A DNA stretch of 60,000 bases, filler included, from Hausera hauseri (Eukaryota): assembly GCA_046269625.1 (NCBI GenBank). It is 13 parts of 13 records of this genome, joined end to end, with 100 filler letters (N's around TTAATTAATTAA, not from the genome) between each part and the next. Parts side by side here need not be neighbours in the genome. Positions count along the whole stretch, not along the records: positions 1 to 4,583 come from JBJURY010518459.1; positions 4,684 to 8,661 come from JBJURY010843635.1; positions 8,762 to 12,888 come from JBJURY010744654.1; positions 12,989 to 18,285 come from JBJURY010286836.1; positions 18,386 to 23,255 come from JBJURY010408922.1; 8 more parts are not named here. One strand, 5' to 3'. This document shows positions 1 to 60,000 of this stretch, piece by piece (the stretch's first letter is position 1; each line of letters opens with the position of its first letter). The position numbers and the translations under genes were made by a program. The notes beneath the pieces were generated by a model. The model was not told where the DNA came from. It searched no databases and saw only the letters and a list, made by a program, of their open reading frames with translations.

Positions 1-394
1 ATACCTTTACTTAATATAGATAATACACCAACCGTATGGATCATCTCGCAAACAAGGAACAATAGCATTGTGTCATATAACTACCACCGAAGAACGACAC
101 AACCTTCATACTAAGCCACAAACAATAGCTATCTAAAACAAAATATTGATAAAGAATAGATTGCCCAATATAACAACAATCCGGGACTTTAGATCATTAC
201 TACTGATTATTATACCCTCTCTTGCCATCAAAATTATATTGATATCAACATTGACTCTGTAGCAAAAGACACTGGCAAATTAGAAAACACACCACCTCAC
301 CAAATACGAACGAGAAATGGTCCGAAACATTATCGGATGATTCTACCATTGAGTATATTAGTTTGCTGTATACCCAACTATAAAATTGTAATTT

Positions 395-2457
395 TTAAAT
401 ACGTTTTTGATTGAATTGTCTTTCGAAATCTTCGTACAAACGTATCGCCAAATTTATCGTCGATTCAGAAATAATTCCCAATTTAGACAGATTCAACTCA
501 TTCTCAGATGTCATTGCACCAACGAAGTTTTGTTTCAACGGGGGTTGTAAAAAATAAATATTCAAAATAATCTGAATTATGTAGCAAGAAAATGGCAAAT
601 TAAAAACAATGAAAAATTCAAATTTAAAATGTATTTATTTTCTACATTTGCAACATTTAAACAACTTTTTTTGAGAGAGTGAAACATATTTCATTTATGC
701 AATTGAAAAAAATGTGAAGTATACAACCGATGAAAATCCGTTTAGCAAAGCGACGAAAATAGAAATCAAATCACTCAGTTCGTTAAACCACATCAATGTT
801 TTCTCGTTAATCGACGTCTGTTCCTTACAAACCAACATATCAAAAGCTATCATTTTTTTGGAATTCTGTGAAAGAGACCTTTGAGTGATTTTATCCATAA
901 AAATTCATTAGAAATACTTCCAGCGCCAAAGGATTTTTTTGGATTAAAAAAATTCAATTTCAATAGTAGTTTTGGCAATTTGTTAATAAGAGGTGGATCA
1001 AATAAGACGATTCAATATCTAGTACTGGGACGAGATTAAGAACATCTGTCTCCAAATCTTGTAAGTACATTTCATCTTGTTCGGCTTGATTATGAAACAA
1101 ATTGATTATGTCCTTTGAAACATTTTCATTGATATCCCTTCAATCATCCTGTCCAATCTGTGTCAGAAGCAATTGCATTTTCACTAGATCAAAATGTAGA
1201 GACCATAGATTAAGTTTATTGAAAATTTTTTTGTCATCACATCGACAATGTCCTTACTAGAACATGACAAACGCCATTGATGCTCTTTGGGGAAACAGAT
1301 ATTTAGCAAGTTGCGAACCTGATTATTTGATATGTTTTTGTCAATCAGCATGTTATCCCGAATGAGCCTATTTGGTATTTCCATGGAAAATTTTATGCAC
1401 ACCCACGGAACACAGCAAATTTCTCGAAGGACTCTCAGAGTCAGATCCCAAATTTCGATTTGGGAAACACTTTCATCAATTTCGATCATATATTCTCGCG
1501 AGCGTTTAGATGAGACGACTGGATTAAATAAACCATCGCTACAATTATCTGCATCTTGAGGCCGACCTTTATCGCTATGTACAGTTAGCATTTTCAAAAT
1601 GTCAACAAAAAATTCTGTCGTAACTTTTGCAAAGAAAACGTTAGTAAATTGACATTTTTCAACTGAAAAGCACTCGTGTTGGACATTACGTTCATGTTGG
1701 ACTCAATCGTGAATAATCGATGTAAAATGAACGTTGCAAGACGCGTGGTTGGAATGCATTTCGGGCTAATGGACGACTGCTCTATAAGTCCCTGTGCCAT
1801 GGCAACGCAAATTACTTTGCTCAGTAGGTCGTTGAATGTGAAACAATGTCTAGCGATCAGAGTGACGATGAGTACAAAAATGTTATCGAATACAAGTAGG
1901 TCATTCGATTGAAGTATAGAATTAAAATCCTTCATAAACGTTGATTACCCAAAAAATGCTTTGAAGAGCATAAGAAGACTAAAGAATCCTGTGATTTATT
2001 TTCCAGGAAGCGTAGACACTTGAAGAACAGTACCAACAATCATGGAGTTATATCGAGCAAGTTGATCAGCATCCTGACAGCGGACGATTGTGAATATGCG
2101 ATTGACGACGAAACTGAAACGGGCGGATGGGTTGCTTTGCAGTTCATCGAGGTACCTATCCAGATAAGCCGAACATCCTTTGACGAAATCACAAGCAAAG
2201 CTCTCACCGAGATACTCAACGGTCGGGCTTCTGGACTTGTCGGGCTCAATCGGCCTGTACAAAATGGACTCAACTTTTACAATCGAACTGAATTTGCCGT
2301 TGGAACAAACGATGAAGCACGATTGGTAAAGATTAAGGTGAGAAGCGAACGTGCACCGGGACGCCGATGGACTGCGGAAACTAACACGGATGTGCATGAA
2401 AAACGTCTGGAATCGGGCATCATCTCTGTATCTGAGGTTTATTTGCGCGAAAATCAG
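395..2457 (-). pseudogene. MED12: Intronless, disrupted internal fragment of Mediator subunit MED12 (probable retrocopy cargo)
   Basis: Consecutive minus-strand ORF pieces SASRCTFASHLNLYQSC, NPSARFSFVVN and LIARHCFTFNDLL...PTTRLATFILHRLF match MED12 segments (SAERCILAYLYDLYTSC, NPANRYSFVCN, LIARQCLLLEDL...PGARLTCRILLHLF). Stops and frameshifts; no evident introns over about 2 kb. Confidence 0.8.
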
Positions 2458-2570
2458 AAATTTTCGAGGTGGAAGATCGGGACCCGCCTATGGGCCCGAT
2501 GTGGCAGCAACAGAGTCCCGCCGTGCCCAACCAAATGGGTCAAAGGGCACCGGTCGCTGTGGGCACCACA
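2458..2570 (-). repeat. Gypsy family A LTR 5' head (about 113 bp) inserted into a Polinton penton gene and joined to MED12
   Basis: Minus strand starts TGTGGTGCCCACAGCGACC and aligns with 9145-9256 and 20447-20559. The TG end abuts mid-penton sequence at 2571. Confidence 0.85.
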
Positions 2571-2955
2571 TAAAGCTTTGGCCATGGTATTGGGTTTTGA
2601 AAAACAGCAGTTTGAGGCATCGACGGATATGAAGACGGAGGCGATACATGTTGCAACACTCAAACCCAAACTGAAAACTGGGCTAAGTCAAATGTACATT
2701 TACGTGAACGTCACCGAACCGATTTCGGTCTGTGGAGTACGTGTACCGCTACTCCGTGCAATTTGTCCGGAAAGCAGCAAGTATATTGCCGGCGACAATG
2801 TCACTGTCAAGCTCTATAATTCTATGTACCTACGGTGGCATCTATATCTATAAACAATGTTGAAGTGAATATCCGATGTGACGCGGGCTACCTTATTGAA
2901 TTTCTGTACGGTATTACAACCAGACTAACCCTTCATTTCTGTCCAATCCAACAAC
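2571..2955 (+). pseudogene. Polinton/adintovirus minor capsid (penton, PX), 3' part only
   Basis: KALAMVLGFEK...QMYIYVNVTEPISVCGVRVPLLRAI...EVNIR...LTLHF. Closely similar to the C-terminal part of 17026-17838. The 5' half is replaced by the LTR insertion. Confidence 0.85.
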
Positions 2956-2964
2956 AACAACAAA

Positions 2965-3330
2965 ATGATTGATTCCGAGATCGTTTCCATTCACAATAAA
3001 CCGCAGCAGGGCGGTAAACTGCCGTATTTCGTTGGTAAACAGTATGGCTCTGAATGGTTGCGTACATTGGCACGTTTAGCATTTCCGGTGTTGAAGCGTA
3101 TTGGAGCCGTGGCCGAAAAAACAGCACAGGACGTACTATATGAAAATAAATCGATTTTACCATCACTGAAGGAACACGCCTTGTCCGAAATAAAAAGCGC
3201 TGCATTGGGAGTCGTTGAATCAGTCAAAAAACAATTCGCTGGCAGTAGCTTAATGACGAGAAAACGCCATAGAACATCATCAAGTTTATCAGCCATAAAC
3301 AAACGTCGTCGTCGTACGATTTTCGATTAA
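2965..3330 (+). CDS. Polinton/adintovirus small basic core-like virion protein
   Basis: Intact 121-aa ORF between penton and major capsid. Has QQGGKLPYFVGKQYG Gly-rich motifs, an amphipathic WLRTLARLAFPVLKRIG segment and a basic tail (RKRHR...KRRRR). Confidence 0.7.
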   Translation: MIDSEIVSIHNKPQQGGKLPYFVGKQYGSEWLRTLARLAFPVLKRIGAVAEKTAQDVLYENKSILPSLKEHALSEIKSAALGVVESVKKQFAGSSLMTRKRHRTSSSLSAINKRRRRTIFD

Positions 3331-3334
3331 TTAA

Positions 3335-4547
3335 TTGATGGCATCTGCGAAATCTGAATTGTGTATATTTGACAAAGCGACGCCACAAGTTGTTATTGAC
3401 GATGCGGCATTTAAAGAAATCTATCCCGTTAATTTGGTTTCAACGGGCAATAACAATGGCATTCAATTCAACATTATGGCATGGGACAATGAATACCTGG
3501 ATTTGAACGATACGCTACTCTATGTAAAAGTCATTGTTAAAAAGGACGTGTCAACGGTTCTCGCTGCAACAGACACTGTCACACCGGTCAATTACTTTTT
3601 CCTCACACTGTTCCAGGAGGCTTCACTGACTCTGAAAAGCGTGAAAATCGAAGGCAACATCAGTCCATACAGTATCAAAGCACTCATTGAAACGGCTCTG
3701 AATTACAGCGCAGACACAAAAACGACTTATTTGGCGAAAACCATCGGATACGATGCCACAACGGCAAACCGTCAGGCATGGGTGGCAGAATCAAAACCGC
3801 TTACAATGTGTGGGCCGCTGTACTTTCACTTTTTCGATCAGCCGAAATGCCTACTATCAGGTGTTAAAGCCATGATTCGGCTCATACGAAGTGACAATGT
3901 CTTTTCTTTGAAAACCAAATCTCAAACCCATACTGAAAATTACCGAGGCACGATTATACGTACGTCGAGTAAAAGTAGATCCATCAGTGCTCATGGAACA
4001 TCGATTGGGCTTAGAAACGAAAAATGCCTGTTACTCGATACAACGCACAGAACTCGTCTTTTCCACCATACCGAAAGGTTCAACTACGTTTTACAAACAT
4101 GCACTGTTTGGCGACATGCGATTGACGAATTTTTTCTCGTTACATTTCAAACGACTGTTCAACAAACGGGCAGTTATACCACCGAATCGGAAACGTTTAC
4201 CCATCAGTTTGGGCAGGAATGTGGATTTCGTCGAGACGTACAAGCAAGACTTTGAGTCTAATGATTACGTTTGCATATATATGCAATCTATTGCGCGCAA
4301 CATGGATTTGCTCAACAAAAACATCAACAATATCATATCAATGGATTTATTCAAATCCAACTATCCATTCTTCACTTTTGTCCTGGCTTCGGATTATGAC
4401 GTTGAGCAGACTCAACTACCTCAGCAGGGAAACCTGCGACTGGAGGATCACTTTGCTAAAGCGTTGGCGCAATCTACCGTGATGTACATTTACGGTGTAT
4501 TTGATGCTGAGGTGGAAATAACGAAAAACGGAACCGTCATTGTATAA
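3335..4547 (+). pseudogene. Polinton/adintovirus double-jelly-roll major capsid protein (PY/hexon), frameshifted
   Basis: N-terminal AKSELCIF...PQVVI...EIYPV and EYLDLNDTLLYVKV; C-terminal QGNLRLE.HFAKAL...YGVFDAEVEITKNGTV. Split over ORFs 3335-4255 and 3987-4547. Confidence 0.88.
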
Positions 4548-4583
4548 ATAAAATCCACTGTCTCACCTTTTCAGCGTCGTCGT

Positions 4584-4683
4584 NNNNNNNNNNNNNNNNN
4601 NNNNNNNNNNNNNNNNNNNNNNNNNNNTTAATTAATTAANNNNNNNNNNNNNNNNNNNNNNNNNNNNNNNNNNNNNNNNNNNN
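4584..4683. other. Artificial contig-joining spacer (first of 12)
   Basis: N-run + TTAATTAATTAA (stops in all six frames) + N-run, 100 bp. Repeated at about 8662, 12889, 18286, 23256, 27808, 31885, 36320, 41254, 45821, 50464 and 55807. Adjacency across spacers is not biological. Confidence 0.98.
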
Positions 4684-7367
4684 GACACCATTACATGTTG
4701 ACTGTCTGAATTGAGCCAAAGTGCTTTTTCAACGAGAGGATTGTATTCACCAAAGGGTCTGAAAGTAATGTAAAGATTGTCATCGTGTTGCGGATAAAAC
4801 TGTGTGACATGATACAGAAAGTTATAGATGGCAAATTTCGGACAGCGCATTATTCTGATACGTCTCAAATTTGGCATAGAATCCGCTGGTGGTGCTGTTC
4901 CCGAATTTATAACAATCGCTTGCAGTTCTGGACAGTTTTCCAGCGTGATACTTTTCAATCTGTGACAAGAGATCAAAACTAAATGTGTGATACCGACCTT
5001 TTCCATATGTAATGTTGTTAAGTGAGCAAATGAATTTTGTTTTAATTCAATTTTATACAACCGTGGTTTGAAATAAAGCCGCAATGAGGTCGTATCTAAA
5101 GATACATCTTGGGCTTCCCACTCCCTGGGACTGTGTTTTACGTTAGATTCGGACTGTGTAAAACTTATGGTGGATGGGTTACCAAAATTATCGATGGGAC
5201 ACGAACACAACTTGCAACCATATTCTGTGATGTTGATTGCTGATATCTTTGTGTTTTTAGAATTTGATGTGTAGCCTGAATTCGATTGGTGTCTAGATGA
5301 CAGATTTGCTTTCTGAAAACACTGTTCATCTGACATTTGAAATATGTCCCTCTGCCACACAGCATCAAGCCAATCAATGTTACCACAAACACAAGTTTGA
5401 GTGGAACTGCTCTGAAAATCACTCAAAACACATTCTTCCAAATTTTGCGAACTGCCGATCCAAGACTGTTCTGAAATTCGACGCTTCTTTACTGATTTAT
5501 CTGACTGCGACGTGTCTTTCTTAGCTATTTTGGATGATTTTGGAGTTGGAAATAAAGACTTGTGAATCAATATTCCATGGTTAAGAAAATTGTTAGTGAT
5601 TTTCTCGTTAGAACGCGAACGTTTTCGTTTTGACGTTCCGATCAACTTAGATACTTCTGAGGATTTCGAGGATTCTTCGTGGACAATGGTAGATGTCTGT
5701 TGATTTGAATCGTCTAAAAGCACCAAATTTCCCAAACCCAAATTTTCCAGTCTATGAACCATACTGATGCTTTTCGTCGCATTAACAATCATTGATGCTC
5801 TTAGGAATTCATTTTGTCTGATAGAAGCACCAAGATTCGTATGCTGGGCTCCTAAAACTTGAGCTCCTGCGGCATTATAGGATGCCAAACCAACCGTACT
5901 CATTCCAAACATTCCGCTATCTGCATTTGGAATTCTGATATCAGTGGTATTTAAACTTGGAATAAATATTCGAGAGAACCGATTTGTTGCTGGATTAGAA
6001 TTATCCATAATATCGCCGACATTTATGGATGTATTCGTCAAATTATTATTAGTGAGATTGAATGAATCGTGTGAATTAATACTTCCAGGAGGTCGAATTG
6101 GGAATATTGGGCAGTTTCTATCACAGAGGCCTTCGATGGTTTGATTTCTGACTGTCATGTTCTGAGTATTCATAGGAAATGTAGTTAGCTTCCCACGAAG
6201 ATTAAAACCATGAAATACATGAAAAGGAATGTTTTGATTACGATTGTTACTCAAGCAATCACTGAAAACAGAACTGTCGATTTCTGCCTGAAGAACATCA
6301 CATTTTGGAAGTGGTAGAAATAAGTCACGAAGTACCAGCATTTCGAGCTGAGGAAATGCAGTGGCAGGATGATTTAAAATGAAAGATATAGTCTCTGGTC
6401 TTATTCCGGGGCAATTTTCAAGGGTCAATGATTTGAGAGGAAATGTGGCGGGTAATTGGTCGTCATTTTCTGAATTATTGTCAAACGGATTTATGGGTTT
6501 ATTCCCAATGGGATATGGCCACTTCCTTGGAGACCACATCATGGGATCTTCGACATAAATAGCATGACGAAGATGAAGTGATATGAGTTTCGGAGCGATT
6601 TTCATCAATGCGGCTACTCCTCTATCTGTTATCTTACAAATAGGTAGACTATGATCTGGCGAGTCATGAAGCCCCAAATTATGAATTTCGACACCAGTAA
6701 GCATTGACTGAAACGGATCTTGATAACCCAAAATGATACTCTCCAATTTCTGCATAGTAACTTTTTGATCAACCATAGATTTTTCAAGGACACATTCATA
6801 CGCCTGTGCCAGCATTAGTAAATTCAGAAATCGCAATAAATCAAATTCCAAATCTGACGAAGGCAACGGTGTGTATTTTTCCAAAATATGTTGAAAAGCC
6901 CAAGCGGAACATTGGAAATGGGTGCAAGCTACTTTCGTACTGTCAAGTTCAATTCTGGTTTCCTTTGATCCCAAATTACAATGTAAACAACCGATATTGA
7001 ACAAAATCGAAGCTTCTTCCAGCCGGACATCATTGCATGATATCGGCGAACCTGATATTGGATCATCCCAAGTCCAAATGACACAATTAACGGAATCATC
7101 GGAATTTAATGGAAATCTTGCTTTCAAAAACTGCAACTGACAGAAGTAACGTTTCAAACTGAGCAACGAATTTAGACTTTCAGTACCAGTGAGACAATTT
7201 TTACGTAAATTGAGAAATTCTTTAAATGCTGTATCATTTACCGCAACTGTATCGTTTACCACAGCTTTACATTGGACTTTCAAATTATATTTCTTTACTG
7301 ACACCATTGTTAAATTTTTGTTATATTGGTTTTGTGGATATAAAATTCTGGAAGATGTACGTGCCAA
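4684..7367 (-). CDS. Uninterrupted chimeric ORF: partial BRO1 domain (PTPN23/HD-PTP-like) fused in frame to the central and C-terminal part of an FBXO38-like protein; 3' end runs into the gap
   Basis: aa ~47-203 LKRYFCQLQFLKARFP...EEASILFNIG...VACTHFQCSAWAF...LMLAQAYECVLEKS is BRO1-like. From MQKLESIILGY onward, IHNLGL...ITDRGVAAL...LTLENC and VGITHLVLISC...YITFRP resemble FBXO38. About 895 codons with no stop or intron. Confidence 0.8.
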
Positions 7368-7385
7368 AATGTAGGTATTGTCGAG

Positions 7386-7489
7386 TTATAGAGAATGATA
7401 AAAATCCGATTATTACGGTAATAAAATTCCAACAGAATTATAGAGAATGATAAAAATCCAATTATTACGGTAATAATATTCCAACAGAA
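7386..7489. repeat. Tandem duplication of a 52-bp unit
   Basis: TTATAGAGAATGATAAAAATCCRATTATTACGGTAATAAWATTCCAACAGAA twice, just upstream of the chimeric ORF. Confidence 0.9.
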
Positions 7490-7744
7490 AAAAAAACGTC
7501 TTTATGATATGAAATGTAAAAATCTAATTGATAAAGATCAATATTTATTTATTATCAGTAACCATTTATTCTAAACTCTGTACAATATTTAAACAACATT
7601 TTTTTTAATTGATCATTGCCAAATTAACACAACAAAATATAAAAAATATTTTCATCAGTCTACTGATCAAAAATTCTGCGTAGTTCTCGATGGTTGACAT
7701 AGGAGAATATTGGAATCACAATTTATTTCGTCGATATAAAGTCG

Positions 7745-8390
7745 TTATTGGGGATAGATTTGTTTGGACAGGTGTTGAGAATTGAGAAAAACTGTCAAAT
7801 TTAGATTCTTCAATTGCGTTATCTGGGTGACTGAATTGTCTAGAGGATTATTTGTACGATCGTGTTCGTCATTTGGCTGCGGCAATTTGTCAGTCAAAAC
7901 CGGTATATCAATTGAATTTCTTTTATCGTCGCTTTGCGTTTCCTCCATTATTTCGACGGGATTGCCAATGAACGTACCTCATGTACTTTCTGTTATTGGA
8001 TGAATATTAACTGTCGAAAGATTCAAAAATTCGTTCGTACAACTCGGTATTCGATTGATATTTTTCTTTTGATGGAACATCATCTGTAGTACTGATAAAA
8101 TAAACTGGGGAGATTTTAGGTGAAGAAATCAATTGTTAGATCGTTTTCAATAACAAGAACTCTTGGTAATAACTTTTAACTGCATCGATTTCGGCTTTCA
8201 TCTTTTTTTATTTTTTTAATCGATCTGAATTGCGCAGTTCTTGATAAGCTTTGTTCCATTTATTGATCAGAAACATTGTCATTGGAGATTTTGGGAATTT
8301 TGAATTAGATAGTATGAATTGCCATAGAACATTAGGAATTTTGAAACAGATTGTTGTATTGTTTTTCTTGAAAAGTTGGCTCTTCTACCT
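7745..8390 (-). pseudogene. Unidentified degenerate host-like coding fragment directly following an LTR head
   Basis: Broken minus-strand reading frames, including ORF 7745-7948. No family recognised. Confidence 0.35.
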
Positions 8391-8661
8391 GAATCCGCGG
8401 CACCACACTACCCCCCGTTACGGAAATGACACTTTATTAGAGAAAAGAAAGTTAGTAGACAGAGTAGTGGGGTGTAGAAGAACTTGACAGAAGCAAATTT
8501 TGATGTGATTGAAACAGAAACGTGGAAAGAATACGTTTTGTGAGCTATTGCATCTTAGTATGGACAAGGCGTTGAATTCTGTCGACATTCTGTTCTCTGC
8601 TGTATTTGCTAAAGGTAACAGTCTTACTCTTCTTACTGTGTTGTTTAATTACTTGTTGAGT
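8391..8661 (-). mobile_element. Gypsy family C 3' region: PPT plus 17-bp LTR head
   Basis: Aligns with 59322-59590. Minus strand reads ACGGGGGGTAG (PPT) then TGTGGTGCCGCGGATTC, then unrelated sequence. Confidence 0.8.
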
Positions 8662-9144
8662 NNNNNNNNNNNNNNNNNNNNNNNNNNNNNNNNNNNNNNN
8701 NNNNNTTAATTAATTAANNNNNNNNNNNNNNNNNNNNNNNNNNNNNNNNNNNNNNNNNNNNATATTTTCCGAATAGCTGCTTCATAATTAAATTGACATA
8801 TTTTGGATATTGAATCACCAGTCAATTTGTAATTTCTTTGGCATGATTTATGAAAGCGTTCATTCCAATTACTTCTTCTAGCGCCCTTTGCATCACTGAA
8901 AATTGAAATAAATTGCTCGTTGTTAGACTGAGTATATGGCAGGATGAAAACGGAGCAGACGCCTTCAAAATATTCGTGATAGATTGCATACTATTGGTCC
9001 TTTTACTGACTGCATTGTTTGCACTTAGTGAATTGCTAGATCGAACAGCAATAGCCAGTTTACCGAAAGGGTTAATATCGGTGGCTATTGGGGTAATTGA
9101 ATTAACAATATACTCGGTAATCCTCTCGTCTAATTCGACGGATT

Positions 9145-9256
9145 ATATTCTTAAAGCGGGAGTCGGACCCGACTAACGATCCGACGCGGCGATATAGGAC
9201 GCCCGGTCGTGTCCAATCAAACGGGCCAAAGGACACCGGCCGCGGTGGGCACCACA
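9145..9256 (-). repeat. Gypsy family A 3' LTR head (about 112 bp), followed by unrelated host-like sequence (8762-9144)
   Basis: Minus strand: end of integrase ORF (9335), CGGGGATGA purine tract, then TGTGGTGCCCACCGCGGCC. Homologous to 2458-2570 and 20447-20559. Confidence 0.85.
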
Positions 9257-12200
9257 TCATCCCCGTGGCAAAGTGAAAACTATAAAGATCAAAATAGACG
9301 GAAAGAAAAAATCGCTAAACCAAAAGTGTCTGTGTCAACTGGTCTTAGTGTGAACAAGACGTTGGGTGCCTTCTACTAATTTGTCCCTGCTATACATGCT
9401 AAATGTAACTGCGTGTTTTGTTTGTATGCGATGTGTTTGCTTGTGGAGTATGGAGTTTGGGAAAAAATTGTCAGATTTTGTTGTGGGTGTTGTGTCGTGC
9501 AAAGACGAGTCAGGATGAAGCGAAGAAGAATGTGAAGGAGGAAGAGAGATTGGTGGAGACGGATGGTTAAAGGTATTTAAGAGAGTGTTAGAAGACAAAG
9601 GACTGACAAGAGGTGTAGTAGTGGATGAAGGAGAGACAGAAGTTGGAGTAGAAAGTGGAATTGTATTGGGCGAAAGAGTAGAAGTAGAAAATGAAACAGA
9701 AGGATTGGTAGAGACAGGAAGAGTGGTAGGGGTAGAAGGTGTGGAAAATGATGAAGCGGAACTAGGAACAGAAAGAGAAGGTGGAACAGGTGTAGCAACA
9801 GATATAGGAATATCAGGGAGTGTAGGAGTAAGAAAAGAGGTTGACGTGTCGATTGGTGAAATGTCGTCGACAAAGAAGGCGGGCTTCAAGTTTGTGATAT
9901 GCACCGTAAGTTCTTTGTCATCTTTAGAAATAATAGCGTTATGTGAATGCAGCTGTATCAGTTTATAGGGCCCAGATACCGCGGCTGAAAACCGCACGGC
10001 GTCTGATTTTTTAGCCATACGAATTTTGCCGAATACAAATCTTCGGGTAAATATGTTTTGTTTTTATGAAGTAACGTGCAAAACGAATATTTGCTGACCG
10101 TAACAAAGTGACTTTGTGCCGCCCGTATCATTTCGCCTGTAGGAGTGTCGTCTAGGGCAGTTACTTCGAATAGTGATCGTATAGGAGCTCCGAATAAGGC
10201 TTCAGTAGGTGAGCAGACGTAGTGTTCCGCCAGCTGAGCAGAACAAACGGAAGAAGATTTGTCCAACTAATGTTGGACTCTGCAAGAATTCTTAGTGACG
10301 TTTTCTATGTGCGGTGGAAGCGTTCTACAAGGCCATTCGATTGGGGGCGATAAGGCATAGTATGTATGTGTTGGATCCCTAAACGGTTAATGAGGGATTT
10401 GAACAGGTTGGATTCAAACTGTGAACCCTGGTCCGTGATGATTAAGCGAGGTGATCCAAACTTGCTAATCCATGTACGAATGAAAACATCAACTATGGTA
10501 TCGGTGTTCGTGCTCCACAGAGGGATGGCTTCTGGCCATCGCGAGGAACGGTCCATCATGGTGATGATGAATTGATGACCGTTGTTTGGAGGAAGAGAGC
10601 CAACGATGTCGATATGCACGGATTCGAAACGCGATGTGCAGGGGAAGTGGAACAGTGGTGGCTTTAGATGCTTAGTTGTTTTGTATTTTTGGCAAGCCAC
10701 GCACTCCTTAACCCATGCGTGCACATCAGAACGCATTGACGGCCAAATTACTTGTCGGTGGAGTAAACGAAAGATGGCTTTAGCACCAGGCTGATGTAGC
10801 GAATAAACACTGTTGAATGCTTGCCTTTGCAATGATGGTGCAATAATTATTACGAATGACATAGTTTGGAAGTGTCTAAAGCCACGCCGTCAAGGATTGT
10901 GCAAGACTTGAAAGAATTAAGCTTGTCCTGAGGTGGCTGGTTCTGTTGAAGTTGAGCTTGCGTAAAAATCGGTGAGAAATTAATCGAACTAACCGACCTA
11001 GATAAAAAGTCGGCAACCAAATTATTAACTCCGTTAATATGTTTTATGTCGAAGTTAAATATCGTCAATTATGATATCTGTCGTTCTTGGCGTGTGGAAG
11101 GATGTTTCATAGCCATGATGTTAAGTAAGGGTTTGTGATCGGTCTGTATGGTAAAATAGCGAGCGATAAGTAGGCGGGAGAAATGCTTTAAAGCGAGAAC
11201 GATGGCCAATAATTCTTGATCGAACGTTGAATATCTAGTTTCAGGGGTTGTTAGCTTACGAGAAAAAAATTCTGGTGGTTGATTTTCTCCTTTATAGATT
11301 TGGTGAAGCACAGCACCTACCGCAGTAGTTGAAGCGTCTCTGGTAAGGATAAGTTCCGTGTCAGGCTTGGGGAAAGCGTAAATGTCGACGGTCTTAATTC
11401 CTTCACGTAGCTTATCACGCTTATCAACCAATTCAAATGTCCACTGAATTGGCTGATGTTTTTTGACGCCGCTTTAGTGTGCAAATGGCGCTGTCAGTTC
11501 GGAACAATATGGTATATATTTATGTACAAAGTGTAGTGTACCAAGGAAGCTGCGCATTTCAGTGGTCGTATGTGGTAACTGGATATTCTTAAAAGCTTCA
11601 ACTCGGTCTGGTTTGGGAGTGGCCTGTGAAAATCTGTCATTTTGCCTCGGTCATGCCTTGACAATTTGATTGCGATTCAGCAACATTAAAAGGATAATTA
11701 AAATTCTATTTCACTTAAAATTTTACAATGATAGTAAATATGAATATTTAAACAAAACGAAATGACTATATAATTTTGTGTGCTATTGGGTGAATGTGGG
11801 CGCCACATGGCCGTCTGGTGAAATAACGTGGCCCAAAAAGTTGATGCGCTTTTTAAAGAAATGGAGTTTGTCAAAATTGACTCGGAGATTATGGTGTTTA
11901 AGGCGTTGGAATAGCGCGCCGAGGTGTTCATCGTATTGTTTGGCTGAAGACGAAACGACCAGAATATCATCAATGTAAGGGTGTGCAAACGGGAAATCTG
12001 ATAGAATTGATTCAGTATGTCGCTGAAAAGTTTGCGCGGCATTTCGCAAACCCAATGACAAACACATATTCGTAGAGACCAAAAGGAGTAGTGACAGCAG
12101 TCTTTTCTATGTCGTCGGGTGCCACCGGTATTTGGTGATATGCTTTGGCCAAATCGATGCTCGAGCAAATTGCGGTTAAATTAAGGCGATACAAGATATC

Positions 12201-12888
12201 TTTAATGAGTTGCAGGGGGTACGCATCCGTAATAGTCAAGTTGTTCAACTGTTGGTAATCACCACATGGTCTGAAAGTTCCGTCCTTTTTTGTACAACAT
12301 GTAAAGCCGACGACCAAGGAGATTTGAAACGGCGAACAATGCCGGAGCGTTTTAGTTCTAGAAATTCGGCTTACACGGCCTGCCTATGACGAGATGACAG
12401 TAGTCGTACCTTTTGGCGTATTGGTCGTTGATGTTGAGTAACTATGTGGTATAAAGTACTGTTTGCAGGAGTCAACGTACGATCTTTTTTAATTACGCGT
12501 AGACAAGATGTGTTGAGGAATTGCTGCAAAGTTGTAGGCAACTGTGGGAGATTCGATGATGATGGTGAAACAGCTTGAGTAGTAGCGGATGCAATTTGTG
12601 AATTATTTGCTGATGTAAAGTCAATTGGTGTTTGGTGCAAGATAGTCGATTTAAAAATGGTGTTGGATGAAGTGATTTCGTCAAGCGAATTAACGTTGGT
12701 GACAATACCACAATTGGCGACATCGAACCTCGATTGAATATCAGTATTATTATTTAAAAATTTACGAAATGAAATATTACGGAAATTTGAATTAGTTTTT
12801 GGTTTCCTCAGTGTTAGAGTTGAGATATGGGACGAAACGCGGAGTCTGTCTAATACCATTTATTTCCAAGTCATGTTGTACATGAAAA
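9257..12888 (-). mobile_element. Ty3/Gypsy retrotransposon family A, degenerate pol (RT-RNase H-integrase with Ser/Thr/Pro-rich tail)
   Basis: RT motifs RPCGDY, DLAKAYHQIP, KTAVTTPFG and YIDDILV. RNase H motifs DASTTAVGAVL and FFSRKL...ELLAI. Integrase motifs HQPG...CVAC, HIDIVG, DQGSQF and NGLVERFHRT. Domain order is RT-RH-IN. Confidence 0.95.
11625..11807 (-). mobile_element. 183-bp TG...CA insertion with 5-bp target-site duplication inside the Gypsy RT
   Basis: TGGCC at 11620-11624 and 11808-11812. Minus strand starts TGTGGCGCCCACATTC and ends TTTTCACA, with an AT-rich interior. RT sequence (ISPDG / PKPDRVEAF) resumes on both sides. Confidence 0.85.
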
Positions 12889-12988
12889 NNNNNNNNNNNN
12901 NNNNNNNNNNNNNNNNNNNNNNNNNNNNNNNNTTAATTAATTAANNNNNNNNNNNNNNNNNNNNNNNNNNNNNNNNNNNNNNNNNNNN

Positions 12989-13131
12989 GGTGATACGCCA
13001 TTACATTTGGCAGTTCTAAAATCTGAAAGTAAATCAGTCCGATGTCTGTTAAATGCTAATGCCGATATTACTAAATTAAACAATAAACAGTTCAACTCTT
13101 ATCATTTGGCAGCATTGAGAGGCAATGAAAG
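12989..13131 (+). CDS. Exon of an ankyrin-repeat gene, Mind bomb-like
   Basis: GDTPLHLAVLKSESKSVRCLLNANADITKLNNKQFNSYHLAALRGNE, followed by a GTAATT donor. Resembles MIB1 GDTPLH...[23 protein letters not shown]. Confidence 0.7.
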
Positions 13132-13465
13132 GTAATTTTTGAATCATATTAAATTGACATCTGTATGTAGGTATTTAATTTATACCTGTAAAATAATTTA
13201 ACAAAACAAAGATCTGTATTTTAAATAGTAAAACAGTAGTTATAAATATTTTTGTACATTGTGAAGATATTAAAAACAATGTTCTGCATGTTTGTTCATG
13301 GCCTTTGTCATGTTAACATATTAATTTCCCTGAAACATCTGCTTTCGTTTTGATGACAATTCTTAATGGAATAACAGTTGATATAATAAACCTTTGATTA
13401 TGAAAATATTTGGAATTGAAAGTAAATAACTAGACATTCTAGACTTTTAGTCCCGTATTCATACG

Positions 13466-14863
13466 TAGAAGAGTGCTGGGTTCTCCTAAATTTTATAAGC
13501 CCAATGTGCGACCGCGGAGTCTGAGAATTTGGCTACTACATATTGGTCCATTTCATCGAGATGAATTGAATGATGCCTGATTGTTTGGATCTTGATACTT
13601 TCGACGAGAAAGATGGTAATTAGGGACCTCGACGAAATCACGCTTTACGTCTGTGCTAGATACACTTCTCTGATTGGTCAGAAAACCAGTTTTCCCCACC
13701 TGATTAGCTATTCTGAACATTTCATTAAAAATTTCGGATGACCCCCCCTCCCGACCGAAAAGGAGATCGGGCAATGGACTTTGGACCAGGTGATATCGAT
13801 AGCTCGTGACGAGGTGAGCAAAAGTTAATAAAGGTGGGTTATTCGAAAAATGTAATGGATAGGCGCTAGAAGAAGCAAAACAGGAAATGCTCCACGTGTA
13901 AGACGAAGCATGTAGCTAGCACTGAGAAAATGTGTACAAGGGGTAAATCGATATTGGCGATTGCAATGGACACTATTGCAAGTCGGTCAGACCATGGGAA
14001 CATAGGGAAAAATCGATGGGAAATTTTTAAAGGGGTAAAATTTCCCCATGTTCAAGTCTGCCGGTGATGGCAATTGGTACAATACTTTGCTCATAAGCTG
14101 GGAGAAATTTCATATTATATCCACCTCACAATCACACCAATGGTTTGGGGTAAAAAATTCAATCGAACGAACGAACTCATTGTTAAAAGTCAAAATTATC
14201 ATTATCGAAATGTAGAAGTGTTCTCTCCATCCCCGATCCCAAAAAGTGCTGAGATGGACCTGAAACCTAGTTTTCCCTACCTATCTCACAATATTGCGCA
14301 TTTCATGTTTTGTGGTCGGAGACCCCCTAGCAGGAAGCACATGTCATATGTCGCACATGTCACCGATGGAAATCGGTAGAGCTCGATAATTAGAGAAAAA
14401 TTTTATAGCGCGGCGAGAGTCCAAAATTTTACTAGGCGACGCTAGAAGCAAAAGAAGCAAAACAGGAAATATTTTATGAGAAACAAGACACGAGTTACGA
14501 ATTGCGCAGTATTTGGTGCAAATGCTAAATCAATGTCGGGGAATCGAATACGCACAATTTCAACGTTGTCTGACCATGGGAACATGGGGAAAAATTGACG
14601 GGAAATTTTCAAACTGTAAAAATTTTCCATTGTTCAAGTCTGGTGGCTGTGGAAATGGGTTGAGCACGTAGCCCATCAATAGTTGAGCATTTCATATTAT
14701 AGCCGCCTCACGATCAGATCAATGGATCAGGGTGCAAAATGTGCAACCGGACGAACGAAAACCCGCATTGTTAAAAAGTAAAAATCATCATCATCGTTCG
14801 TTCGATTTTTAAAAAGTGTGAATTTTATTTTGTATGACGAACTTATAATCCAGTACTACTACT
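13466..14863. repeat. Non-coding block with two diverged tandem units of about 570 bp and a Polinton-type terminus
   Basis: 13860-14210 and 14435-14800 share GCTAGAAG..AAGCAAAACAGGAAAT, GACCATGGGAACAT, GTTCAAGTCTG and ACGAACGAA..CATTGTTAAAA. The block ends ...AGTACTACTACT at 14863 (Polinton ends are AGT/ACT repeats). Confidence 0.5.
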
Positions 14864-14949
14864 CAAAAGGAGAATGATTGTCACATTATTATTTCTCAAG
14901 ATATGTTCGTTCTTTGGTACACAAAACAACAGCAATAAAATAATACACG

Positions 14950-15310
14950 TCACAAAAGTGATTGTAATGCAAGCCACAATAAGCAATAAGGTCCAAACAG
15001 TTTAGTCATTCGATGTTGACAATGAACTCGATTATATTCAACACAGTAGAATGATTGCTGTTCAATTTGAGAAACCAATGATGACGGATAGTAAAATCCG
15101 AGCGGATCGAATACTCTGACGACGTTGGTCGGATGGTGGACGTACACTGAAATCCTGTTCGCCCGGCAACAACGAAGTGCGTTTAGTGATAATAAAACCA
15201 CCAGTTTGTCGTAAATCACGCGGCACACAGTTCAGTGGAAAAACGCCACGAAATTTCACGCCCAAGAGCGGTTTTCATACTGACTGAGCTCGGTGGAGCT
15301 AAATGTGAAT
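14950..15310 (-). pseudogene. Polinton adenain-like cysteine protease, disrupted
   Basis: FRGVFP, LPG, VFDPLG and Q....KLFGPYCL pieces in shifting frames (consensus CG.YC; the catalytic Cys reads Phe). Lies directly downstream of the major capsid gene. Confidence 0.75.
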
Positions 15311-15391
15311 TAAGTATAATAGTAACCGTAATAAATTACTTAATAATAGAACGACGACGAAGAAGAAAAGGTGAAACACAGCGGATTTTAT

Positions 15392-16628
15392 TTATACAAT
15401 GACAGTTCCGTTTTTCGTTATTTCAACCTCGGCATCAAATACACCGTAAATGTACATCACGGTAGATTGATCCAACGCTTTAGCAAAGTGAACTTCGAGT
15501 CGTAGGTTTCCCTGCTGAGGTATCTGCGTCTGCCCAATGTCATAGTCCGGAGCCAGAACAAAGGTAAAGAACGAGTAGGTGGACTTGAACAAATCCATCG
15601 ATACGCCATTGTTGACATTTTTGTTCAGCAAACCCATGTTGCGCAAGATAGATTGCATATATGTGCAAACAAAATCATTAGACTCAAAGTCTTGTTTGTA
15701 CCACTCCACGAAATCTTCATTCCGGCTCAAACTGATATAATTCACATTGATATGTGTAAATGTTTCCGAATCAGCAGTTTAACTGCCCGTTTGTTAAACA
15801 GTCGTTTGAAATGTAACGAGCACAAATTTCAGCAATCGCATATCGCCAAACAGAACGTCCTTGTAAAACGTTGTCGAACTTTTGGGTATGGTATAAAACA
15901 CGAGTTCTGTGCATTGTATCGGGTACCAGGCATTTTGTGTTTCCAAGCCCAATCGATGTCCCATGAGCACAGATTGTGCTACGTTTACTCAACGTACGTA
16001 TAATCGTGCCTCGGTAATTTTCAGTATGGGTTTGGGATTTTCCATGGCGGTTTTCTAACAAAAGACATTGTCGCTTCATTTGAGCCGAATCATGGCTTTA
16101 AAACGGGGCAGTAGGTATTTCGGCTGATCGAAAAAGTCAAAGTACAGCGGTCCACACAGTGTAAGCGACTTTCATTCTGCCACCCATGCCTGACGGTTTG
16201 CAGCTGTGGCACCGTATCCAATGGTTTTCGTCAAATGAGTCGTTTTCGTGTCTGCGCTGTAATTCAGAGCCGTTTCAATGAGTGTTTTCATACTGTATAG
16301 ACTGGTGCTGTCTTTAATTTTCACACTGTTCAGAGTCAGTAATGTCTCCTGGAACAGTGTGCGGAAAAATTAATTGGCCTGTGTGACAGTGTCTGTTGCA
16401 GCGAGAACCGTTAACGAATCCTTTTTAACAATGACTTTTGCATAGAGTAGCGTATCGTTGAAATCCAGGTATTCATTGTCCGATGCCATACTGTTGAATT
16501 GAATGTTGATGTGATCGTCCGTTGAAACCGAATCAACGGGGTAGATTTTCTCAAATGCCGCAATTGTCAATAACAACTTGTGGCGCCGCTTTGTCAAATA
16601 TGCACAAATCAGATTTTGCAGATGCCAT
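15392..16628 (-). pseudogene. Polinton/adintovirus major capsid protein, second copy, disrupted
   Basis: Collinear with 3335-4547 (MASAKSD...EYLDFNDTLLYAKV...QGNLRLEVHFAKAL...ITKNGTVIV), with different lesions. Confidence 0.88.
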
Positions 16629-16651
16629 TTGACTGTCTGTCAATCAATCAA

Positions 16652-17018
16652 TCAATCGCAAATCGTACGACGACGACGTTTGTTTATTGCTCATGAGCTC
16701 GATGATGCTCTACGGCGTTTTCTCATCTTCAAGTCACTGCCAGAAATTTGTTTTTTGACCGATTCAACGACTTCCCGTGCAGCGCTTTTTATTTTGGACA
16801 AGGCATGTTCCTTCAATGATGGCAAAAATCGATTTGTTTTCATATAGTACGGCCTGTGCCGTTTTTGCTGCTACGGCACCGATACGCTTCAACATCAGAA
16901 ATGCTAAGCGTGCCAATGTACACAACCATCCAGAGGCATACTGTGTACCAACGAAATACGGCAGTTCGCAGCCCTGCTGGGGTTTACTGTAAATGGAAAC
17001 GATTTCAGAATCAATCAT
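16652..17018 (-). pseudogene. Polinton small basic core-like protein, second copy, frameshifted
   Basis: MIDSEIVSIYSKPQQG..LPYFVGTQY; paralogous to 2965-3330. Confidence 0.75.
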
Positions 17019-17025
17019 ATTGTTG

Positions 17026-18110
17026 TTATTGGATTCGACGGAAATGAAGCGTTAGACTGGTTGTGGTACCGTACGGAAATCCAATAAGGTAGCCCGCATC
17101 ATATCGGATATTCACTTCAACATTGTTTGTAGATGTAGATGCCACGGGTAGGTACATTGGATTATCGAGCTTGACAGTTACATTTTCGCCGGCAGCATAC
17201 TTGCTGCTTTCCGGATAAATTGCTCGGAGTAGCGGTACGCGTACTCCACCGACCAAAATCGGTTCGGTGACGTTCATGTAAATGTACATTTGACTTAGTT
17301 CCGTTTTCAGTTTGGGTTTGAGTGTTGCAACATTTGCCACCGCCGCCCCTGTCTTCGTATATGGTGTCTCAAACCGCTGTTTTTCAAAACCCAATACCAT
17401 GGCCAAAGCTTTGTCCAATGAAATGTCGACAATATCCTTAACTAGTTCAAATTTAACGTACCCATCTGCATCTGACTCGAAAACTTTAAATATCGCCTTG
17501 TACTTTTTATTTGAAGAAGAAAAGTGTTGACAGAGCTGTGCTACAGATTCACAATAGACATTGTCTCCAGTCGATAGATATAACGTTGACCCCCTTCCTC
17601 TTGTATAGGTAAATTTCACCGTTGTCTGGTAATATACGGGTGTTAATCTTGGAGCAACTATATTTTTACTTTTAATAAAATTGCCTTTGTACTCTATATT
17701 TGTGAATCCAAATTTTTGCGCCATCTCAGTGGACTCAAATGCAACAGTAAATTCAAAATTTGCCATAAAACTAAGTTTTCCCATGAAATATAAACACCGA
17801 TTTTGCCGTGTGAACCGGAACCTGTTTCGGTCGTGCAAATGGCCGATTCTCCAACAGTTGTTTTATTGTTAGTAAGTGTCAGAGGATAAGAATGTGCTTT
17901 GGTTTCAGTAACAGGCTTGTTGTACGTTATTTTCATACTACCTTTCAATGAAACCGGTGTGTAGGAAAAGTTAAATTCCGTCACTGCAACCTCCCACTTT
18001 CCAGCAGATAAATCCAACGGATTGTTCCGATCTACAACGTTTCAACTAGCGAAATTGCTCGGACGAGTCGTCGGACAACTGTTGCTCGGCAACACTACGT
18101 AAACACTCAT
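17026..18110 (-). pseudogene. Polinton/adintovirus minor capsid (penton, PX), full length, disrupted
   Basis: Starts MSVYVVLPSNSCP...LDLSAGKWEVAVTEF (LPSN and G.WEV motifs); ends MYIYMNVTEPILVGGVRVPLLRAI...TSLTLHFRRIQ. Confidence 0.88.
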
Positions 18111-18825
18111 TATCTCAATGATGATGATGATGATCGTGATGACGCAGTTTGTTTATTATCGACGTTGACGACGTCGAAAATGTAATGTGAAATGTGTCGT
18201 TGACCCGAACAGAAATTTAATGGGTTCCCATAATTCATCATGCATATACACGGAAATACTGTGCACAATATTATGAGACAGTGATNNNNNNNNNNNNNNN
18301 NNNNNNNNNNNNNNNNNNNNNNNNNNNNNTTAATTAATTAANNNNNNNNNNNNNNNNNNNNNNNNNNNNNNNNNNNNNNNNNNNNGATTTGTATATAAAA
18401 AATTTTATTAAGGCAGGTGTTTAAATATTGGTATGCAGAAGCGGTGTAAAAAATTTGAATTTGAATAAAAGTTATGAACGTTTTATGTTGGTAACAAACC
18501 TATTTTGTGTATAAAAAGTTTTCTTTGCTGTGTAATTATGTTGCTTTATTCTAATCACTTAATGAGTTACAATGGTGTTAGTTTACAAGCTGGAATTGTG
18601 AATGATATTATATTGAATGCTTTAATAATGGGAGTTGGTAATTCGAACAATTCATCGACAACATTAGATCCAAAGTCTGCGAAACATCTTGGAAAATTGA
18701 CAGTTAATTCTTCACCAAACGACCAGTCTGTTCCTTATGACTATACATCATTGCGAACTCCCGTGCCATCGATTTGTTCAACTGATCTTGATGATGTGCC
18801 GTGCACCAGAAATTTATCCGGTGGA

Positions 18826-20446
18826 GGAAACAAAAATTTTTACAGTTGTGTTGTGCAAAGCAGTTCAGAATGAAGAGAAGAAGAAAGTGAAGGAGGGATA
18901 GAGATTGTTGGAGACGGACGGTTGAAGGTATTCAAGAAAGTGTTAAAAGACAAAAAACTGACAAATGATGTAGTGGTGGATGAAAGAGGAGAGACGAAAA
19001 TTGGAGTAGAAATTGAAATTGTATTAGGTGAAAGAGTAGAAGTAGAAAATGAAACAGAGGTAGTGGTAGAGATAGGAAGAGAGACAGGAATAAAAGAAAG
19101 TGTGGAAAATGATGAAGCAGAACTAGAAGCAGAAGTAGGAGGTTGAATAAGTGTAGCAACAGATATAGGAGCAGCAGGAAGTGTAGAAGTGAGAAAAGAG
19201 GTCGACGTGTCGATTGATGAAGTGTCATCGACAAAAGGCGGGCTTTAATTAGTAATATGCACTGTAAGTTCTTTGCCGCCTTTAGAAATAATAGCGTTGT
19301 GCGAATGCAGCTGTACCAATTTATAGGGCCCCAGATACCGCGGTTGGAAACCGCACGGCGTTTGATTTTTCAGCCATACGAATTTTGCCGAATAATAGTC
19401 TTCGGGTAAATATGTTTTGTCATTGTGAAGTAACCTGCACAATAAATCTTTGCTGACCGTAACGAAGTGACTTTGCGCCGCCCGTATTGTTTCATCTGTA
19501 GGAGTGTCGTCTAGGGCAGTTAGTTTGAATAAGGATCTTACAGGAGTTCCGAATAAGGCTTCAGTAGGTGAGCATCCTGTAGAGGTAGGCTGAGTGTTCC
19601 GCCAGCCAAGCAGAACAAACGGAAGAAGATTCGTCCCACTAGTGTTGGACTCTGCAAGAATTCTTAGTGGCGTTTTCAATATTCGATTAAAACGTTCTAA
19701 AAGGCCATTCGATTGGGATGATAAGGCGTAGTATGTATGTGGTGGATCCCCAATTGGATAATAAAGGATTTGAACAGGTTTGATTCAAACTGTGGACCCT
19801 GGTCCGTGGTGATTAAGCGAGGTGATCCAAATCTGCTAATCCATGTACGGATGAAAACGTTAGATATGGTGTCGGTATTTATGCTCCGCAGAAGGATGGC
19901 TTCTGGCCATCTCGAGGAACGGTCCATCATGGTGAGAATAAATTGATGACTGTTGTCGGGAGGAAGAGGGCCAACGATGTCAATATGCACGGATTTGAAA
20001 CGCGATGTGCAGGGAAAGTGAAAGAGTGGTGGCTTTAAATGCTTAGTTGTTTTGTATCTTTGGCAAGCCGCACACTCCTTAACCTATTCCTGCACTTCGT
20101 AACGCATTGACGGCCAAATTATTTGTCGGTGGAGTAAAGGAAAGTGACTTTAGCATCAGGGTGGTGTAGTAAATGTACACTGTTGAATGCTTGCCTTTGC
20201 AAAGGTGGTGCAAAAATTATTACGGAATGACCTGGTTTAAAAGTGTTTAAAGTCACGTCGTCAATAATTGTGAAAGACTTGAAAGAATTAAGCACGTCCT
20301 GAGGTTGCTGGTTCTGTTGAAGTTGAGCTTGCGTAAAAAGCGGTGAAAAATTAATCGAACTAACCGACTTATATAAAAAATCGGCAACCAAATTATTAAC
20401 CCCATTTATATGTCTTATATCGAAGTTAAATATAGACAAACATGAT
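18826..20446 (-). mobile_element. Gypsy family A second copy: RNase H end plus integrase, truncated
   Basis: Collinear with 9460-11070 (HIDIVGPLP, DQGPQF, GFQPRYLGPYK, S/T/P-rich tail). Confidence 0.92.
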
Positions 20447-20559
20447 TGTGGTGCCCACAACGGCCAGTGCCCTTTGGCCCATTTGGTTGGACACGGCCGA
20501 GCGTCAGTTGCCGCCGCGTCGGGCCTATACTCGGGCCCGATCATCCGACTCGAGGATTC
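20447..20559 (+). repeat. Gypsy family A LTR 5' head (113 bp) inserted antisense into a family A pol
   Basis: TGTGGTGCCCACAACGGCC...CCGACTCGAGGATTC. The TG end abuts mid-pol sequence at 20446. Confidence 0.87.
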
Positions 20560-21830
20560 AAGCAGCGTAATGAAATCAATCAATGGACGACTTGCAACAA
20601 TAACACATACACCAACGAATATCAAACCAGATCCAGGACAATTATGTCAAAAGATGAAAATATTAAGTGTTCTGAACCCCTCCTTAAATCAGAGATGCAT
20701 CAAACCAAATTTCTCCTGTCAACAAAATTCGGAATATAGAATTTTATTTGAAACCACGAAGTTTGAAGTGTCGATTTCACAAGTCAGTCTTCAAATTTTA
20801 ATAGTTGTTTTACAATATACATATATATTCATACTGTTACTGTAAAATATTTATCACTTAATTACTGGCAATATTTCTATCAGTAAATCGATGTCTGATC
20901 ATTTCGACTTATTCAAGGATAAATTTCAAAAGATCCGATTTTTATTACCATTAGCTTATTTAACCGATGTTTTATCCGAAATTCAATCGTTCTTTGCCAG
21001 AAATATTTTTAATGAAGCGAAGACTAGAAGAACATTATTGAATATGTTTTATGGCTATAATCAAAGAAATACGGTTATAAATGTATTGGTTTTAATAGCA
21101 GATTTGGTAATATCAAAATCGAGTTTTTTTATTTTGGTTTATGTTTCATATGGTTTAGGAATCCAATGTTGGTGCAGCTTGTATGGAACTGTTTAATAAT
21201 GTAAAGAATCTAAAATTTTACGATGTAAATTTTATTGGTCTTTTAGGAAAATTACGAAATTTTCAAAGGATTCAATTATCGACAAAATTTGTCCTATTTT
21301 GACGATATTTGGAACTCAATTGAGGCAATTGATTATGAAAACTTTGAGTCACCGAATGTGGAGAGATTAAATTCGTTTGGCAATTCTTTGGAATATCAAA
21401 CCGACTCGAAAATGTTTGGTGCCAATCTGGAGTCGAAGGATACTATTGTTGATAATATAAATCCAAATTATTTAATTCAACTCAATGACTCAAAGAATCA
21501 ATCTTTGGAAAAATCACGGCTTTGAAGCCACAGTGACGCGGGACTTAGAGTAATAAAAGCGGACACCATTGTCGAAGATGTCGGTAGCAAAACTAATTTG
21601 CCTTCATCACACTCCGGATCTTGATCACCGAGCAGTGGCTTATCTCGTCATTCTATAGTTCAGATCAGGGAGAATTATGAAAAAGAAAAGTGTGATACAC
21701 CAATGGATGCTAAACAAAGAAAAGGGAAGTCGTCTGTAAAATTAGAATTTGCTAAAGAAATATCCGATGCTGAAACCAAGCAAAAAACGGAAGCAATATC
21801 GCCGGAGGAATTGCGAGCAAGCAGGCTATA
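20560..21830 (+). pseudogene. Unidentified degenerate host-like coding fragments following the LTR head
   Basis: Series of short plus-strand ORFs (20474-20845 part, 20891-21196, 21289-21525) on the same strand as the LTR head. No family recognised. Confidence 0.35.
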
Positions 21831-23355
21831 GTAGTGGCGGGTTACGTGGAATTTTGGTTTTGCTCGTATCAAAAACAATGAACAACCAATCACATAACAT
21901 TAATCCAAATGTTAGGGTCTCCTCATAAATCCTGTTAATAGTTACCCGAGCCGTTGACAACGACAATTGTATGATGACTTCCTTAATCATTTCATACTCG
22001 AGCAGTGACATTTTGAAATTTTAAGATAAACCTTACGATATATCGAAATATTCAGTGACATTTAATAACAATTGTATGAATTGTATGAACAAATGGCAAA
22101 TTTAAAATTGTGTATATTATTGTAAATTACCATTGTCCTTTGTATTTGTCGAATTTAGAATTGAATATACTATTTTAATTACTACTGTCCTTTTGTTATT
22201 GTGAACCCCTTTATGGGTGCCATTGATTTGCTATTTGCTTGTACAGGAATTGTTAATCCTATGAAGGCAACAAATAATTAATAAATAAAATTTTAACGAC
22301 ACAGAATCGACAGAAATTACACTGGATTTTCGTATATTCAAGAATCGATATCAAATGTAGATGAAAGTAAATAGATCATTACAAATTGTGGAAAACGAAA
22401 ATAACTGGATTGTTATAAACCATATATTGAGAAATGTGAATTAAAGAAAAACGTCATTAGCCATAAGGTAATTTCAATTTTCAATTTCGTTTAGCCATTA
22501 ACTAGTATTAAACCATAAGGCATTAATGGCGAGGTTAATATTAAAAAACACGGAATGCAGTATTGGAAATAGATAGCAGCTCAAAAGCACCGGTTAAACA
22601 ATATGCAAAACTGCGAAGGGTAATTATTGAAATCAATTAGGAAAATATAGGTGTGCTAGTATATAAACTAGCCACTAATAGCATAAACAACAACGAAGAC
22701 TAACATTTCTCAAAGCATTTTACCGTACAACTTTTCAGTACAAAATATAACCTTCCCTGTAGTACATTAAATTTATACTATAGAAGAGATTCTATGAATT
22801 ATTTCAGTTGGAATTGCAAAGATTGGTAATTATTATTATTATTATTTAGAAGTTGTATTACGGACCTCGACGTCGTTCAACTAATTTGTTTGCTACTCTG
22901 AGATACGGTTAATATAAATTGATAGATGGCTAGTAGAAGAGAAATGGGAGTTCTGGCACAAAACCCTATACCCCCTTTTAAATCGATGCGTTTAAACAAA
23001 AGTGAATTTTACGAATCGATGAACCGGCACTTATTTTTATTCCCCGATTGGGTGAATCCGTCAGTATATAGTATTCTGGATGGGGTGAATCCGAGTAGTA
23101 GGATGTGAGGAGTTCTCGTCACCCCCCCCCAAAAAGAAGAAAGCCAATAGGAAAAGAACACGTCATCGCGGGGAAGGGAAACTCACCAATAGGAGAGCAG
23201 TATTTGGTAGACAAAGGAATATCTGCCGCAGTCGTGGTTTCACTATTCTCACCCCNNNNNNNNNNNNNNNNNNNNNNNNNNNNNNNNNNNNNNNNNNNNT
23301 TAATTAATTAANNNNNNNNNNNNNNNNNNNNNNNNNNNNNNNNNNNNNNNNNNNN

Positions 23356-24013
23356 CAATTCCGGACAATTAGAGAATATATAGGTGCGACTCTCCACGAT
23401 CGACTACGAACAGATTGGGAAGAGATACTACCGGAGATAGAATTCACACTGAATGCGACAGTTAGGAAAACAACAGGAAAGAGCCCAATAGAAGTAATAT
23501 TTGGAAGAAGAATACATAGAGATAGATGACATGAACATGATAAGCCAACTGAATCAACAAAGAGCAACGACCCAGAAAGGATACCAATAAAAAGGGGTAT
23601 TACAGGTCGGAGAAAGCGTACTAATACTGAGGGAATGAGGAGCAAAAGATAAAGACAAATATGAAGCGCCATACGAAGTCATCGAGAGAAAACACGACCG
23701 ACGATATGTACTACAACACGCAGACGGCAGAATTCTGGAAAGAAATGTGGAGAAACTGCGAAAATTCTTAAATCAGGGGAACGTGAGGAGGAACTGAAAC
23801 GGATATTATTGTTTAAATTTAATTCAAAGGTAATTCAGTAAACAGTCAACAGAAAGTCAGGAAATTCAATAAAAAAGGAAAATAAGGCTCATTTCCCGAA
23901 TGAAGGAGATAAATGTTATATAAACTTTTATAATAAATATCCTATGGATAAATCAACCTTACAATCATCAAGTGATGTTGAGGTCGGGATGGTAGAGACG
24001 TGCTCTACTCACA
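23356..24013 (+). mobile_element. Gypsy family B integrase C-terminus, PPT and complete 3' LTR of about 232 bp (23782-24013)
   Basis: Paralogous to 33012-33621. Purine tract AGGGGAA then (C/T)GTGAGGAG...CTACTCACA. Ends about 110 bp upstream of the PolB start. Confidence 0.8.
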
Positions 24014-24125
24014 CCCTCAGTAACCAGTAGGAAACGTCAGGTCTCAACAAGCCTCGACGACTTAATTAGAAACAGTGCAGAGCAACAGCATCAACAACAA
24101 TAAATACAACAACAGGAGTAACAGG

Positions 24126-27100
24126 ATGCCAATCTGCCCAATATTACAGTCAAGTACGATCTGAACAGATAGTACGTGGACATAAAAGCGAACATATCGG
24201 CGAAAACAACAACAACAATGCAAATGAGACATGTTTTTTAAAATGTGCGCAACCAGTTTGAGTCAGAAGTGATGAAATTACAACACCAACACTGTAATTT
24301 GCAATATTATGCATTTGCAGAATTTGAAAACGTTGAAGGTTACAGGAATTAATGGTACCTGTCACATCGTGCTGTACCATATGCCAATGATTTTATTGCC
24401 AACGTAGGTGAGAAGCTCGATGAAAAAATCGCCAATTACACGGAAAAGGGTAGTGGATGACGAATTATACGAATTGTCACCCTCGGCTTTATAATAACAA
24501 AGTCGAGTGACATAATATATTTGTCTGGACGATCATTCATACCGACACCTGCCGCTCTGAAGCAGTTTCTGGTTGTAGTGAATATAAAAATTACTAACGA
24601 TGATATACAGTATTCTGTATAATACAGTATTCTGGCGGTATTAAAATATGACGAAGTGGACAGACATAGGGCACATCTCCCAAATCAGTATTGGTAGTAT
24701 TTTTTCGAATTGGACTTTGATGAAAGCTGGATGCTAATGAAACTGAATTACATTCCGGCATTTGAATGGCGTAAATTGACACTGGCAATCAACGTATTCC
24801 GGTACAACTCAATGGTTGAAATACCGGCAGACGAAGAAATGTATAAAAATCCCCATATGGATTTAATCTGCTGTAATCGGAACCGAAATGGCCTCTCAGT
24901 AAATTTATTGCTATTGGAGCAAAAGAAAAAGTTTCATTACATTTCAGTGACAAATCTGGACAGACTGCTGAACGTGAAACATGACTACTTTATCAAAAAA
25001 CAGATACAGTGTACCTGGTGTGCAGTATATCTGCATGAATTCAGATCAGAAACAACATGGGAGAAAATGTGACTCTGTGCAGACAAAATTCGTCAGGAAC
25101 CACGATGTATGTCATGCCCATCAAAGAGGAACTCTGGTTCACTGATTGATCAAAAACAGACATTCCGGCATATGTAGTATATGCCGATATCGAAGCTATC
25201 TTACCAAAGCACAACATATATGACCAAGAACATGTTTCAATCGCCGTCGGTATGTTGTTTGCCCCAATAAAAGCTGTAGGTCAACCTCAATATTATGTTT
25301 TCCACTGATAGAATTGTGTACGCGATTTCTTTCGGCAGTTGGAAATAATAGTAGAAACGGAAATCGCACCCTGGTTTAGTAGAAATAGCAATAAACCCTT
25401 AATGTGGACAGATAGATATGAACCATTGTTGTTTTGGCCACCGATGAATGTTACCTGTGCGACAAAATATTACCGTTCGATGCAGTAGAACGGCTCGTAC
25501 TAGATCACAATCATTTTACTTATCGATACTTGGAAGCAGCATGCAATTCATGCAACTTGGCAAGGCGTGTGCGGCTATTCCTACTAATGGTATTTCATAA
25601 ATTCAGGGGTTATAATTGCCACCATATTTTGAAATTAGCAATAGACGGATTTCCGCACTAGGAACTATCCGCAATTTTGATTACGATGGAGAAATACCTA
25701 TCATTGCTGCACGAATTAACCGGATTTACGTACGATTCTCTGCAATTTGTAAAGGAATCATTGGCAAAGCTGGTAAATGCCTTGCCAAATGTGCCGCTAA
25801 CAATGACTCAGTTCCCTGTACATATTGCGCGTAGCAAAGGCATATTTTCGGATGACTTTGCGATGTCATCCGATAGGCTCCAGACGACAGACGAATTACC
25901 ACCGCAATGGCCTAGTATCACAGAAGAAGAATATCACAAAGAACAATCGTTTTTGGCAGAGCTCTGCAGCAAAAAACTGTTGGACTACATGCTTCATTAT
26001 CTGAAATTGTATGTATACCTTTTGATCGATGTGTTTAGGGCATTTCGAGCTAAAGCGTTGGCAGAAGATACACCGGAGCTTCTCAACTTTTACACAATAC
26101 CCGAAATGAGTTGCGCATCAGCTCAGATGTCACTGGATCGGGATATCGAGCTATTGCAAGACCCAGAAATGTACAGAATGTTTGATGTTGGTATTCTTAG
26201 CTGCACGACGTTCGTCAACTATCACCACGTAACCAATGATTATTCCGCATCACTTTTGGATATCAATAGTAATAACCTGTGCGGCTGGGCGCTTTCGCAA
26301 CTCTTGCCGTATGGTTCATTCCAATAGGTAGTTGACAAACAGGACCTGGACGAATTACTGGAAAATGTGCCGAGAGCAGACACGAGAGAAAACAGCTCAA
26401 TTCGATACCTGACGGAAGTCGATCTAGTAGTACCAGATGAGCTGTATGACTTTCTGGATAAACTGTTGGTTGCACCAATCAGCCAATGTCCGCCGGGCTC
26501 AAGGATGAAGAAGCTGCTTATGACGCATGAACCGAAACAAAACTACATAGTTCATTGGCATCTGTTGCAATTTTACTCGCAGTTTGGTGTACGCGTCACA
26601 CATGCTGCATCGCGCAAGCCGATTCGCACAGGCTCCGATATTTAAGCTGTATATCAGTCGGAATTCGCAAAAACGAGCTGCAGCTAGTACGAAGTTTGAA
26701 AAAGACTATCACAAGCTGAAAAACAATTCTCTATACGGGAAAAACAGTAGAAAATCTGGAAAGGCAGCTTAATGTACGCCTGTGCAATAGCAAAAAGCGG
26801 TTGGTCACGTACACGAGCAAGGCGCAGTTTAGGCGATCAATGCACATTGCCGATGGATTGGTTGCCGTGCTTTTAAACAGGGAAGAAGTTGTACTGGACC
26901 GGCCAAGTTATATAGGACAAGTGGTATTGGATCTAAACACGTTACCGGCAAATGTTTGGTGGCGATAGTGGCGGCGGATGCAAGATCAATATAATTGCCG
27001 GTGACACAGATAGTTTTTTCTTGGAACTGAAAAACGTCAATCGCGAATAACTACTGTGGCAAATGATGGCAGATGGATTACTAGACACGTTCAATTACCC

Positions 27101-27479
27101 ACAGAATCATGCATTGTACAGCAACACCATCACAAACAAAATCGGCTGCTTCAAGGATGAAAGTAAAAGTCGGATTTAGTATCTGGAATGGATATTTCTA
27201 CGGCGAAAATGTTATAGCCTTTTAACTAACGGTGGACGCAAAATGCACACAAAAGAAGTTCATTTGGCCCAGACGGAAATAAACCATGGTGATTATCGCC
27301 GTGTCTATGAAGAAGAAGGAAAATGAAAGGCTGTTGTGTCTCATACGTTCATCTGATCAATTGAGCACCAGCTCTATACAGTGACCAATGCAAAAGTCGT
27401 TTTATCATGCAATGATGATAAGCGTATGTGTGTGGGACGGAATAAGAGTTGGGCGTTCGGACACTGGCGTTTGGAATAA
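24126..27479 (+). pseudogene. Protein-primed family B DNA polymerase of a Polinton/adintovirus, near full length, heavily disrupted
   Basis: EKGSG*, HY...NLDRLL, YADIEA, CYLC...DHNH.T..Y..AACNSCNL (endonuclease VII-like insert), DINSNNLCG, KNNSLYGK, GDTDS, KCYS and DDKR motifs in the expected order. Confidence 0.9.
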
Positions 27480-27907
27480 AACACACGCACACATGAAATC
27501 GCTGCTGAAGAAGCAGATAGATCAAATTACTGTGACAATTCGTTGTGTTCTGTGTTTTCTGTAAATAATGTATATTGTTCCTTGTTTTACCTTTTGTTGT
27601 ATTACTATCATTTAATGTATCTATATTTTTAACTTAACGTGACGAGAAAGAATATAAAAAACAAACAAACTCAATAATAATATATATTAATCATCACAAG
27701 CTATAATCAAAAACAAAGTAAGTCAAATTGGCGTAAACTTTCCCAGCTTCCATATTGGTGATTTAACGCCGTGCAGATCCTTGTATCCTTTCAACTTCAA
27801 TGTTAGANNNNNNNNNNNNNNNNNNNNNNNNNNNNNNNNNNNNNNNNNNNNTTAATTAATTAANNNNNNNNNNNNNNNNNNNNNNNNNNNNNNNNNNNNN
27901 NNNNNNN

Positions 27908-30900
27908 GAACGGAATATGAATACTTGATAGCACCTGATAATAGCAATATGGTCCGCAAGAAGAACGTACCTATTAAGCCCGTAGAGGCCAAAGAGGTAA
28001 GCGAGGTTGAAATAGCAATGACATCGCCCAATGTAGACTTGGATGACAAATCTGAAAACCCGACAGAAGGACGTCTAGATGTGATTGACAAAATCGAGAG
28101 CGAATATATAGCTCCGTTGGTACTTTAAATAACGAAGAAGAGGTCGTAGCCCATAGATTAAAAGGAAGCCGAAGGGTCGTTCAAAATCGCCATTAAAAGA
28201 AGACAACGTAGGAAAAATCAATTTCTAAGGTATTGATCTAGAGGATGCCTAGAGTTTAAGAAATCGGGGTGTAGAATTTATATAAGTTCCAGATACTCCA
28301 AATACAACCGTAACAATAGGAGATGCGAACAGTGAAATAAATGAGATATGTCCACCATCTGATAGCGAAGATGAAATTGATCACATAGAACGAGTTAAGA
28401 GACTCGACAGAAAGATGTGGAGGATCAGAAAGTGATGGAAAAATGCAGACAATATAAAAGAAATTAGGACAGCCCCAACAGATTTAGAGACGTTACGTCA
28501 CTGCAGCGCATAAAATATCAAATAGATATGTCCTGAAAACAACATCAGTTCGCCAAGAAAATGTATAAAGAATTTAAACGGTACCTTGAGGAAGATTTTA
28601 GAAGGAAGAAAGAGCTAGAAGAATTGGATAAAACTGTGGAGAAATCAGCTGAAAAATGAAGGGCAAAGTTAGACTCATAGACAAAAAGCGGAGTCGACTT
28701 CATCGACACATGGAATAATCGGGAGATAAAAATAAAGGCTAAAGTGGTAACTGCACAAGGATTACTAAAGACGTTAGAGACGGGTACAAATCAGAAACGA
28801 ACAAAACGAAATTTAGAGAAGCTGATGGCAGAAATTGAGAGCGCAATAATCTATCACCTCAAAAATAAACCAATAAACGAACTGGATGAAAACGAATTCC
28901 TAATACTAGCATAGAACCTGTAGATATTTCTCTCGTAGTGGAAATGTGTAAGATCGCGTTCAACGCGCCTAAAGTACATGCGGATATAGGAATTTGCATA
29001 ATCTCACAAGACAAAAGACGTTCCAAAATTTACAGGTATAAAAACGAGATAACGAAGACAGCAAATTAAGAAACACAAAACATATCAAAATGATGTATTC
29101 TGGAACTGCATGAATATATGAAAGAAGTTAATTATGTTAAAGAAGTCATGGACTATGTCAAAGGTCCGGACGATAAGTTAAACGATGCCTATGAGAGACT
29201 AGAAAATGTGATATATGCGAAACCAATGATAGATAACCAACGTAAAGAATGGATTGAACTACTAGTTAGAGTAGCAGATTTAACGAAATATCGTTTAAGG
29301 AAATACTCAGAATGTGAATCGATATCCAAACAACAGTTAAAAGAAATACTCCGTCATCTAGATACCTTAAAAACAGAAGTAAACCTTCGGATCAGATTCA
29401 ATGCATTATTAATACTAAAATTTATGAGCAAAAATCAAGGAATAAAACTCACGGAAGAATTATATACGATGATCGAAGAAATGGAGTTATCGGCGAAACA
29501 GGAAAGAATCTCCTCCTTCTCCCTGAGATTAAAAGTGTCCGCCTAGAAGGTGTACGACATTTGGTAACAAAGCCCATAGATAAAATATCGATATGTGATT
29601 TAACAACGCTGGACATTTGCCCAAACCATGGGATCGCGTTAGAAGAGGTATTAAAATTTTTACATCATCCTTTTGAGTGGGCATCGGATACCGACCAGAA
29701 TTGCCACGCTGAGCTGATATAAATAACTAAAGACTCTCACCTCATACCGGATGAAGCCAAATTCATAAAGATACTGATTGAAGAAATAGGTCCAGATGCA
29801 AAAACTCTAAAGGAAATGCACGGACTAATATCGTTGCTATCGACAATGACAGACATAGATGGCGACCAAGCACGACAATTGACGAATCAAGTTAGAGACA
29901 TAGAAGAACTGCGAATCTGCACAAAGCAAAGAGCTACGAAGTTAGATGAATTGGACAAAGAATTGGAGATTTATAGAAATAAATATAAGTTCACGCGATA
30001 TGAAAAGGACAAATTGAAAGGAATTTGTACAAAGGTGGTTAGCGGACGTAACTACCGAATTAAGGGATTACGAGAGAAAAGGACTAGTCCCTGCAGACGA
30101 ATTAGGACCGACATCGAAAACGATACAAATCGCGTGCGGAAACGGGGTAGAGTTTCGGACCAGCTTAATGAAAGAAATACAGTCAAGGTTAAATGAGATC
30201 CGCGAAAATGTACGAAGCGCGTCCACGGCATTATTAGATTATGGACTTCCAGACGTTGCAGATGACCCAGGATGGGAATCTTATTTAGAAGATGCGTACA
30301 ACCAAAACCCAAAAACACCCATCCAACTTCAACAAATGGATACCTTTCCAGTGGATAGACGATTCAATGTGGAGATGCTCTTAAATTCCACACTGGCCGA
30401 AAGAGAATTAATAGAGCAAATTAACGTAAATATGGCAGAAAACAAACTAAGACAATTGATCCCTACACTGACTAAGCTGTGAAGTGAAAATTCCATTTAT
30501 AGCTCAGTACCCAGACTATTGATCAAAAAATACACCAATTTCTTGAGAGCTAAACCCGAAATGACGATTAGGGTAAAAATATCAGCGGAATGGATGGAAG
30601 AGAGAAAAATGGAATGTACCACAGTAACATCGGTTAGAGAAATAAAGTAATAGATGGTGCAAAATAGTGGTGAGGACGAAGTAAATTATCGGTTATACTT
30701 CCGAGGCAGGATACTAGATGAACTCGAATTATTAATAGATGTTGGAATTATTTTAGAGGAATCAAATAGGATATTGGCCATAATCAATGGACGATCATTG
30801 AGTATGACGCATTATGGGAGTTCAAGATCCTGCTATGTATTTCGACTACCTCCAAAGCGAGGAAGATAAGGAACAGTATGATAAAAATTTAGTGCCGCTC

Positions 30901-31434
30901 AGTGAAGCGATACCAACTGTGCCAAAACAGAAACGACCAGTTGGTAGGCCAAGGAAAATAAAAGATGAAGCTGACCATAACGCAACTCTAATCCAAGAAC
31001 TAAGACAATTATCAATGCCAGCGATTAATTCAGATAGTGCTGAGAAACCTTATACAAATAGTGAATTATTCAGGATCAAGGAATGACATATTAAATGAAA
31101 AAGAGAGGGTAATATATGATGCTGCAAGAATAATGAGAACATCCCGATTCAAGATGAATAAAAGTACCTTACCCGATGAAGTTTTAATTGAGAAAATTAT
31201 GGTAGAGAATACTAAGGAAGATTTAAGGAAAGTAATATTGTACTTGGTTATAAAAACAAGTCCCTTGCGGGACAATGAATTCAATAGAACCATTGGATTG
31301 ATCAGAAAAGCTGCTAGGAAAATACCTAGAGAAATAAATTGGTTCAAACTATTTGATGATGAAGATTAAAATAAGCCAATATGTGGTAAGAAATTTAATA
31401 TCAACTAACTCGGTACGAGATAGCGAATCGAATT
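27908..31434 (+). mobile_element. Degenerate long polyprotein region of a large env-bearing element (coiled coil, ubiquitin-like domain, AT-hook, possible F-box-like motif)
   Basis: Continuous A-rich plus-strand coding bias with stops and frameshifts. UBL-like 30561-30785 (IRVK...TSVREIK...RLYFRGRIL...DVGI); KRPVGRPRK near 30930; LPDEVLIEKI near 31168. Confidence 0.55.
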
Positions 31435-31884
31435 GGATGATTAAACTAATAACGCTTACGATGTTAGTAAGACAACTTGGTGCAATCACGGTATATGACT
31501 GTGATAAGTTTAAAATAGGTCAAAAATATTCCCTGATGGATCTGGAACTATGCGAGGATGCCAGACCTCCTAAGTTAGTAACCATCGAGAAAAAGTATTT
31601 TCTGCATCAGCAACGCGAACTAATCGCAATAGACGAAATAGAGTGCATGTTGCAACGATTGCGAAGTATTTTTCACTGTGGAAATATTCACGGACATTCA
31701 TCGATAGTAAAACCAGCGACTCCATTAATTCATATGGATTTAGATCGACAACAGTGTAAACAAGCCAAAGAAACCGGAAGATTGAGATGGGATGGGATGA
31801 AGTTAGAAGGCCAACCAGGAAATATAATTCGAGCATATAAAGTAGCAGTTGTGAAACTAGATATGCACAACGGATACTATAACG
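31435..31884 (+). CDS. N-terminus of a chuvirus/Mononegavirales-like fusion glycoprotein (env-like), truncated by the gap
   Basis: Signal-like MIKLITLTMLVRQLGA, then ITVYDC...YSLMDLELC...EC...FHCG...H.S...C. Same cysteine pattern as 48750-49217. Confidence 0.75.
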
Positions 31885-31984
31885 NNNNNNNNNNNNNNNN
31901 NNNNNNNNNNNNNNNNNNNNNNNNNNNNTTAATTAATTAANNNNNNNNNNNNNNNNNNNNNNNNNNNNNNNNNNNNNNNNNNNN

Positions 31985-33621
31985 GAAAGAGTGATTGCAT
32001 ACGGATCACACGGAATGAATAATCACGAAAAGGGCTATTGCATTACATGGAAGGAGTTGCTGGCTATGTATTACTTCTGTCAGCATTTAATCATTACTTT
32101 TATGGGAGCAGCTTTACACTGAGAACGGACCTTCATGTTGAAAACAAAAGAGCAGACAACAGCACAATTCCAAACCTGGATAAACTAGTTATCAAGTTTA
32201 GACATAAGAATAGAACAGAGGAAAGGAACAGATCATGCAAACGCAGACATGTTATCCCGAACCAATTGCGGCACATGCAGCCAATGCATGTTAATTCACG
32301 AAGAGACCAAAAGCTATATCAAGACTCGGAGGATAAACACAGTTGAATCGACAGAAGAATATCTATATCAAAGAGACAGCAAAGAAATTGAAGAAATAAA
32401 AGAAGACACCTCAAAGACAGAGCATTGGAAATTAATAGTAGAAAATGGCATAGTAAAGACAAGAACAGAGAAAATATGGATACCAAAGGATAAGAAGGAA
32501 AAAATGATAAAGCAATGTCACGACATGCTATCCCACGCGGGAATAGAAAAAGTAACAAAATACATAAGCAATAACTACGATATGACAAACATGAAAGACA
32601 CCGTCAAGAAAGTGATTGGACGCTGTAAGGCATGTCAACGAAACAAGACCGTGATAACAGATACGAAGGAAGAGACCCTAAGACTCTCCTCAAACGAACC
32701 ATTCGAGAAAATATACATTGATATTTGCGGACCATTAAAAGAAACCTGAAGGAAGAAAAATATGTATTGGCCGTCATAGACCAGTTTAGCAGATATATAT
32801 CATTATCGGCTATAGCAAAACATGACAAAGTAACAATAAAAGACACGGTGCTAAAGACATGGATTTACAAATTCGGTGCACCGAAAGAGATACACATGGA
32901 TTGCGGAAAAACATTTGAATCGAACGTATTTAGAGACATGACGGCGTCAAAGGGCATCAAGATGTGTTATTCGAGCCCGTATCATAACAACACCAATGGC
33001 ATAGTGGAAAGGCAATTCCCGACAATTAGAGAATATATAGGTGCGACTCTCCACGATCAACGACGAACAGATTGGGAAGAGATATTATCAGAGATAGAAT
33101 TCGCGTTAAACGCGACAGTTTAGAAAATAACAGGAAGAGCCCAGCAGAAATAATATTTGGAAGAAAAATACATAGAGAGATGGCATGGACAGAATAAAAC
33201 AATAGAATCAACAAAGAGCAACGACCCAGAAAGGGTACCAGTAAAAGAGTATTCCAGGTCGGAGAAAGTGTACTAATACAGAAAGAATCAGGAGCAAAAG
33301 TTAAAGACAAATATTAAGGGTCATACGAAGTCATCGAGAGAAAACACGATCGATGATATGTACTGCAACACGCGGACAGCAGAATTCTAGAAAGAAATGT
33401 GGAAAAACGGCAGAAATTCTTAAAGGAGGATGATGTGATGAGAAATTGAAACGGATATTAATGTTTAAATTTAATTCAAAGTTAATTCAATAAACAACCA
33501 ACAGAAAGTCAGGAAATTCAGAAAAGAAGGAAAATAAACTTTTATAATAAATCTCTTATGGATAATTCTATCTTACAATCATTAAGTGAGGTTAAGGTCG
33601 GGACGGTAGAAACGCGATCTA
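31985..33621 (+). mobile_element. Gypsy family B RNase H end, integrase, PPT and 3'-truncated LTR (from 33434)
   Basis: FTLRTD, HDMLSHAG...CKAC, YIDICGP, IDQFSRY, DCGKTF and NGIVER. Purine tract AAAGGAGGATGA then TGTGATGAG. Confidence 0.92.
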
Positions 33622-33835
33622 AGATAATGACACTAAACCAACAAGAAATGACACTGAACCAAAAAGAATATTTATATGATGTTTAAAAATGTGCAGAAAC
33701 CACATGAGAGATTATTTGAAAATCACGTTAAGGTAAGTTCTAATTTATTTACTTGATTGTGTATGTTTTTCATTTAGAAATTCAGCTCGATTCAGAAATT
33801 TGCCATCAAATATACATTATCCATAGATTTGTCCA

Positions 33836-34069
33836 TCGTTCCTTTTCTCTAGTTAATGTTCTTTTAATATTCGATTTATAGTATTTTCTTTATGTTCTAT
33901 CAATCGAAAATGTAAAATTATCAATGGAGTTTCCTTTCATATAAATTTGACTATGTACATTAGAGCCCACAGACTAGGTCAAATATTTCATCAATTTTAT
34001 TTCAGTAGAACATCAAGAACGCAATGCAAATTGAATATTAGAAGAACATTAACTCGAGAAAATGAACGA
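33836..34069. repeat. Imperfect inverted repeat (MITE/foldback-like)
   Basis: TCGTTCCTTTTCTCTAGTTAATGTTCTTTTAATATTC at 33836 is nearly the reverse complement of GAATATTAGAAGAACATTAACTCGAGAAAATGAACGA ending at 34069. Weaker pairing continues inward. Confidence 0.7.
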
Positions 34070-35544
34070 AAATTTTATCAAAGTTCAAAATTCCTAAACC
34101 TAGTGAGGACGACTTGATCAAGTACGAAATGTTGTCACATTTAAAAGTTGCAATTGCGTTATTAAGGCTTCCTTGACAAAATGTTTTTCATATTATTAAT
34201 CATGCATTTCAGTTCATTTACTTTTTCCCTTTTTCTAATAAACAGTACTGTTCAAAAATTAAACTCTAAATTTTTTATCAAAATGAAAATTAGAAAACAT
34301 TTCGACTGAAAGTATCGAATATCATAATAGTTATTAAGACGATGAATGTTTCATCAGTTCCCAAATCCTTGCCTGGCTTACCTGATGTTACAAAATACAT
34401 AATAATCAGAAACTTTGCTATTCTAAAGGTAATTAAAAGTGTACAAATATTTTTAATTCACCTTATATACCGAAAATGTGCTATTAGAAAAATAAAGAAA
34501 TTGTAATTCTCAATAAAGGTTTTATTTTATAACCCATAGAACTCAATCGATATTCAGGTATTCATTGACGTATGTACTTTCTGAAAAATAGTCCCAGTTA
34601 CAATAATGACCAGATTTTAATATCCATGTACCAAGTAATCAAAGTTTACCGTTTGCAACAGCTGTACTGTGCCGCATGATGCACCAAAATCAGGGTTTTA
34701 GGCAAAATTATTTTTCAACAAATATCAGCAAATTGATTCAAAAAATGTAGAACAGAAAATATGGTACGAGGTGATTTAATCTTTCCAATGAAGTATTCGT
34801 ACAATTATCACAATTTTATTAAAACAAGAGGTAAGTAAGTGTATATAAAATGCAAATTCCGATATGTATGTTCCACACAAAAATTTCCGTAATACCAGTA
34901 ATTACTTCATTTTATTTTCAAGTTTCTAACATTGTACACTTAACGAATATGAAAGTTAAATGTAAGCATTTTGAAATCAAGGAAAAACTTTTTCAATGAT
35001 ACTCAAATCCTAAACAAATATGAATATCGTATTCCTGATATCTGAAAACTTCATGTAAAATTACTATGGATTTAAGCTAACAAAACATTCAAATGAACAC
35101 AGATGAATAGGTAATTAAATGAAATTTCAGTAGAAATATTAAATTTTATAAATTGTTCTTTCTGAATACGGAAAATACATATTAATGGGAAGAACAAATT
35201 TACTTCAAAAATTATTTTTAACGTGTTGAGTAGGGTGAGACAGACGTAAGGATCTTACCTAGCACTAACGTATAGGTAGTATGTGGGGGACAGTGGCCGT
35301 TAAGACTGATTTTATCTTACTTTCTACGGTTTACTTGAAGTCAAATTACTGATAATTATACGGGCCGCCGTCAGGTACGTTTGACCTGGACGGCTGTTTC
35401 TTCCAATTTACTTCAGAATTTATTTATTTAGTTACTTTAGTTACAGAAAAAAAACGATTCTCGATATAAAAATATAATGCATTATTAACAGTTACTTTTA
35501 TCTTACTCATTAAATATCAGGCCGATAAATTCTCAGGTACTGTC

Positions 35545-35920
35545 CATGCATTTGTGTGGATGTGAAACAAGGACACCAATATCTGGAATACAAAAATAAA
35601 ATCAAAGCTGTACATATGCGTCAGTTAATCAAACAAATAACCTGTAGGAGTCGACTTACATATGATGCAATTTAGAAAGTCATTGGACAACAGAATGATC
35701 TTCTTACAACGCTGAAGGAACGGAAATGGAGATGGTATGGGTACATAAAATGTTCTAACGGCTTGCAAAGTCTGTCCTGCAAAGCATAGCGCGAGACAAG
35801 GGTTAGGCAAGCTTAACGTGCAGCTCATAACATAAAGCAGCAAGGAATCCAGAAAATGGGGTAAACGTCGGCATGGGGTCACTGAATGTGCTCCCAATGA
35901 CCATCATAGGTTATGAGACT
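35545..35920 (+). mobile_element. 3' fragment of an RTE-like non-LTR retrotransposon
   Basis: DLLTTLKERKWRWYGYIKCSNGL / AKSVLQ resembles the RTE C-terminal RKL.W.GH..R...L.K..LQG motif. Confidence 0.55.
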
Positions 35921-36114
35921 GATGATGAGTCAACACTGCTGGTATTCATACATTTGAAAAGAATAACTTTTCTTAAAGACCAAATCTGCAAACAATTCAG
36001 TTTGCAGCATGTGAGAGAAAAGGATTATAGGGCATGGATATTTTTTAACTTGTAATAAAGAGGCTGAACATTTTCTAGAGAGGCATTTTTTTTTCTTCTG
36101 AGAATAAACTGTTT

Positions 36115-36319
36115 AATATAAGCTGAGTGGTTAGTACATTCAGCTGCTGAGTCTAGTGGCGCGGATTGAATTCCGGTCGACGGACCTCAGGTTTACCCTG
36201 TCTGAAATGGGTACCAGGGTAAAAACTGGGAAAGAAATGCGGCGAGAAAGGTGGTGGCGTCCCTACTCACGAAGCCGAAGCCTAGAAAAATGAAGGCACC
36301 AACACTTCCTTCCCCTACG
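36115..36319 (+). mobile_element. tRNA-derived SINE, partial
   Basis: A-box TAGCTGAGTGG, degenerate B-box GGATTGAATTCC, then a central block containing AAATGGGTACC as in widespread metazoan SINEs. Confidence 0.6.
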
Positions 36320-36634
36320 NNNNNNNNNNNNNNNNNNNNNNNNNNNNNNNNNNNNNNNNNNNNTTAATTAATTAANNNNNNNNNNNNNNNNNNNNNNNNN
36401 NNNNNNNNNNNNNNNNNNNGAGTCGGATAGAAGGGTATACAAGGTTCGAGTATTTGGTGCACTGTATGGGAGTGACGGTTATAGATCGTGATTTGGAGAT
36501 TGTAATCAAAAATATATTGACACATAAATACATATATTCTATATATATATATATAGCAATATAGGAATTGAAGGAACTGATTAAAATTAATAAATTGATA
36601 ATTATAATTTTGAATTTTGAAGGAAAGAAATTTA

Positions 36635-37560
36635 ATGTCTATGCAGATTGTTGCTGTACATATTGGGCAAGCTGAGATACAGTTAGGTAGTGCCATTTGG
36701 AAGGTATATTGTGTTGCGCATGGAGTAACATGCAAAGGGGAATTGGCAGAACAAAGAGAAAATTTTAGAACTGGATAATATGGAAATTAAGTCGGAATTA
36801 ATCAGATTACTTTTGTTAAAACTGCCAGAAATGTATGGGAAAGATTTCGGGTTTCCAGTGGAATAGTTCTATTGCTGACTAAGTCCCAGAGTACTGTGGA
36901 TCGTTGTAATTCTATTTTATACACTTTCTATGCAATGGAATATGTTGATTGCGGAATTCTTTTCGTCAAAGAGTCTCTTTATCAAAAAGGAGTCAATCAT
37001 TTGGATTATGTGAGATTAATGTACATTTTGATGAATCGTCTTCTAAGTCAAATAGTTTTGTGCATCTTTCTCTCCCATCAGTATCGATAAGATGAGACGT
37101 ATCATATTGATGTTGAAGAACTCTTGATTAAGGTCGTACCATATCCACGAGTTCATTTTTCTGTCCTCAGTTACGTTTCCATTTCCAGTCAGAATAAAAT
37201 TAGATATGAGCGATTAGATGTTACCGAATTAACACGGAATATAATTTTGGGTGACGGACCTTTTCTGGACTGCTCATTTGAACACAACAAATCCACGTAC
37301 TGTTGTTTGTTATATCGCTGCTACTTCGGTCCGAGAGTGGTTTATAATGCTGTAATAAAAGGTATTGTTAATTATAAAAGTTGTTTGCGTTACACGTTCG
37401 TTTATTTTTTGGGTGTCGGCAAGAGTCGTGATGTGTATGCAAGTGAATATGTGTTTACTAAAATCAATTTGAGTGCGATAGGAGAAATTATTAAGGGTGG
37501 ACAGTGTTTTTCGGAGAAATATTCCCTGTCAAGAGGAGCTAGAGGTGGTTATGAGATTGA
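36635..37560 (+). pseudogene. Highly divergent alpha-tubulin-like pseudogene with large internal deletions
   Basis: MSMQIVAVHIGQAEIQLGSAIWKVYCVAHG, NSILYT...MNRLLSQIV, VPYPRVHF, YERLDVTELT and CCLLYR match alpha-tubulin motifs. The GTP-binding GGGTGSG region is missing; stops present. Confidence 0.8.
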
Positions 37561-40500
37561 TATTCATTTTATTTCGTGTGCAATTTACAATAAAATTATT
37601 GGCTATGAAAGGCGAAAAAATATTCGAAAAAGAAGTAATAAATCGGGTGTGTTTTCACCTTGTATCAAAATCACAAATTTAACAAAATCGTTCATTGCGT
37701 ATATTATAAATTCTCCATAAGTTTTACTTGGTCTTAACGTATATAGTAGTTACTTAGTTTTACTTGGCCTTATTCTATATCCCACATTACTTGATCAAGA
37801 AGACAACACGATATTTCTATACAACATTTATTAAACAAAGAATAAAAATATTTACAATGCCACGTCCGTTAGATAGTGTATGGATTCCATCGCTCAGGAT
37901 CTGCCTCTTGTCATATATCCAATCTAGGCTTTTCTTATGCAGAGTTACAGTATGGATGTGTTGAGAGACTTTAGAGACGTTGTTTGACAATTTGACATTG
38001 TTGACTTAAAAATAATATTGATATTTTTACAATTTGACATTTTGATGAACTTAGCAATAATTTTGAACCAATGTATTTATCTCGTCTTTTTCTTATCTTT
38101 ATATACATTGTAAACCCAATTGATGGGTATCACAACTTCACATTCTTACTGTTTTTGTACAGGATTGTTAGCCAACTGGAGAACGGTTAGTCGCGTTGAT
38201 GATTGATGAAAAATGGAAATGGTTTATGTAAATTACCGATGATTGATAAAAGTAGAAATAAGTAAAAATGGTTTACAACTGTAGCTAGAATTTGAAAATG
38301 AGTTGACAAAAGCAAAATAATTGTAGTTAGAATTGAAAATGAAAGCAAAGAATTTAGTTATTTGATAAGATAATTGCAGTGGTCTGACAAGATAATTAGC
38401 AATACAATCTATGATTTTGACAAGCTAATAAGAAATTTGATCTTGAAAAAGAACCGCAGAGCAATTACTACAAGTTCTTGATTAAAAAATTGAATTTTTT
38501 ACATGATGAGTAAACGCTGGAATGCACCGCATCACTATATAAGCTAAGCATATTCTACACAGACACACAGAAACTTTTAATCCAAAGCAAATATATTCAA
38601 CGGTTAATATTTCGAAGAAAGAAATTTAAGGTAAGTCTCTTATGATTTAGAGACTTCCCATTTAATCATTAATTAATAGATTTGTTTACTATTCATCTTC
38701 ATACTAAAGGTGAATTTCGTGATAGAAATCTTGATCAGATTCGCAGGAATAGAACGATATTTATTGAAAAATTCGAAATTACTAAAAATAAAACCTACGA
38801 CTAGAATGGCTACTAATTCAACTCAGATCCCAGAAGAATCTTTCGGTAAGCTCGCATAGCATATCTTTAATACATTTGTTTATTGGTATGATCGACAACA
38901 TCGGTAAATTATAATTAGTTAATCATCAACTAGAAATCCGTTCTACTTTATTATTTAGATGTACTTGTTTTTAAAAAATAAATTCTTTTGAATAATAAAT
39001 TCTTGGGTTATATTTCCCAACGAGAAACCTATATTCGGATTTTTAATCGTTAATGTTTAATAATCAGATATTCAGTATAATTGATATGACTCGCCTTCTA
39101 TGAACCACTGTAATGAATTGATTCTGACGATTCTGATGTCAAGAATGGGCAATGATCTGATCCAGATGGTTATCCTCGAGCTAATTAGACGATTCATAAA
39201 AGATGACTTCAATTGTGAATTAACTATAGGAGACTAATATTGTAATTATCCCTATACGAGGACAAATTGAACTCCGATTATCGGGAGACAATGAACCCCT
39301 TCGAGACGGACATGCCGAATAAGATAAGCTGACAACATGACGATGAACCGTGTTGAAGAGTAAAGTATTAGTTGATCGTTATTCTTTAGACTAGTGTATA
39401 ATATTTCATTGTACTGTCAAAGTCGTATTTCAGAAGAAGAGGTTGTCTACTAGATTAATTGTTTGAAATGACATTGCTCATGGGAATTTATTTAAATGAG
39501 ACGACGAGTTCTTCTTAATACCTATTCGACTTACAGAATCATTATTATATTATAGTTCAGGCTAGAATTTAATGGTAAATTCGGGAAAGGTCAGATATAT
39601 AATGATTATTATTAGAGATAACATAGGAATAGTACTTGAACAAATAATTTCAGTTGATATACAAACGCCTCAGTTTAGTTTCATCAGACCACATGACATC
39701 ATCAACGTGTGCCGTCTTAAAAAATTGAAGGAGACGCTTGTATTTTTTAAGTAGATTTGCTTTCGATGCGCCAATAAAGAACTGTCCTTTTCGCAGACGG
39801 TAACTACGTATTCACAGTTCGTTTTTGACAACCCTTCGCACTGATCTGTCTGAGATTTTTAACTCTTAGATTCGCTATTTGATAATTTTCCGCATCCGAC
39901 GAGTGTTCACGGTTCGAGGTCCTTCTGATTTTCTGACTTCCTTGACGTATCTTTTCTCCTTCAACTGCTTTGAAAGTCGTTGAACAGTCCTTATTCTGAT
40001 TTTGATATTTCACAATATTGCAGCCTTCGATTCTCCCACTTGTAAAAAGGTCACCATCGCTTATCGATGGGGCCAGGCTCGCATGCCTAAAATTTAACAA
40101 TATGTTAGATACCGTTCGAAAGAGGACGAAATACTGCATTAGATTAATGTTTCATATAAAACATCTGCTAATTTTACGAGCGGAGAAATTTGTGCAAAAA
40201 GGCGACAATACTTTTGCCGCACCCTATATATAAGTATTCAGCAACGATTAGGTTATATCATTGAGTGACGTTTCTAGACAGTTATGGTTTTATTTATTAT
40301 GTAATACGCTGTTTCCTTTTATACACTTGCTCATACTGATCTTTATGGAGGCATTTCGTTCAGTCAATAATTATAATGACTTTACGTAACGTTTCTTCTA
40401 TGCTATTTCTTTCTGGACGTTTCTATGCCTAAACTTTCTTTGTCGGAAGAGATGTTTACTTTATAAATTGCAGTAATGTATTTTTATTTAGGTTTATCTT

Positions 40501-40572
40501 ATTGTTGACATACTGTAGTATACTGTTAAAATTTTAGAAACTTTTGTATTGTTATTTTCCTATCATCTTTAA

Positions 40573-41253
40573 CACTAGAATTAACAAAACAGTCAATTGA
40601 TCGGGAAATTTATTATCGTTTATTATTCATTCCACAATGGGTAAAGTCTTGTAAAAATACTCAATCACTTAGCGATTATAGCGTAGGTACAAAGTGAGTT
40701 CTTTAATATCAACCAAGCATACTGACAAGTTACATCCAATAAAAAATCTTTGTTCTTTAATTATAATTTGCATACAGAATTAGAGCACGAACAGCAAACA
40801 AAAATTGAGCAGAGTTTACAGAGGTCTATTGTTTAGTTCGAATGACATATACGACAAGTTGTACGCTTGTTTTCAGAAAGCTCTGGTGCAACAAGAGTAT
40901 TTGATTTCAGAATTCGAGGAGGATTTCTTCCAGAACGGTAAGAGTGGCAAAGCTTCTCGGAGAGGGTGATAAGAAATTCACAACGTGTTCTTGTAAGTAT
41001 TTCTGCTTCCTTTGACACGATATATGCATGTAGGGCGCATATATCAAGAAGATTCTAAAATGCACATCAACACCACCCTTATCCGAATTATATGAAAGGA
41101 TAATTTCGAGTCGTTTTTTCAAATCATTCTCGTCGGTAACACCTTGCTTGTGAAATGCAGATAATAAATAGATAATTTTAGACGGTTTTGCTTTATATCC
41201 CATTAGGACTGCTTCATTTCCACTTAAAAAGATAGAACAATATAAGTTATATT
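40573..41253 (-). mobile_element. piggyBac transposon 3' end, internally deleted
   Basis: IYLLSAFH...IILSYNSDKGGVD and a C-terminal Cys-rich CRIC...CKLC...C tail. TTAA at 40569-40572 is followed by a CACTAG terminus. Confidence 0.85.
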
Positions 41254-41353
41254 NNNNNNNNNNNNNNNNNNNNNNNNNNNNNNNNNNNNNNNNNNNNTTA
41301 ATTAATTAANNNNNNNNNNNNNNNNNNNNNNNNNNNNNNNNNNNNNNNNNNNN

Positions 41354-41470
41354 TGAGTGAATGAGCTAATTGTTATACCAACTTTTATAATAAATTTCTA
41401 ATGCTTAATTCAGTCTTACAATCATCGAATCACGTTGATGTCGGAATGGTAGATACGCGATCTACTAACA
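41354..41470 (+). repeat. 3' end of an LTR related to Gypsy family B
   Basis: CTTACAATCATC...GTCGGAATGGTAGATACGCGATCTACTAACA aligns with the end of 23782-24013. Confidence 0.7.
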
Positions 41471-42229
41471 TTGATTATTATGGACCCGGATATAATCTTG
41501 AAACGAGATTTGTTTCTCAGGTGTAGCTATCTGAACACCTTTGACCCTTTTCTTGATTCTTCTATCCACGTTAAGTGTACATTTTCGGTCGAAATCCAAC
41601 ATGTGTGAAAGTCTGAAAGGTGACTAGTGAAATATTTTTTTCGGAATCATTGGCAACAGGTGACTGGTAAACGGGAGTCATATGTAACTAAATAATCCAT
41701 CACGAATTTAATTGGAAATATAGAAAATGCCATATCAGTTGACTTTTGAAAACTCAAACGTTAGTCATCTCACCATAATATATTTAAAAACATCGTCCAT
41801 TCAGAAAAAAAATTACGCAAGTATTTAAACAACAAAAAATTAACATTTTTGTTTGGTGAGCCAGTGTGGGTGTTAGTTATAGCTTTGATTGCGTAACTGA
41901 AATCGAAATATTTTTTGGTCGTTTTCTTTATATAAAGTAAATTCAATGTGTACCACGTGGCTCCGATAGAAATCTTTACAGTCAAAAAATTTTTTGATTC
42001 AAATCTGGTGGTAGAGAATGTTGAGTCGGGGTGCATTAAACGACCACAGGAACGATAAGAAATCTTGACTACTGTATAATCTGGCGAATAATGGGACATA
42101 CAAAGCCCATTGATCCATGCAGTTTACCCTACAATATACTGTATGCTGCGCAGATTACATACAGTTCTATTATGATCACAAACATCACTTGATTCACTTC
42201 GCATCAAATTCAAGGAAGGGCGTCTTTAA

Positions 42230-44760
42230 TGAGCAACATAATTTTTATGCATCTGCTTCGCAGTATTCTGCCTCGCATTATGCTGCTGGATCTAGTGCAG
42301 CACCTGCGAAGCATATTAGAAAATTAAAACGCGCATCATGCGCAGCAGCATCAGGCGCAGCCACATCAGACGTAGCGGTTCTATCAAAAAGCCAAAGACA
42401 GCGGCTAGTTGATGCGGCAGCATGAAAGAGAAAATGCCGCAGATATGTTATTGAGGCAACTGGTTAAACAACCCTCCAAGTCTTCCTCTTATACACAAAG
42501 GAAGAGACAGAGGGTATTCTTCAGGACAAAATGTCTGAGCTCAAATCCCTTAAGGTGAATATGAAACTGGAGGCTACATACATCAATGTTGATGGCGAAG
42601 AATCCAATAGGGCCTTCAAGACCAAAAATAGACCCATATTAGAAAACACCAATATAGCAGAATAGATGCAAGAGGCGCACGAGAAGCTGATCCATGAGGC
42701 TGAGGAGAGCCAGGATACGAAGAGCGGATGGACTGTGGCAACCATCAAGAGATTTCTTATCTATGTGCACAAGTACTCTCCAATGAGTGACAGTTCTTAT
42801 ATTCAGCTTCCGGAATGGATCGTAAGGAAAAAGGCATGCATCAATGTCCCTAAATATGACAACAAGCGTTTCATGTATGCCATTCTATCAAAACTCGTAC
42901 GGGATCAACATAATGCTGCACGAGTTTGGCTATATAAGAATGTGCAGCACAACTATGACTTTCAATGTATTAAGTTCCCACCATCCATAGATAAAGTCAA
43001 AAAATTCGGACGACTCAACAAAATATCAATCAAGATCATTGGATTGGATGAGGCAGACAAATTCTATCCCCTACAGATATGCGATGTTGAATTGGAAGAC
43101 CATAGGGATCTGCTCCTACTAGATGATGGAGAAAAGGAACATTATGTTTGAATTAAGAACTTTAAATATCTACTTAGATCCCAAATTACGAAACATTAGG
43201 GACAAATAGAAATATGTAAGCGATGCCTGTCTCATTTCAGTGGCGATGCAGCAGTGGACAAGCTTGCAGAGCACAAGATGTACTGAAACAACAATTACTG
43301 TGTAAGGCCAGAATTTCTCAAGTAGGACTATATTGAATTCAAGGAGTTCGAGAAGAAGCTAAAGGTCCCAATAGTTATCTATTGCGACTTTGAAGCGATC
43401 CTGCGTCCAGTTCACAGCTGTACTTCCAGTCTTCAACATATCAGCACAAAGGTGTACCAATGTCATGAACTCTCATCGTATTGCATGTATGCCAAAGGAT
43501 TGGACAGTGAACCATTTCTATTTAGAGGTCCAGGTGCAGCAGCACATTTCATGAAGAGACTTGAAGACATGGCTCATAAACTTGAAAACATGCTTCAGCA
43601 GCATAAGGATACAATAAGCATGTCGAGGAAACAAGAAGATGAATGGCGTAAGGCAACAAGTTACTTGTGCGACAAGTTCTTCACCAAGGAATATTATAAA
43701 GTCAAGGATCATTGTCATTTTACAGGTGCATATAGAGGAGCAGCATGCAATAACTGCAATCTGCGTTGCAAAACATGTCATATGTGCCTGTAGTGTTCTA
43801 CAATCTCATTGGCTATGATTTCCATTTCATAGGCCGAGAATTAGGCAACATTGAAGGAAACATTGAGGTGATCCCTAATAGTGAGGAGAAGTACGTCACT
43901 TTTACCAAGCATGTTGGGAAAATCCGACTTCGCTTCATAGACAACTTTCGTTTCATATCGTCTTCACTGGATAGTTTAATGAAGAACCTCCCTGCAGAAG
44001 AACTCAAGGAGACAAAGCGATTCTTCATTACTACCTTTGACCTGGTTAAAAAAAAAGGAGTGTTTCCCTATGACTATATAACCTCATGGAAAACACTGTA
44101 TGAGGCCTCATTGCCGGACAAGAAGAACTTTTACAATATCCTCTCTGATTGCAATATCAGAGATGCTGAATACCAGCATGCTCTGAACGTCTGGAATGTA
44201 TTCCAATGCCGAACATTAGGAAAATATAGTAATATATATCTTCAAATTGATGTACTGCTGCTGACAGATGTCTTTGAGAGTTTCAGGGATGTCAAAATGA
44301 AGAGCCATGCGTTGAATCCCGCTCATTTCTTTGCGGTTCCAGGGATGAGTTGGGCAGCAATGCTGCGCTATACTGGTATTAGAATGCAAATCATTAACGT
44401 ATTACGATATGATCCCTATGATCGAGAGAGGCATTAGAGTCAGAATATGCCAGGCCATTCACTGATATAGTGAGGCCAACAACGAGTATATGGCCCAGTA
44501 TGATCCATCCCAGGCACCGTCATATACATCATATCTGGATGCCAACAACTTGTATGGTTGGGCAATGAGCACCCATTGCCATATGATAACTTCAAATGGG
44601 TCGAGAATCCTGAAAACATCCCCATATTGGACCTAGACCTCACTGAAGATACGGGATACATATTGGAGGCAGATATGGAATATCCGGCTTCTATCCACTC
44701 AAGGCATCAACAGCTACCTTTCCTCCCTGAGAGCAGGCCTCCGCCCCAATTTCTGCATTG
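42230..44760 (+). pseudogene. Second, unrelated Polinton protein-primed PolB, disrupted and truncated before motif B
   Basis: KSGW, SYIQLP...KKACINV...DNK.F.YAIL, HYV*IKN, VIYCDFEAIL, KDHCHFTGAYRGAACNNCNL, KKGVFPYDY, DVLLLTDVFE and YLDANNLYG. Confidence 0.93.
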
Positions 44761-45504
44761 ACAATTCTTCCCCAAAAATAAATTGTTGTGTCCAAATAAA
44801 TTCTTAATTCCAGTGTTCCAAGGAGTATGGAATAGTGAACTAATAGGCTCAAAGAACAGTATATAGCATAGTATATGGTGTTGTGTTCAGAACCTTAGTA
44901 ATTACTATTGGAAACAATGGTGTATCAACATTTTTGTTCTCCAAAAATCTCACTCCAAATGCAATTACATAATTGGATCAATGTCAGATGGCCACAATTC
45001 AATACTGCAAACAAAAATGCCTCTTGTTTTTGCAATACCAAAAGATTCCATTAACAAAAAATCCCTTATGCAAACTGAAAAATTTGAAGCATAAATTTTT
45101 TGAACAAAGTTCTGCCATCAATCGCTTCAAAACTATCTGAAAAATACCAAAGTACTGCCGCAACAACTAGGATTATATTTCCATTAATTTGTTTGACCAA
45201 ATTGACCGTATTCTTTTTACTCTTAACTCAATAATCCTGCAATCTTTAATTCTTCTGGTTTTAGTTTTACATTTTGATTACTTTTATATAATTAATCTTT
45301 GATATTTTACATTGTTCTAATTTTGTTCATTAGTCTTTTTCAATTTCTATGTATTAGTTTCAAAAATTTAAATTTAAACAAATGGATAATGATAATGGTC
45401 GTAGTGAAAGATAAAATTGTGTATGTTTCACTGATTAATAAAAAATCGATTTTTTGTTTCTGTTATTCAATGGAATTAGAATTTATAGGTAACATGTGCT
45501 AAAA

Positions 45505-45680
45505 TATTGGTAATTTATATGTAATTTAGGTTATATATACAGTTAATATATGTAATATGTAGGTAAAATATAAGTAATTTATGTAAGTAATATAAGTAAT
45601 ATATAGCTAACATGAAGTGAAATGTAGGTAATATATGTTATATGTAGGCAATATATGTAAAATATTAGGTAAAATATTAG
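45505..45680. repeat. Degenerate AT-rich minisatellite (units of about 10-11 bp, TAATATATGT/TAGG-like)
   Basis: Visible periodic AATATATGTA / AATATAAGTA / ATGTAGGTAA units. Confidence 0.7.
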
Positions 45681-46434
45681 CCAGAAAGATCACATTCAAA
45701 CGACTATGTACCAGTTCTGAGGGGATCAAAACACAGATGCTATCAGAAATGAGAAGGATTCCATCTCAGATTTATCGATTTCCGATTCACTGAGCTTAAA
45801 ATGCACATTTTGCTTAAATGNNNNNNNNNNNNNNNNNNNNNNNNNNNNNNNNNNNNNNNNNNNNTTAATTAATTAANNNNNNNNNNNNNNNNNNNNNNNN
45901 NNNNNNNNNNNNNNNNNNNNTGACGAACAAAAATCAGAAATTAATCAAATAAGGATTGAGAATATCGAGGGTGATTTAATAGTCGAATTAGAAAATGTAC
46001 ATTTAGAAAAGAATATTACGAAAAACTCAGACAACTCCTCTGTGGAAAACTTATAGTCGGAATAGATTTACCATGGTTCTTTAAGCAAATACAATTACAG
46101 GAAACAGATATCTTTGGTACGTTTAGTATAAATCAGAATTTTAATTTACCAGATGATTATTGGACAGGGGAAGGTACATTATCCCAACAATTAAATAATT
46201 TACGACACGAATACAGGATTAAGCGCAGTTGCCAAGGATCCCCATATTTTATTTTTCCAAGCAGACCTTTGTTTAAGGACGATAGACACCCAAACGAGAA
46301 ATAACATGTAATACCACTCTAATACCGGAAGCTGCATTACAACATATGGATATAGATATTGTCCAAAATTGGAATAAATTGTTCGTAGATAAGAAATCTA
46401 ACCTAATAGAGTTGCCGAACAAGGATCAATCTGT

Positions 46435-47148
46435 ATGGAAGGTACTGATAAAGTCTATCTTAAAAATACTGTTATTCCGATTAAAAGAAATGACCCACCA
46501 TGTGCTATAATAACTAATCAAGGAGAAGCCAGATTACAAATCAACAATAAGACGGTAATAGTTTCCAAAGAAACTAAAATAATTTCAAACTATCCTTACG
46601 AAGGAGAATGTCAAATACAACCTTTAGATAATTGTCCGATATACTTAGTACAACTGCTCAAGGAAACACCTGCATTAATCATGGATGAACCCGTAACACA
46701 GGACAGAGAAATATTTCTTACAGGTAGATGTATAACCAAAGAAGACCAAAAAGGACTTACACAAGTTACCGCAAAAAATTTGGAAGGAAAAACAATTCTT
46801 AATATTCACGTGTATCCAAACATACCAGATACTACGAAGTATAATGAATATAGTAGACGGTTTAATCCTCGACGACACGATTCGGTAAGTGATTTTATGA
46901 ATAAATACTTACTAGGAAAAGTAATTATTGGACGACAGTTACCAGAGTTATTAAATACACTAAAAATAAACCCAGAAAATCTAACCGCCATTTGCGATTT
47001 GGAACAGACAAATAGAAATTACAAATGCTTGGACTTATATCATGGTCATAACTCGAAGATTATGGCACAAAGATGTTTGGATGAATACCTAAAGACTGTG
47101 CAAGTGAAATACAATGTACCATGGATAATAGAAAGTCGAAAGACATGA
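46435..47148 (+). CDS. Polyprotein segment containing an ISG20/REX4-like DEDDh exonuclease homolog lacking catalytic residues
   Basis: REIFLTGRC...GLTQVTAKNLEGKTILNIHVYP, LLGKVIIGRQLPELLNTL and GHNSKIMAQRCLDEY parallel ISG20 REVVAMDCE...GLARCSLVNVHGAVLYDKFIRP, LLKGKLVVGHDLKHDFQAL and GHSSVEDARATMELY. Confidence 0.6.
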   Translation: MEGTDKVYLKNTVIPIKRNDPPCAIITNQGEARLQINNKTVIVSKETKIISNYPYEGECQIQPLDNCPIYLVQLLKETPALIMDEPVTQDREIFLTGRCITKEDQKGLTQVTAKNLEGKTILNIHVYPNIPDTTKYNEYSRRFNPRRHDSVSDFMNKYLLGKVIIGRQLPELLNTLKINPENLTAICDLEQTNRNYKCLDLYHGHNSKIMAQRCLDEYLKTVQVKYNVPWIIESRKT

Positions 47149-48293
47149 CGAATAGCTTTTCCAGCAACAGGAGAATTGGAGAAAACTAAAGAAGCAAGAG
47201 CAATTCCAGGAATTGAACCAATAGCTCAGAGACATCCAGACATGGATTCCGACAAATATTTACAGGAACCCGTCAGAATAAGATCAACAGGACAATGAAT
47301 AGAATCTCATGATAATCGATTAGCCACACCATTTACCCAACCAAAGGTTCCAACTCAACGACCAACATTATTTGGAAATATTCGGGATTCAATGCAACCG
47401 AGCACATCCAAGAAGGAAACTCAAGTAATAGATGTTGATGAAATATTTGAAATCCTAGATGATGATCTCATATCTATATCGGATACGTTCCGCTATCCGG
47501 GAACTAAATTATCACCCATCGACAACCCAAGGATTAACCCGGAAGTGATTATTCCGCCAGTATCTATAATATACGGTGAATCTTCAAAATTAATGATTGA
47601 AACAATCAAAGCAAAATTATAAATGGCCGATTCAGCACCTAATGAAGTATGGAATGCTTTACGACAATATTAGTTACTACCGTTAATTAATCGAATAGAA
47701 TGCGCGTCATTACTCGTGCCATTAACAAGGGAGGAAGAATTTTGTGTTGCAGTTGCACGAAAGTTATTAAAAACTCTAGGAAGAGATCTAAGACGAAAAC
47801 ATAGAAGAAAACAACCATATATATTAAACATAGAAATTAAAACTAATAAGAGGGAACAAGTAATGTAAGTAACAGCAGGAATGTTCACCAAATTTACAGA
47901 TCTTCGAAGAAAGGTATTGGATGAAATAAATTTAGAAACTAACATAATAGCGAAAACAGGCGTCTATGGCAGACTAGCCGCCGACAATGATTATGTTGTA
48001 TATTATGGACTACTTACCGGAAGAAATTATCAGATTACTATGGAATTTAATACCAGGAAAAAAGGAAAAAAACCACAAAAATGTGATTTCAACCCAATAA
48101 GTGAAGATGAAGAAAATCCTGAAGAAGAAAAACCAGAAAAGCAAAGAAAGAAAAGACCGTATCGCGAAAACGTAAAGAACAACGGGAAACAATAGAAGAT
48201 ATATTATACGACAACTACTAGAGATTCATTATAAGTGACGATGAGGACAAGCAAATACAAGATCCTGTTCCAGGAACATCAGCCCAACCCGAA

Positions 48294-48700
48294 ATGAATG
48301 TGCCAAAAGTAACGTTAACAACTCACGAACTTTTGGAACAACTAATCAAGAAAGTTAACCCGAAACAACTTAAGAAGATACCTACAAATACAACAATTCC
48401 ATTACAATCAGTAATAAAAACGGCTAGAAATTTTTCATCACAGAATAAAAGATTATTACGAAAATACGAATTGAAAGGTGGATTGAATAAAGCATTAACA
48501 CGATTGTTAAAAGATTGTGACCAAAATTGATTATTAATGGCATTAGGATGTATAGTAGTTAGTTTTAAAAACCAAACTGAGGTTGACACCAAGTTACACC
48601 ATATGGTAAATGATTTAGCTTACCACATGGATAGATTAACTAAAGATTGGGTAATAAAATACGGTGGTTGGAACGAAATACTCCAGAAATTTGACTCCAC
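48294..48700 (+). pseudogene. Bcl-2-like domain within the polyprotein (one in-frame TGA)
   Basis: BH2-like RLTKDWVIKYGGWNEILQKF. The upstream in-frame RLLKDCDQN*LLMALG is BH1-like if TGA 48528-48530 was TGG. Confidence 0.62.
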
Positions 48701-48749
48701 TACATTAATATATCCCAAGGATACAAATATCTCAGAATGGGTAGTACAA

Positions 48750-50463
48750 ATTATCCATTTGTTACCATACTTTATAGCCGTAAGTAGTTTAAAAACCGTG
48801 AAAGCATTAGAAGCCTATGACTGCTCCAGACCAGAAGTAACAGCCATATTTTCACTAGTAGATACAGGTACGTGTCAAAATGCAAATCCGATATCAGTCA
48901 AGAAGGAAGGTCCTTACAATTATAACTTATATCAAAGAAGTAGTTTTCAACAAGTGCAAGTAAAGGAATGCCAGGTTAATAAAGTAATATTTGCCTATAA
49001 CTGTGGTCATAATTCATGGAATTCAATAACTATCCCACCAGGATTACCCAGACCGGTAACGATTACTGATGAAGATTGTAAAAAAGCCACAGATTCAATT
49101 CATATAGAATTAAAACAACCGGTACAAGCAGGTGTACGAAAACGAGCTCATGCACGAATAGTTACAGCCGGAAAAATATGGCCCGGATATGGAGGAGGTT
49201 GTGATGGGGAAAAATGATGATAAATGGACAAAAAGAATCTTCTGTAGTGCAAATAGAAGATTTCACGGTCACCTTAAAGGAATATAAAGTAAATTTTGAT
49301 GCAATAACAGGAAAAATGTTAACAGCGCCATCTTGTAAATATTCTAATGGAGTATATACCTTGGGAGAATTTATATTAGTTTAGGAAAAAACAGCTATGA
49401 TATGTCCACTAGCTTTTCTTAAACAAGTATATATGTATGAAATACATGGTGATTTGTATTACGATGATGAATATCAAGAACCCGTACATAACAATAACAA
49501 GTCTACCCGATCCGCGATCCTTACAGCAGACAACTTCTTTAAAATTTTTAATGTCATCTAATGACAGAGATGGAATAGTATTGGCGCGAAAAGGAGCAGT
49601 ATCAACTTGTGGATCAAACGCCGTCTATTCTACGTCATATGATGACCTTTTTGTAACAAAAGAAACTTTAAAGAATACAGGAAAGTTACCAACCTAAGAC
49701 GTAAAGTTGTATTTATACACGAATAACAAGATAGATTATATTTATTATACCGCGAAAATGGATTTGGTTGAGATGTATAACATGATGGTGATAAGAGATT
49801 GTAAAATCACTCAAAAATTAAATCAACATGATTTAATACTGGCAAGAAAATTTCTTGAACATATTGCTATAATCATGGGATATAGTCACGGAACATTTGG
49901 TAGAGTACAAGGCGAAATACTCCATGTATACCCATGTCCACCGATAAAAGTAACGCCTGTAACATCTTCAAGAGCAAATTGCACGATTGAACTTATGATT
50001 CAGTATAATGATAAAAATACGATTAAATTTGGATATTTGGACCCCATTTCTAGGAAGTTGTTGTTACCAACCGAAATTACCTTTGCACCTTGTTATAAAT
50101 ACTTCTATCCAGCTTTCAAACTCAGTGAGGAAAAATGGACTAAAAAAACACGTCCTTCAACTATGATGAATATGACACAGATAATTGGATTATTACCACT
50201 AGACAAGGGTATGAAATTCAAAGTAAATATAGAACTTCGCACTAGCGGATTATATTGATTAACTGATTTAGAAGCAGTAAGGAAACAAGTACTATTTCAA
50301 AATATCCGAGAAAAGGTAATAACAGAATTTGTATACATTGTTACAAAAGGATTAGGTGGAACACCCAATTATGGAATGTTAATTCCAGTTGATCATTTGA
50401 AGAAAACAGCTAAGAAAATTCTTTATGACTTTTGGAATAAATTTCTTATTTTTGGTCAAGTTA
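48750..50463 (+). pseudogene. Chuvirus/Mononegavirales-like fusion glycoprotein (env-like), disrupted, truncated by the gap
   Basis: Signal-like IIHLLPYFIAVSSLKTVKA then LEAYDC...FSLVDTGTC...EC...YNCG. Later GTFGRVQGEILHVYPC..I.V...CTIEL...YLDPISRKL...PC, SGLY..TDLE and FWNKFLIFG. Confidence 0.82.
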
Positions 50464-50578
50464 NNNNNNNNNNNNNNNNNNNNNNNNNNNNNNNNNNNNN
50501 NNNNNNNTTAATTAATTAANNNNNNNNNNNNNNNNNNNNNNNNNNNNNNNNNNNNNNNNNNNNTCATTTTTATCCAAA

Positions 50579-51145
50579 ATGTCAGTCTTATTTGAACGAT
50601 CTTATCCAAACGAACCGCTACCGAACGTGCAATATCCTGAAGTTTATCGAGAACGAATCGTTCATAAAATTCGTGAATACAACATTCTGTTGATACTTAA
50701 TGAAGTTTGGACGGAACAATTTATGTGCTTTTTCTCATTCTCACTTAAGTACATTCTTACCAGTCGTTGTTCGATTTTATTCGGATTGGATAAAGCACAT
50801 TTTGTTGAAATACCTACAAGACTTAAAGATAATGACGATAAAAACCTGTTCCGTTATCAAGATATCAAGGCTGAAACTCCCTCACAAATTCTCGATCCCA
50901 TTTTTGACAAAGTAAGCAAGGAATATTGCAAAATACTCCTGATTTTTGAAGAAGCCCGGAAAATATCGTTGGATATGTCGTTTATTTATTTGAATATTTC
51001 GGAAAACGAAGCGGTAAAGTTGGTTAGAACGTTAATGGGAAATAATTTGATGGTGAAAAGTTACGACAAGGTGTATGAATGTAACATGTCCCGCGTGAAT
51101 GGTCTGTTTCGGGATTATTTGTCAAAGCAGTACTTAGAAATGTAA
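50579..51145 (+). CDS. Unidentified 188-aa ORF immediately upstream of the vigilin fragment
   Basis: Open frame with protein-like composition. No family recognised; may extend 5' into the gap. Confidence 0.35.
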   Translation: MSVLFERSYPNEPLPNVQYPEVYRERIVHKIREYNILLILNEVWTEQFMCFFSFSLKYILTSRCSILFGLDKAHFVEIPTRLKDNDDKNLFRYQDIKAETPSQILDPIFDKVSKEYCKILLIFEEARKISLDMSFIYLNISENEAVKLVRTLMGNNLMVKSYDKVYECNMSRVNGLFRDYLSKQYLEM

Positions 51146-51193
51146 AAGTCGTTTACTCTCTTTTATCTAACGTTATTTCACTAAGTATCAGTT

Positions 51194-53045
51194 ATGGTTG
51201 AATGTCGAAATGAGAGACCCGCACGACACGGCTTTTCCATCTTTGGAAATTTCACAAAAGCCGGAAAATAGTCAAATGTCAATTCCGTTCTCCAATTACT
51301 TTGCCAAAATGAGTTTAGTTTATTCAAAAAAATATGCAACATCCAGTCAGACAATCACAACCACATTCGCAATACCATTTGACGAAAGAAATTCATTGAA
51401 CCGGATGCCGTTGCGTCAAATTCACTGAAACGAAATTTAACAGAAATCTGCTCCAGTTGGGCAGTTCGTGTGGAAAGTCACATAGCACCGGATCAGAGTT
51501 TGAGAATTTTCATCATTGGTGAAAAACAATCGACATTAGATGCGAAAAAACGTGTATTGCGATTGCTTCAGACACAGAATGAAATCAGTTTGGATATTCC
51601 AAAAGAATTTCACAAAAGCCTCATTGGAGCCAAAGGAGCAACATTGAAAGACTTGGAAAATGAGTCAAGCACGCAGATTCTTATTCCGAAGCCAAATGAA
51701 AATTCCAATATTATTCGTATACGAGGTCCCAAAGGCGGTGTTGAACATGCAAAACAATTAATTCAAAAGCTTGTGGATGAAATGTTAAAAATTGGTCAAC
51801 AGGTAGTTGAAATTGACAAGAGGTATCACCAGTTGGTATGCCACAAGAATAATTCAAGTCTTTATGTTGTGATTGAGCGAACGAACCTTCGTCTCGATAT
51901 TCCTCCCTTCTCTGTAAATAAAAATGAGATCTCAATTTCAGGTGATATAGGTGTCACTCAAGCTGCCAGTATTTTAAAACAGACATATAATATGATGCGA
52001 GCAAATAATCAGGAATTGCAAATTGAAATCCCAAAAGAAAAGCATCGCTTTGTTATTGGTCCGAAAGGAAGTGGGATTAAAGAGATCTTGGATAGCACAA
52101 ATGTTTGGGTCGAAATAAATGACAATAAACTCTCAGATGCTTCTCCAAATACAATTTGTCTTTTGGGACCAAAGGAAAACCTGGGACCGTCTCTTACAAT
52201 GGTTTTCATGAAATCGGAAAGCATCAATATTATAACTGTTGATGCACCTGGGTCGCTTCACAAGTATATTATTGGTAAAAATGGGTCAAATTTGGAAGAA
52301 CTAACAGGATAAAGTTAATGTTCATTTGAGTTTTGAAACGGAAACCAATCAAATTATAATTGAAGGAGCACCAGAAGAGGTTGAAGTAGTAGCGGAGAAA
52401 TTGAAAAAGAAAGTATTCGACTTTCAGACATATTTAACTCAGATACAACTTGAAATTCATCCTGTTCATATTAAAAATGTCATCGGTACGGGTGGATCAA
52501 ATATTCAGAAACTCAGAAAGGAAACAAATTGCAGTATTCGATTCTTCATGGACCCAACAAACAGATTTGTAACAATTGTTGGAAGTCCAGCAGAAGTGGA
52601 AGTCTCTAAAGCATCTCTGTTGAAAACTGCAGAGCACATCGAAAATACGAAACGTAAAGTTGTCATTCTCACACACTATTTGATTCCACAGCTGATTGGT
52701 CAGAATGGTAAAGGATTAAAAGAAATCAAAGAAAAATATCCAGAAGTCCGCTTTACAATTCCATCACCAGAAGCAAAAATAGATTTAATCACTTTACTAG
52801 GTCCCCGTAAAGATGCGGATTCTGTTGCTCTCATTCTTCAGAAAAAGCATAATGGTTGAGTCCAATTACTCAGAAAAAATCATTATACCTCGAAAATATC
52901 ACAAAGTCATTATCGGTAGAGAAGGAATAACAATCAAAGATTTAACTAAAACAACAAATACAAAGTTTCAAATTCCTCATCCGAATGATGAAAAGGATGA
53001 AATTATTATCACAGGGAAAAAATCCGACGTTCAAAATGCCATTCA
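51194..53045 (+). pseudogene. HDLBP: Intronless, disrupted 5' half of vigilin (multi-KH domain protein)
   Basis: Tandem KH GxxG repeats HKSLIGAKG, HRFVIGPKG, HKYIIGKNG, NVIGTGG, LIGQNG and HKVIIGREG. N-terminal AFPSL and ITTTFAIPFDER as in vigilin. Frameshifts; similarity ends abruptly. Confidence 0.9.
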
Positions 53046-54341
53046 TAAAGATCAGCTACTTGTAGCTATTCGCGGAAAAACGCCCGATGGAGAATCTCTG
53101 AATAGTAAAACTATTTTAGAAATGACTTTGGAACTGAAAGATGACTCTAGTAGGATAGTTGTTCACACTACTGCACCTTGTTTCGTACCGAAAGTTTATA
53201 CAAAAATTATAACTTACATGTCTATTTATTGCAATAAAACGCTTTCGACGTATAGTGAAAGACAGTCGTTCAAAAACACCAACGACACTATTGATCGATT
53301 CAACAATTTAGAATCGGCGTATCTACTCAGTATACTTCACATTCAAGAGAATCGATCAGTTTTGGCCACTGCAGTATTCCAAAGGTCACAACTCAAATCC
53401 GGACATATCACCCGTAAGACGACGCGGTTGACCTGCAAAGACACCTATGTGCAATCCCCACCACTGGTCATGGAGAAATCTATACACTATCAAGTGAGAT
53501 ATTTTTTATACATTTTTTATCCATGATATTTTTTATCCATTTTTCCCCTACTACCTTGCCCATTATTTTGCTGGCACAACATAGCTTTCTCGTAGTTTTG
53601 TAAGTAGGGAAATATCTCAATCTTATTTACATAGACGCAACAGTAGTTTCGGACTTGTTGTATATTCATATAAGCGTTTAGCCCATACCATTCGTTGTAA
53701 GATATCCAACTACGTGTTCACGACCCTTTTTAGATCATTTTAAGACCATATTCCGATCCCTAAGATTCATCGAAAACAAACCAGTTAATGATTACAGTAC
53801 CCCTTTTACATTGTGTCTACTGTTTGTTATTTGTCGAAATCAAGTTGTCAGTGAAAAGCTACTTCTGCTATGTGGTTTCACTTCCAAATCTCAATCTACC
53901 GCTTGTCATAATCGAATGCTGACGGAACAGATTATAAACTTACTTAACTATTCCGTAAAAGTTAGGAATTTAATTGTAACAAACGGTCACATCAAAATTA
54001 TATTTAATAATAATCCGTCGAATAGTAAACAATTTAACGAAGTTTTCAGTTTTTCTTTACGAGATTTTGTATGCGATTTAATAAACATTACATCGTGGGA
54101 AAATTGGGATTATTCAAATAGATGGTATTCATCATTTTACATTGGTCCATGTTGGCAGCATTACCTTTCCTCTTTAATTACCATTCCACCCGTTTTTGGT
54201 CGTCTCGAATATTTGACTTACAACTTTTATCCAGTAAAGGCGTCCCTTGGAGACAGATATTGCTATTATTCTGACAGGACTCCTACCACCTTTGGAATTC
54301 TAAATAATTTCAGCAAAATACTTCTTTGTTTTAATCCTTAG

Positions 54342-55806
54342 GTGATAAACTTCGTCTATCCTATTCAACCGTTGCTTCACTTTATCCTTTGTCCACAACA
54401 TAACTTTTCGGGATACCTTGCACTCGCAAGAATTCGCAAACTTGACGACGGCCACATAAAAATTAAGGAAGTGGTCCAGGCACTTCATTCTTTTGAGTTG
54501 AAAACAAACCATAGCATGATAAATCAATCAACCTTCCGTACTACATCAATAAGTGCCACGCCATGGTGTGTTTTTTCACTACACCAACAACTAGAGTTTA
54601 CACCGACTATACCTTTTTCATTCTTTCTAAACAATCACCATTTACTGACGCATAGAATGACAAATTCGATAGATGCATCCTACCTACACAACTACGTACT
54701 ACACGTCGCCAACCTCTTCGATTTTTATCTTACGTACAATAATCTTCCAATAACTAACACCAATCTCAATAGCGTTTCTGTACCTTCAACCCATTGCATC
54801 ATCATTCACATACACATTTGCTTACATCGTGGAATGGAATCATCACCTACCATTAACACTACTGACCGAAATACCTCCAAAACATCACATTTTGAGTTCA
54901 ACCAAAAATCGTCGATCGTTACCACGCCATCGTCTTTCAGTAGTTATGCTTCTACAGTCTCGCCAGTCAAACACACTTCTCAATGCACAGAGTATTTTAT
55001 TGACCACAACAGTCTAACAAAACATGGCTTAGCTTCCACAAAGTCTGGTTGTAATCAAACAATATCACTGATCCGGTAACTAAGGCCTATAACCTGCTTT
55101 GTCTTTTACCAACAACTGTAAAAACGGCCATTCATGATTTGCTCCATATCTTCTAGAATCCTGATCCATACACGCATCTTTACAACTCCGTTTTGAAACT
55201 TACGGAACCATCTATGGACTCAATAATTCACCGTTTCTTCAACGACAATGCAATGGGGGAGCAAAAACTATCTGATTTCCTAAGAACTTCACTCGTGCAA
55301 TTTCAAACACTTGGCGTGACCAAACAACATAACGCTGATTTTCTGCGACGCTACTTCTTGAATGCATTGCCCATACAAATTAAGGCCTTACTTACTGTCG
55401 TTGAAGATTTGACGACTCTTGATCAATTGTCCGAACTGGAGGACAAAACATATGAGGTTTTGAACGCACACACTCAACCAATCATTTCTGTAGCAGTTAC
55501 TACCAACAATGTTTCACTCGAACAGCAGTTAAACGAATTACGCGCCAAAAATGCGGCACTCCATCACACCATCAACTCTATCAATGATAAATTGAATAAT
55601 CTTTCTTTACAGTGTCGTAATGTGCCTTTGTCTAACTGAACACGTTCTCCCTTCAGAAATCGAACATCTTCACCCACGAGGTCGCTTGTATGCTATTATT
55701 ACACCAAATTTAGTAACAACGCAAATAAGTGTTGCTTAGGTTGTAAATATTATTCGCCAAATCTAGATTCAAGTAATATAATTTGCGTCTATCATTCAAA
55801 ATTCGG
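54342..55806 (+). mobile_element. Ty3/Gypsy gag region, degenerate
   Basis: NITDPVTKAYNLLCLLP, MGEQKLSDFLR...FLNALPIQIK.LL...LDQLSEL.DK, a coiled coil, then CYYYTKF...A.KC...C knuckle-like motifs. The 5' boundary is uncertain. Confidence 0.72.
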
Positions 55807-55906
55807 NNNNNNNNNNNNNNNNNNNNNNNNNNNNNNNNNNNNNNNNNNNNTTAATTAATTAANNNNNNNNNNNNNNNNNNNNNNNNNNNNNNNNNNNNNN
55901 NNNNNN

Positions 55907-56485
55907 AGGGAGCGCAGGCCTGCAGCTGTGGCGCTCAGAGCCTCCACAGCTGTGGCGGAGGGAGGAGGTGTCAGCCATGCTTGGCACTCCTCGCCGAGTC
56001 AGCTGGGAATGGCTGGCTTCCCTTCACACGAGCGTCAGAACACATGATGCACTGCTGGAGACGCACGGAGCACCGTGTGGCGCAGCGAAACACTTCTAAA
56101 ATCATCTGACAGATTTGCAGCAAAAAAAGGCAAAATCCAATCTTTTCGGGGCAGCTGCCAACATCAATCTCAGCCGATGACGACACGTGGAATAACTCAT
56201 ATATACAAAGATTATTTGTGACAGCTCAATAAGCAGAGGTTTGTTTATTTGGAGGCTAATTAGCAGACCGCCGGCTTTTGCATTCGGCCAGCTAGCCGGT
56301 CGCCATGGCGAAAGTCTGAGAGGGGGCAGTTGACCACATTCAGGAAGTCACCCAGAATCCACAGACGGAGAGGGTCTACTCAAAGAACGTCTCTCCACCG
56401 CTGACTCCAGGGTCCTCCAGCATCTCTGTGCGAGGCCCCGCCCTCCCAGGATGCGCGGTGACTCCTGACATTTCGGTCCTCCTGC
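55907..56485. other. GC-rich non-coding segment compositionally foreign to the rest of the window
   Basis: Abrupt change from AT-rich MTR4 sequence to GC-rich, vertebrate-like sequence near 56485, with no gap. Confidence 0.55.
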
Positions 56486-56489
56486 ATCA

Positions 56490-58436
56490 GAATAAGTTTG
56501 GATTTGTTTTTGTTTTTCTTCCTTTATCTTATAGTTTTGTAATACTTCTGGAAAGTTTCTTAGTTTAAGTAGTTCATGGCTATCTAGCAGTGGGAAATCT
56601 TCAACTATGGAAAAATTCAGAATTAGAATCTCACTTAGAGAACAAATGCTTGCAAATTTTAGTGATACTACTTCAGCAGATGCGGCTTCGTCCGGTCGAG
56701 GTGGTCTTATAAGGGCTTTTTTATTGTCATTGGGCATGGCAGCTACTGCCAATAAACACTCAACCAAATAAAATGTATATTCGGGTGCTGAATTAGGAAA
56801 TTTTGGCAGCGGTGGTTGTTGTCGTCTTATATTGACGACTGCATCCCAAACGAAATCATCATTTTCACGTTTGACTTTAATTAATTGTCCCGGTTGTAGA
56901 AAATTTACAAGTCTGGTGGATTTTTGAATGTTATCCATTTCTTTATCATAAGCCAGTTGAAGTGCTTCATTCAACTCATGATGCAAAGAAACGATTTCTT
57001 CATGTTCAATATGGATTTTTATAAAATCTTCGCTTAATAGTTTCAATTGTTCTTCTGCTTCGGGTATAAAAGCCTGATTTTGGAATTGAAACAAAAAACT
57101 TCTCTCAATCATGTATTCTGGATTGATACCTTCAACTTTCATCAAATTGAGAAGCGTATTGTACGTAATATGAAAAGCGGAATTCAAAGGATCTGGGCTG
57201 CCTTGAATAATATGTCGAGCACCCGATTCATTCATTGTTTTATCGACCATAAAAATAATTGTACCTCACATCTTTACCTCTCTGACCAGCCCTACCTGAC
57301 ATTTGAATATGGTCATTGGCAGAGATCTAGCGATATTCGAATCCATCGAACTTTCTTGCGGTAGTAAACAAAACAGTCTTTGCCGGCATATTAAGACCCT
57401 TAGCAAAGGTTTCGGTTGCAAAAAGACACTTCAATAAACCTTCAGAGATCAGGATTTCAACAGTTTCCTTTAATATTCGCAAAAAACTGCCATGATGTTC
57501 ACCAATTTCTTTGTGTAAAAGTGGAAGCAGTGTAATGACCTGTGGTAACTCCTTATCGACATCAGAAAGGCATTCTATTGAGTTTTTGAAAACTTCGTCA
57601 ACAAAAGCAGTTTCTTGTTCGGAGTTAAAATTCAGTTTAGACAACTGCATTGCATAAAGCTCACATTCCTTCTTACTGAAGGAAAATACAATCGACGGCT
57701 CTAATCTATGTTCCATAATTAATCGGACAATTTTAAAAACATTCGATTCGTTCTTCAATGATCGTGCCGCCATCAATAAGCCGGTACGTTTACTACTGCT
57801 ACTCTCGGAGTTAGGACCAAATTTACTCATAACTGCTTTAAAATTATCATCGAGAAAGTTACCCTTGTCGTCGATAACTAACAATAAACCATCGCCATCA
57901 CCAGGGAAAATGTAATGATGCAATATATCCGCACGAAATTTCGTGAACACAACATGACAAAGTTGACTATGGAGAAAAGAAACCCATTCGGTAAACTGTC
58001 GAGCATTCGGAATAGTTGCACTGAGGGATGTATGACCAACTTCTCGCATAATCGAACTTCCTCTGTGCAACATAGACTGTAAAATTTCTGTTGTCATAAT
58101 TAAGACACTCGCATTCGGAGATAATGTAACATCGCCAGTGAGTAATTCCATTTCGAAAAATTCATCCGAAAATTCCCGATACTTTTGGTTACTGAGGACT
58201 TTATTGAATGTTGTAATAACTTGTTGTTTGTCACCCAATGCTTTGGCTATTGCATATTCTGCCATTGCAGTTCTTTTAGCTGATGTATGATCTGAAACTA
58301 AGGCCTACTGACGATTTTCAATGCGTAAAATTGCCGCTTTTTGAAAACTATCTGATTTAAACTTAAACGTCTTCAAAGGTGGTTGAATTGATTCTTTCAA
58401 ACCTTCATACTCCACTGTTGGAGGGTATGACACCAT
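56490..58436 (-). pseudogene. MTREX: Intronless, deleted and disrupted MTR4/SKIV2L2 RNA helicase fragment
   Basis: FQK.AI..IEN.Q..LVSDHTSAKRTAMAEYAIA (dead Walker A), TGDVT...IMTTEIL, LSATIPNARQF, IVFSFSKKECE, LFATETFA.GLNMPAKTVLFT and DPLNSAFHITYN.LLNL. The DEIH motif II segment is deleted. Confidence 0.93.
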
Positions 58437-59308
58437 TATTAAATCCATTAAGAAAATGTTGAAAACTAATAACGAAACGCTAATTTCAAAACGAAGTTTA
58501 GTGTATTTCTCTATTCAAATTCAAAAAACAAATTTGTCAATATCTTATTGATCAACGTAAGTACCATAATCTATGATCATTATGTTAAAGTCAGACTGTT
58601 TGATTGTTTATTTGTGGGTCTGGAATAGAATATACCTTCAAGACATCGTCCTTAATCCAGATATTGATTTTATACTGAGTAAAATTATAATTGTGATAGG
58701 CCACATATTTGATGGATAGTTTTATTTTGGTAGAACAACTATGAATATTCGATCAAAACTTTTATTGACCTATCGGTTGACCTGTCTTTGAACCGTCTAT
58801 TATCGATTATTGTTAACTTGTCGAAACATTGTGTGGCCAATCTGTAACAGGAATACACGTTTCAGATTGTTGTGGTCTTGATGGAACATTCCAGCGCGAC
58901 GAGAAAAACCAATAAAAACACATGTATTCATAGGCAATTACTAACAAAAGAGAACAAATTAGGAAATAATAACAATGTATGTATAAACTCCAACTGTTAG
59001 GCAGAATTGTTGGTCACAAATAAGTTGCTATTACTGTCTATCAAACCATCAGTTCAATTATTCATATTCAGTGACTTCCTTTTTTGGAAATCACTTGTTA
59101 CTCCTCGGCACATTCTGATTTTCGACGATTTGATGGTGGAAATGGAAACAACAGTAGTGTTTCGGACAAATTCAAATCGGAAGGATTTTCGACGTATTCT
59201 GTTACATTGTTATGAGATGTTGAATACTCAATGGTTCCAACTTTGGTTGTATCTCATCAAATTTTATACAGTTTAATTTTTCTTTTATGTAATTTGTTCT
59301 GAGTAGAT

Positions 59309-59338
59309 TGTGGTGACGCCAGAATCCGCGGCACCACA
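59309..59338 (-). repeat. 30-bp mini-LTR with 7-bp terminal inverted repeats
   Basis: Minus strand TGTGGTGCCGCGGATTCTGGCGTCACCACA, directly after the purine tract ACGGGGGCAG. Confidence 0.78.
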
Positions 59339-60000
59339 CTGCCCCCGTTATAAAATGACACTGTTGGGGCGAAAGCAGAAAGATAAAGCAGTGAGGTGTA
59401 GACGAACTATTGAAAGAAGCAAGTTTTTGATATGATTGAAACAGAAACGTGGAAAGATTACGTTTTGTGAGCTGTTGCATCTTTGTATGGACAAGGCGTT
59501 GAATTTTGTCGGCATTCTGTTCTCTCCTATATTTGCTGAAGGTAACCGTCTTATGTTTCTTACTGTGTTAATTGATTGCTTGCTGAGTTGGTTGGGAAAA
59601 AATTAAACTTTGATTTGATGTGTCAGCAGCTTGAGAACTGATCGGTATAGCGTTTGGTGTAATGTTTTGAGTTAATGCAGGCTTTGGAGTAGCAGGTTGT
59701 CGTGCAGGTAAAATTGGAGAAGAATTGAAAGAATCAAGAAAGTTTTGTGTGGATTGGGTGTATCATCGACGAAGAATGCTGGTTTTACGTTATTTATGTG
59801 TACGTTTTCCTCTTTATCGTTTTTGAGTATGGTAACTGTGTGTGAACTTAGGTTGAGGACTTTAAGTGGTTCTAAATAGTTTGGTTGGAATCCTGTAGGT
59901 GAAGGGTTTTTATCCAAACGAAGTTTGCGTTGAATAATGAATCAGGTAAGTATGTTTTGTCTCCATGTACTATTTTGCAGAAAGAATCCTGGCTTAACTG
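59339..60000 (-). mobile_element. Gypsy family C integrase C-terminus and 3' UTR
   Basis: GFQPNYLEPLKV...VHINNVKPAFFVDD is homologous to family A GFQPRYLGPYK...VHITNLKPAFFVDD. The 3' UTR matches 8408-8661. Confidence 0.88.

Follow-up and report, generated by a model that had tools for sequence, protein, structure and literature searches.

The window analysed here is a stretch of 60,000 nt from Hausera hauseri (probably a flatworm; assembly GCA_046269625.1), in which 13 short-read contigs of 4–5 kb are joined by N-linkers. It holds pieces of related LTR retrotransposons and decayed pieces of host genes (Table 1). As a sequence-only reading of the window had reported, three separate contigs each carry a copy (A, B and C) of one LTR start, hereafter the head of the abundant family 1, with pairwise identities of 71–80%. 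Over the next 200 bp identity is 46–47%, compared with 47–49% for shuffled sequences. Copy B reads integrase, stop codon, 81-bp gap, purine tract and head, which bears out the earlier assignment of this head as the start of a 3′ LTR. Heads A and C each mark the start of an LTR where it was inserted, since A interrupts a Polinton-like gene and C interrupts a same-family pol on the opposite strand. The gene cut by head A is 85% identical to 17412–15354, which runs on beyond the cut, and is presumably a Polinton from the look of its protein. The head is the LTR start at both element ends.

Table 1. Coordinates of elements, heads and adjoining sequences (cargo) in the window.
Feature	Position	Strand	Description
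Cargo A	915..2461	-	Inner part of MED12, broken by stops and frameshifts; no gap of intron size
Head A	2462..2570	-	GC-rich (61%) LTR start, family 1, at insertion site; run-contig loose ends at 2570, 2571 and 2462
Polinton-like target	2571..4583	+	Outside the element; cut off by head A
Sequence behind D	4686..8390	-	Unnamed first 1 kb, followed by a 900-codon open frame
Head D	8391..8407	-	17-bp start of 3′ LTR, family 2, after purine tract 8408–8419
Cargo B	8762..9144	-	106-codon sense frame from the joint, unnamed; low X1 depth
Head B	9145..9256	-	Start of 3′ LTR, family 1
Purine tract	9257..9264	-	Before head B (from sequence)
Copy B pol	9338..12888	-	Decayed Gypsy pol: protease region, RT, RNase H, integrase, Pro/Ser/Thr tail (Pfam, tblastn)
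Solo LTR	11625..11807	-	Closed, AT-rich, 183 bp, third related family, in pol of B; 5-bp target duplication, TATA-like motif of the sisters
Target of head C	18845..20446	-	Same-family RNase H/integrase cut by head C; does not resume in its contig
Head C	20447..20559	+	Family-1 LTR start where the element inserted into same-family pol
Cargo C	20560..21830	+	Sense frames of 94, 116, 92 codons and more, unnamed
Host-piece stack	51383..54152	+	Vigilin, CLEC16A-like, MEIOB-like, before gag (contig 12; Pfam and other searches)
Decayed gag	55073..55806	+	Same clade, tandem CHCC-type motif: H replaced in the first, second cut by contig end
MTR4 piece	56531..58433	-	Decayed, uninterrupted; 875 bp behind E, same sense
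Copy E	59309..59338	-	Closed 30-bp unit after purine tract, 7-bp terminal inverted repeat, family 2

Two read-run contig sets were compared with the window. Set X1 may be the sample from which the window came; it is without the window's own allele at some places; set X2 is from a second study with a different organism label. Among the 6 of 284 loose-end rows of X1 that were listed, a scope that leaves room for scattered minor breakpoints, 136 contigs leave the start of the head into unrelated flank (agreement 0.37) and 55 into the purine tract, while at the single base +109 a further exit is made by 21 contigs into mostly unrelated sequence (agreement 0.47). In simulations, 21 unrelated ends gave an agreement of 0.39 and 11 of 21 shared ends gave 0.65, and the observed value fits about five to six of the 21 contigs having one common continuation. 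The earlier proposal of a common stop point thus holds in the run contigs, where the breakpoint is sharp, but not in the comparison of A, B and C, whose likeness fades gradually (agreement per 10 columns of 6–10 over +1 to +50, 4–6 over +51 to +100 and 3 over +101 to +110). The head in these 21 contigs is thus not followed by an ordinary LTR common to them, which is the outcome that the earlier proposal had called for. Summed X1 depth is 6924 over the head and purine tract of copy B and 27–59 over its cargo.

The heads contain neither an AATAAA/ATTAAA polyadenylation signal nor the TATA-like motif of the sister LTRs. Folding of single heads was unexceptional (z -0.9 to -1.5), and covariation of a hairpin across the three copies was not significant (75 of 500 shuffles). 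An LTR ended by a self-cleaving ribozyme, as in retrozymes, was considered and rejected, as no Rfam family matched the window at gathering level; the best Rfam scores over heads A and C (E 0.64 and 0.66) were to miRNA models. Copy E, the 183-bp solo LTR and most sisters end in CA with the inverted repeat. Heads A–D have no such end, and a search for primer sites after them gave none. No tRNA was found in the window, no spliced leader, in the form we assume for it, was seen at the joints, and the head patterns had no match in viral or prokaryote collections.

The cargo behind head A is a piece of MED12. Homology spans 2412–915, beginning 50 bp past the joint (2413–2461 are without a match), and tblastn places residues 875–1301 in 1285 nt, leaving no room for introns. 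Flatworm exons can be long, and no parent-gene intron was visible among the run-contig rows listed. The sense frames at joints B and C were matched in length by 7 and 10 of 1000 shuffles, respectively, and cargo B, C and D gained no Pfam identity and no usable Atlas match. The claim of unrelated same-strand continuations is accordingly upheld for the shuffle-level flanks, for MED12 and for the sense of the frames, but the frames of B and C remain without names. Decayed pieces of named housekeeping genes adjoin members of the clade on 4 of the 13 contigs, and all six named host pieces beside such elements (4 loci) lie in element sense, an outcome expected by chance once in 16. Such named cargo consists of incomplete stretches of host coding DNA in sense orientation, free of interruptions and stacked on one another. 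Cargo B and D directly follow a purine tract and head, and the stack on contig 12 precedes gag, so these cargo sites are the two places that an LTR occupies.

That every copy carries a different host sequence, as first proposed, does not agree with the read-run data. Summed depth over cargo A is 355 at position 2446, 145–205 over 2263–2436 and 20–122 deeper, and the MED12 start is enriched beside the joint (16 X1 and 3 X2 contigs at 2446, with spanning seen only in some). Two X2 contigs (14 and 15) cross the joint, covering 2309–2492 and 2405–2568. Since depth falls away from the joint and both contigs cross the same joint, the cargo appears to be inherited.

Family 2 has a head of only 17 bp, and the one described earlier at D agrees with a second copy, E. 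Copy E consists of the head of D plus a 13-bp tail, an empty closed form, and family 2 thus has no need of capture. The 13-bp tail occurs exactly once in the window (in E), and its 10 matches at up to three mismatches are at chance level. In the 900-codon frame behind D, the first ~200 residues of the BRO1 domain of PTPN23 are fused to an unrelated protein with a weak likeness to LRRs; at joint D itself there is no long frame (285 of 1000 shuffles). The longer frame immediately following E runs antisense (91 codons, a length reached in 7 of 1000 shuffles). The MTR4 piece, in which residues 98–728 leave no intron room, lies behind E, a closed LTR, which means that host pieces in sense orientation are not confined to head-to-tail units. 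No closed cargo-bearing copy was found in the window. An LTR composed of head, cargo and tail, as originally envisaged, fits the sense cargo and the empty form E, but it has no closed cargo-bearing example in the window. The gag of contig 12 is tied to the head families only via shared nearest relatives, no primer site was found before it, and a ubiquitin-like domain suspected there by eye was not detected with a six-sequence profile. The repeat at 1–435 had no match among the element proteins searched, and no tail was seen in it. Positions 55907–56500 are a contig end in DNA unlike the rest, and Pfam also identified a decayed tubulin away from the open heads.

The protease-RT-RNase H-integrase order, purine tract and TG-starting LTR place these elements in Ty3/Gypsy. 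Integrase and P0122 queries had no match in viral or prokaryote collections. In a metagenome scan, the best 80 of 470 matches came down to 79 loci, and no best segment among them was closer to P0122 than 48%; the closest proteins (P0121, P0122 and P0205) are on ENA contigs of 5–9 kb. P0121, P0122, P0205 and P0245, likewise encoded on ENA contigs, are relatives at 71–74% that are intact or nearly so. An integrase tree of 43 rows, none of them from a named member of CsRn1, places B and C together with P0121/P0122 (100/99). Six sister LTRs are closed, 362–685 bp long and 12–20% GC in their first 110 bp, and open with the same 7-bp motif or a one- to two-base variant of it; the state of family 1 would accordingly be derived. 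No host gene was identified among the variable frames in the sister LTRs. Among nine TG...ACA units with 5-bp duplications in the window, only 11625–11807 has a near-exact head and outside support, and this solo LTR is skipped by other copies (joints in X1). The CHCC Gag motif CX2HX9CX3C is complete and doubled in the sisters. Their 12-base primer site, which differs from that of tRNA-Trp and which we take to be of the tRNA-Leu type, was not found beyond chance in the window.

Elements of the CsRn1 clade (CsRn1, PwRn1, AgCR) are primed by tRNA-Trp, duplicate 4 bp of the target and carry LTRs of ~330–380 bp (PMC2582038; PMC3601003). They are like the present elements in Gypsy pol order, in probable flatworm hosts and perhaps in a CHCC-type Gag motif, but the sisters have another primer site, a doubled CHCC motif and a ubiquitin-like domain before Gag. 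The duplication of 5 bp is that of the related solo LTR, families 1 and 2 offering no closed two-sided copy.

In non-homologous minus-strand transfer of retroviruses, sequence from outside the virus can serve as R, and LTR junctions can take up cellular RNA. Such cell-derived LTR inserts are known as rare laboratory events, not as a family-wide state. The standard mechanism of strand transfer is described in PMC3187697. LTR-mediated retroposition in metazoans is itself established: the consulted parts of Tan et al. (2016; PMC5131818) describe partial mRNAs fused to LTR elements, multi-gene chimeras and re-amplification, as well as a single fixed switch-back site in five retrocopies of the Gypsy element BLASTOPIA, a case that the premise of generally variable junctions leaves out of account. 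The partial, uninterrupted MED12 and MTR4 sequences fused to elements are of this type, and the contig-12 stack, the BRO1 chimera and the recurring MED12 joint resemble the chimeras and re-amplification. In all 15 cases of that study, however, the mRNA takes the place of internal ORFs with an intact LTR on either side, and such events are rare, whereas here the cargo lies directly behind an LTR start, at either end, in all three family-1 heads of the window and in many run contigs. Cargo B and D follow a purine tract and an unclosed 3′-LTR head, and cargo A and C an unclosed head without a primer site. The plant elements BARE-2 and Veju are template-switch chimeras in which foreign sequence entered the LTR through a switch between co-packaged RNAs, but those reported in the parts consulted are single events involving another retrotransposon or sequence of unknown origin, with no repeated fixed-point host capture (PMC13317346; PMC1950507). 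The literature searched yielded no published case of host mRNA placed inside an LTR. What is unusual here is thus this placement, capture with a fixed switch site having already been published (PMC5131818).

The cargo likely represents copies of co-packaged host mRNAs, and we consider it fairly probable that host mRNA was captured into the R/U5 part of the LTR at the first strand transfer and then inherited and stacked. On this reading, strong-stop cDNA, started at the primer site and extended across U5 and any old cargo, would hop onto a host mRNA during the first transfer. Re-entry into old cargo would produce stacking with the head-side cargo kept, and re-entry into element RNA at +109 would install a new first cargo. 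The fixed position may reflect an RNA end at +109, 13 nt past a conserved hairpin in a head without a polyA signal, in which case R would be nearly nil; or it may be the U3/R border, only copies with a whole head multiplying. The two accounts are about evenly balanced. We raise more tentatively, as a possibility that we doubt, that this Gypsy lineage gave up terminal redundancy: its RNA would have a fixed end past a structured head, the first strand transfer to that end would be homology-free, and the LTR would act as a routine cloning site for pieces of host mRNA, which it would copy, stack and multiply across the genome, leaving an empty 30-bp LTR if none is caught.

Other explanations account for parts of these data. 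It is unlikely that the ~110-bp head is a whole decayed LTR and that the non-autonomous units behind it carry host pieces in place of their interior, sometimes with an LTR shared with the preceding element. Such a layout has been published, and with it multi-gene chimeras, re-amplification and a fixed switch site (PMC5131818), shared-LTR complex elements from template switching have been described (PMC1950507), and the 30-bp LTR of family 2 means that very short LTRs occur. In a working unit, however, the 5′ LTR has to be followed by a primer site, and none follows heads A–D, which also lack the closing CA/inverted repeat; moreover, the cargo-bearing 3′ LTRs B and D would both have to be shared-LTR tandems. 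Rather improbable, too, is DNA-level rearrangement, with the heads as truncated or recombined LTR remnants in a genome of gene debris and their neighbours as flank. The DNA on the two sides of A and of C does differ with no duplication found, and MTR4 behind the closed E and the decayed tubulin are debris away from open heads, but the exit of 21 contigs at one base, the uniform sense of the named pieces and the recurrence of one joint in both run sets all speak against it.

A stricter version of capture, in which the RNA has no R and a new host RNA is captured in each cycle, giving each copy its own cargo, is very unlikely. Four open heads with different neighbours, the 21 differing contigs and the lack of a polyA signal or TATA-like motif in the head agree with it, but the enriched MED12 start crossed in X2, the agreement value that implies a continuation common to some contigs, and the empty form E do not. 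That the joints are assembly chimeras at a high-copy repeat is scarcely credible: although the contigs are short, one ends in odd DNA and the window allele is missing from X1 at some places, joint A is spanned in a set from another study with another organism label, and an assembler would not prefer sense coding DNA.

What defines LTR elements is a pair of matching repeats, restored through R homology. If capture into the LTR with subsequent inheritance is correct, a repeat that keeps a head of 17–110 bp and takes the rest from host mRNA would test how little homology the first strand transfer requires. The mechanism is directly testable, given the fixed joint and the closely related ordinary LTRs, one of them in the same genome. 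LTR finders and gene annotation would overlook or misinterpret such a family, which would supply gene fragments and exon shuffling on a large scale.

The three family-1 LTR heads (A, B and C) lie where the sequence-only reading placed them, as sequence comparison within the window bore out; the window holds 13 contigs of 4–5 kb each, with N-linkers between. Their GC content is 61–65% and their mutual identity 71–80%. Over the 200 bp behind them likeness is no higher than in shuffles, and among these three copies alone it fades gradually from +50 to +110. Head B is preceded by a purine tract and, before that, by decayed Gypsy pol. Head A cuts a gene that, from the look of its protein, we take to be Polinton-like and of which a second copy continues past the cut, and head C cuts pol of the same family on the opposite strand; neither target resumes within its own contig. 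The family-2 heads D and E have their first 17 bp in common, and E, which has a 7-bp inverted repeat, closes 13 bases later.

A search of 1.84 billion proteins with the read-through frame of cargo A (the sequence behind the head) gave 16 relatives, the best at E 2e-52, and all six of those scanned are MED12. Residues 875–1301 of the best relative align across 1285 nt, with stops and frameshifts and no room for an intron; the best named relatives are flatworm proteins, which makes a flatworm the probable host. An ankyrin-repeat exon elsewhere in the window ends at an apparent GT splice donor, which suggests introns in ordinary host genes here. The sense frames at the joints of B and C (106 and 94 codons) were equalled in 7 and 10 of 1000 shuffles, and the antisense frames in 58 and 993, respectively. 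The joint of D has no long sense frame (285 of 1000 shuffles as long), and behind E the antisense frame is longer than the sense frame. Further behind D, a PTPN23 BRO1 fragment is fused in a single open frame with another protein; from its sequence, this is a candidate chimeric gene. The MTR4 piece behind E is decayed but uninterrupted, and the stack ahead of gag on contig 12 comprises vigilin, a piece resembling CLEC16A (E 4e-6) and another resembling MEIOB (E 5e-7). All six named host pieces, at four loci, are in element sense.

Features of the window (positions along the whole stretch; X1, public sequencing run)
Feature	Position	Strand	Observation
Head A, family 1	2462–2570	-	
Head B, family 1	9145–9256	-	
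Head C, family 1	20447–20559	+	
Head D, family 2	8391–8407	-	17 bp
Head E, family 2	59309–59338	-	closed 30-bp unit
Cargo A	915–2461		MED12 homology from 2412 to 915
Cargo B	8762–9144		
Cargo C	20560–21830		
BRO1 fusion frame	4686–7385	-	open, 900 codons; two-thirds of PTPN23 BRO1 domain plus unrelated protein, behind head D
Tandem duplication	7383–7486		52 bp; precedes the 900-codon frame
Host-piece stack, contig 12	51383–54152	+	
gag, contig 12	55073–55806	+	
GC-richer DNA	55907–56500		unlike rest of window, joined to end of MTR4 piece; possibly another animal's DNA or a chimeric contig end
Solo LTR	11625–11807	-	183 bp, closed
Ankyrin-repeat exon	12989–13130	+	
Tubulin C-terminal piece	37091–37717	+	very diverged; no element head in its contig
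Second repeat	1–435		summed depth 211–1088; 25 X1 contigs, among those listed, continue differently beyond 374
Polinton-like pieces	2571–4583, 15354–18100, 24200–27480, 42500–44750		decayed; two capsid-region block copies (85%), two B-family polymerase remnants
Pfam DNA_pol_B_2 match	43754–44434		
Envelope-like genes	31338–31883, 48531–50255	+	broken; match Monjiviricetes fusion glycoprotein family; each ends a long decayed polyprotein-like stretch
Unrelated Gypsy family	23356–24013, 31985–33621, 41355–41470		integrase; three copies of a common LTR-like stretch

Ten public sequencing runs, all in the form of contigs, matched part of one contig, and two matched half or more: X1 (0.86), which may be the source sample of the window, and X2 (0.55), from a second study. 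In X1, 1681 contigs aligned to 1–2600 at 80% likeness. Break counts rest on the 12 loose-end rows listed of 284, six of them from X1. The listed X1 contigs that depart at the head start divide into 136 whose continuations are unrelated (agreement 0.37) and 55 that run into a purine tract; the head therefore forms the beginning of the LTR at either end of the element. Another 100 listed contigs continue alike from 2520/2521 (agreement about 0.8) and are a divergent subfamily of the head. At +109 (position 2462), 21 listed X1 contigs leave with an agreement of 0.47. Simulation of 21 ends, which assumes an unweighted 30-letter majority and may differ from the formula behind the observed values, gave 0.39 with all unrelated, 0.45–0.48 with five or six shared and 0.65 with 11 shared; these 21 contigs thus show no ordinary LTR common to them behind the head.

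Summed depth, which is not copy number and is used for its shape alone, falls on the contig of B from 6924 over 9176–9313 to 27–59 over 8762–9037. On cargo A it is 355 at 2446 (16 X1 and three X2 contigs), 145–205 over 2263–2436 and 20–122 over 697–2262, so head-side cargo is commoner than the far part. Contigs of X2 cover 2309–2492 and 2405–2568, which places the head–MED12 joint in a second study. This recurring joint and the depth gradient contradict the earlier claim of a different host sequence in every copy, and they make an assembly artefact unlikely. The cargo is likely inherited.

The nearest pol relatives are ENA records without a name (71% identity), which group with B and C at 100/99; the next group, from metagenome contigs, has support of 91/81, which is not firm. 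Six metagenome sisters, related elements with ordinary LTRs, carry a PPT and an LTR whose first seven bases are the same or nearly the same as in the family-1 head. These LTRs, which begin AT-rich and contain a TATA-like motif, measure 362–685 bp up to a common primer site; the contig-12 gag finds its best matches in the Gags of these sisters. The solo LTR within pol of copy B has a perfect 5-bp duplication, is skipped by other copies of that pol and reaches a summed depth of 929 in X1; it starts like the family-1 head (11/12), yet it is rich in AT and contains the TATA-like motif of the sisters. Because the sisters and this solo LTR are of ordinary type, and the family-1 head lacks both that motif and AATAAA/ATTAAA, its GC-rich, unclosed form is likely a derived state, judging from these comparisons. 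Sisters L002, L003/L009, L004, L006, L007 and L016 were assembled as circles, in which a variable reading frame opens inside the LTR and upstream of the primer site. A ubiquitin-like domain precedes Gag in all six circles and ends RGG, KGG or QGG; in L009 it matches Pfam ubiquitin at E 2.5e-24. A cut at this point would release Gag from any product fused ahead of it.

Standard reverse transcription takes U3 from the 3′ end of the RNA and R/U5, by way of strong-stop cDNA, from its 5′ end (PMC3187697). Cargo stands behind 3′-LTR heads (B, D), behind insertion-site heads (A, C) and ahead of gag (contig 12), which points to the R/U5 position. Strong-stop cDNA would hop onto co-packaged host mRNAs. 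Return into old cargo would yield stacked pieces with the head-side part retained, which fits the depth gradient on A; return at +109 would place fresh cargo first, in keeping with the 21 contigs that leave there. The fixed point may be where the RNA truly ends, 13 nt downstream of a hairpin, as the R-less idea of the sequence-only reading has it, or a U3/R border maintained by selection. Hairpins at +15..53 and +72..96 are possible in all three family-1 heads, with three two-sided changes; their covariation across the three heads is not significant. Within the window, no cargo-bearing copy showed a closing tail and no primer site was located. Two observations at closed copy E, the MTR4 piece behind it and the antisense frame beside it, speak against so neat a scheme.

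PMC5131818 describes mRNA pieces in place of internal ORFs with intact LTRs on either side, chimeras, re-amplification and, for BLASTOPIA, one fixed switch site. The mode of working is alike, whereas the layout here, with cargo behind an unclosed LTR head, is unlike the class as described there. Foreign sequence entered the LTR of BARE-2 through a template switch, according to PMC13317346. Searches of open-access literature gave no account of host mRNA sitting in the LTR across a whole family. The Gag motif is like that of the CsRn1 clade, to which the element may belong. We lean towards heritable, LTR-embedded capture of host mRNA and consider its R-less form less likely than not. The head–cargo pattern itself is real and extends across the family, as a variant form of gene capture mediated by LTRs.

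Follow-up and report, generated by a model that had tools for sequence, protein, structure and literature searches.

The analysis of a 60,000-nt window (the whole stretch of Hausera hauseri DNA examined, spacers included) identified a chimeric reading frame on the minus strand, in which part of a PTPN23/HD-PTP BRO1 domain runs in frame into the C-terminal half of FBXO38. This chimera is probably a young, multi-parent, LTR-mediated retrocopy, generated by template switching between co-packaged RNAs and still open because it is recent. In the window, 12 identical spacers of 100 nt separate 13 contigs, and the contig carrying the chimera (4684-8661) is delimited on the left by the spacer at 4584..4683 (44 N, TTAATTAATTAA, 44 N), beyond which the DNA is not adjacent, and on the right by the spacer at 8662..8761. 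Contigs from four sequencing runs or samples, designated X1 to X4, were compared with the window. X1 may be the source sample, and X3 and X4 cover only small parts of the window, so that absent cover over the junction in these two does not constitute evidence against it.

A single open minus-strand frame was found, encompassing 900 codons between the upstream stop (7385) and the contig edge (4686), or 874 codons when counted from the ATG at 7307, in line with the approximately 895 stop-free codons reported in an earlier note on this DNA. The frame has no stop codon because the contig ends. Its 2.6 kb are free of stops and frameshifts, whereas the window's copies of MTR4 and vigilin are broken. 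The earlier note had divided the frame into three parts. The partial BRO1 domain and the FBXO38 sequence devoid of its F-box were recovered, but the purportedly unrelated N-terminus of 46 aa aligns to the BRO1 domain of HD-PTP, with only M-V-S being foreign, and the frame hence derives from two parents rather than three.

The BRO1 piece (6766..7300, minus strand) corresponds to approximately residues 25-197 of HD-PTP, in a domain of about 360 aa, and matches Pfam family PF03097 (E 4e-41) over profile positions 35-197 of 385. It is of the PTPN23/HD-PTP type, matching human HD-PTP with an E-value of 4e-29 and ALIX with only 3e-10, and contains an 18-nt tandem duplication at 7259-7224. The alignment to HD-PTP starts at residue 14-23, with V-K-K-Y (chimera residues 4-7) aligned to the K-K-[YF] motif of its relatives, and stops at residue 196-197. 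The chimera therefore shares the N-terminal half of the BRO1 domain with PTPN23/HD-PTP (PDB 5CRV, 3RAU; PMC5501724), but lacks R198, L202, I206, A336 and L338, the C-terminal half of the domain, the V domain and the phosphatase. In HD-PTP, CHMP4 is bound by the helix bearing R198, L202 and I206. Residues L202 and I206, which form the CHMP4 site of a complete BRO1 domain, have been described as critical for the binding of CHMP4 by HD-PTP (PMC5501724).

Copies of the BRO1 piece in X1 and X3 depart from the window exactly at 6766 and continue in frame as PTPN23 BRO1, which places the junction with FBXO38 at 6766/6765 and not near 6755, as had been proposed. The loose letters past 6766, read by hand, encode R-R-S-G-L-T-A-K-I-A, versus N-R-K-S-S-I-T-A-K-I-A in the relative P0005, and the switch in homology at the joint is sharp and falls in the middle of the BRO1 domain. 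Independent DNA across the junction was provided by an X2 contig (6553-7103), from a second run belonging to another study, which spans the joint with 213 and 338 letters on either side and a single difference, indicating that the join is not a misassembly. An X1 contig (6000-6795, no differences) extends 40 letters past 6755 and 30 letters past the true joint, missing the bridging threshold by a single letter. The join is seen in two samples from different studies. The upstream letters of the FBXO38 parent at 6766/6765 were not found among the eight loose ends displayed out of 24. Besides 6766, where BRO1 goes on, the BRO1 piece presents a loose end at 7300, leading into different upstream sequence, with exits from the piece also detected at 6964, 7050, 7076 and 7335. 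X3 holds a copy with a longer BRO1 portion and a 71-nt deletion. On the strand of the gene, AG terminates the loose ends at 7300 and 6964, which may be either intron acceptors or coding sequence, and the one at 7300 also contains TTAACA.

The FBXO38 half (4684..6765, minus strand) runs in one frame out of the contig and is colinear with trematode and cestode FBXO38. In the relative P0002 the F-box occupies residues 109-155 and the junction maps to approximately residue 809, so that the first ~810 residues, including the F-box, are absent. The N-terminal F-box expected of the SCF substrate receptor FBXO38 (PMC9260856) was not found, no Pfam match was returned for 4686-6764 and no solved structure matches this half. 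Binding of ZXDA/B by FBXO38 has been described to require the F-box (PMC9260856). One X1 contig continues for 687 nt past 4684. Four of the 13 FBXO38 relatives stop or lose homology right behind I-T-[FY]-R, a point that the window reads through, which places a predicted intron position at ~4758. As judged from the ORFs of related species, this suggests the loss of a parental intron at one FBXO38 position.

Several observations bear on the age of this half. Against a relative with 90% identity, it shows 8 changes over 81 residues, all of them conservative (chance ~0.005 under random changes), so that no decay is visible. Diverged copies of the FBXO38 3' region show ~7% divergence, frameshifts at 4730, 4801 and 5017, and a stop, and 13 of their 40 listed differences are synonymous, versus 27% expected without selection (p 0.48); these features indicate the death of earlier captures. 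Over 5307-5929 (depth 117) and 6197-6641 (depth 94.1) the depth is flat and a second, diverged record was not detected, so that any parental copy is either collapsed with the chimera or missing from the compared contigs. The absence of a diverged parental copy is compatible with youth. X1 depth steps from 117 to 94 near 6000-6030, and X1 contigs run unbroken across the predicted intron positions and 6765, points at which a branch would be expected if the parent were identical; the preferred explanation consequently requires such branches to have been lost to pruning or filtering. Bubble removal in the contigs could conceal a divergence of 1-2%, a level predicting 0.9-1.9 stops alone and making an intact frame less likely.

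Immediately upstream of the BRO1 piece lies a 16-nt motif, TTTAACA-A-TGGTGTCA (7299..7314, minus strand), which likely represents an LTR end followed by a tRNA-Leu-type primer binding site and provides the ATG at 7307-7305, the start codon being composed of the A preceding the primer site and the TG of the site itself. Three letters (CAG) may be shared at the boundary between BRO1 and the primer site (7300-7298). A second copy of the motif, with one mismatch, was identified at 58428-58443, and two matches were obtained in none of 100 shuffles. This second copy sits just before the broken MTR4 copy, itself behind the same LTR head, and the MTR4 homology starts in frame at the ATG of the motif (weak, E ~1), although the V-S codons of this motif may be MTR4's own. 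In Steamer elements, a Leu primer site (TGGTGTCAGAAG) has been described after the LTR end TTAAACA (PMC8905726), and the boundary motif fits this arrangement, although only 9 of 12 letters agree, counting from where the Leu site begins. At 7306 the motif reads TGGTGTCAG, of Leu type, instead of the TGGTGAG/CCCCG of the tRNA-Trp site used by the CsRn1 clade (PMC2582038). No tRNA gene is present within the window for comparison with the primer site. The motif may derive from a different family, or the match may have arisen by chance. Since flatworm spliced leaders have been reported to end in ATG (PMC12582326), the end of a spliced leader was also considered as the source of this ATG, but only seven letters are shared before it, which is short for a leader. 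The reading of 7301-7314 as the 5' end of BRO1 itself, with a 20-nt deletion, was rejected, as no joint to the upstream DNA of the window was listed.

Further upstream, the contig shows the remains of a Ty3/gypsy element on the same strand. The 3' end of a pol frame, corresponding to the C-terminal tail of the integrase, is cut by the contig boundary (8545..8661, minus strand; tblastn 68% over 22 aa to the pol end at 9335-10063) and reaches a summed X1 depth of ~35,000. It is followed by a polypurine-tract-like run (8408..8416, minus strand) abutting a 17-nt LTR head (8391..8407, minus strand). The same-strand head noted earlier at 8407 is thus present at 8407-8391, identical to 59338-59322, and the layout is repeated at 59347-59339 and before a related head at 9256. 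The head is contained in a repeat with 82% DNA identity between 8388-8661 and 59319-59588, which spans the purine tract and the pol 3' end. Short related LTRs with heads at 2570 and 20447 lie inside other repeats and have no tie to the cargo. The GPY integrase motif in related pol frames fits the CsRn1 clade of Ty3/gypsy elements (PMC2582038), and so may a decayed CHCC-like gag tail (C-x2-Y-x9-C-x3-C) at ~55690-55745, on another contig unlinked to the cargo element.

The LTR position itself is occupied by filler, and other copies exit the LTR head at 8394/8395 and 8354/8357 into differing sequence. The filler at 7779..8390 (minus strand) is high-copy, decayed and weakly coding-like. Long X2, X3 and X4 contigs carry it with few differences, deletion variants exist, it shows no relationship to the filler on the MTR4 contig, and summed X1 depth over 7743-8407 is ~700-11,000, against 94 at the junction. 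No Pfam match was returned for any of the three minus-strand frames of 7600-8390, nor for three frames of the MTR4 contig's filler, and a codon-bias scan yielded values of at most 0.17 on the minus strand versus 0.14 in the plus-strand control. What had been described as an intervening coding-like fragment is hence better understood as a high-copy element repeat. The remaining filler (7315..7778, minus strand) is AT-rich and of lower copy number (X1 depth 270-500), with three AATAAA signals (7727, 7570 and 7553) and a 52-nt tandem duplication (7386-7489), and is absent from one variant, in which an X2 joint leads from 7313 to 7779 (24 letters on the shorter side). Altogether, 17 ATGs and five AATAAA signals lie between the head and the start codon. 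The presence of a purine tract upstream and a primer site downstream of one LTR position suggests two tandem elements sharing an LTR.

The 5' flank of the chimera thus presents a pol end, a purine tract, an LTR head and the boundary motif, all on the minus strand; the contig stops inside FBXO38 at 4684, and a 3' LTR and target-site duplication would fall outside it. In the proposed mechanism, an element with a short fixed LTR head and variable filler, ending in TTTAACA and the primer site, would have taken up a BRO1 mRNA right behind that site, at the three shared letters. The BRO1 cargo would then have multiplied into several copies whose 3' parts were longer or different, and one of these copies would have switched at 6766 onto a spliced FBXO38 RNA, in frame by chance, and the resulting chimera was probably copied onward as a non-autonomous element. 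The serial template jumps proposed in the earlier note are backed by the real join, the sharp mid-domain switch and the absence of the predicted intron, and further by the sense orientation of the pieces behind a Ty3/gypsy end and by the other junction variants. The other BRO1 junctions and the frameshifted, ~7%-diverged FBXO38 copies point to the chimera as one product of many. The depth of the junction contig is 94, versus 5-23 for the diverged dead copies in X1, depth not being equal to copy number.

This arrangement has close parallels in the retrocopies described by Tan et al. 2016 (PMC5131818), such as CG4799_CG11924_r of Drosophila and the four-gene 'Super' of mouse. Like the chimera, these are partial sense mRNA pieces joined in an LTR element and in frame when young; they are also recopied as non-autonomous elements, as is probable for the chimera, and microsimilarity at the switch points is a further mark of the class. 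The chimera likewise comprises partial copies of at least two parents, with BRO1 ending at 6766 and FBXO38 lacking its first half. The same work describes a recurring switch site in BLASTOPIA and an open frame in 14 of 17 retrocopies with less than 1% divergence. As described there, such retrocopies replace part of the internal ORFs, whereas here the ATG is supplied by a primer-site-like motif at which the cargo directly begins, and a 17-nt head with unrelated filler makes up the LTR position. No report of LTR-mediated retrocopies in flatworms was found in the literature searched.

A different origin for the join, which we consider unlikely, is that it formed between two pre-existing cargo elements, one carrying BRO1 and the other FBXO38, through a template switch between both RNAs or through DNA recombination or repair, rather than by fresh capture of an FBXO38 mRNA. 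Both halves are multi-copy elsewhere, as BRO1 variants and older FBXO38 3' copies, and the depth step from 117 to 94 points to a near-identical FBXO38 3' copy with another upstream partner; but the visible older FBXO38 copies carry divergence and frameshifts, whereas the half in the chimera is free of decay, and the stretch 6197-6641 was not found in any other record. That the join is an artefact of assembling two repeats or genes together is very improbable, given the X2 contig from another study that spans the joint, even though the chimera lies on a short unplaced contig in a spacer-joined bin, both halves are multi-copy, and the X1 contig, possibly from the source sample, reaches only 30 letters beyond the true joint. 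It is scarcely credible that BRO1-FBXO38 is a normal, ancient gene of the lineage with an LTR adjacent by chance. The parental loci were not observed directly, but none of the 157 compared proteins matches both halves (among the best 150 of 807 matches plus earlier matches), PTPN23 and FBXO38 are separate and complete in flatworms, and BRO1 continues normally in other copies within this organism.

The earlier note had regarded the frame as either very young or a selected new gene linking ESCRT-associated and ubiquitin-ligase modules. Youth fits the data, but the selected linker is not supported: with L202/I206 and the F-box missing, an ESCRT-ubiquitin link is unlikely and, judging from its residues, the chimeric protein, if translated, would likely bind neither CHMP4 nor SKP1. 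A distinctly doubtful alternative is a selected gene resembling maize Bs1, whose frame purifying selection would keep open, with transcription from the element and translation beginning at the ATG at 7307; its product could perhaps assist the element or act as an FBXO38 C-terminus of dominant-negative type. The intact 2.6 kb beside broken MTR4 and vigilin copies, the in-frame join and ATG, the presence of the chimera in two samples of different studies and the in-frame ATG of the same motif at MTR4 would be in keeping with selection. On the other hand, an in-frame join is expected by chance in one third of cases, among many joins; the CHMP4-binding residues and the F-box have been cut off; the 17 ATGs and five AATAAA signals separate the head from the start; a diverged parent was not seen; and both listed in-frame differences of X2 are non-synonymous (2/2), which is uninformative. 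As in the chimera, Bs1 is an LTR element with a hybrid ORF from several host genes, but it has been reported to be transcribed and translated (PMC13317346), whereas the chimera is known from DNA only and shows no parental divergence. It is similarly doubtful that the family operates as a factory of chimeric ORFs, with the LTR end and primer site supplying the start codon for in-frame captures (BRO1, MTR4) and the chimera amplified, expressed and selected as an F-box-less FBXO38.

Overall, the chimera likely arose through a recent error of copying, of a kind already known, and is likely intact from youth and not from usefulness. Read as a young retrocopy, it represents a clean and recent case in which an LTR retrotransposon of a flatworm has shuffled exons, and a young marker of an mRNA-capture system; one switch point is fixed to the base, and the primer-binding motif is indicated as a site of repeated capture. 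Its importance would be much greater if selection on the frame were demonstrated, since the history of a new gene would then be traceable from its first copying step.

The window is made up of 13 contigs, each 4.0-5.3 kb long, with the same 100-nt spacer (44 N, TTAATTAATTAA and 44 N; e.g. 4584-4683) inserted at all 12 joints, so that contigs placed side by side here do not adjoin one another in the genome. The BRO1-FBXO38 chimera is located on contig 4684-8661, the minus strand of which presents an open frame up to the contig edge. Counted from 7385 this frame has 900 codons, and counted from an ATG at 7307 it has 874, in agreement with the about 895 stop-free codons reported in an earlier note. 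A contig from X1, one of four contig sets from separate sequencing runs (X1-X4), extends 687 nt past the edge at 4684, and the true end of the frame hence lies outside the contig. The Pfam BRO1 match covers profile positions 35-197 of 385, and this piece, classed by similarity as PTPN23/HD-PTP type, matches human HD-PTP with an E-value of 4e-29 and ALIX with 3e-10; its long relatives carry BRO1, V and phosphatase domains. The N-terminus, described as about 46 unrelated residues, is in fact BRO1 except for M-V-S: the HD-PTP alignment begins at frame residue 14-23, and V-K-K-Y (residues 4-7) matches the K-K-[YF] motif of the relatives if an 18-nt tandem duplication is allowed. The remainder aligns colinearly to the C-terminal part (half) of FBXO38 from flatworms, the best matches being trematode and cestode proteins, which makes a flatworm source very likely. 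It starts at about residue 809 of the database relative P0002, well past the F-box of that protein (residues 109-155), in line with the claim that this feature was lacking.

The join was checked against the contigs of X1-X4, among five runs sharing words with the stretch. An X2 contig covers 6553-7103 with one difference, providing the bridging sequence that had been proposed as a check. An X1 contig covers 6000-6795 with no differences, reaching 30 letters past the true joint, and X1 may be the source sample. Other copies in X1 and X3 depart from the window at 6766 and continue in frame; translated by hand, their loose letters read R-R-S-G-L-T-A-K-I-A, where the relative P0005 has N-R-K-S-S-I-T-A-K-I-A. 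Since these copies exit at 6766 and continue as BRO1, the junction is placed at 6766/6765, and not near 6755. A search of 1.84 billion representatives yielded, together with earlier matches, 157 proteins (including the best 150 of 807 matches), none of which matched both halves (141 BRO1 only, 16 FBXO38 only). By this protein comparison the normal gene does not have the fused form, the alternative that had been raised against a captured chimera.

Exits at 6964, 7050, 7076, 7300 and 7335 were among 8 of the 24 loose ends on 4684-7340, and X3 contains a copy in which BRO1 extends further and 71 nt are deleted. At 7076 (minus strand), the BRO1 5' piece is joined to other sequence in both X1 and X3, forming a second BRO1 chimera. 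Diverged copies of the FBXO38 3' region (about 93% identical, depth 5-23) are shifted out of frame at 4730, 4801 and 5017 and interrupted by a stop at 5119. Of 40 differences, 13 are synonymous, where the absence of selection predicts 27% (p 0.48; 40 of 70 differences, several contigs pooled). Earlier captures of the same FBXO38 mRNA end have decayed. X1 contigs also break at 6000-6030, with depth falling from 117 to 94, which suggests that a further, nearly identical copy of the FBXO38 3' region has some other partner upstream. A low-depth record of 93.6% identity stops at 6187, leaving 110 letters unaligned.

Evidence on RNA origin comes from 13 FBXO38 relatives. Four (P0004, P0016, P0125 and P0142) stop or lose homology directly after I-T-[FY]-R, eight go on with P-F-G and one lacks the pattern. 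We read this as a conserved FBXO38 intron at about 4758 that would be absent from the window, on the basis of the relatives' ORF ends and not of the parental locus. In P0016, which shares 90% identity across 81 residues, homology is also lost ahead of K-V-G-I-T-H at 5000.

Upstream of the chimera, 8388-8661 is 82% identical to 59319-59588. Its minus strand contains the final codons of a gypsy pol frame, a run of purines and the 17-nt LTR head (8407-8391), which lies on the chimera's strand as previously claimed. Summed X1 depth, used for its order and not as copy number, steps down from about 35,000 at 8541-8661 to 700-11,000 at 7743-8407, 270-500 at 7344-7742, 130-190 across BRO1 and finally 94 where the two halves meet. 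The depth order shows the "coding-like fragment" that the earlier note placed between head and frame to be a repeat of the element. Other copies part from the head sequence at positions 8394/8395 and 8354/8357; variants with deletions also occur.

Directly before BRO1 lies the motif TTTAACAATGGTGTCA (7314-7299, minus strand), of which a second occurrence, differing by one letter, stands at 58443-58428 in contig 55907-60000, at a distance of about 0.9 kb behind that 17-nt head. None of 100 shuffles gave two matches to this motif, which was picked after the fact. The fillers separating head and motif in the two contigs are unrelated to each other, and a broken MTR4 copy starts at the same motif ATG (weak match, E about 1). 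An X2 contig links 7779 directly to 7313, so the motif and the BRO1 start occur behind a shorter filler too. In sequence, TTTAACAATGGTGTCA resembles an LTR end followed by a tRNA-Leu-type primer site, like the Steamer LTR end TTAAACA and its tRNA-Leu primer site TGGTGTCAGAAG in the consulted part of PMC8905726. Counting against this reading, the decayed, CHCC-like end of a gag frame on a different contig suggests the CsRn1 clade, for which an excerpt of PMC2582038 gives a Trp primer site, and part of the motif in the MTR4 contig may be MTR4's own codons.

The minus strand of 55907-60000 presents a pol end, a purine tract, the 17-nt head at 59338, 0.9 kb of unrelated filler, the 16-nt motif and MTR4, which is uninterrupted but broken and has an internal deletion; unrelated GC-rich DNA lies below about 56480, past this copy. 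The head at 59309-59338 (minus) spans 30 nt and is closed by an inversion of its own start (TGTGGTG...CACCACA), in the manner of a 30-nt LTR. On the plus strand of 50564-55806, a frameshifted, uninterrupted vigilin (KH domains, 51383-53050) lies upstream of the gag-like frame bearing the decayed CHCC-like tail, and weak Pfam matches to CLEC16A and MEIOB at 53682-54338 could represent either noise or additional cargo. LTRs of about 100 nt from a related family, headed by TGTGGTGCCC, were found at 2464-2570 (minus), 20447-20553 (plus) and 9163-9256 (minus); two sit inside other repeats and one comes after a purine tract and pol. A gene block in two 85%-identical copies (2572-4583 and 15354-17412), with no Pfam match, presumably comprises Polinton/Maverick-like capsid genes. 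A broken frame at 1184-1944, also with no Pfam match, is one we take to be MED12-like; it and a tubulin C-terminal fragment at 37091-37720 (PF03953) are possibly more captured host pieces. The window also contains a type B DNA polymerase fragment at 43754-44434 (PF03175) and broken frames at 31338-31883 and 48531-50255 that match PF24664, the Monjiviricetes fusion glycoprotein family, and are probably borne by LTR elements.

The open frame could reflect either youth or selection. No second record at least 80% identical was found at 5307-5929 or 6197-6641, where X1 depth is flat (117 and 94.1), implying that the parental copy was either merged into the chimera's contigs or removed by filtering. 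Contrary to expectation, X1 contigs show no break at the points where a parent of identical sequence but with introns should branch off. Small bubbles are removed when contigs are built, which may hide up to 1-2% divergence from the parent; under drift, such divergence predicts 0.9-1.9 stops in the frame, leaving room for selection. All eight differences from P0016 are conservative (chance about 0.005 under random change). No decay is visible, as would be the case for a newly made copy of a functional gene and equally for a selected one. The sections consulted of Tan et al. 2016 (PMC5131818) report 14 of 17 young retrocopies in frame, ascribed to divergence below 1%, and with many joins available one in-frame join is expected.

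The proposed function, a new gene linking ESCRT and ubiquitin-ligase modules, is unlikely, because both the CHMP4-contact residues and the F-box have been cut away. The BRO1 piece stops at HD-PTP residue 196-197, and the contacts R198, L202, I206, A336 and L338 listed in an excerpt of PMC5501724, where L202D/I206D abolishes CHMP4 binding, all lie beyond the join. According to part of PMC9260856, the missing F-box is required for SCF assembly and ZXDA/B binding. The interval from head to candidate start ATG holds 17 earlier ATGs and five copies of AATAAA.

The chimera works like the multi-parent LTR-mediated retrocopies described in the available part of Tan et al. 2016 (PMC5131818) and, on the features testable here, belongs to them; if it were under selection, maize Bs1, as presented in an excerpt of PMC13317346, would be the model. 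The new elements contributed by this locus are a switch point fixed to the exact base and a boundary, recurring and resembling a primer site, from which the start codon comes.

Follow-up and report, generated by a model that had tools for sequence, protein, structure and literature searches.

A 183-bp insert within a decayed Gypsy element

The window analysed here, a 60,000-nucleotide stretch of Hausera hauseri DNA (filler included), comprises 13 eukaryotic contigs of ~4-5 kb apiece joined through N linkers; the genome is very repeat-rich. The contig at 8762-12888 carries a Gypsy element of a family with GC-rich LTR heads, which we refer to as family A (Table 1). The matches of this host element to RVT_1, RT_RNaseH, rve, and Integrase_H2C2 fall in separate frames of the minus strand, as in a decayed copy. 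Its integrase matches proteins at 42-57% identity, three of 21 of which are named, all three from insects, and its 3' LTR begins at 9256, behind the purine tract. The reverse transcriptase (RT) is interrupted by an insert of 183 bp that starts, on the minus strand, with TGTGGCGCCCACATTC and ends with TTTTCACA. A sequence-only reading had described these ends, the TGGCC repeat around the insert, and an AT-rich interior that differs from the GC-rich family A head; all are present as described, with RVT_1 matches upstream and the RT_RNaseH, rve, and Integrase_H2C2 matches downstream.

Table 1. Features of the insert and its host element. Depths are relative to the X1 contig that bridges the left junction (the junction contig); summed contig depth is not copy number, and these ratios serve as a ranking only.
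Feature	Position	Strand	Basis
Host element: broken Gypsy RT upstream of the insert	11813..12383	-	RVT_1 E 3.4e-07 and 4.7e-14, in two different frames
Right TSD copy, TGGCC	11808..11812	+	Sequence; no X1 or X2 contig bridges the right junction
Repeat unit of solo-LTR type, 183 bp, 30.6% GC, TGTG...CACA ends	11625..11807	-	Multicopy throughout; both boundaries end other copies
Putative 5' integrase recognition end, TGTGGCG	11801..11807	-	Matches the CsRN1 motif TGTGGYG (PMC3601003, Table 3)
5' part of the unit (~109 bp), most widely shared	11699..11807	-	Depth 70-162x junction contig over 11699-11802; organisms A and B
TATA-like hexamer TATATA at +36, weak, putative function	11767..11772	-	Motif scan
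AATAGA at +98, candidate variant poly(A) signal, then T-rich sequence; weak	11705..11710	-	Motif scan
Middle part, multicopy at a lower level	11659..11698	-	Depth 18-50x junction contig; 15 contigs unlike the window at 11695
Final part of the unit, ending TTTTCACA, with the lowest sharing; terminal inverted repeat of 4 bp only	11625..11658	-	Depth 7-8x junction contig
Left TSD copy, TGGCC	11620..11624	+	Sequence; 3 X1 contigs skip 188 bases, with 5 letters that fit on either side
Host element: remaining RT, RNase H, and integrase downstream of the insert, several breaks	10308..11619	-	RT_RNaseH E 8e-26, rve E 1.3e-13, Integrase_H2C2 E 1.3e-12
Host element: purine tract at 9257-9264 with the GC-rich family A head of its 3' LTR; sequence unlike the insert	9150..9264	-	9150 end approximate

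The window has 27 segments, 100-600 bp long, that are bounded by TGT...ACA and by an exact 5-bp direct repeat, so that the pattern of TG...CA ends plus direct repeat is not significant by itself. Two DNA runs have contigs that match the insert region: X1, which may share its source with the window, yet whose contigs at 11695 all differ from it, and X2, which is labelled as a different organism. No RNA run is listed with such contigs, and this is uninformative about expression. At the place of the insert, at least nine joints (among the 15 listed of 60) skip 187-200 bases, in 21 X1 contigs and one X2 contig. The exact 188-base skip occurs at one joint with 24 letters on its shorter side; another joint at the insert site has 64 letters on its shorter side and is carried by six contigs. 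Because this empty site is present in copies of the host family, which are paralogous copies and not an orthologous allele, the insertion is real. RT-type sequence resumes right behind the insert when the flanks are translated separately, and binned X1 depth along the contig is 13167 before the insert, 929 within it, and 34096 after it.

The left junction is bridged with 0 differences by one X1 contig (142 nt, depth 9.42), and depth is 0 at 11811-11829, where the right junction is bridged by no contig of either run. An assembly chimera would be in keeping with this unbridged junction, with the short contigs of the window, and with the repeat content of the genome, but the host RT resumes exactly at the 5-bp duplication that the empty sites define and the left junction is present in an X1 contig; we give this reading a negligible probability, and the sequence-only reading had likewise dismissed it. 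The 183-bp piece is confirmed as a real insertion with a 5-bp target-site duplication (TSD) in a decayed Gypsy RT, and the empty sites, the exact skip, and the left-junction contig back the earlier claim of an integrase-type event.

Family A heads of ~108 bp run into unrelated sequence at three places in the window. Across 9313-8900, depth drops from 6924 to 617 and then to 27 behind the head that begins at 9256. A 106-codon stop-free frame of low depth lies behind this head at 8825-9142 (minus strand), where X1 has one diverged contig; the frame has no Pfam family and one weak, unnamed protein match (E 6e-05). The heads at 2464-2570 (minus strand) and 20447-20553 (plus strand) interrupt a repeated element and a Gypsy RNase H region. 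The ORFs of the repeated element, which have no Pfam match, are presumably Maverick-like. Neither interrupted sequence picks up again before its contig ends, and a CA end accompanied by a 4-6-bp duplication was found at neither head.

Copies of the insert and their boundaries

Alignment of X1 to 11603-11829 (227 bp) at 80% likeness recovered 133 of 15.5 million contigs, 6 of them at ≥99% identity, 14 at 95-99%, 67 at 90-95%, and 46 below 90%; over this stretch, 113 of the 133 are thus <95% identical to the window. The contigs that differ from the window number 15 at 11695, 18 at 11732, and 18 at 11759, many more than a single locus would give at an interior position. The interior of the insert is multicopy along its whole length. 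Both of its boundaries are family boundaries, because other copies stop at 11807 and at 11623-11625: X1 has eight contigs (agreement 0.5), and X2 one, that leave into other flanks directly behind 11807, and depth arithmetic at the 3' end yields four contigs, of which three other than the junction contig start at 11623-11625. The contig of greatest depth there (~54) begins at 11625 in both arithmetic solutions.

Elsewhere, the insert found little. BLASTN against the window returned the self match only, the next best matches being of 12-17 bp (E 0.28); exact 20-mers of the insert had 0 occurrences in viral contigs, and a phage collection gave no match. Three metagenome contigs with insert 20-mers have 56% GC and just 20-21 matching bases, and we set them aside as chance matches.

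All eight X2 contigs lie within 11702-11807, and one (record 9) covers these 106 bases with 4 differences; the X2 contigs are short or clipped near 11702, with little visible beyond. Behind the head come the same 90 bases in both organisms, and overlapping X1 contigs (11661-11740, 11668-11762, 11703-11788, and 11728-11807) tie ~147 bp to the head. These results largely contradict the central proposal of the sequence-only reading, that the insert unites a 16-bp head with unrelated host cargo and a tail. Taken at its most specific, as ~160 bp of recently captured host transcript that was integrated with the head and a short tail as one cassette, the proposal draws on a 17-bp head ending ATTC, which stands behind a purine tract at 8407 and 59338 with different sequence after each, and which the first 16 bases of the insert resemble. 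The supposed cargo, however, is multicopy, is mostly <95% identical among its copies, and is joined to the head over 106 bp in the second organism, and seven of the bases shared by the heads are a clade-wide motif (see below). The insert also has no ORF, poly(A) run, or splice donor: its longest stop-free run of 31 aa is reached by 84% of shuffles (mean 38.9), leaving no coding signal, and neither an A8/T8 run nor GT[AG]AG is present. At the proposed joint at +16, no loose end was seen among the 12 listed of 39 rows, in a comparison to which copies that have just the 16-bp head in common are invisible, being too short for contig alignment. We consider capture of this kind very unlikely. Rfam returned 0 matches to the insert at E up to 1, and its folding is not unusual (z -0.30).

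The sequence-only reading had set against its own claim a high-copy ordinary solo LTR with a constant interior. Such an LTR is largely what the copies show: the interior is multicopy and linked to the head, and other copies stop at the same two ends. Its constancy holds in part only: the 3' 35-80 bp of the insert are common to far fewer copies, and some copies have other sequence there. Sharing falls in steps of ~120, 36, and 8 times the junction contig, a ranking and not a count of copies. These steps would fit a family LTR whose 5' part is fixed over ~105 bp, not 16 bp, and whose 3' part is exchangeable, the last 40-80 bp being one or two old host-derived or foreign patches that were gained in reverse transcription and then amplified. 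Candidate exchange points lie near 11659-11663, 11717-11721, and 11755, and the family A heads that give way to unrelated sequence, with a depth of 27 behind the head at 9256, are also in its favour. At odds with a plain solo LTR, two contigs (records 3 and 4) span 11663-11735 and then extend by 46 and 86 letters that disagree with the window's tail, and one further contig retains both ends of the insert yet skips 71 bases.

Several results weigh against such exchange, which we hold to be unlikely. No segment of the insert is single-copy, and no host source was identified for the 3' part. The private differences of the window's copy are clustered at 11695-11706, where they clip short contigs, and the drop in sharing near 11700 is therefore partly technical; the X2 contigs, all eight of which are short or clipped near 11702, belong here too. 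Judged by eye, five of ten internal loose-end rows represent the insert itself in shifted or diverged form; the other five, which speak against a plain solo LTR, are unlike it, one of them comprising 10 contigs at 11755 (median 13 letters). In favour of a plain solo LTR, only 7% of the X1 contigs run on unlike the window for ≥20 letters. Equally doubtful is a wider form of the idea, a genome-wide system in which CsRn1-like Gypsy elements would keep ~105 bp of the LTR's 5' part fixed while the 3' part is overwritten time and again by patches derived from foreign or host RNA; the insert would then represent a third family, with two nested patches visible as sharing steps, a degenerate 3' integrase end, and a 5-bp duplication.

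Likeness to other heads and to known elements

The start of the insert had also been described as similar to both other kinds of head in the window. A 13-mer of the head, with ≤2 mismatches, has 5 matches in the window versus 1.30 expected (0 of 100 shuffles), a likeness above chance; against the family A heads, however, the alignment stops after 12-13 bases, seven of which are TGTGGYG. PMC3601003 (Table 3) lists this sequence as the 5' integrase motif of LTRs of the CsRN1 clade in many hosts, and being clade-wide it marks the clade and not a shared cassette. For the tail 10-mer, the window has no excess (12 matches versus 11.2 expected), and the tRNA-Trp primer binding site (PBS) pattern has 4 matches there versus 8.4 expected, with no PBS match above chance.

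Other element ends in the window have their own arrangements. A second head family, at 8391-8407 and 59322-59338 (both minus strand), consists of a G-rich purine tract and the same 17 bases, TGTGGTGCCGCGGATTC, followed by different sequence at each place. Downstream on the same strand are a 901-codon stop-free frame with a BRO1 domain (4683-7385) and pieces of an MTR4 helicase (56351-57265). A 52-bp tandem duplication (7383-7489) is found at the start of the BRO1 frame, and contig 13 opens (55907-56350) with sequence of higher GC content that stands apart from the rest of the window and may be foreign DNA or a misjoin. At 59309-59338 (minus strand), a near-palindromic sequence of 30 bp, its termini forming a perfect 7-bp inverted repeat, lies directly behind the purine tract. 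The ends of a third Gypsy-like family, at ~23993, 33607, and 41450 (plus strand), have a purine tract and a 15-bp TAGA...TCTA palindrome that pass into unrelated sequence in all three contigs. Within 50564-55806 (plus strand), vigilin-type KH-domain frames stand upstream of a Gag-like frame on the same strand, and neither a 5' LTR nor a PBS is recognisable in between; a protein search with the vigilin piece gave one weak match. We take the frame that follows, which Pfam does not match and which contains a degenerate CHCC-like motif near 55690, to resemble a CsRn1-type Gag.

With the CsRn1 clade (CsRn1, PwRn1, and AgCR1-14), the insert has in common the TGTGGYG 5' end, an imperfect 3' inverted repeat, and a length within the 146-407 bp given for AgCR LTRs, in which imperfect 3' ends are usual (PMC2582038, in excerpt). 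Its own 3' end, TTTCACA, fits the clade's motif MSYYAMA at five of seven positions, a departure that is to be read beside the likewise imperfect 3' ends of published members. The TSD is 5 bp, versus 4 bp in PwRn1 and AgCR1-14 (PMC2582038), which suggests that elements of the insert's type make 5-bp duplications, unlike the published CsRn1 members. The tRNA-Trp PBS and CHCC Gag of the clade are not linkable to the insert, to which no internal sequence was found joined. The insert behaves like a CsRn1-type solo LTR, but its 5-bp TSD and its 3' end miss two clade features (the 4-bp TSD and MSYYAMA), so that we classify it as a solo LTR from an undescribed Gypsy family and not as a CsRn1 member. 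CsRn1-like elements are described as abundant in tapeworms (PMC12471100), and LTRs of 145-198 bp with 5-bp TSDs are reported for Mag-lineage Gypsy elements of Culex, where the solo-LTR route is also mentioned (PMC3286476).

We favour, as the probable identity of the insert, a solo LTR, likely produced by recombination between LTRs, of a separate short-LTR, CsRn1-like Gypsy family. A short-LTR Gypsy element, full-length or deleted, would have entered a family A copy within its RT, the element's integrase making a 5-bp staggered cut that duplicated TGGCC; its two LTRs would then have recombined and left one LTR between the TGGCC copies. The AT-rich interior would be the family's own sequence and correspond to U3-R-U5, and its resemblance to an untranslated region would follow because U3-R-U5 forms the ends of the element's transcript. 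The less-shared 3' part may reflect subfamily divergence or recombination between related LTRs. No second LTR, PBS, polypurine tract, internal sequence, or parent element of the insert family was seen in the window or in the run contigs. AATAAA is absent from the insert. The order of the TATA-like hexamer and of AATAGA, which we take to be one of the variant poly(A) signals, is that expected for U3-R-U5; we rejected these motifs as evidence, as 228 of 2000 shuffles produce a TATA with a poly(A)-signal variant behind it.

The closest counterparts by description are ta-TRIM and lennie of taeniid cestodes, for which TSD-flanked solo LTRs and a recombination route that keeps the TSD are reported (PMC4558846, in excerpt). 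Like the insert, they occur as a single short TG...CA unit within a 4-5-bp duplication in many dispersed copies, and lack a canonical AATAAA, having instead an AT-rich region that contains a variant signal. The insert differs in that no parent element, PBS, or transcript was found for it, and the likeness is one of description.

The ends of the insert could also belong to a miniature element, non-autonomous and mobile as the whole 183 bp: a derivative of a Ginger-type DNA transposon or a directly integrated one-LTR product. The TGT...ACA ends are shared with Ginger1 and Ginger2-Tdd, TDD-4/5 have a TSD of 5 bp as well (PMC2836005), and only dispersed ends, never internal retroelement sequence, were recognised beside the insert. 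The 5' end, however, is the CsRN1 LTR motif, and the insert has no long terminal inverted repeat: its terminal complementarity is 4 bp, versus terminal inverted repeats of 40-270 bp in Ginger1 and 50-180 bp in Ginger2 (PMC2836005). Such an origin is scarcely probable.

Bearing on captured host sequence

The template switch that readings with cargo need is a described mechanism. In the LTR-mediated retroposition of Tan et al. 2016, a piece of mRNA takes the place of internal ORF sequence lying between two LTRs, and its parent gene can be identified (PMC5131818, in excerpt); the interior of the insert, by contrast, is multicopy and no parent gene was found. A narrow search of open-licence literature found no capture inside an LTR and no recombinant LTR subfamilies of this layout, which does not prove their absence.

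The sequence-only reading had taken the insert as a complete unit showing that family A cassettes are integrated. A TSD-flanked solo LTR says nothing about the cassettes of another family, and because full-length insertions ordinarily leave solo LTRs behind, the insert lends that claim no support. It has no bearing on whether family A units of head plus host gene are integrated, and it should not be counted as evidence for host-cargo cassettes. If its 3' part were indeed exchangeable host-derived sequence, LTR-resident capture would extend to a further family, and the copying step could be tested by comparing nested copies. As a solo LTR, the insert is ordinary; it would mark a third short-LTR Gypsy family in this genome and serves as a control for the cassette claim, in that a TSD together with a TGTGGYG start does not imply cargo.

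Follow-up and report, generated by a model that had tools for sequence, protein, structure and literature searches.

The closest described systems with which the sequence treated here can be compared are LTR retrotransposons of the CsRn1 clade (CsRn1, PwRn1, AgCR1-14). The LTRs of CsRn1-type elements are described as 146-407 bp long (PMC2582038), and the mean for the clade is 330 bp in an HMM training set. The integrase is specific for the outermost 8-15 bp, and R regions as short as 10, 11 and 21 bp are known (PMC3601003). LTRs of 85 bp have been described for SMART elements (PMC3281118) and a median LTR of 72 bp for the sugar-beet element TRIM-01 (bioRxiv 10.64898/2026.03.01.708851), and unusually short LTRs are also mentioned in PMC3286476. 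Concerning host sequences, in LTR-mediated retrocopies of animals both LTRs are intact and a host piece stands in place of the reading frames inside them, 25 of 29 joints showing microsimilarity (Tan et al., 2016; PMC5131818), and the Cassandra, Helenus and Ajax TRIMs contain one fixed 5S rRNA or tRNA piece in the LTR, which is used as promoter (PMC10886601). No LTR near 30 bp was found in the literature covered, which excludes subscription journals, Repbase and supplementary length tables, and the probable LTR length of 30 bp is less than half of the shortest found there (the 72-bp median).

Here we describe a sequence of 30 bp (the 30-mer) from Hausera hauseri, with which, judged by sequence, a decayed retrotransposon of the Ty3/Gypsy type ends. 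With somewhat more confidence than doubt we consider the 30-mer, a candidate 3' LTR, to be the whole LTR of its family, cut down to two integrase-attachment ends. By its LTR end motifs the element would be of CsRn1 type, a putative member of that clade. It resembles the CsRn1 clade in these motifs and in a polypurine tract lying directly against the LTR (PMC2582038; PMC3601003), as well as in the PR-RT-RH-IN order of close relatives and in a Pol that is nearer to that of a CHCC-Gag element. It differs from the described members of the clade in an LTR of 30 instead of 146-407 bp, in perfect inverted ends of 7 instead of 3 bp and in having no room for a U3 promoter or polyadenylation words. With SMART and TRIM-01 it shares a very short TGT...ACA LTR beside a polypurine tract, but those are non-coding plant elements, whereas the present family is animal, encodes Pol and has an LTR less than half as long; a class defined by lack of coding capacity and a whole element below about 1 kb does not accommodate an element with a Pol remnant. 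As in the retrocopies of Tan et al., for which template switching is the likely route (PMC5131818), intron-free, partial and sometimes chimeric host pieces lie by LTR-element sequence, among them an intron-free part of an MTR4 gene. However, in no case has a host piece taken the place of internal ORFs flanked by a pair of LTRs; the pieces sit at or behind the 3' LTR. Finally, host-derived sequence within the LTR is what Cassandra, Helenus and Ajax have to offer as a parallel (PMC10886601), but the host pieces neighbouring the 30-mer vary, and no credible RNA-family match was obtained near it in Rfam (3 hits, E 2.4-3.6).

Material

The window, that is the whole stretch of DNA that was analysed (60,000 nucleotides including fillers; assembly GCA_046269625.1), consists of 13 contigs of 4-5 kb each, joined by N-linkers, which contain many broken mobile elements and host-gene pieces. 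Its genes are of animal type (the MTR4 piece has 48-57% identity to MTR4 proteins, at least 120 of which were listed). For comparison across the family the public run X1 was used, in which a fraction of 0.60 of the sampled words of the contig bearing the 30-mer is present and which may be the window's own source. At 80% likeness 1,234 X1 contigs could be placed on 58900-60000. Depth in X1 is a sum across overlapping contigs and not a copy number, and contigs are not equivalent to loci.

Several features of the window stand apart from the 30-mer. Two copies of one region (2572-4583 and 15354-17412) are 85% identical over 2,065 bp and have no Pfam match; we take them to resemble a Polinton capsid-gene region. 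A piece of a type-B DNA polymerase lies at 43754-44437. Pieces matching the Pfam family Monjiviricetes_fusion, a viral fusion glycoprotein, are found on two contigs (31338-31883 and 48531-50258, plus strand), and Gypsy-type integrase pieces (32189-33123) lie on the next contig after a fusion-glycoprotein piece.

The 30-mer and the element that it ends

The features of this locus are the following, all but the first on the minus strand.

55907-60000, the contig bearing the 30-mer, last in the window
56627-58433, minus, dead MTR4 helicase copy that lacks its 3' part and, through a deletion, 31 aa, and is broken by in-frame stops and a frameshift
59309-59338, minus, candidate 3' LTR of 30 bp, TG...CA, hairpin, placed by adjacency to the polypurine tract, end motifs and a depth step at the outer edge
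59309-59321, minus, tail of the 30-mer, 13 bp
59322-59338, minus, head of the 30-mer, 17 bp, matched exactly in a sister copy
59339-59351, minus, polypurine tract adjoining the LTR
59352-59480, minus, short 3' UTR of about 130 bp, Pol homology stopping at 59481
59481-60000, minus, broken C-terminal Gypsy Pol (integrase tail region), cut off by the end of the window, beyond which the copy has its integrase core

The 30-mer occurs once in the window. It starts directly after the polypurine tract, has TG...CA ends and is bounded by the perfect 7-bp inverted repeat TGTGGTG/CACCACA, as LTRs with their short inverted repeats are. A sequence-only reading of the window had proposed such a unit at 59309-59348; the unit stands at 59309-59338, and the last 10 bases of the longer interval belong to the polypurine tract. 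The 30-mer can form a hairpin of 10 pairs with -8.6 kcal/mol (z -2.70; 3 of 200 shuffles were equally good). What it does not contain is a U3-R-U5 arrangement with internal promoter and polyadenylation words, there being no TATA, AATAAA or ATTAAA inside it. The same reading had seen in it a minimal two-ended integrase-attachment unit, and this idea is supported by the CsRN1 integrase motifs TGTGGYG and MSYYAMA: the ends of the 30-mer agree with the first in all 7 letters and with the second in 6 of 7 (PMC3601003).

How easily could such an arrangement arise by chance? Inverted 7-bp pairs of this kind are common, with 18 in the window against a shuffle mean of 12.8. A pair behind a G-rich tract is found once, against a shuffle mean of 0.1, and 10 of 100 shuffles contain one. 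The 30-mer is lifted beyond chance by the placement of the LTR start through homology and by the depth step in X1.

The Pol end of the 30-mer copy has 63-66% identity over 53-62 aa to the intact Gypsy Pol proteins P0121 and P0122, whose domains follow in the order RVT_1, RT_RNaseH, H2C2, rve, so that the element has, via this homology, the RT-RNase H-integrase order of Ty3/Gypsy. A HMMER search with the Pol piece gave 7 hits, 2 of which are Gypsy Pol, and a word-indexed protein search with the same piece recovered none of 62 candidates. In pairwise comparison the Pol of the family is 35-37% identical to that of the CHCC-Gag element, represented by the single CHCC-bearing protein P0152, and 26-27% identical to a chromovirus-like one. 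A decayed CsRn1-type Gag of the CX2HX9CX3C kind (55025-55806, plus) lies on a different contig from the 30-mer and has no established link to its family. This Gag has two CHCC-like motifs and follows 1.5 kb after broken vigilin-like KH-repeat pieces (51383-53526, plus), and at 53459 CACCAC followed by TGG could be a decayed LTR end with primer site, as a weak match.

Concerning priming, neither tRNA genes nor the tRNA-Trp primer site of the CsRn1 clade were found in the window; the 5' end of the element lies outside it. The contig stops 660 bp upstream of the 30-mer, and within the window neither a 5' LTR of the element nor the 4-bp target duplication that is typical of the clade was seen. With the CsRn1-type primer site printed in PMC2582038 the complement of the tail agrees in 9 of the first 10 letters, and the head in 7 of 10. 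Going by these letters a 5' LTR might pair with its own primer site, a lead to be set beside the 7 of 10 that the head reaches by symmetry.

Sharing of the 30-mer across the family

The summed X1 depth is 77 at 59270-59306, 3,711 at 59307-59343 and 1,679 at 59344-59380, the outward bin thus having 2% of the depth over the 30-mer. It amounts to 4,049.8 both at 59324 in the head and at 59321, the first base of the tail and base 18 of the 30-mer. At 59321 one common letter, different from that of the window, accounts for 87% of the depth in 70 contigs. Since unrelated inserts after base 17 would be expected to scatter and not to agree at this position, head and tail are normally joined, and the same agreement makes a one-off deletion unlikely; at most 13% of the depth at base 18 is attributable to copies that resemble the sister copy described below. 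Depth over the tail is deduced from the bin mean and not listed per base: it would be 4,068 with a head depth of about 4,050, 2,880 with 5,000 and 380 with 7,000, and nil only if head depth exceeded 7,000, a figure almost double those given for both sides. With tail depth so deduced, the repeat is common to the copies of the family, which part ways where it ends outward, as expected for an LTR. In addition, one X1 contig of 383 nt crosses flank, 30-mer and polypurine tract with zero differences.

Many sequences of the family hence have the head joined to the tail and lack the flank of the 30-mer copy. In X1 the joined form is thus the usual one and no rare empty form, and long conventional LTRs in other copies, which would have made it a one-off internal deletion, did not turn up among the placed X1 contigs. 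The LTR length of the family is probably 30 bp. To be considered in reading these depths is that the bins of the element body are deeper (6,550-65,070) than the LTR bin, that divergent ends may have escaped placement at 80% and that X1 contigs are too short to reveal a distant tail.

The flank and the possibility of a longer LTR

Behind the 30-mer and on the same strand, the MTR4 piece starts at a distance of 875 bp and runs over about 630 aa with no intron; the parent MTR4 gene presumably has introns. The DExH box lies in a block of 31 residues that is missing from the piece cleanly and in frame, and this block could be an exon skipped in the copied mRNA. With a dead, intron-free host piece within 900 bp on the same strand, the 30-mer copy is not a clean example of the cargo-free form for which it had been taken. 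The 875 bp in between gave no match, and no second tail was found in the 3.4 kb from the 30-mer to the contig end, the best candidate, within MTR4, having 3 mismatches in 13. The X1 contigs include a further version of the flank, diverged and attached to the last 8 bases of the tail; the tail may have been amplified along with the flank. X1 depth is also raised at 58900-59047 (39-173, against 12-21 nearby), a part of the flank itself being repeated.

Outside the genome, the 30-mer pattern gave 0 hits in metagenome contigs, and no loci related to the integrase or to P0122 were found in viral and prokaryotic collections. The head pattern had 4 hits in viral contigs (IMG/VR, 22-105 kb), none of which matches the Gypsy proteins of the window, and they were taken as chance. 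A generic pattern of a purine tract followed by a short TG...CA sequence was found at 69 metagenome loci, one of which (L011) matches the window's Gypsy proteins and contains a similar TG...CACCACA 40-mer, which seems to lie inside a longer LTR of about 215 bp. L011, a circularly assembled Gypsy element, also has an 11-base self-complementary pair (within 414-640; offsets 148 and 217, counted from where the LTR starts), as would presumably be expected of self-priming elements.

Could the 30-mer then be the fixed hairpin start of a longer, compound LTR, the rest of which is filled by read-through or host DNA, here ending in MTR4, with a true right end that lies further on or has decayed? The position and orientation of the MTR4 piece would suit such an LTR, as would the diverged flank copy joined to the tail, the raised depth within the flank and the internal CACCACA of L011; moreover, a variable filling would produce the same depth step. 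However, the perfect inverted repeat, the CA and the CsRN1 3' motif all fall exactly where sharing ends, and neither a second tail up to the contig end nor any match before MTR4 is there to mark the filling. We regard a compound LTR as unlikely, but as the strongest of the competing explanations.

The sister copy and related LTR heads

A second copy of the family and a related family are present on other contigs.

8388-8407, minus, LTR remnant of the sister copy, 17-20 bases, without tail
8408-8661, minus, polypurine tract, 3' UTR and Pol end of the sister copy, cut by the contig end
4690-7385, minus, open frame of 898 aa, a PTPN23-type Bro1 front part joined to unrelated sequence, on the same strand 1 kb behind the sister head
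9163-9257, minus, LTR head of about 100 bp of the related family, after a purine-rich tract, without CACCACA end
20447-20553, plus, LTR head of about 100 bp of the related family
2464-2570, minus, LTR head of about 100 bp of the related family

The sister copy (8388-8661) is 82% identical to the 30-mer copy over 279 bp, and in both copies the LTR starts exactly at the polypurine tract. That it retains the first 17 bp of the 30-mer exactly, as previously noted, is correct for these 17 bases; the break itself falls anywhere from 17 to 20, as one mismatch is followed by two matches and contigs differ at base 18. The sequence after the sister head shows no relation to the flank of the 30-mer copy (30 of 200 shuffles score equally). 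Bases 31-60 of the two copies agree at 15 of 30 positions (P about 0.10), a likeness that was rejected, and the AATAAA that precedes the LTR of the sister copy by 25 bases is missing in the 30-mer copy and does not count as a conserved signal. The DNA behind the sister head had also been called host-like. Its first kb has no significant match in Pfam or PDB, and the description fits the PTPN23-type piece 1 kb further on. In the 898-aa frame the Bro1 part corresponds approximately to residues 32-200 of the human domain, and the other about 690 residues have no Pfam match. This chimeric frame is still open, whereas most neighbouring pieces are broken.

In the related family the three heads break off after about 95-108 bases; none has the CACCACA end and different DNA lies behind each. 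They are GC-rich, and one of them splits a gene whose copy at 15354-18110 is uninterrupted; one lies against the RNase H/integrase region of its own family, in opposite orientation to it. Among the DNA behind all five LTR heads of the window no convincing likeness was found (10 pairs, the best of which reached 4 of 200 shuffles). A head with varying DNA behind it is thus a genuine pattern in the window; a unit of head, cargo and tail of the 30-mer family was not seen.

It could be imagined from these breaks that the LTR of the family consists of the 17-bp head and the 13-bp tail with host cargo regularly between them, the 30-mer being the empty form, as the sequence-only reading had it. The break of the sister copy at 17-20, the PTPN23-type piece on the same strand 1 kb later and the breaks of the three related heads are what such an insertion of cargo would leave. 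Yet in the single such copy no tail follows the head in 3.7 kb, where the best match has 4 mismatches in 13, the first kb behind that head has no significant match in Pfam or PDB, and sister-like copies supply at most the small share of depth at base 18 given above. Insertion between head and tail therefore finds no confirmation here, and cargo as the regular content of the LTR appears improbable.

Still less probable is that an ordinary LTR of 150-400 bp has lost its middle in the 30-mer copy or in a few duplicates, the working LTR of the family being conventional. The lengths described for CsRn1-type LTRs, the decay of the 30-mer copy and the chance that divergent ends are absent from the placed set would all allow for such a loss, but the 70 contigs that run from head to tail all differ from the 30-mer copy at the same base and lack its flank, and the DNA behind the sister head is unrelated to that flank. 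An assembly artefact or a chance palindrome, for which the frequency of inverted 7-bp pairs and the composition of the window from 13 short contigs could be cited, is very improbable given the X1 contig that crosses the junction without a difference, the many contigs over the 30-mer and the exact start at the polypurine tract in two copies.

How a 30-bp LTR could function

If, as we favour, the 30-mer is the entire LTR, how could the element be transcribed and copied? As the 30-mer has neither TATA nor AATAAA, transcription would start and end by signals outside the LTR, starting from an internal promoter or from one of the neighbouring host DNA and ending at a signal beyond the repeat. The element RNA would have at least 10 bases of the 30-mer at both ends, comparable to the known R regions of 10-21 bases, so that the ends of the 30-mer would double as homology for strand transfer. 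For its jump, reverse transcriptase would use the short repeat as a bridge, the ends of the DNA would be set by the primer and the polypurine tract, and integrase would hold 8-15 bases at each end. Thirty base pairs would then amount to two integrase grips with enough overlap for strand transfer.

Such an arrangement might also have a cost. A strong-stop DNA no longer than 30 bases, together with a self-paired landing site, could, more speculatively, lead to an occasional mis-jump onto a packaged host mRNA, followed by return to the 3' end of the element RNA, as in the template-switch model of PMC5131818. A mis-jump of this kind would fix the joint at the R end, perhaps at bases 17-20, and would create copies with a head and a host piece like that at 8388-8407. 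Breakage of the same kind is seen in the related family with LTR heads of about 100 bp and hence does not depend on a tiny LTR. Taken in full, the picture would be that of an autonomous animal Gypsy lineage with a 30-bp LTR comprising only the two integrase ends, a theoretical floor, with promoter and polyadenylation outside the LTR and a self-paired transfer site that causes jumps to host mRNA and LTRs rebuilt around pieces of host genes at a fixed joint; this fuller picture is put forward tentatively and as one that may well not hold in all its parts.

Implications

LTR finders usually have a minimum-length setting of 100 bp. Elements with LTRs of 30 bp would escape finders with such a setting and may be undercounted. 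If host mRNA were captured at the LTR, genes could be shuffled by one more route, a link at which we arrive by inference only. If the family moves in the way proposed, promoter, terminator and a long R would be dispensable parts of an LTR, and the family would provide a natural test both of the minimum that an LTR needs and of the origin of LTRs from short inverted ends.
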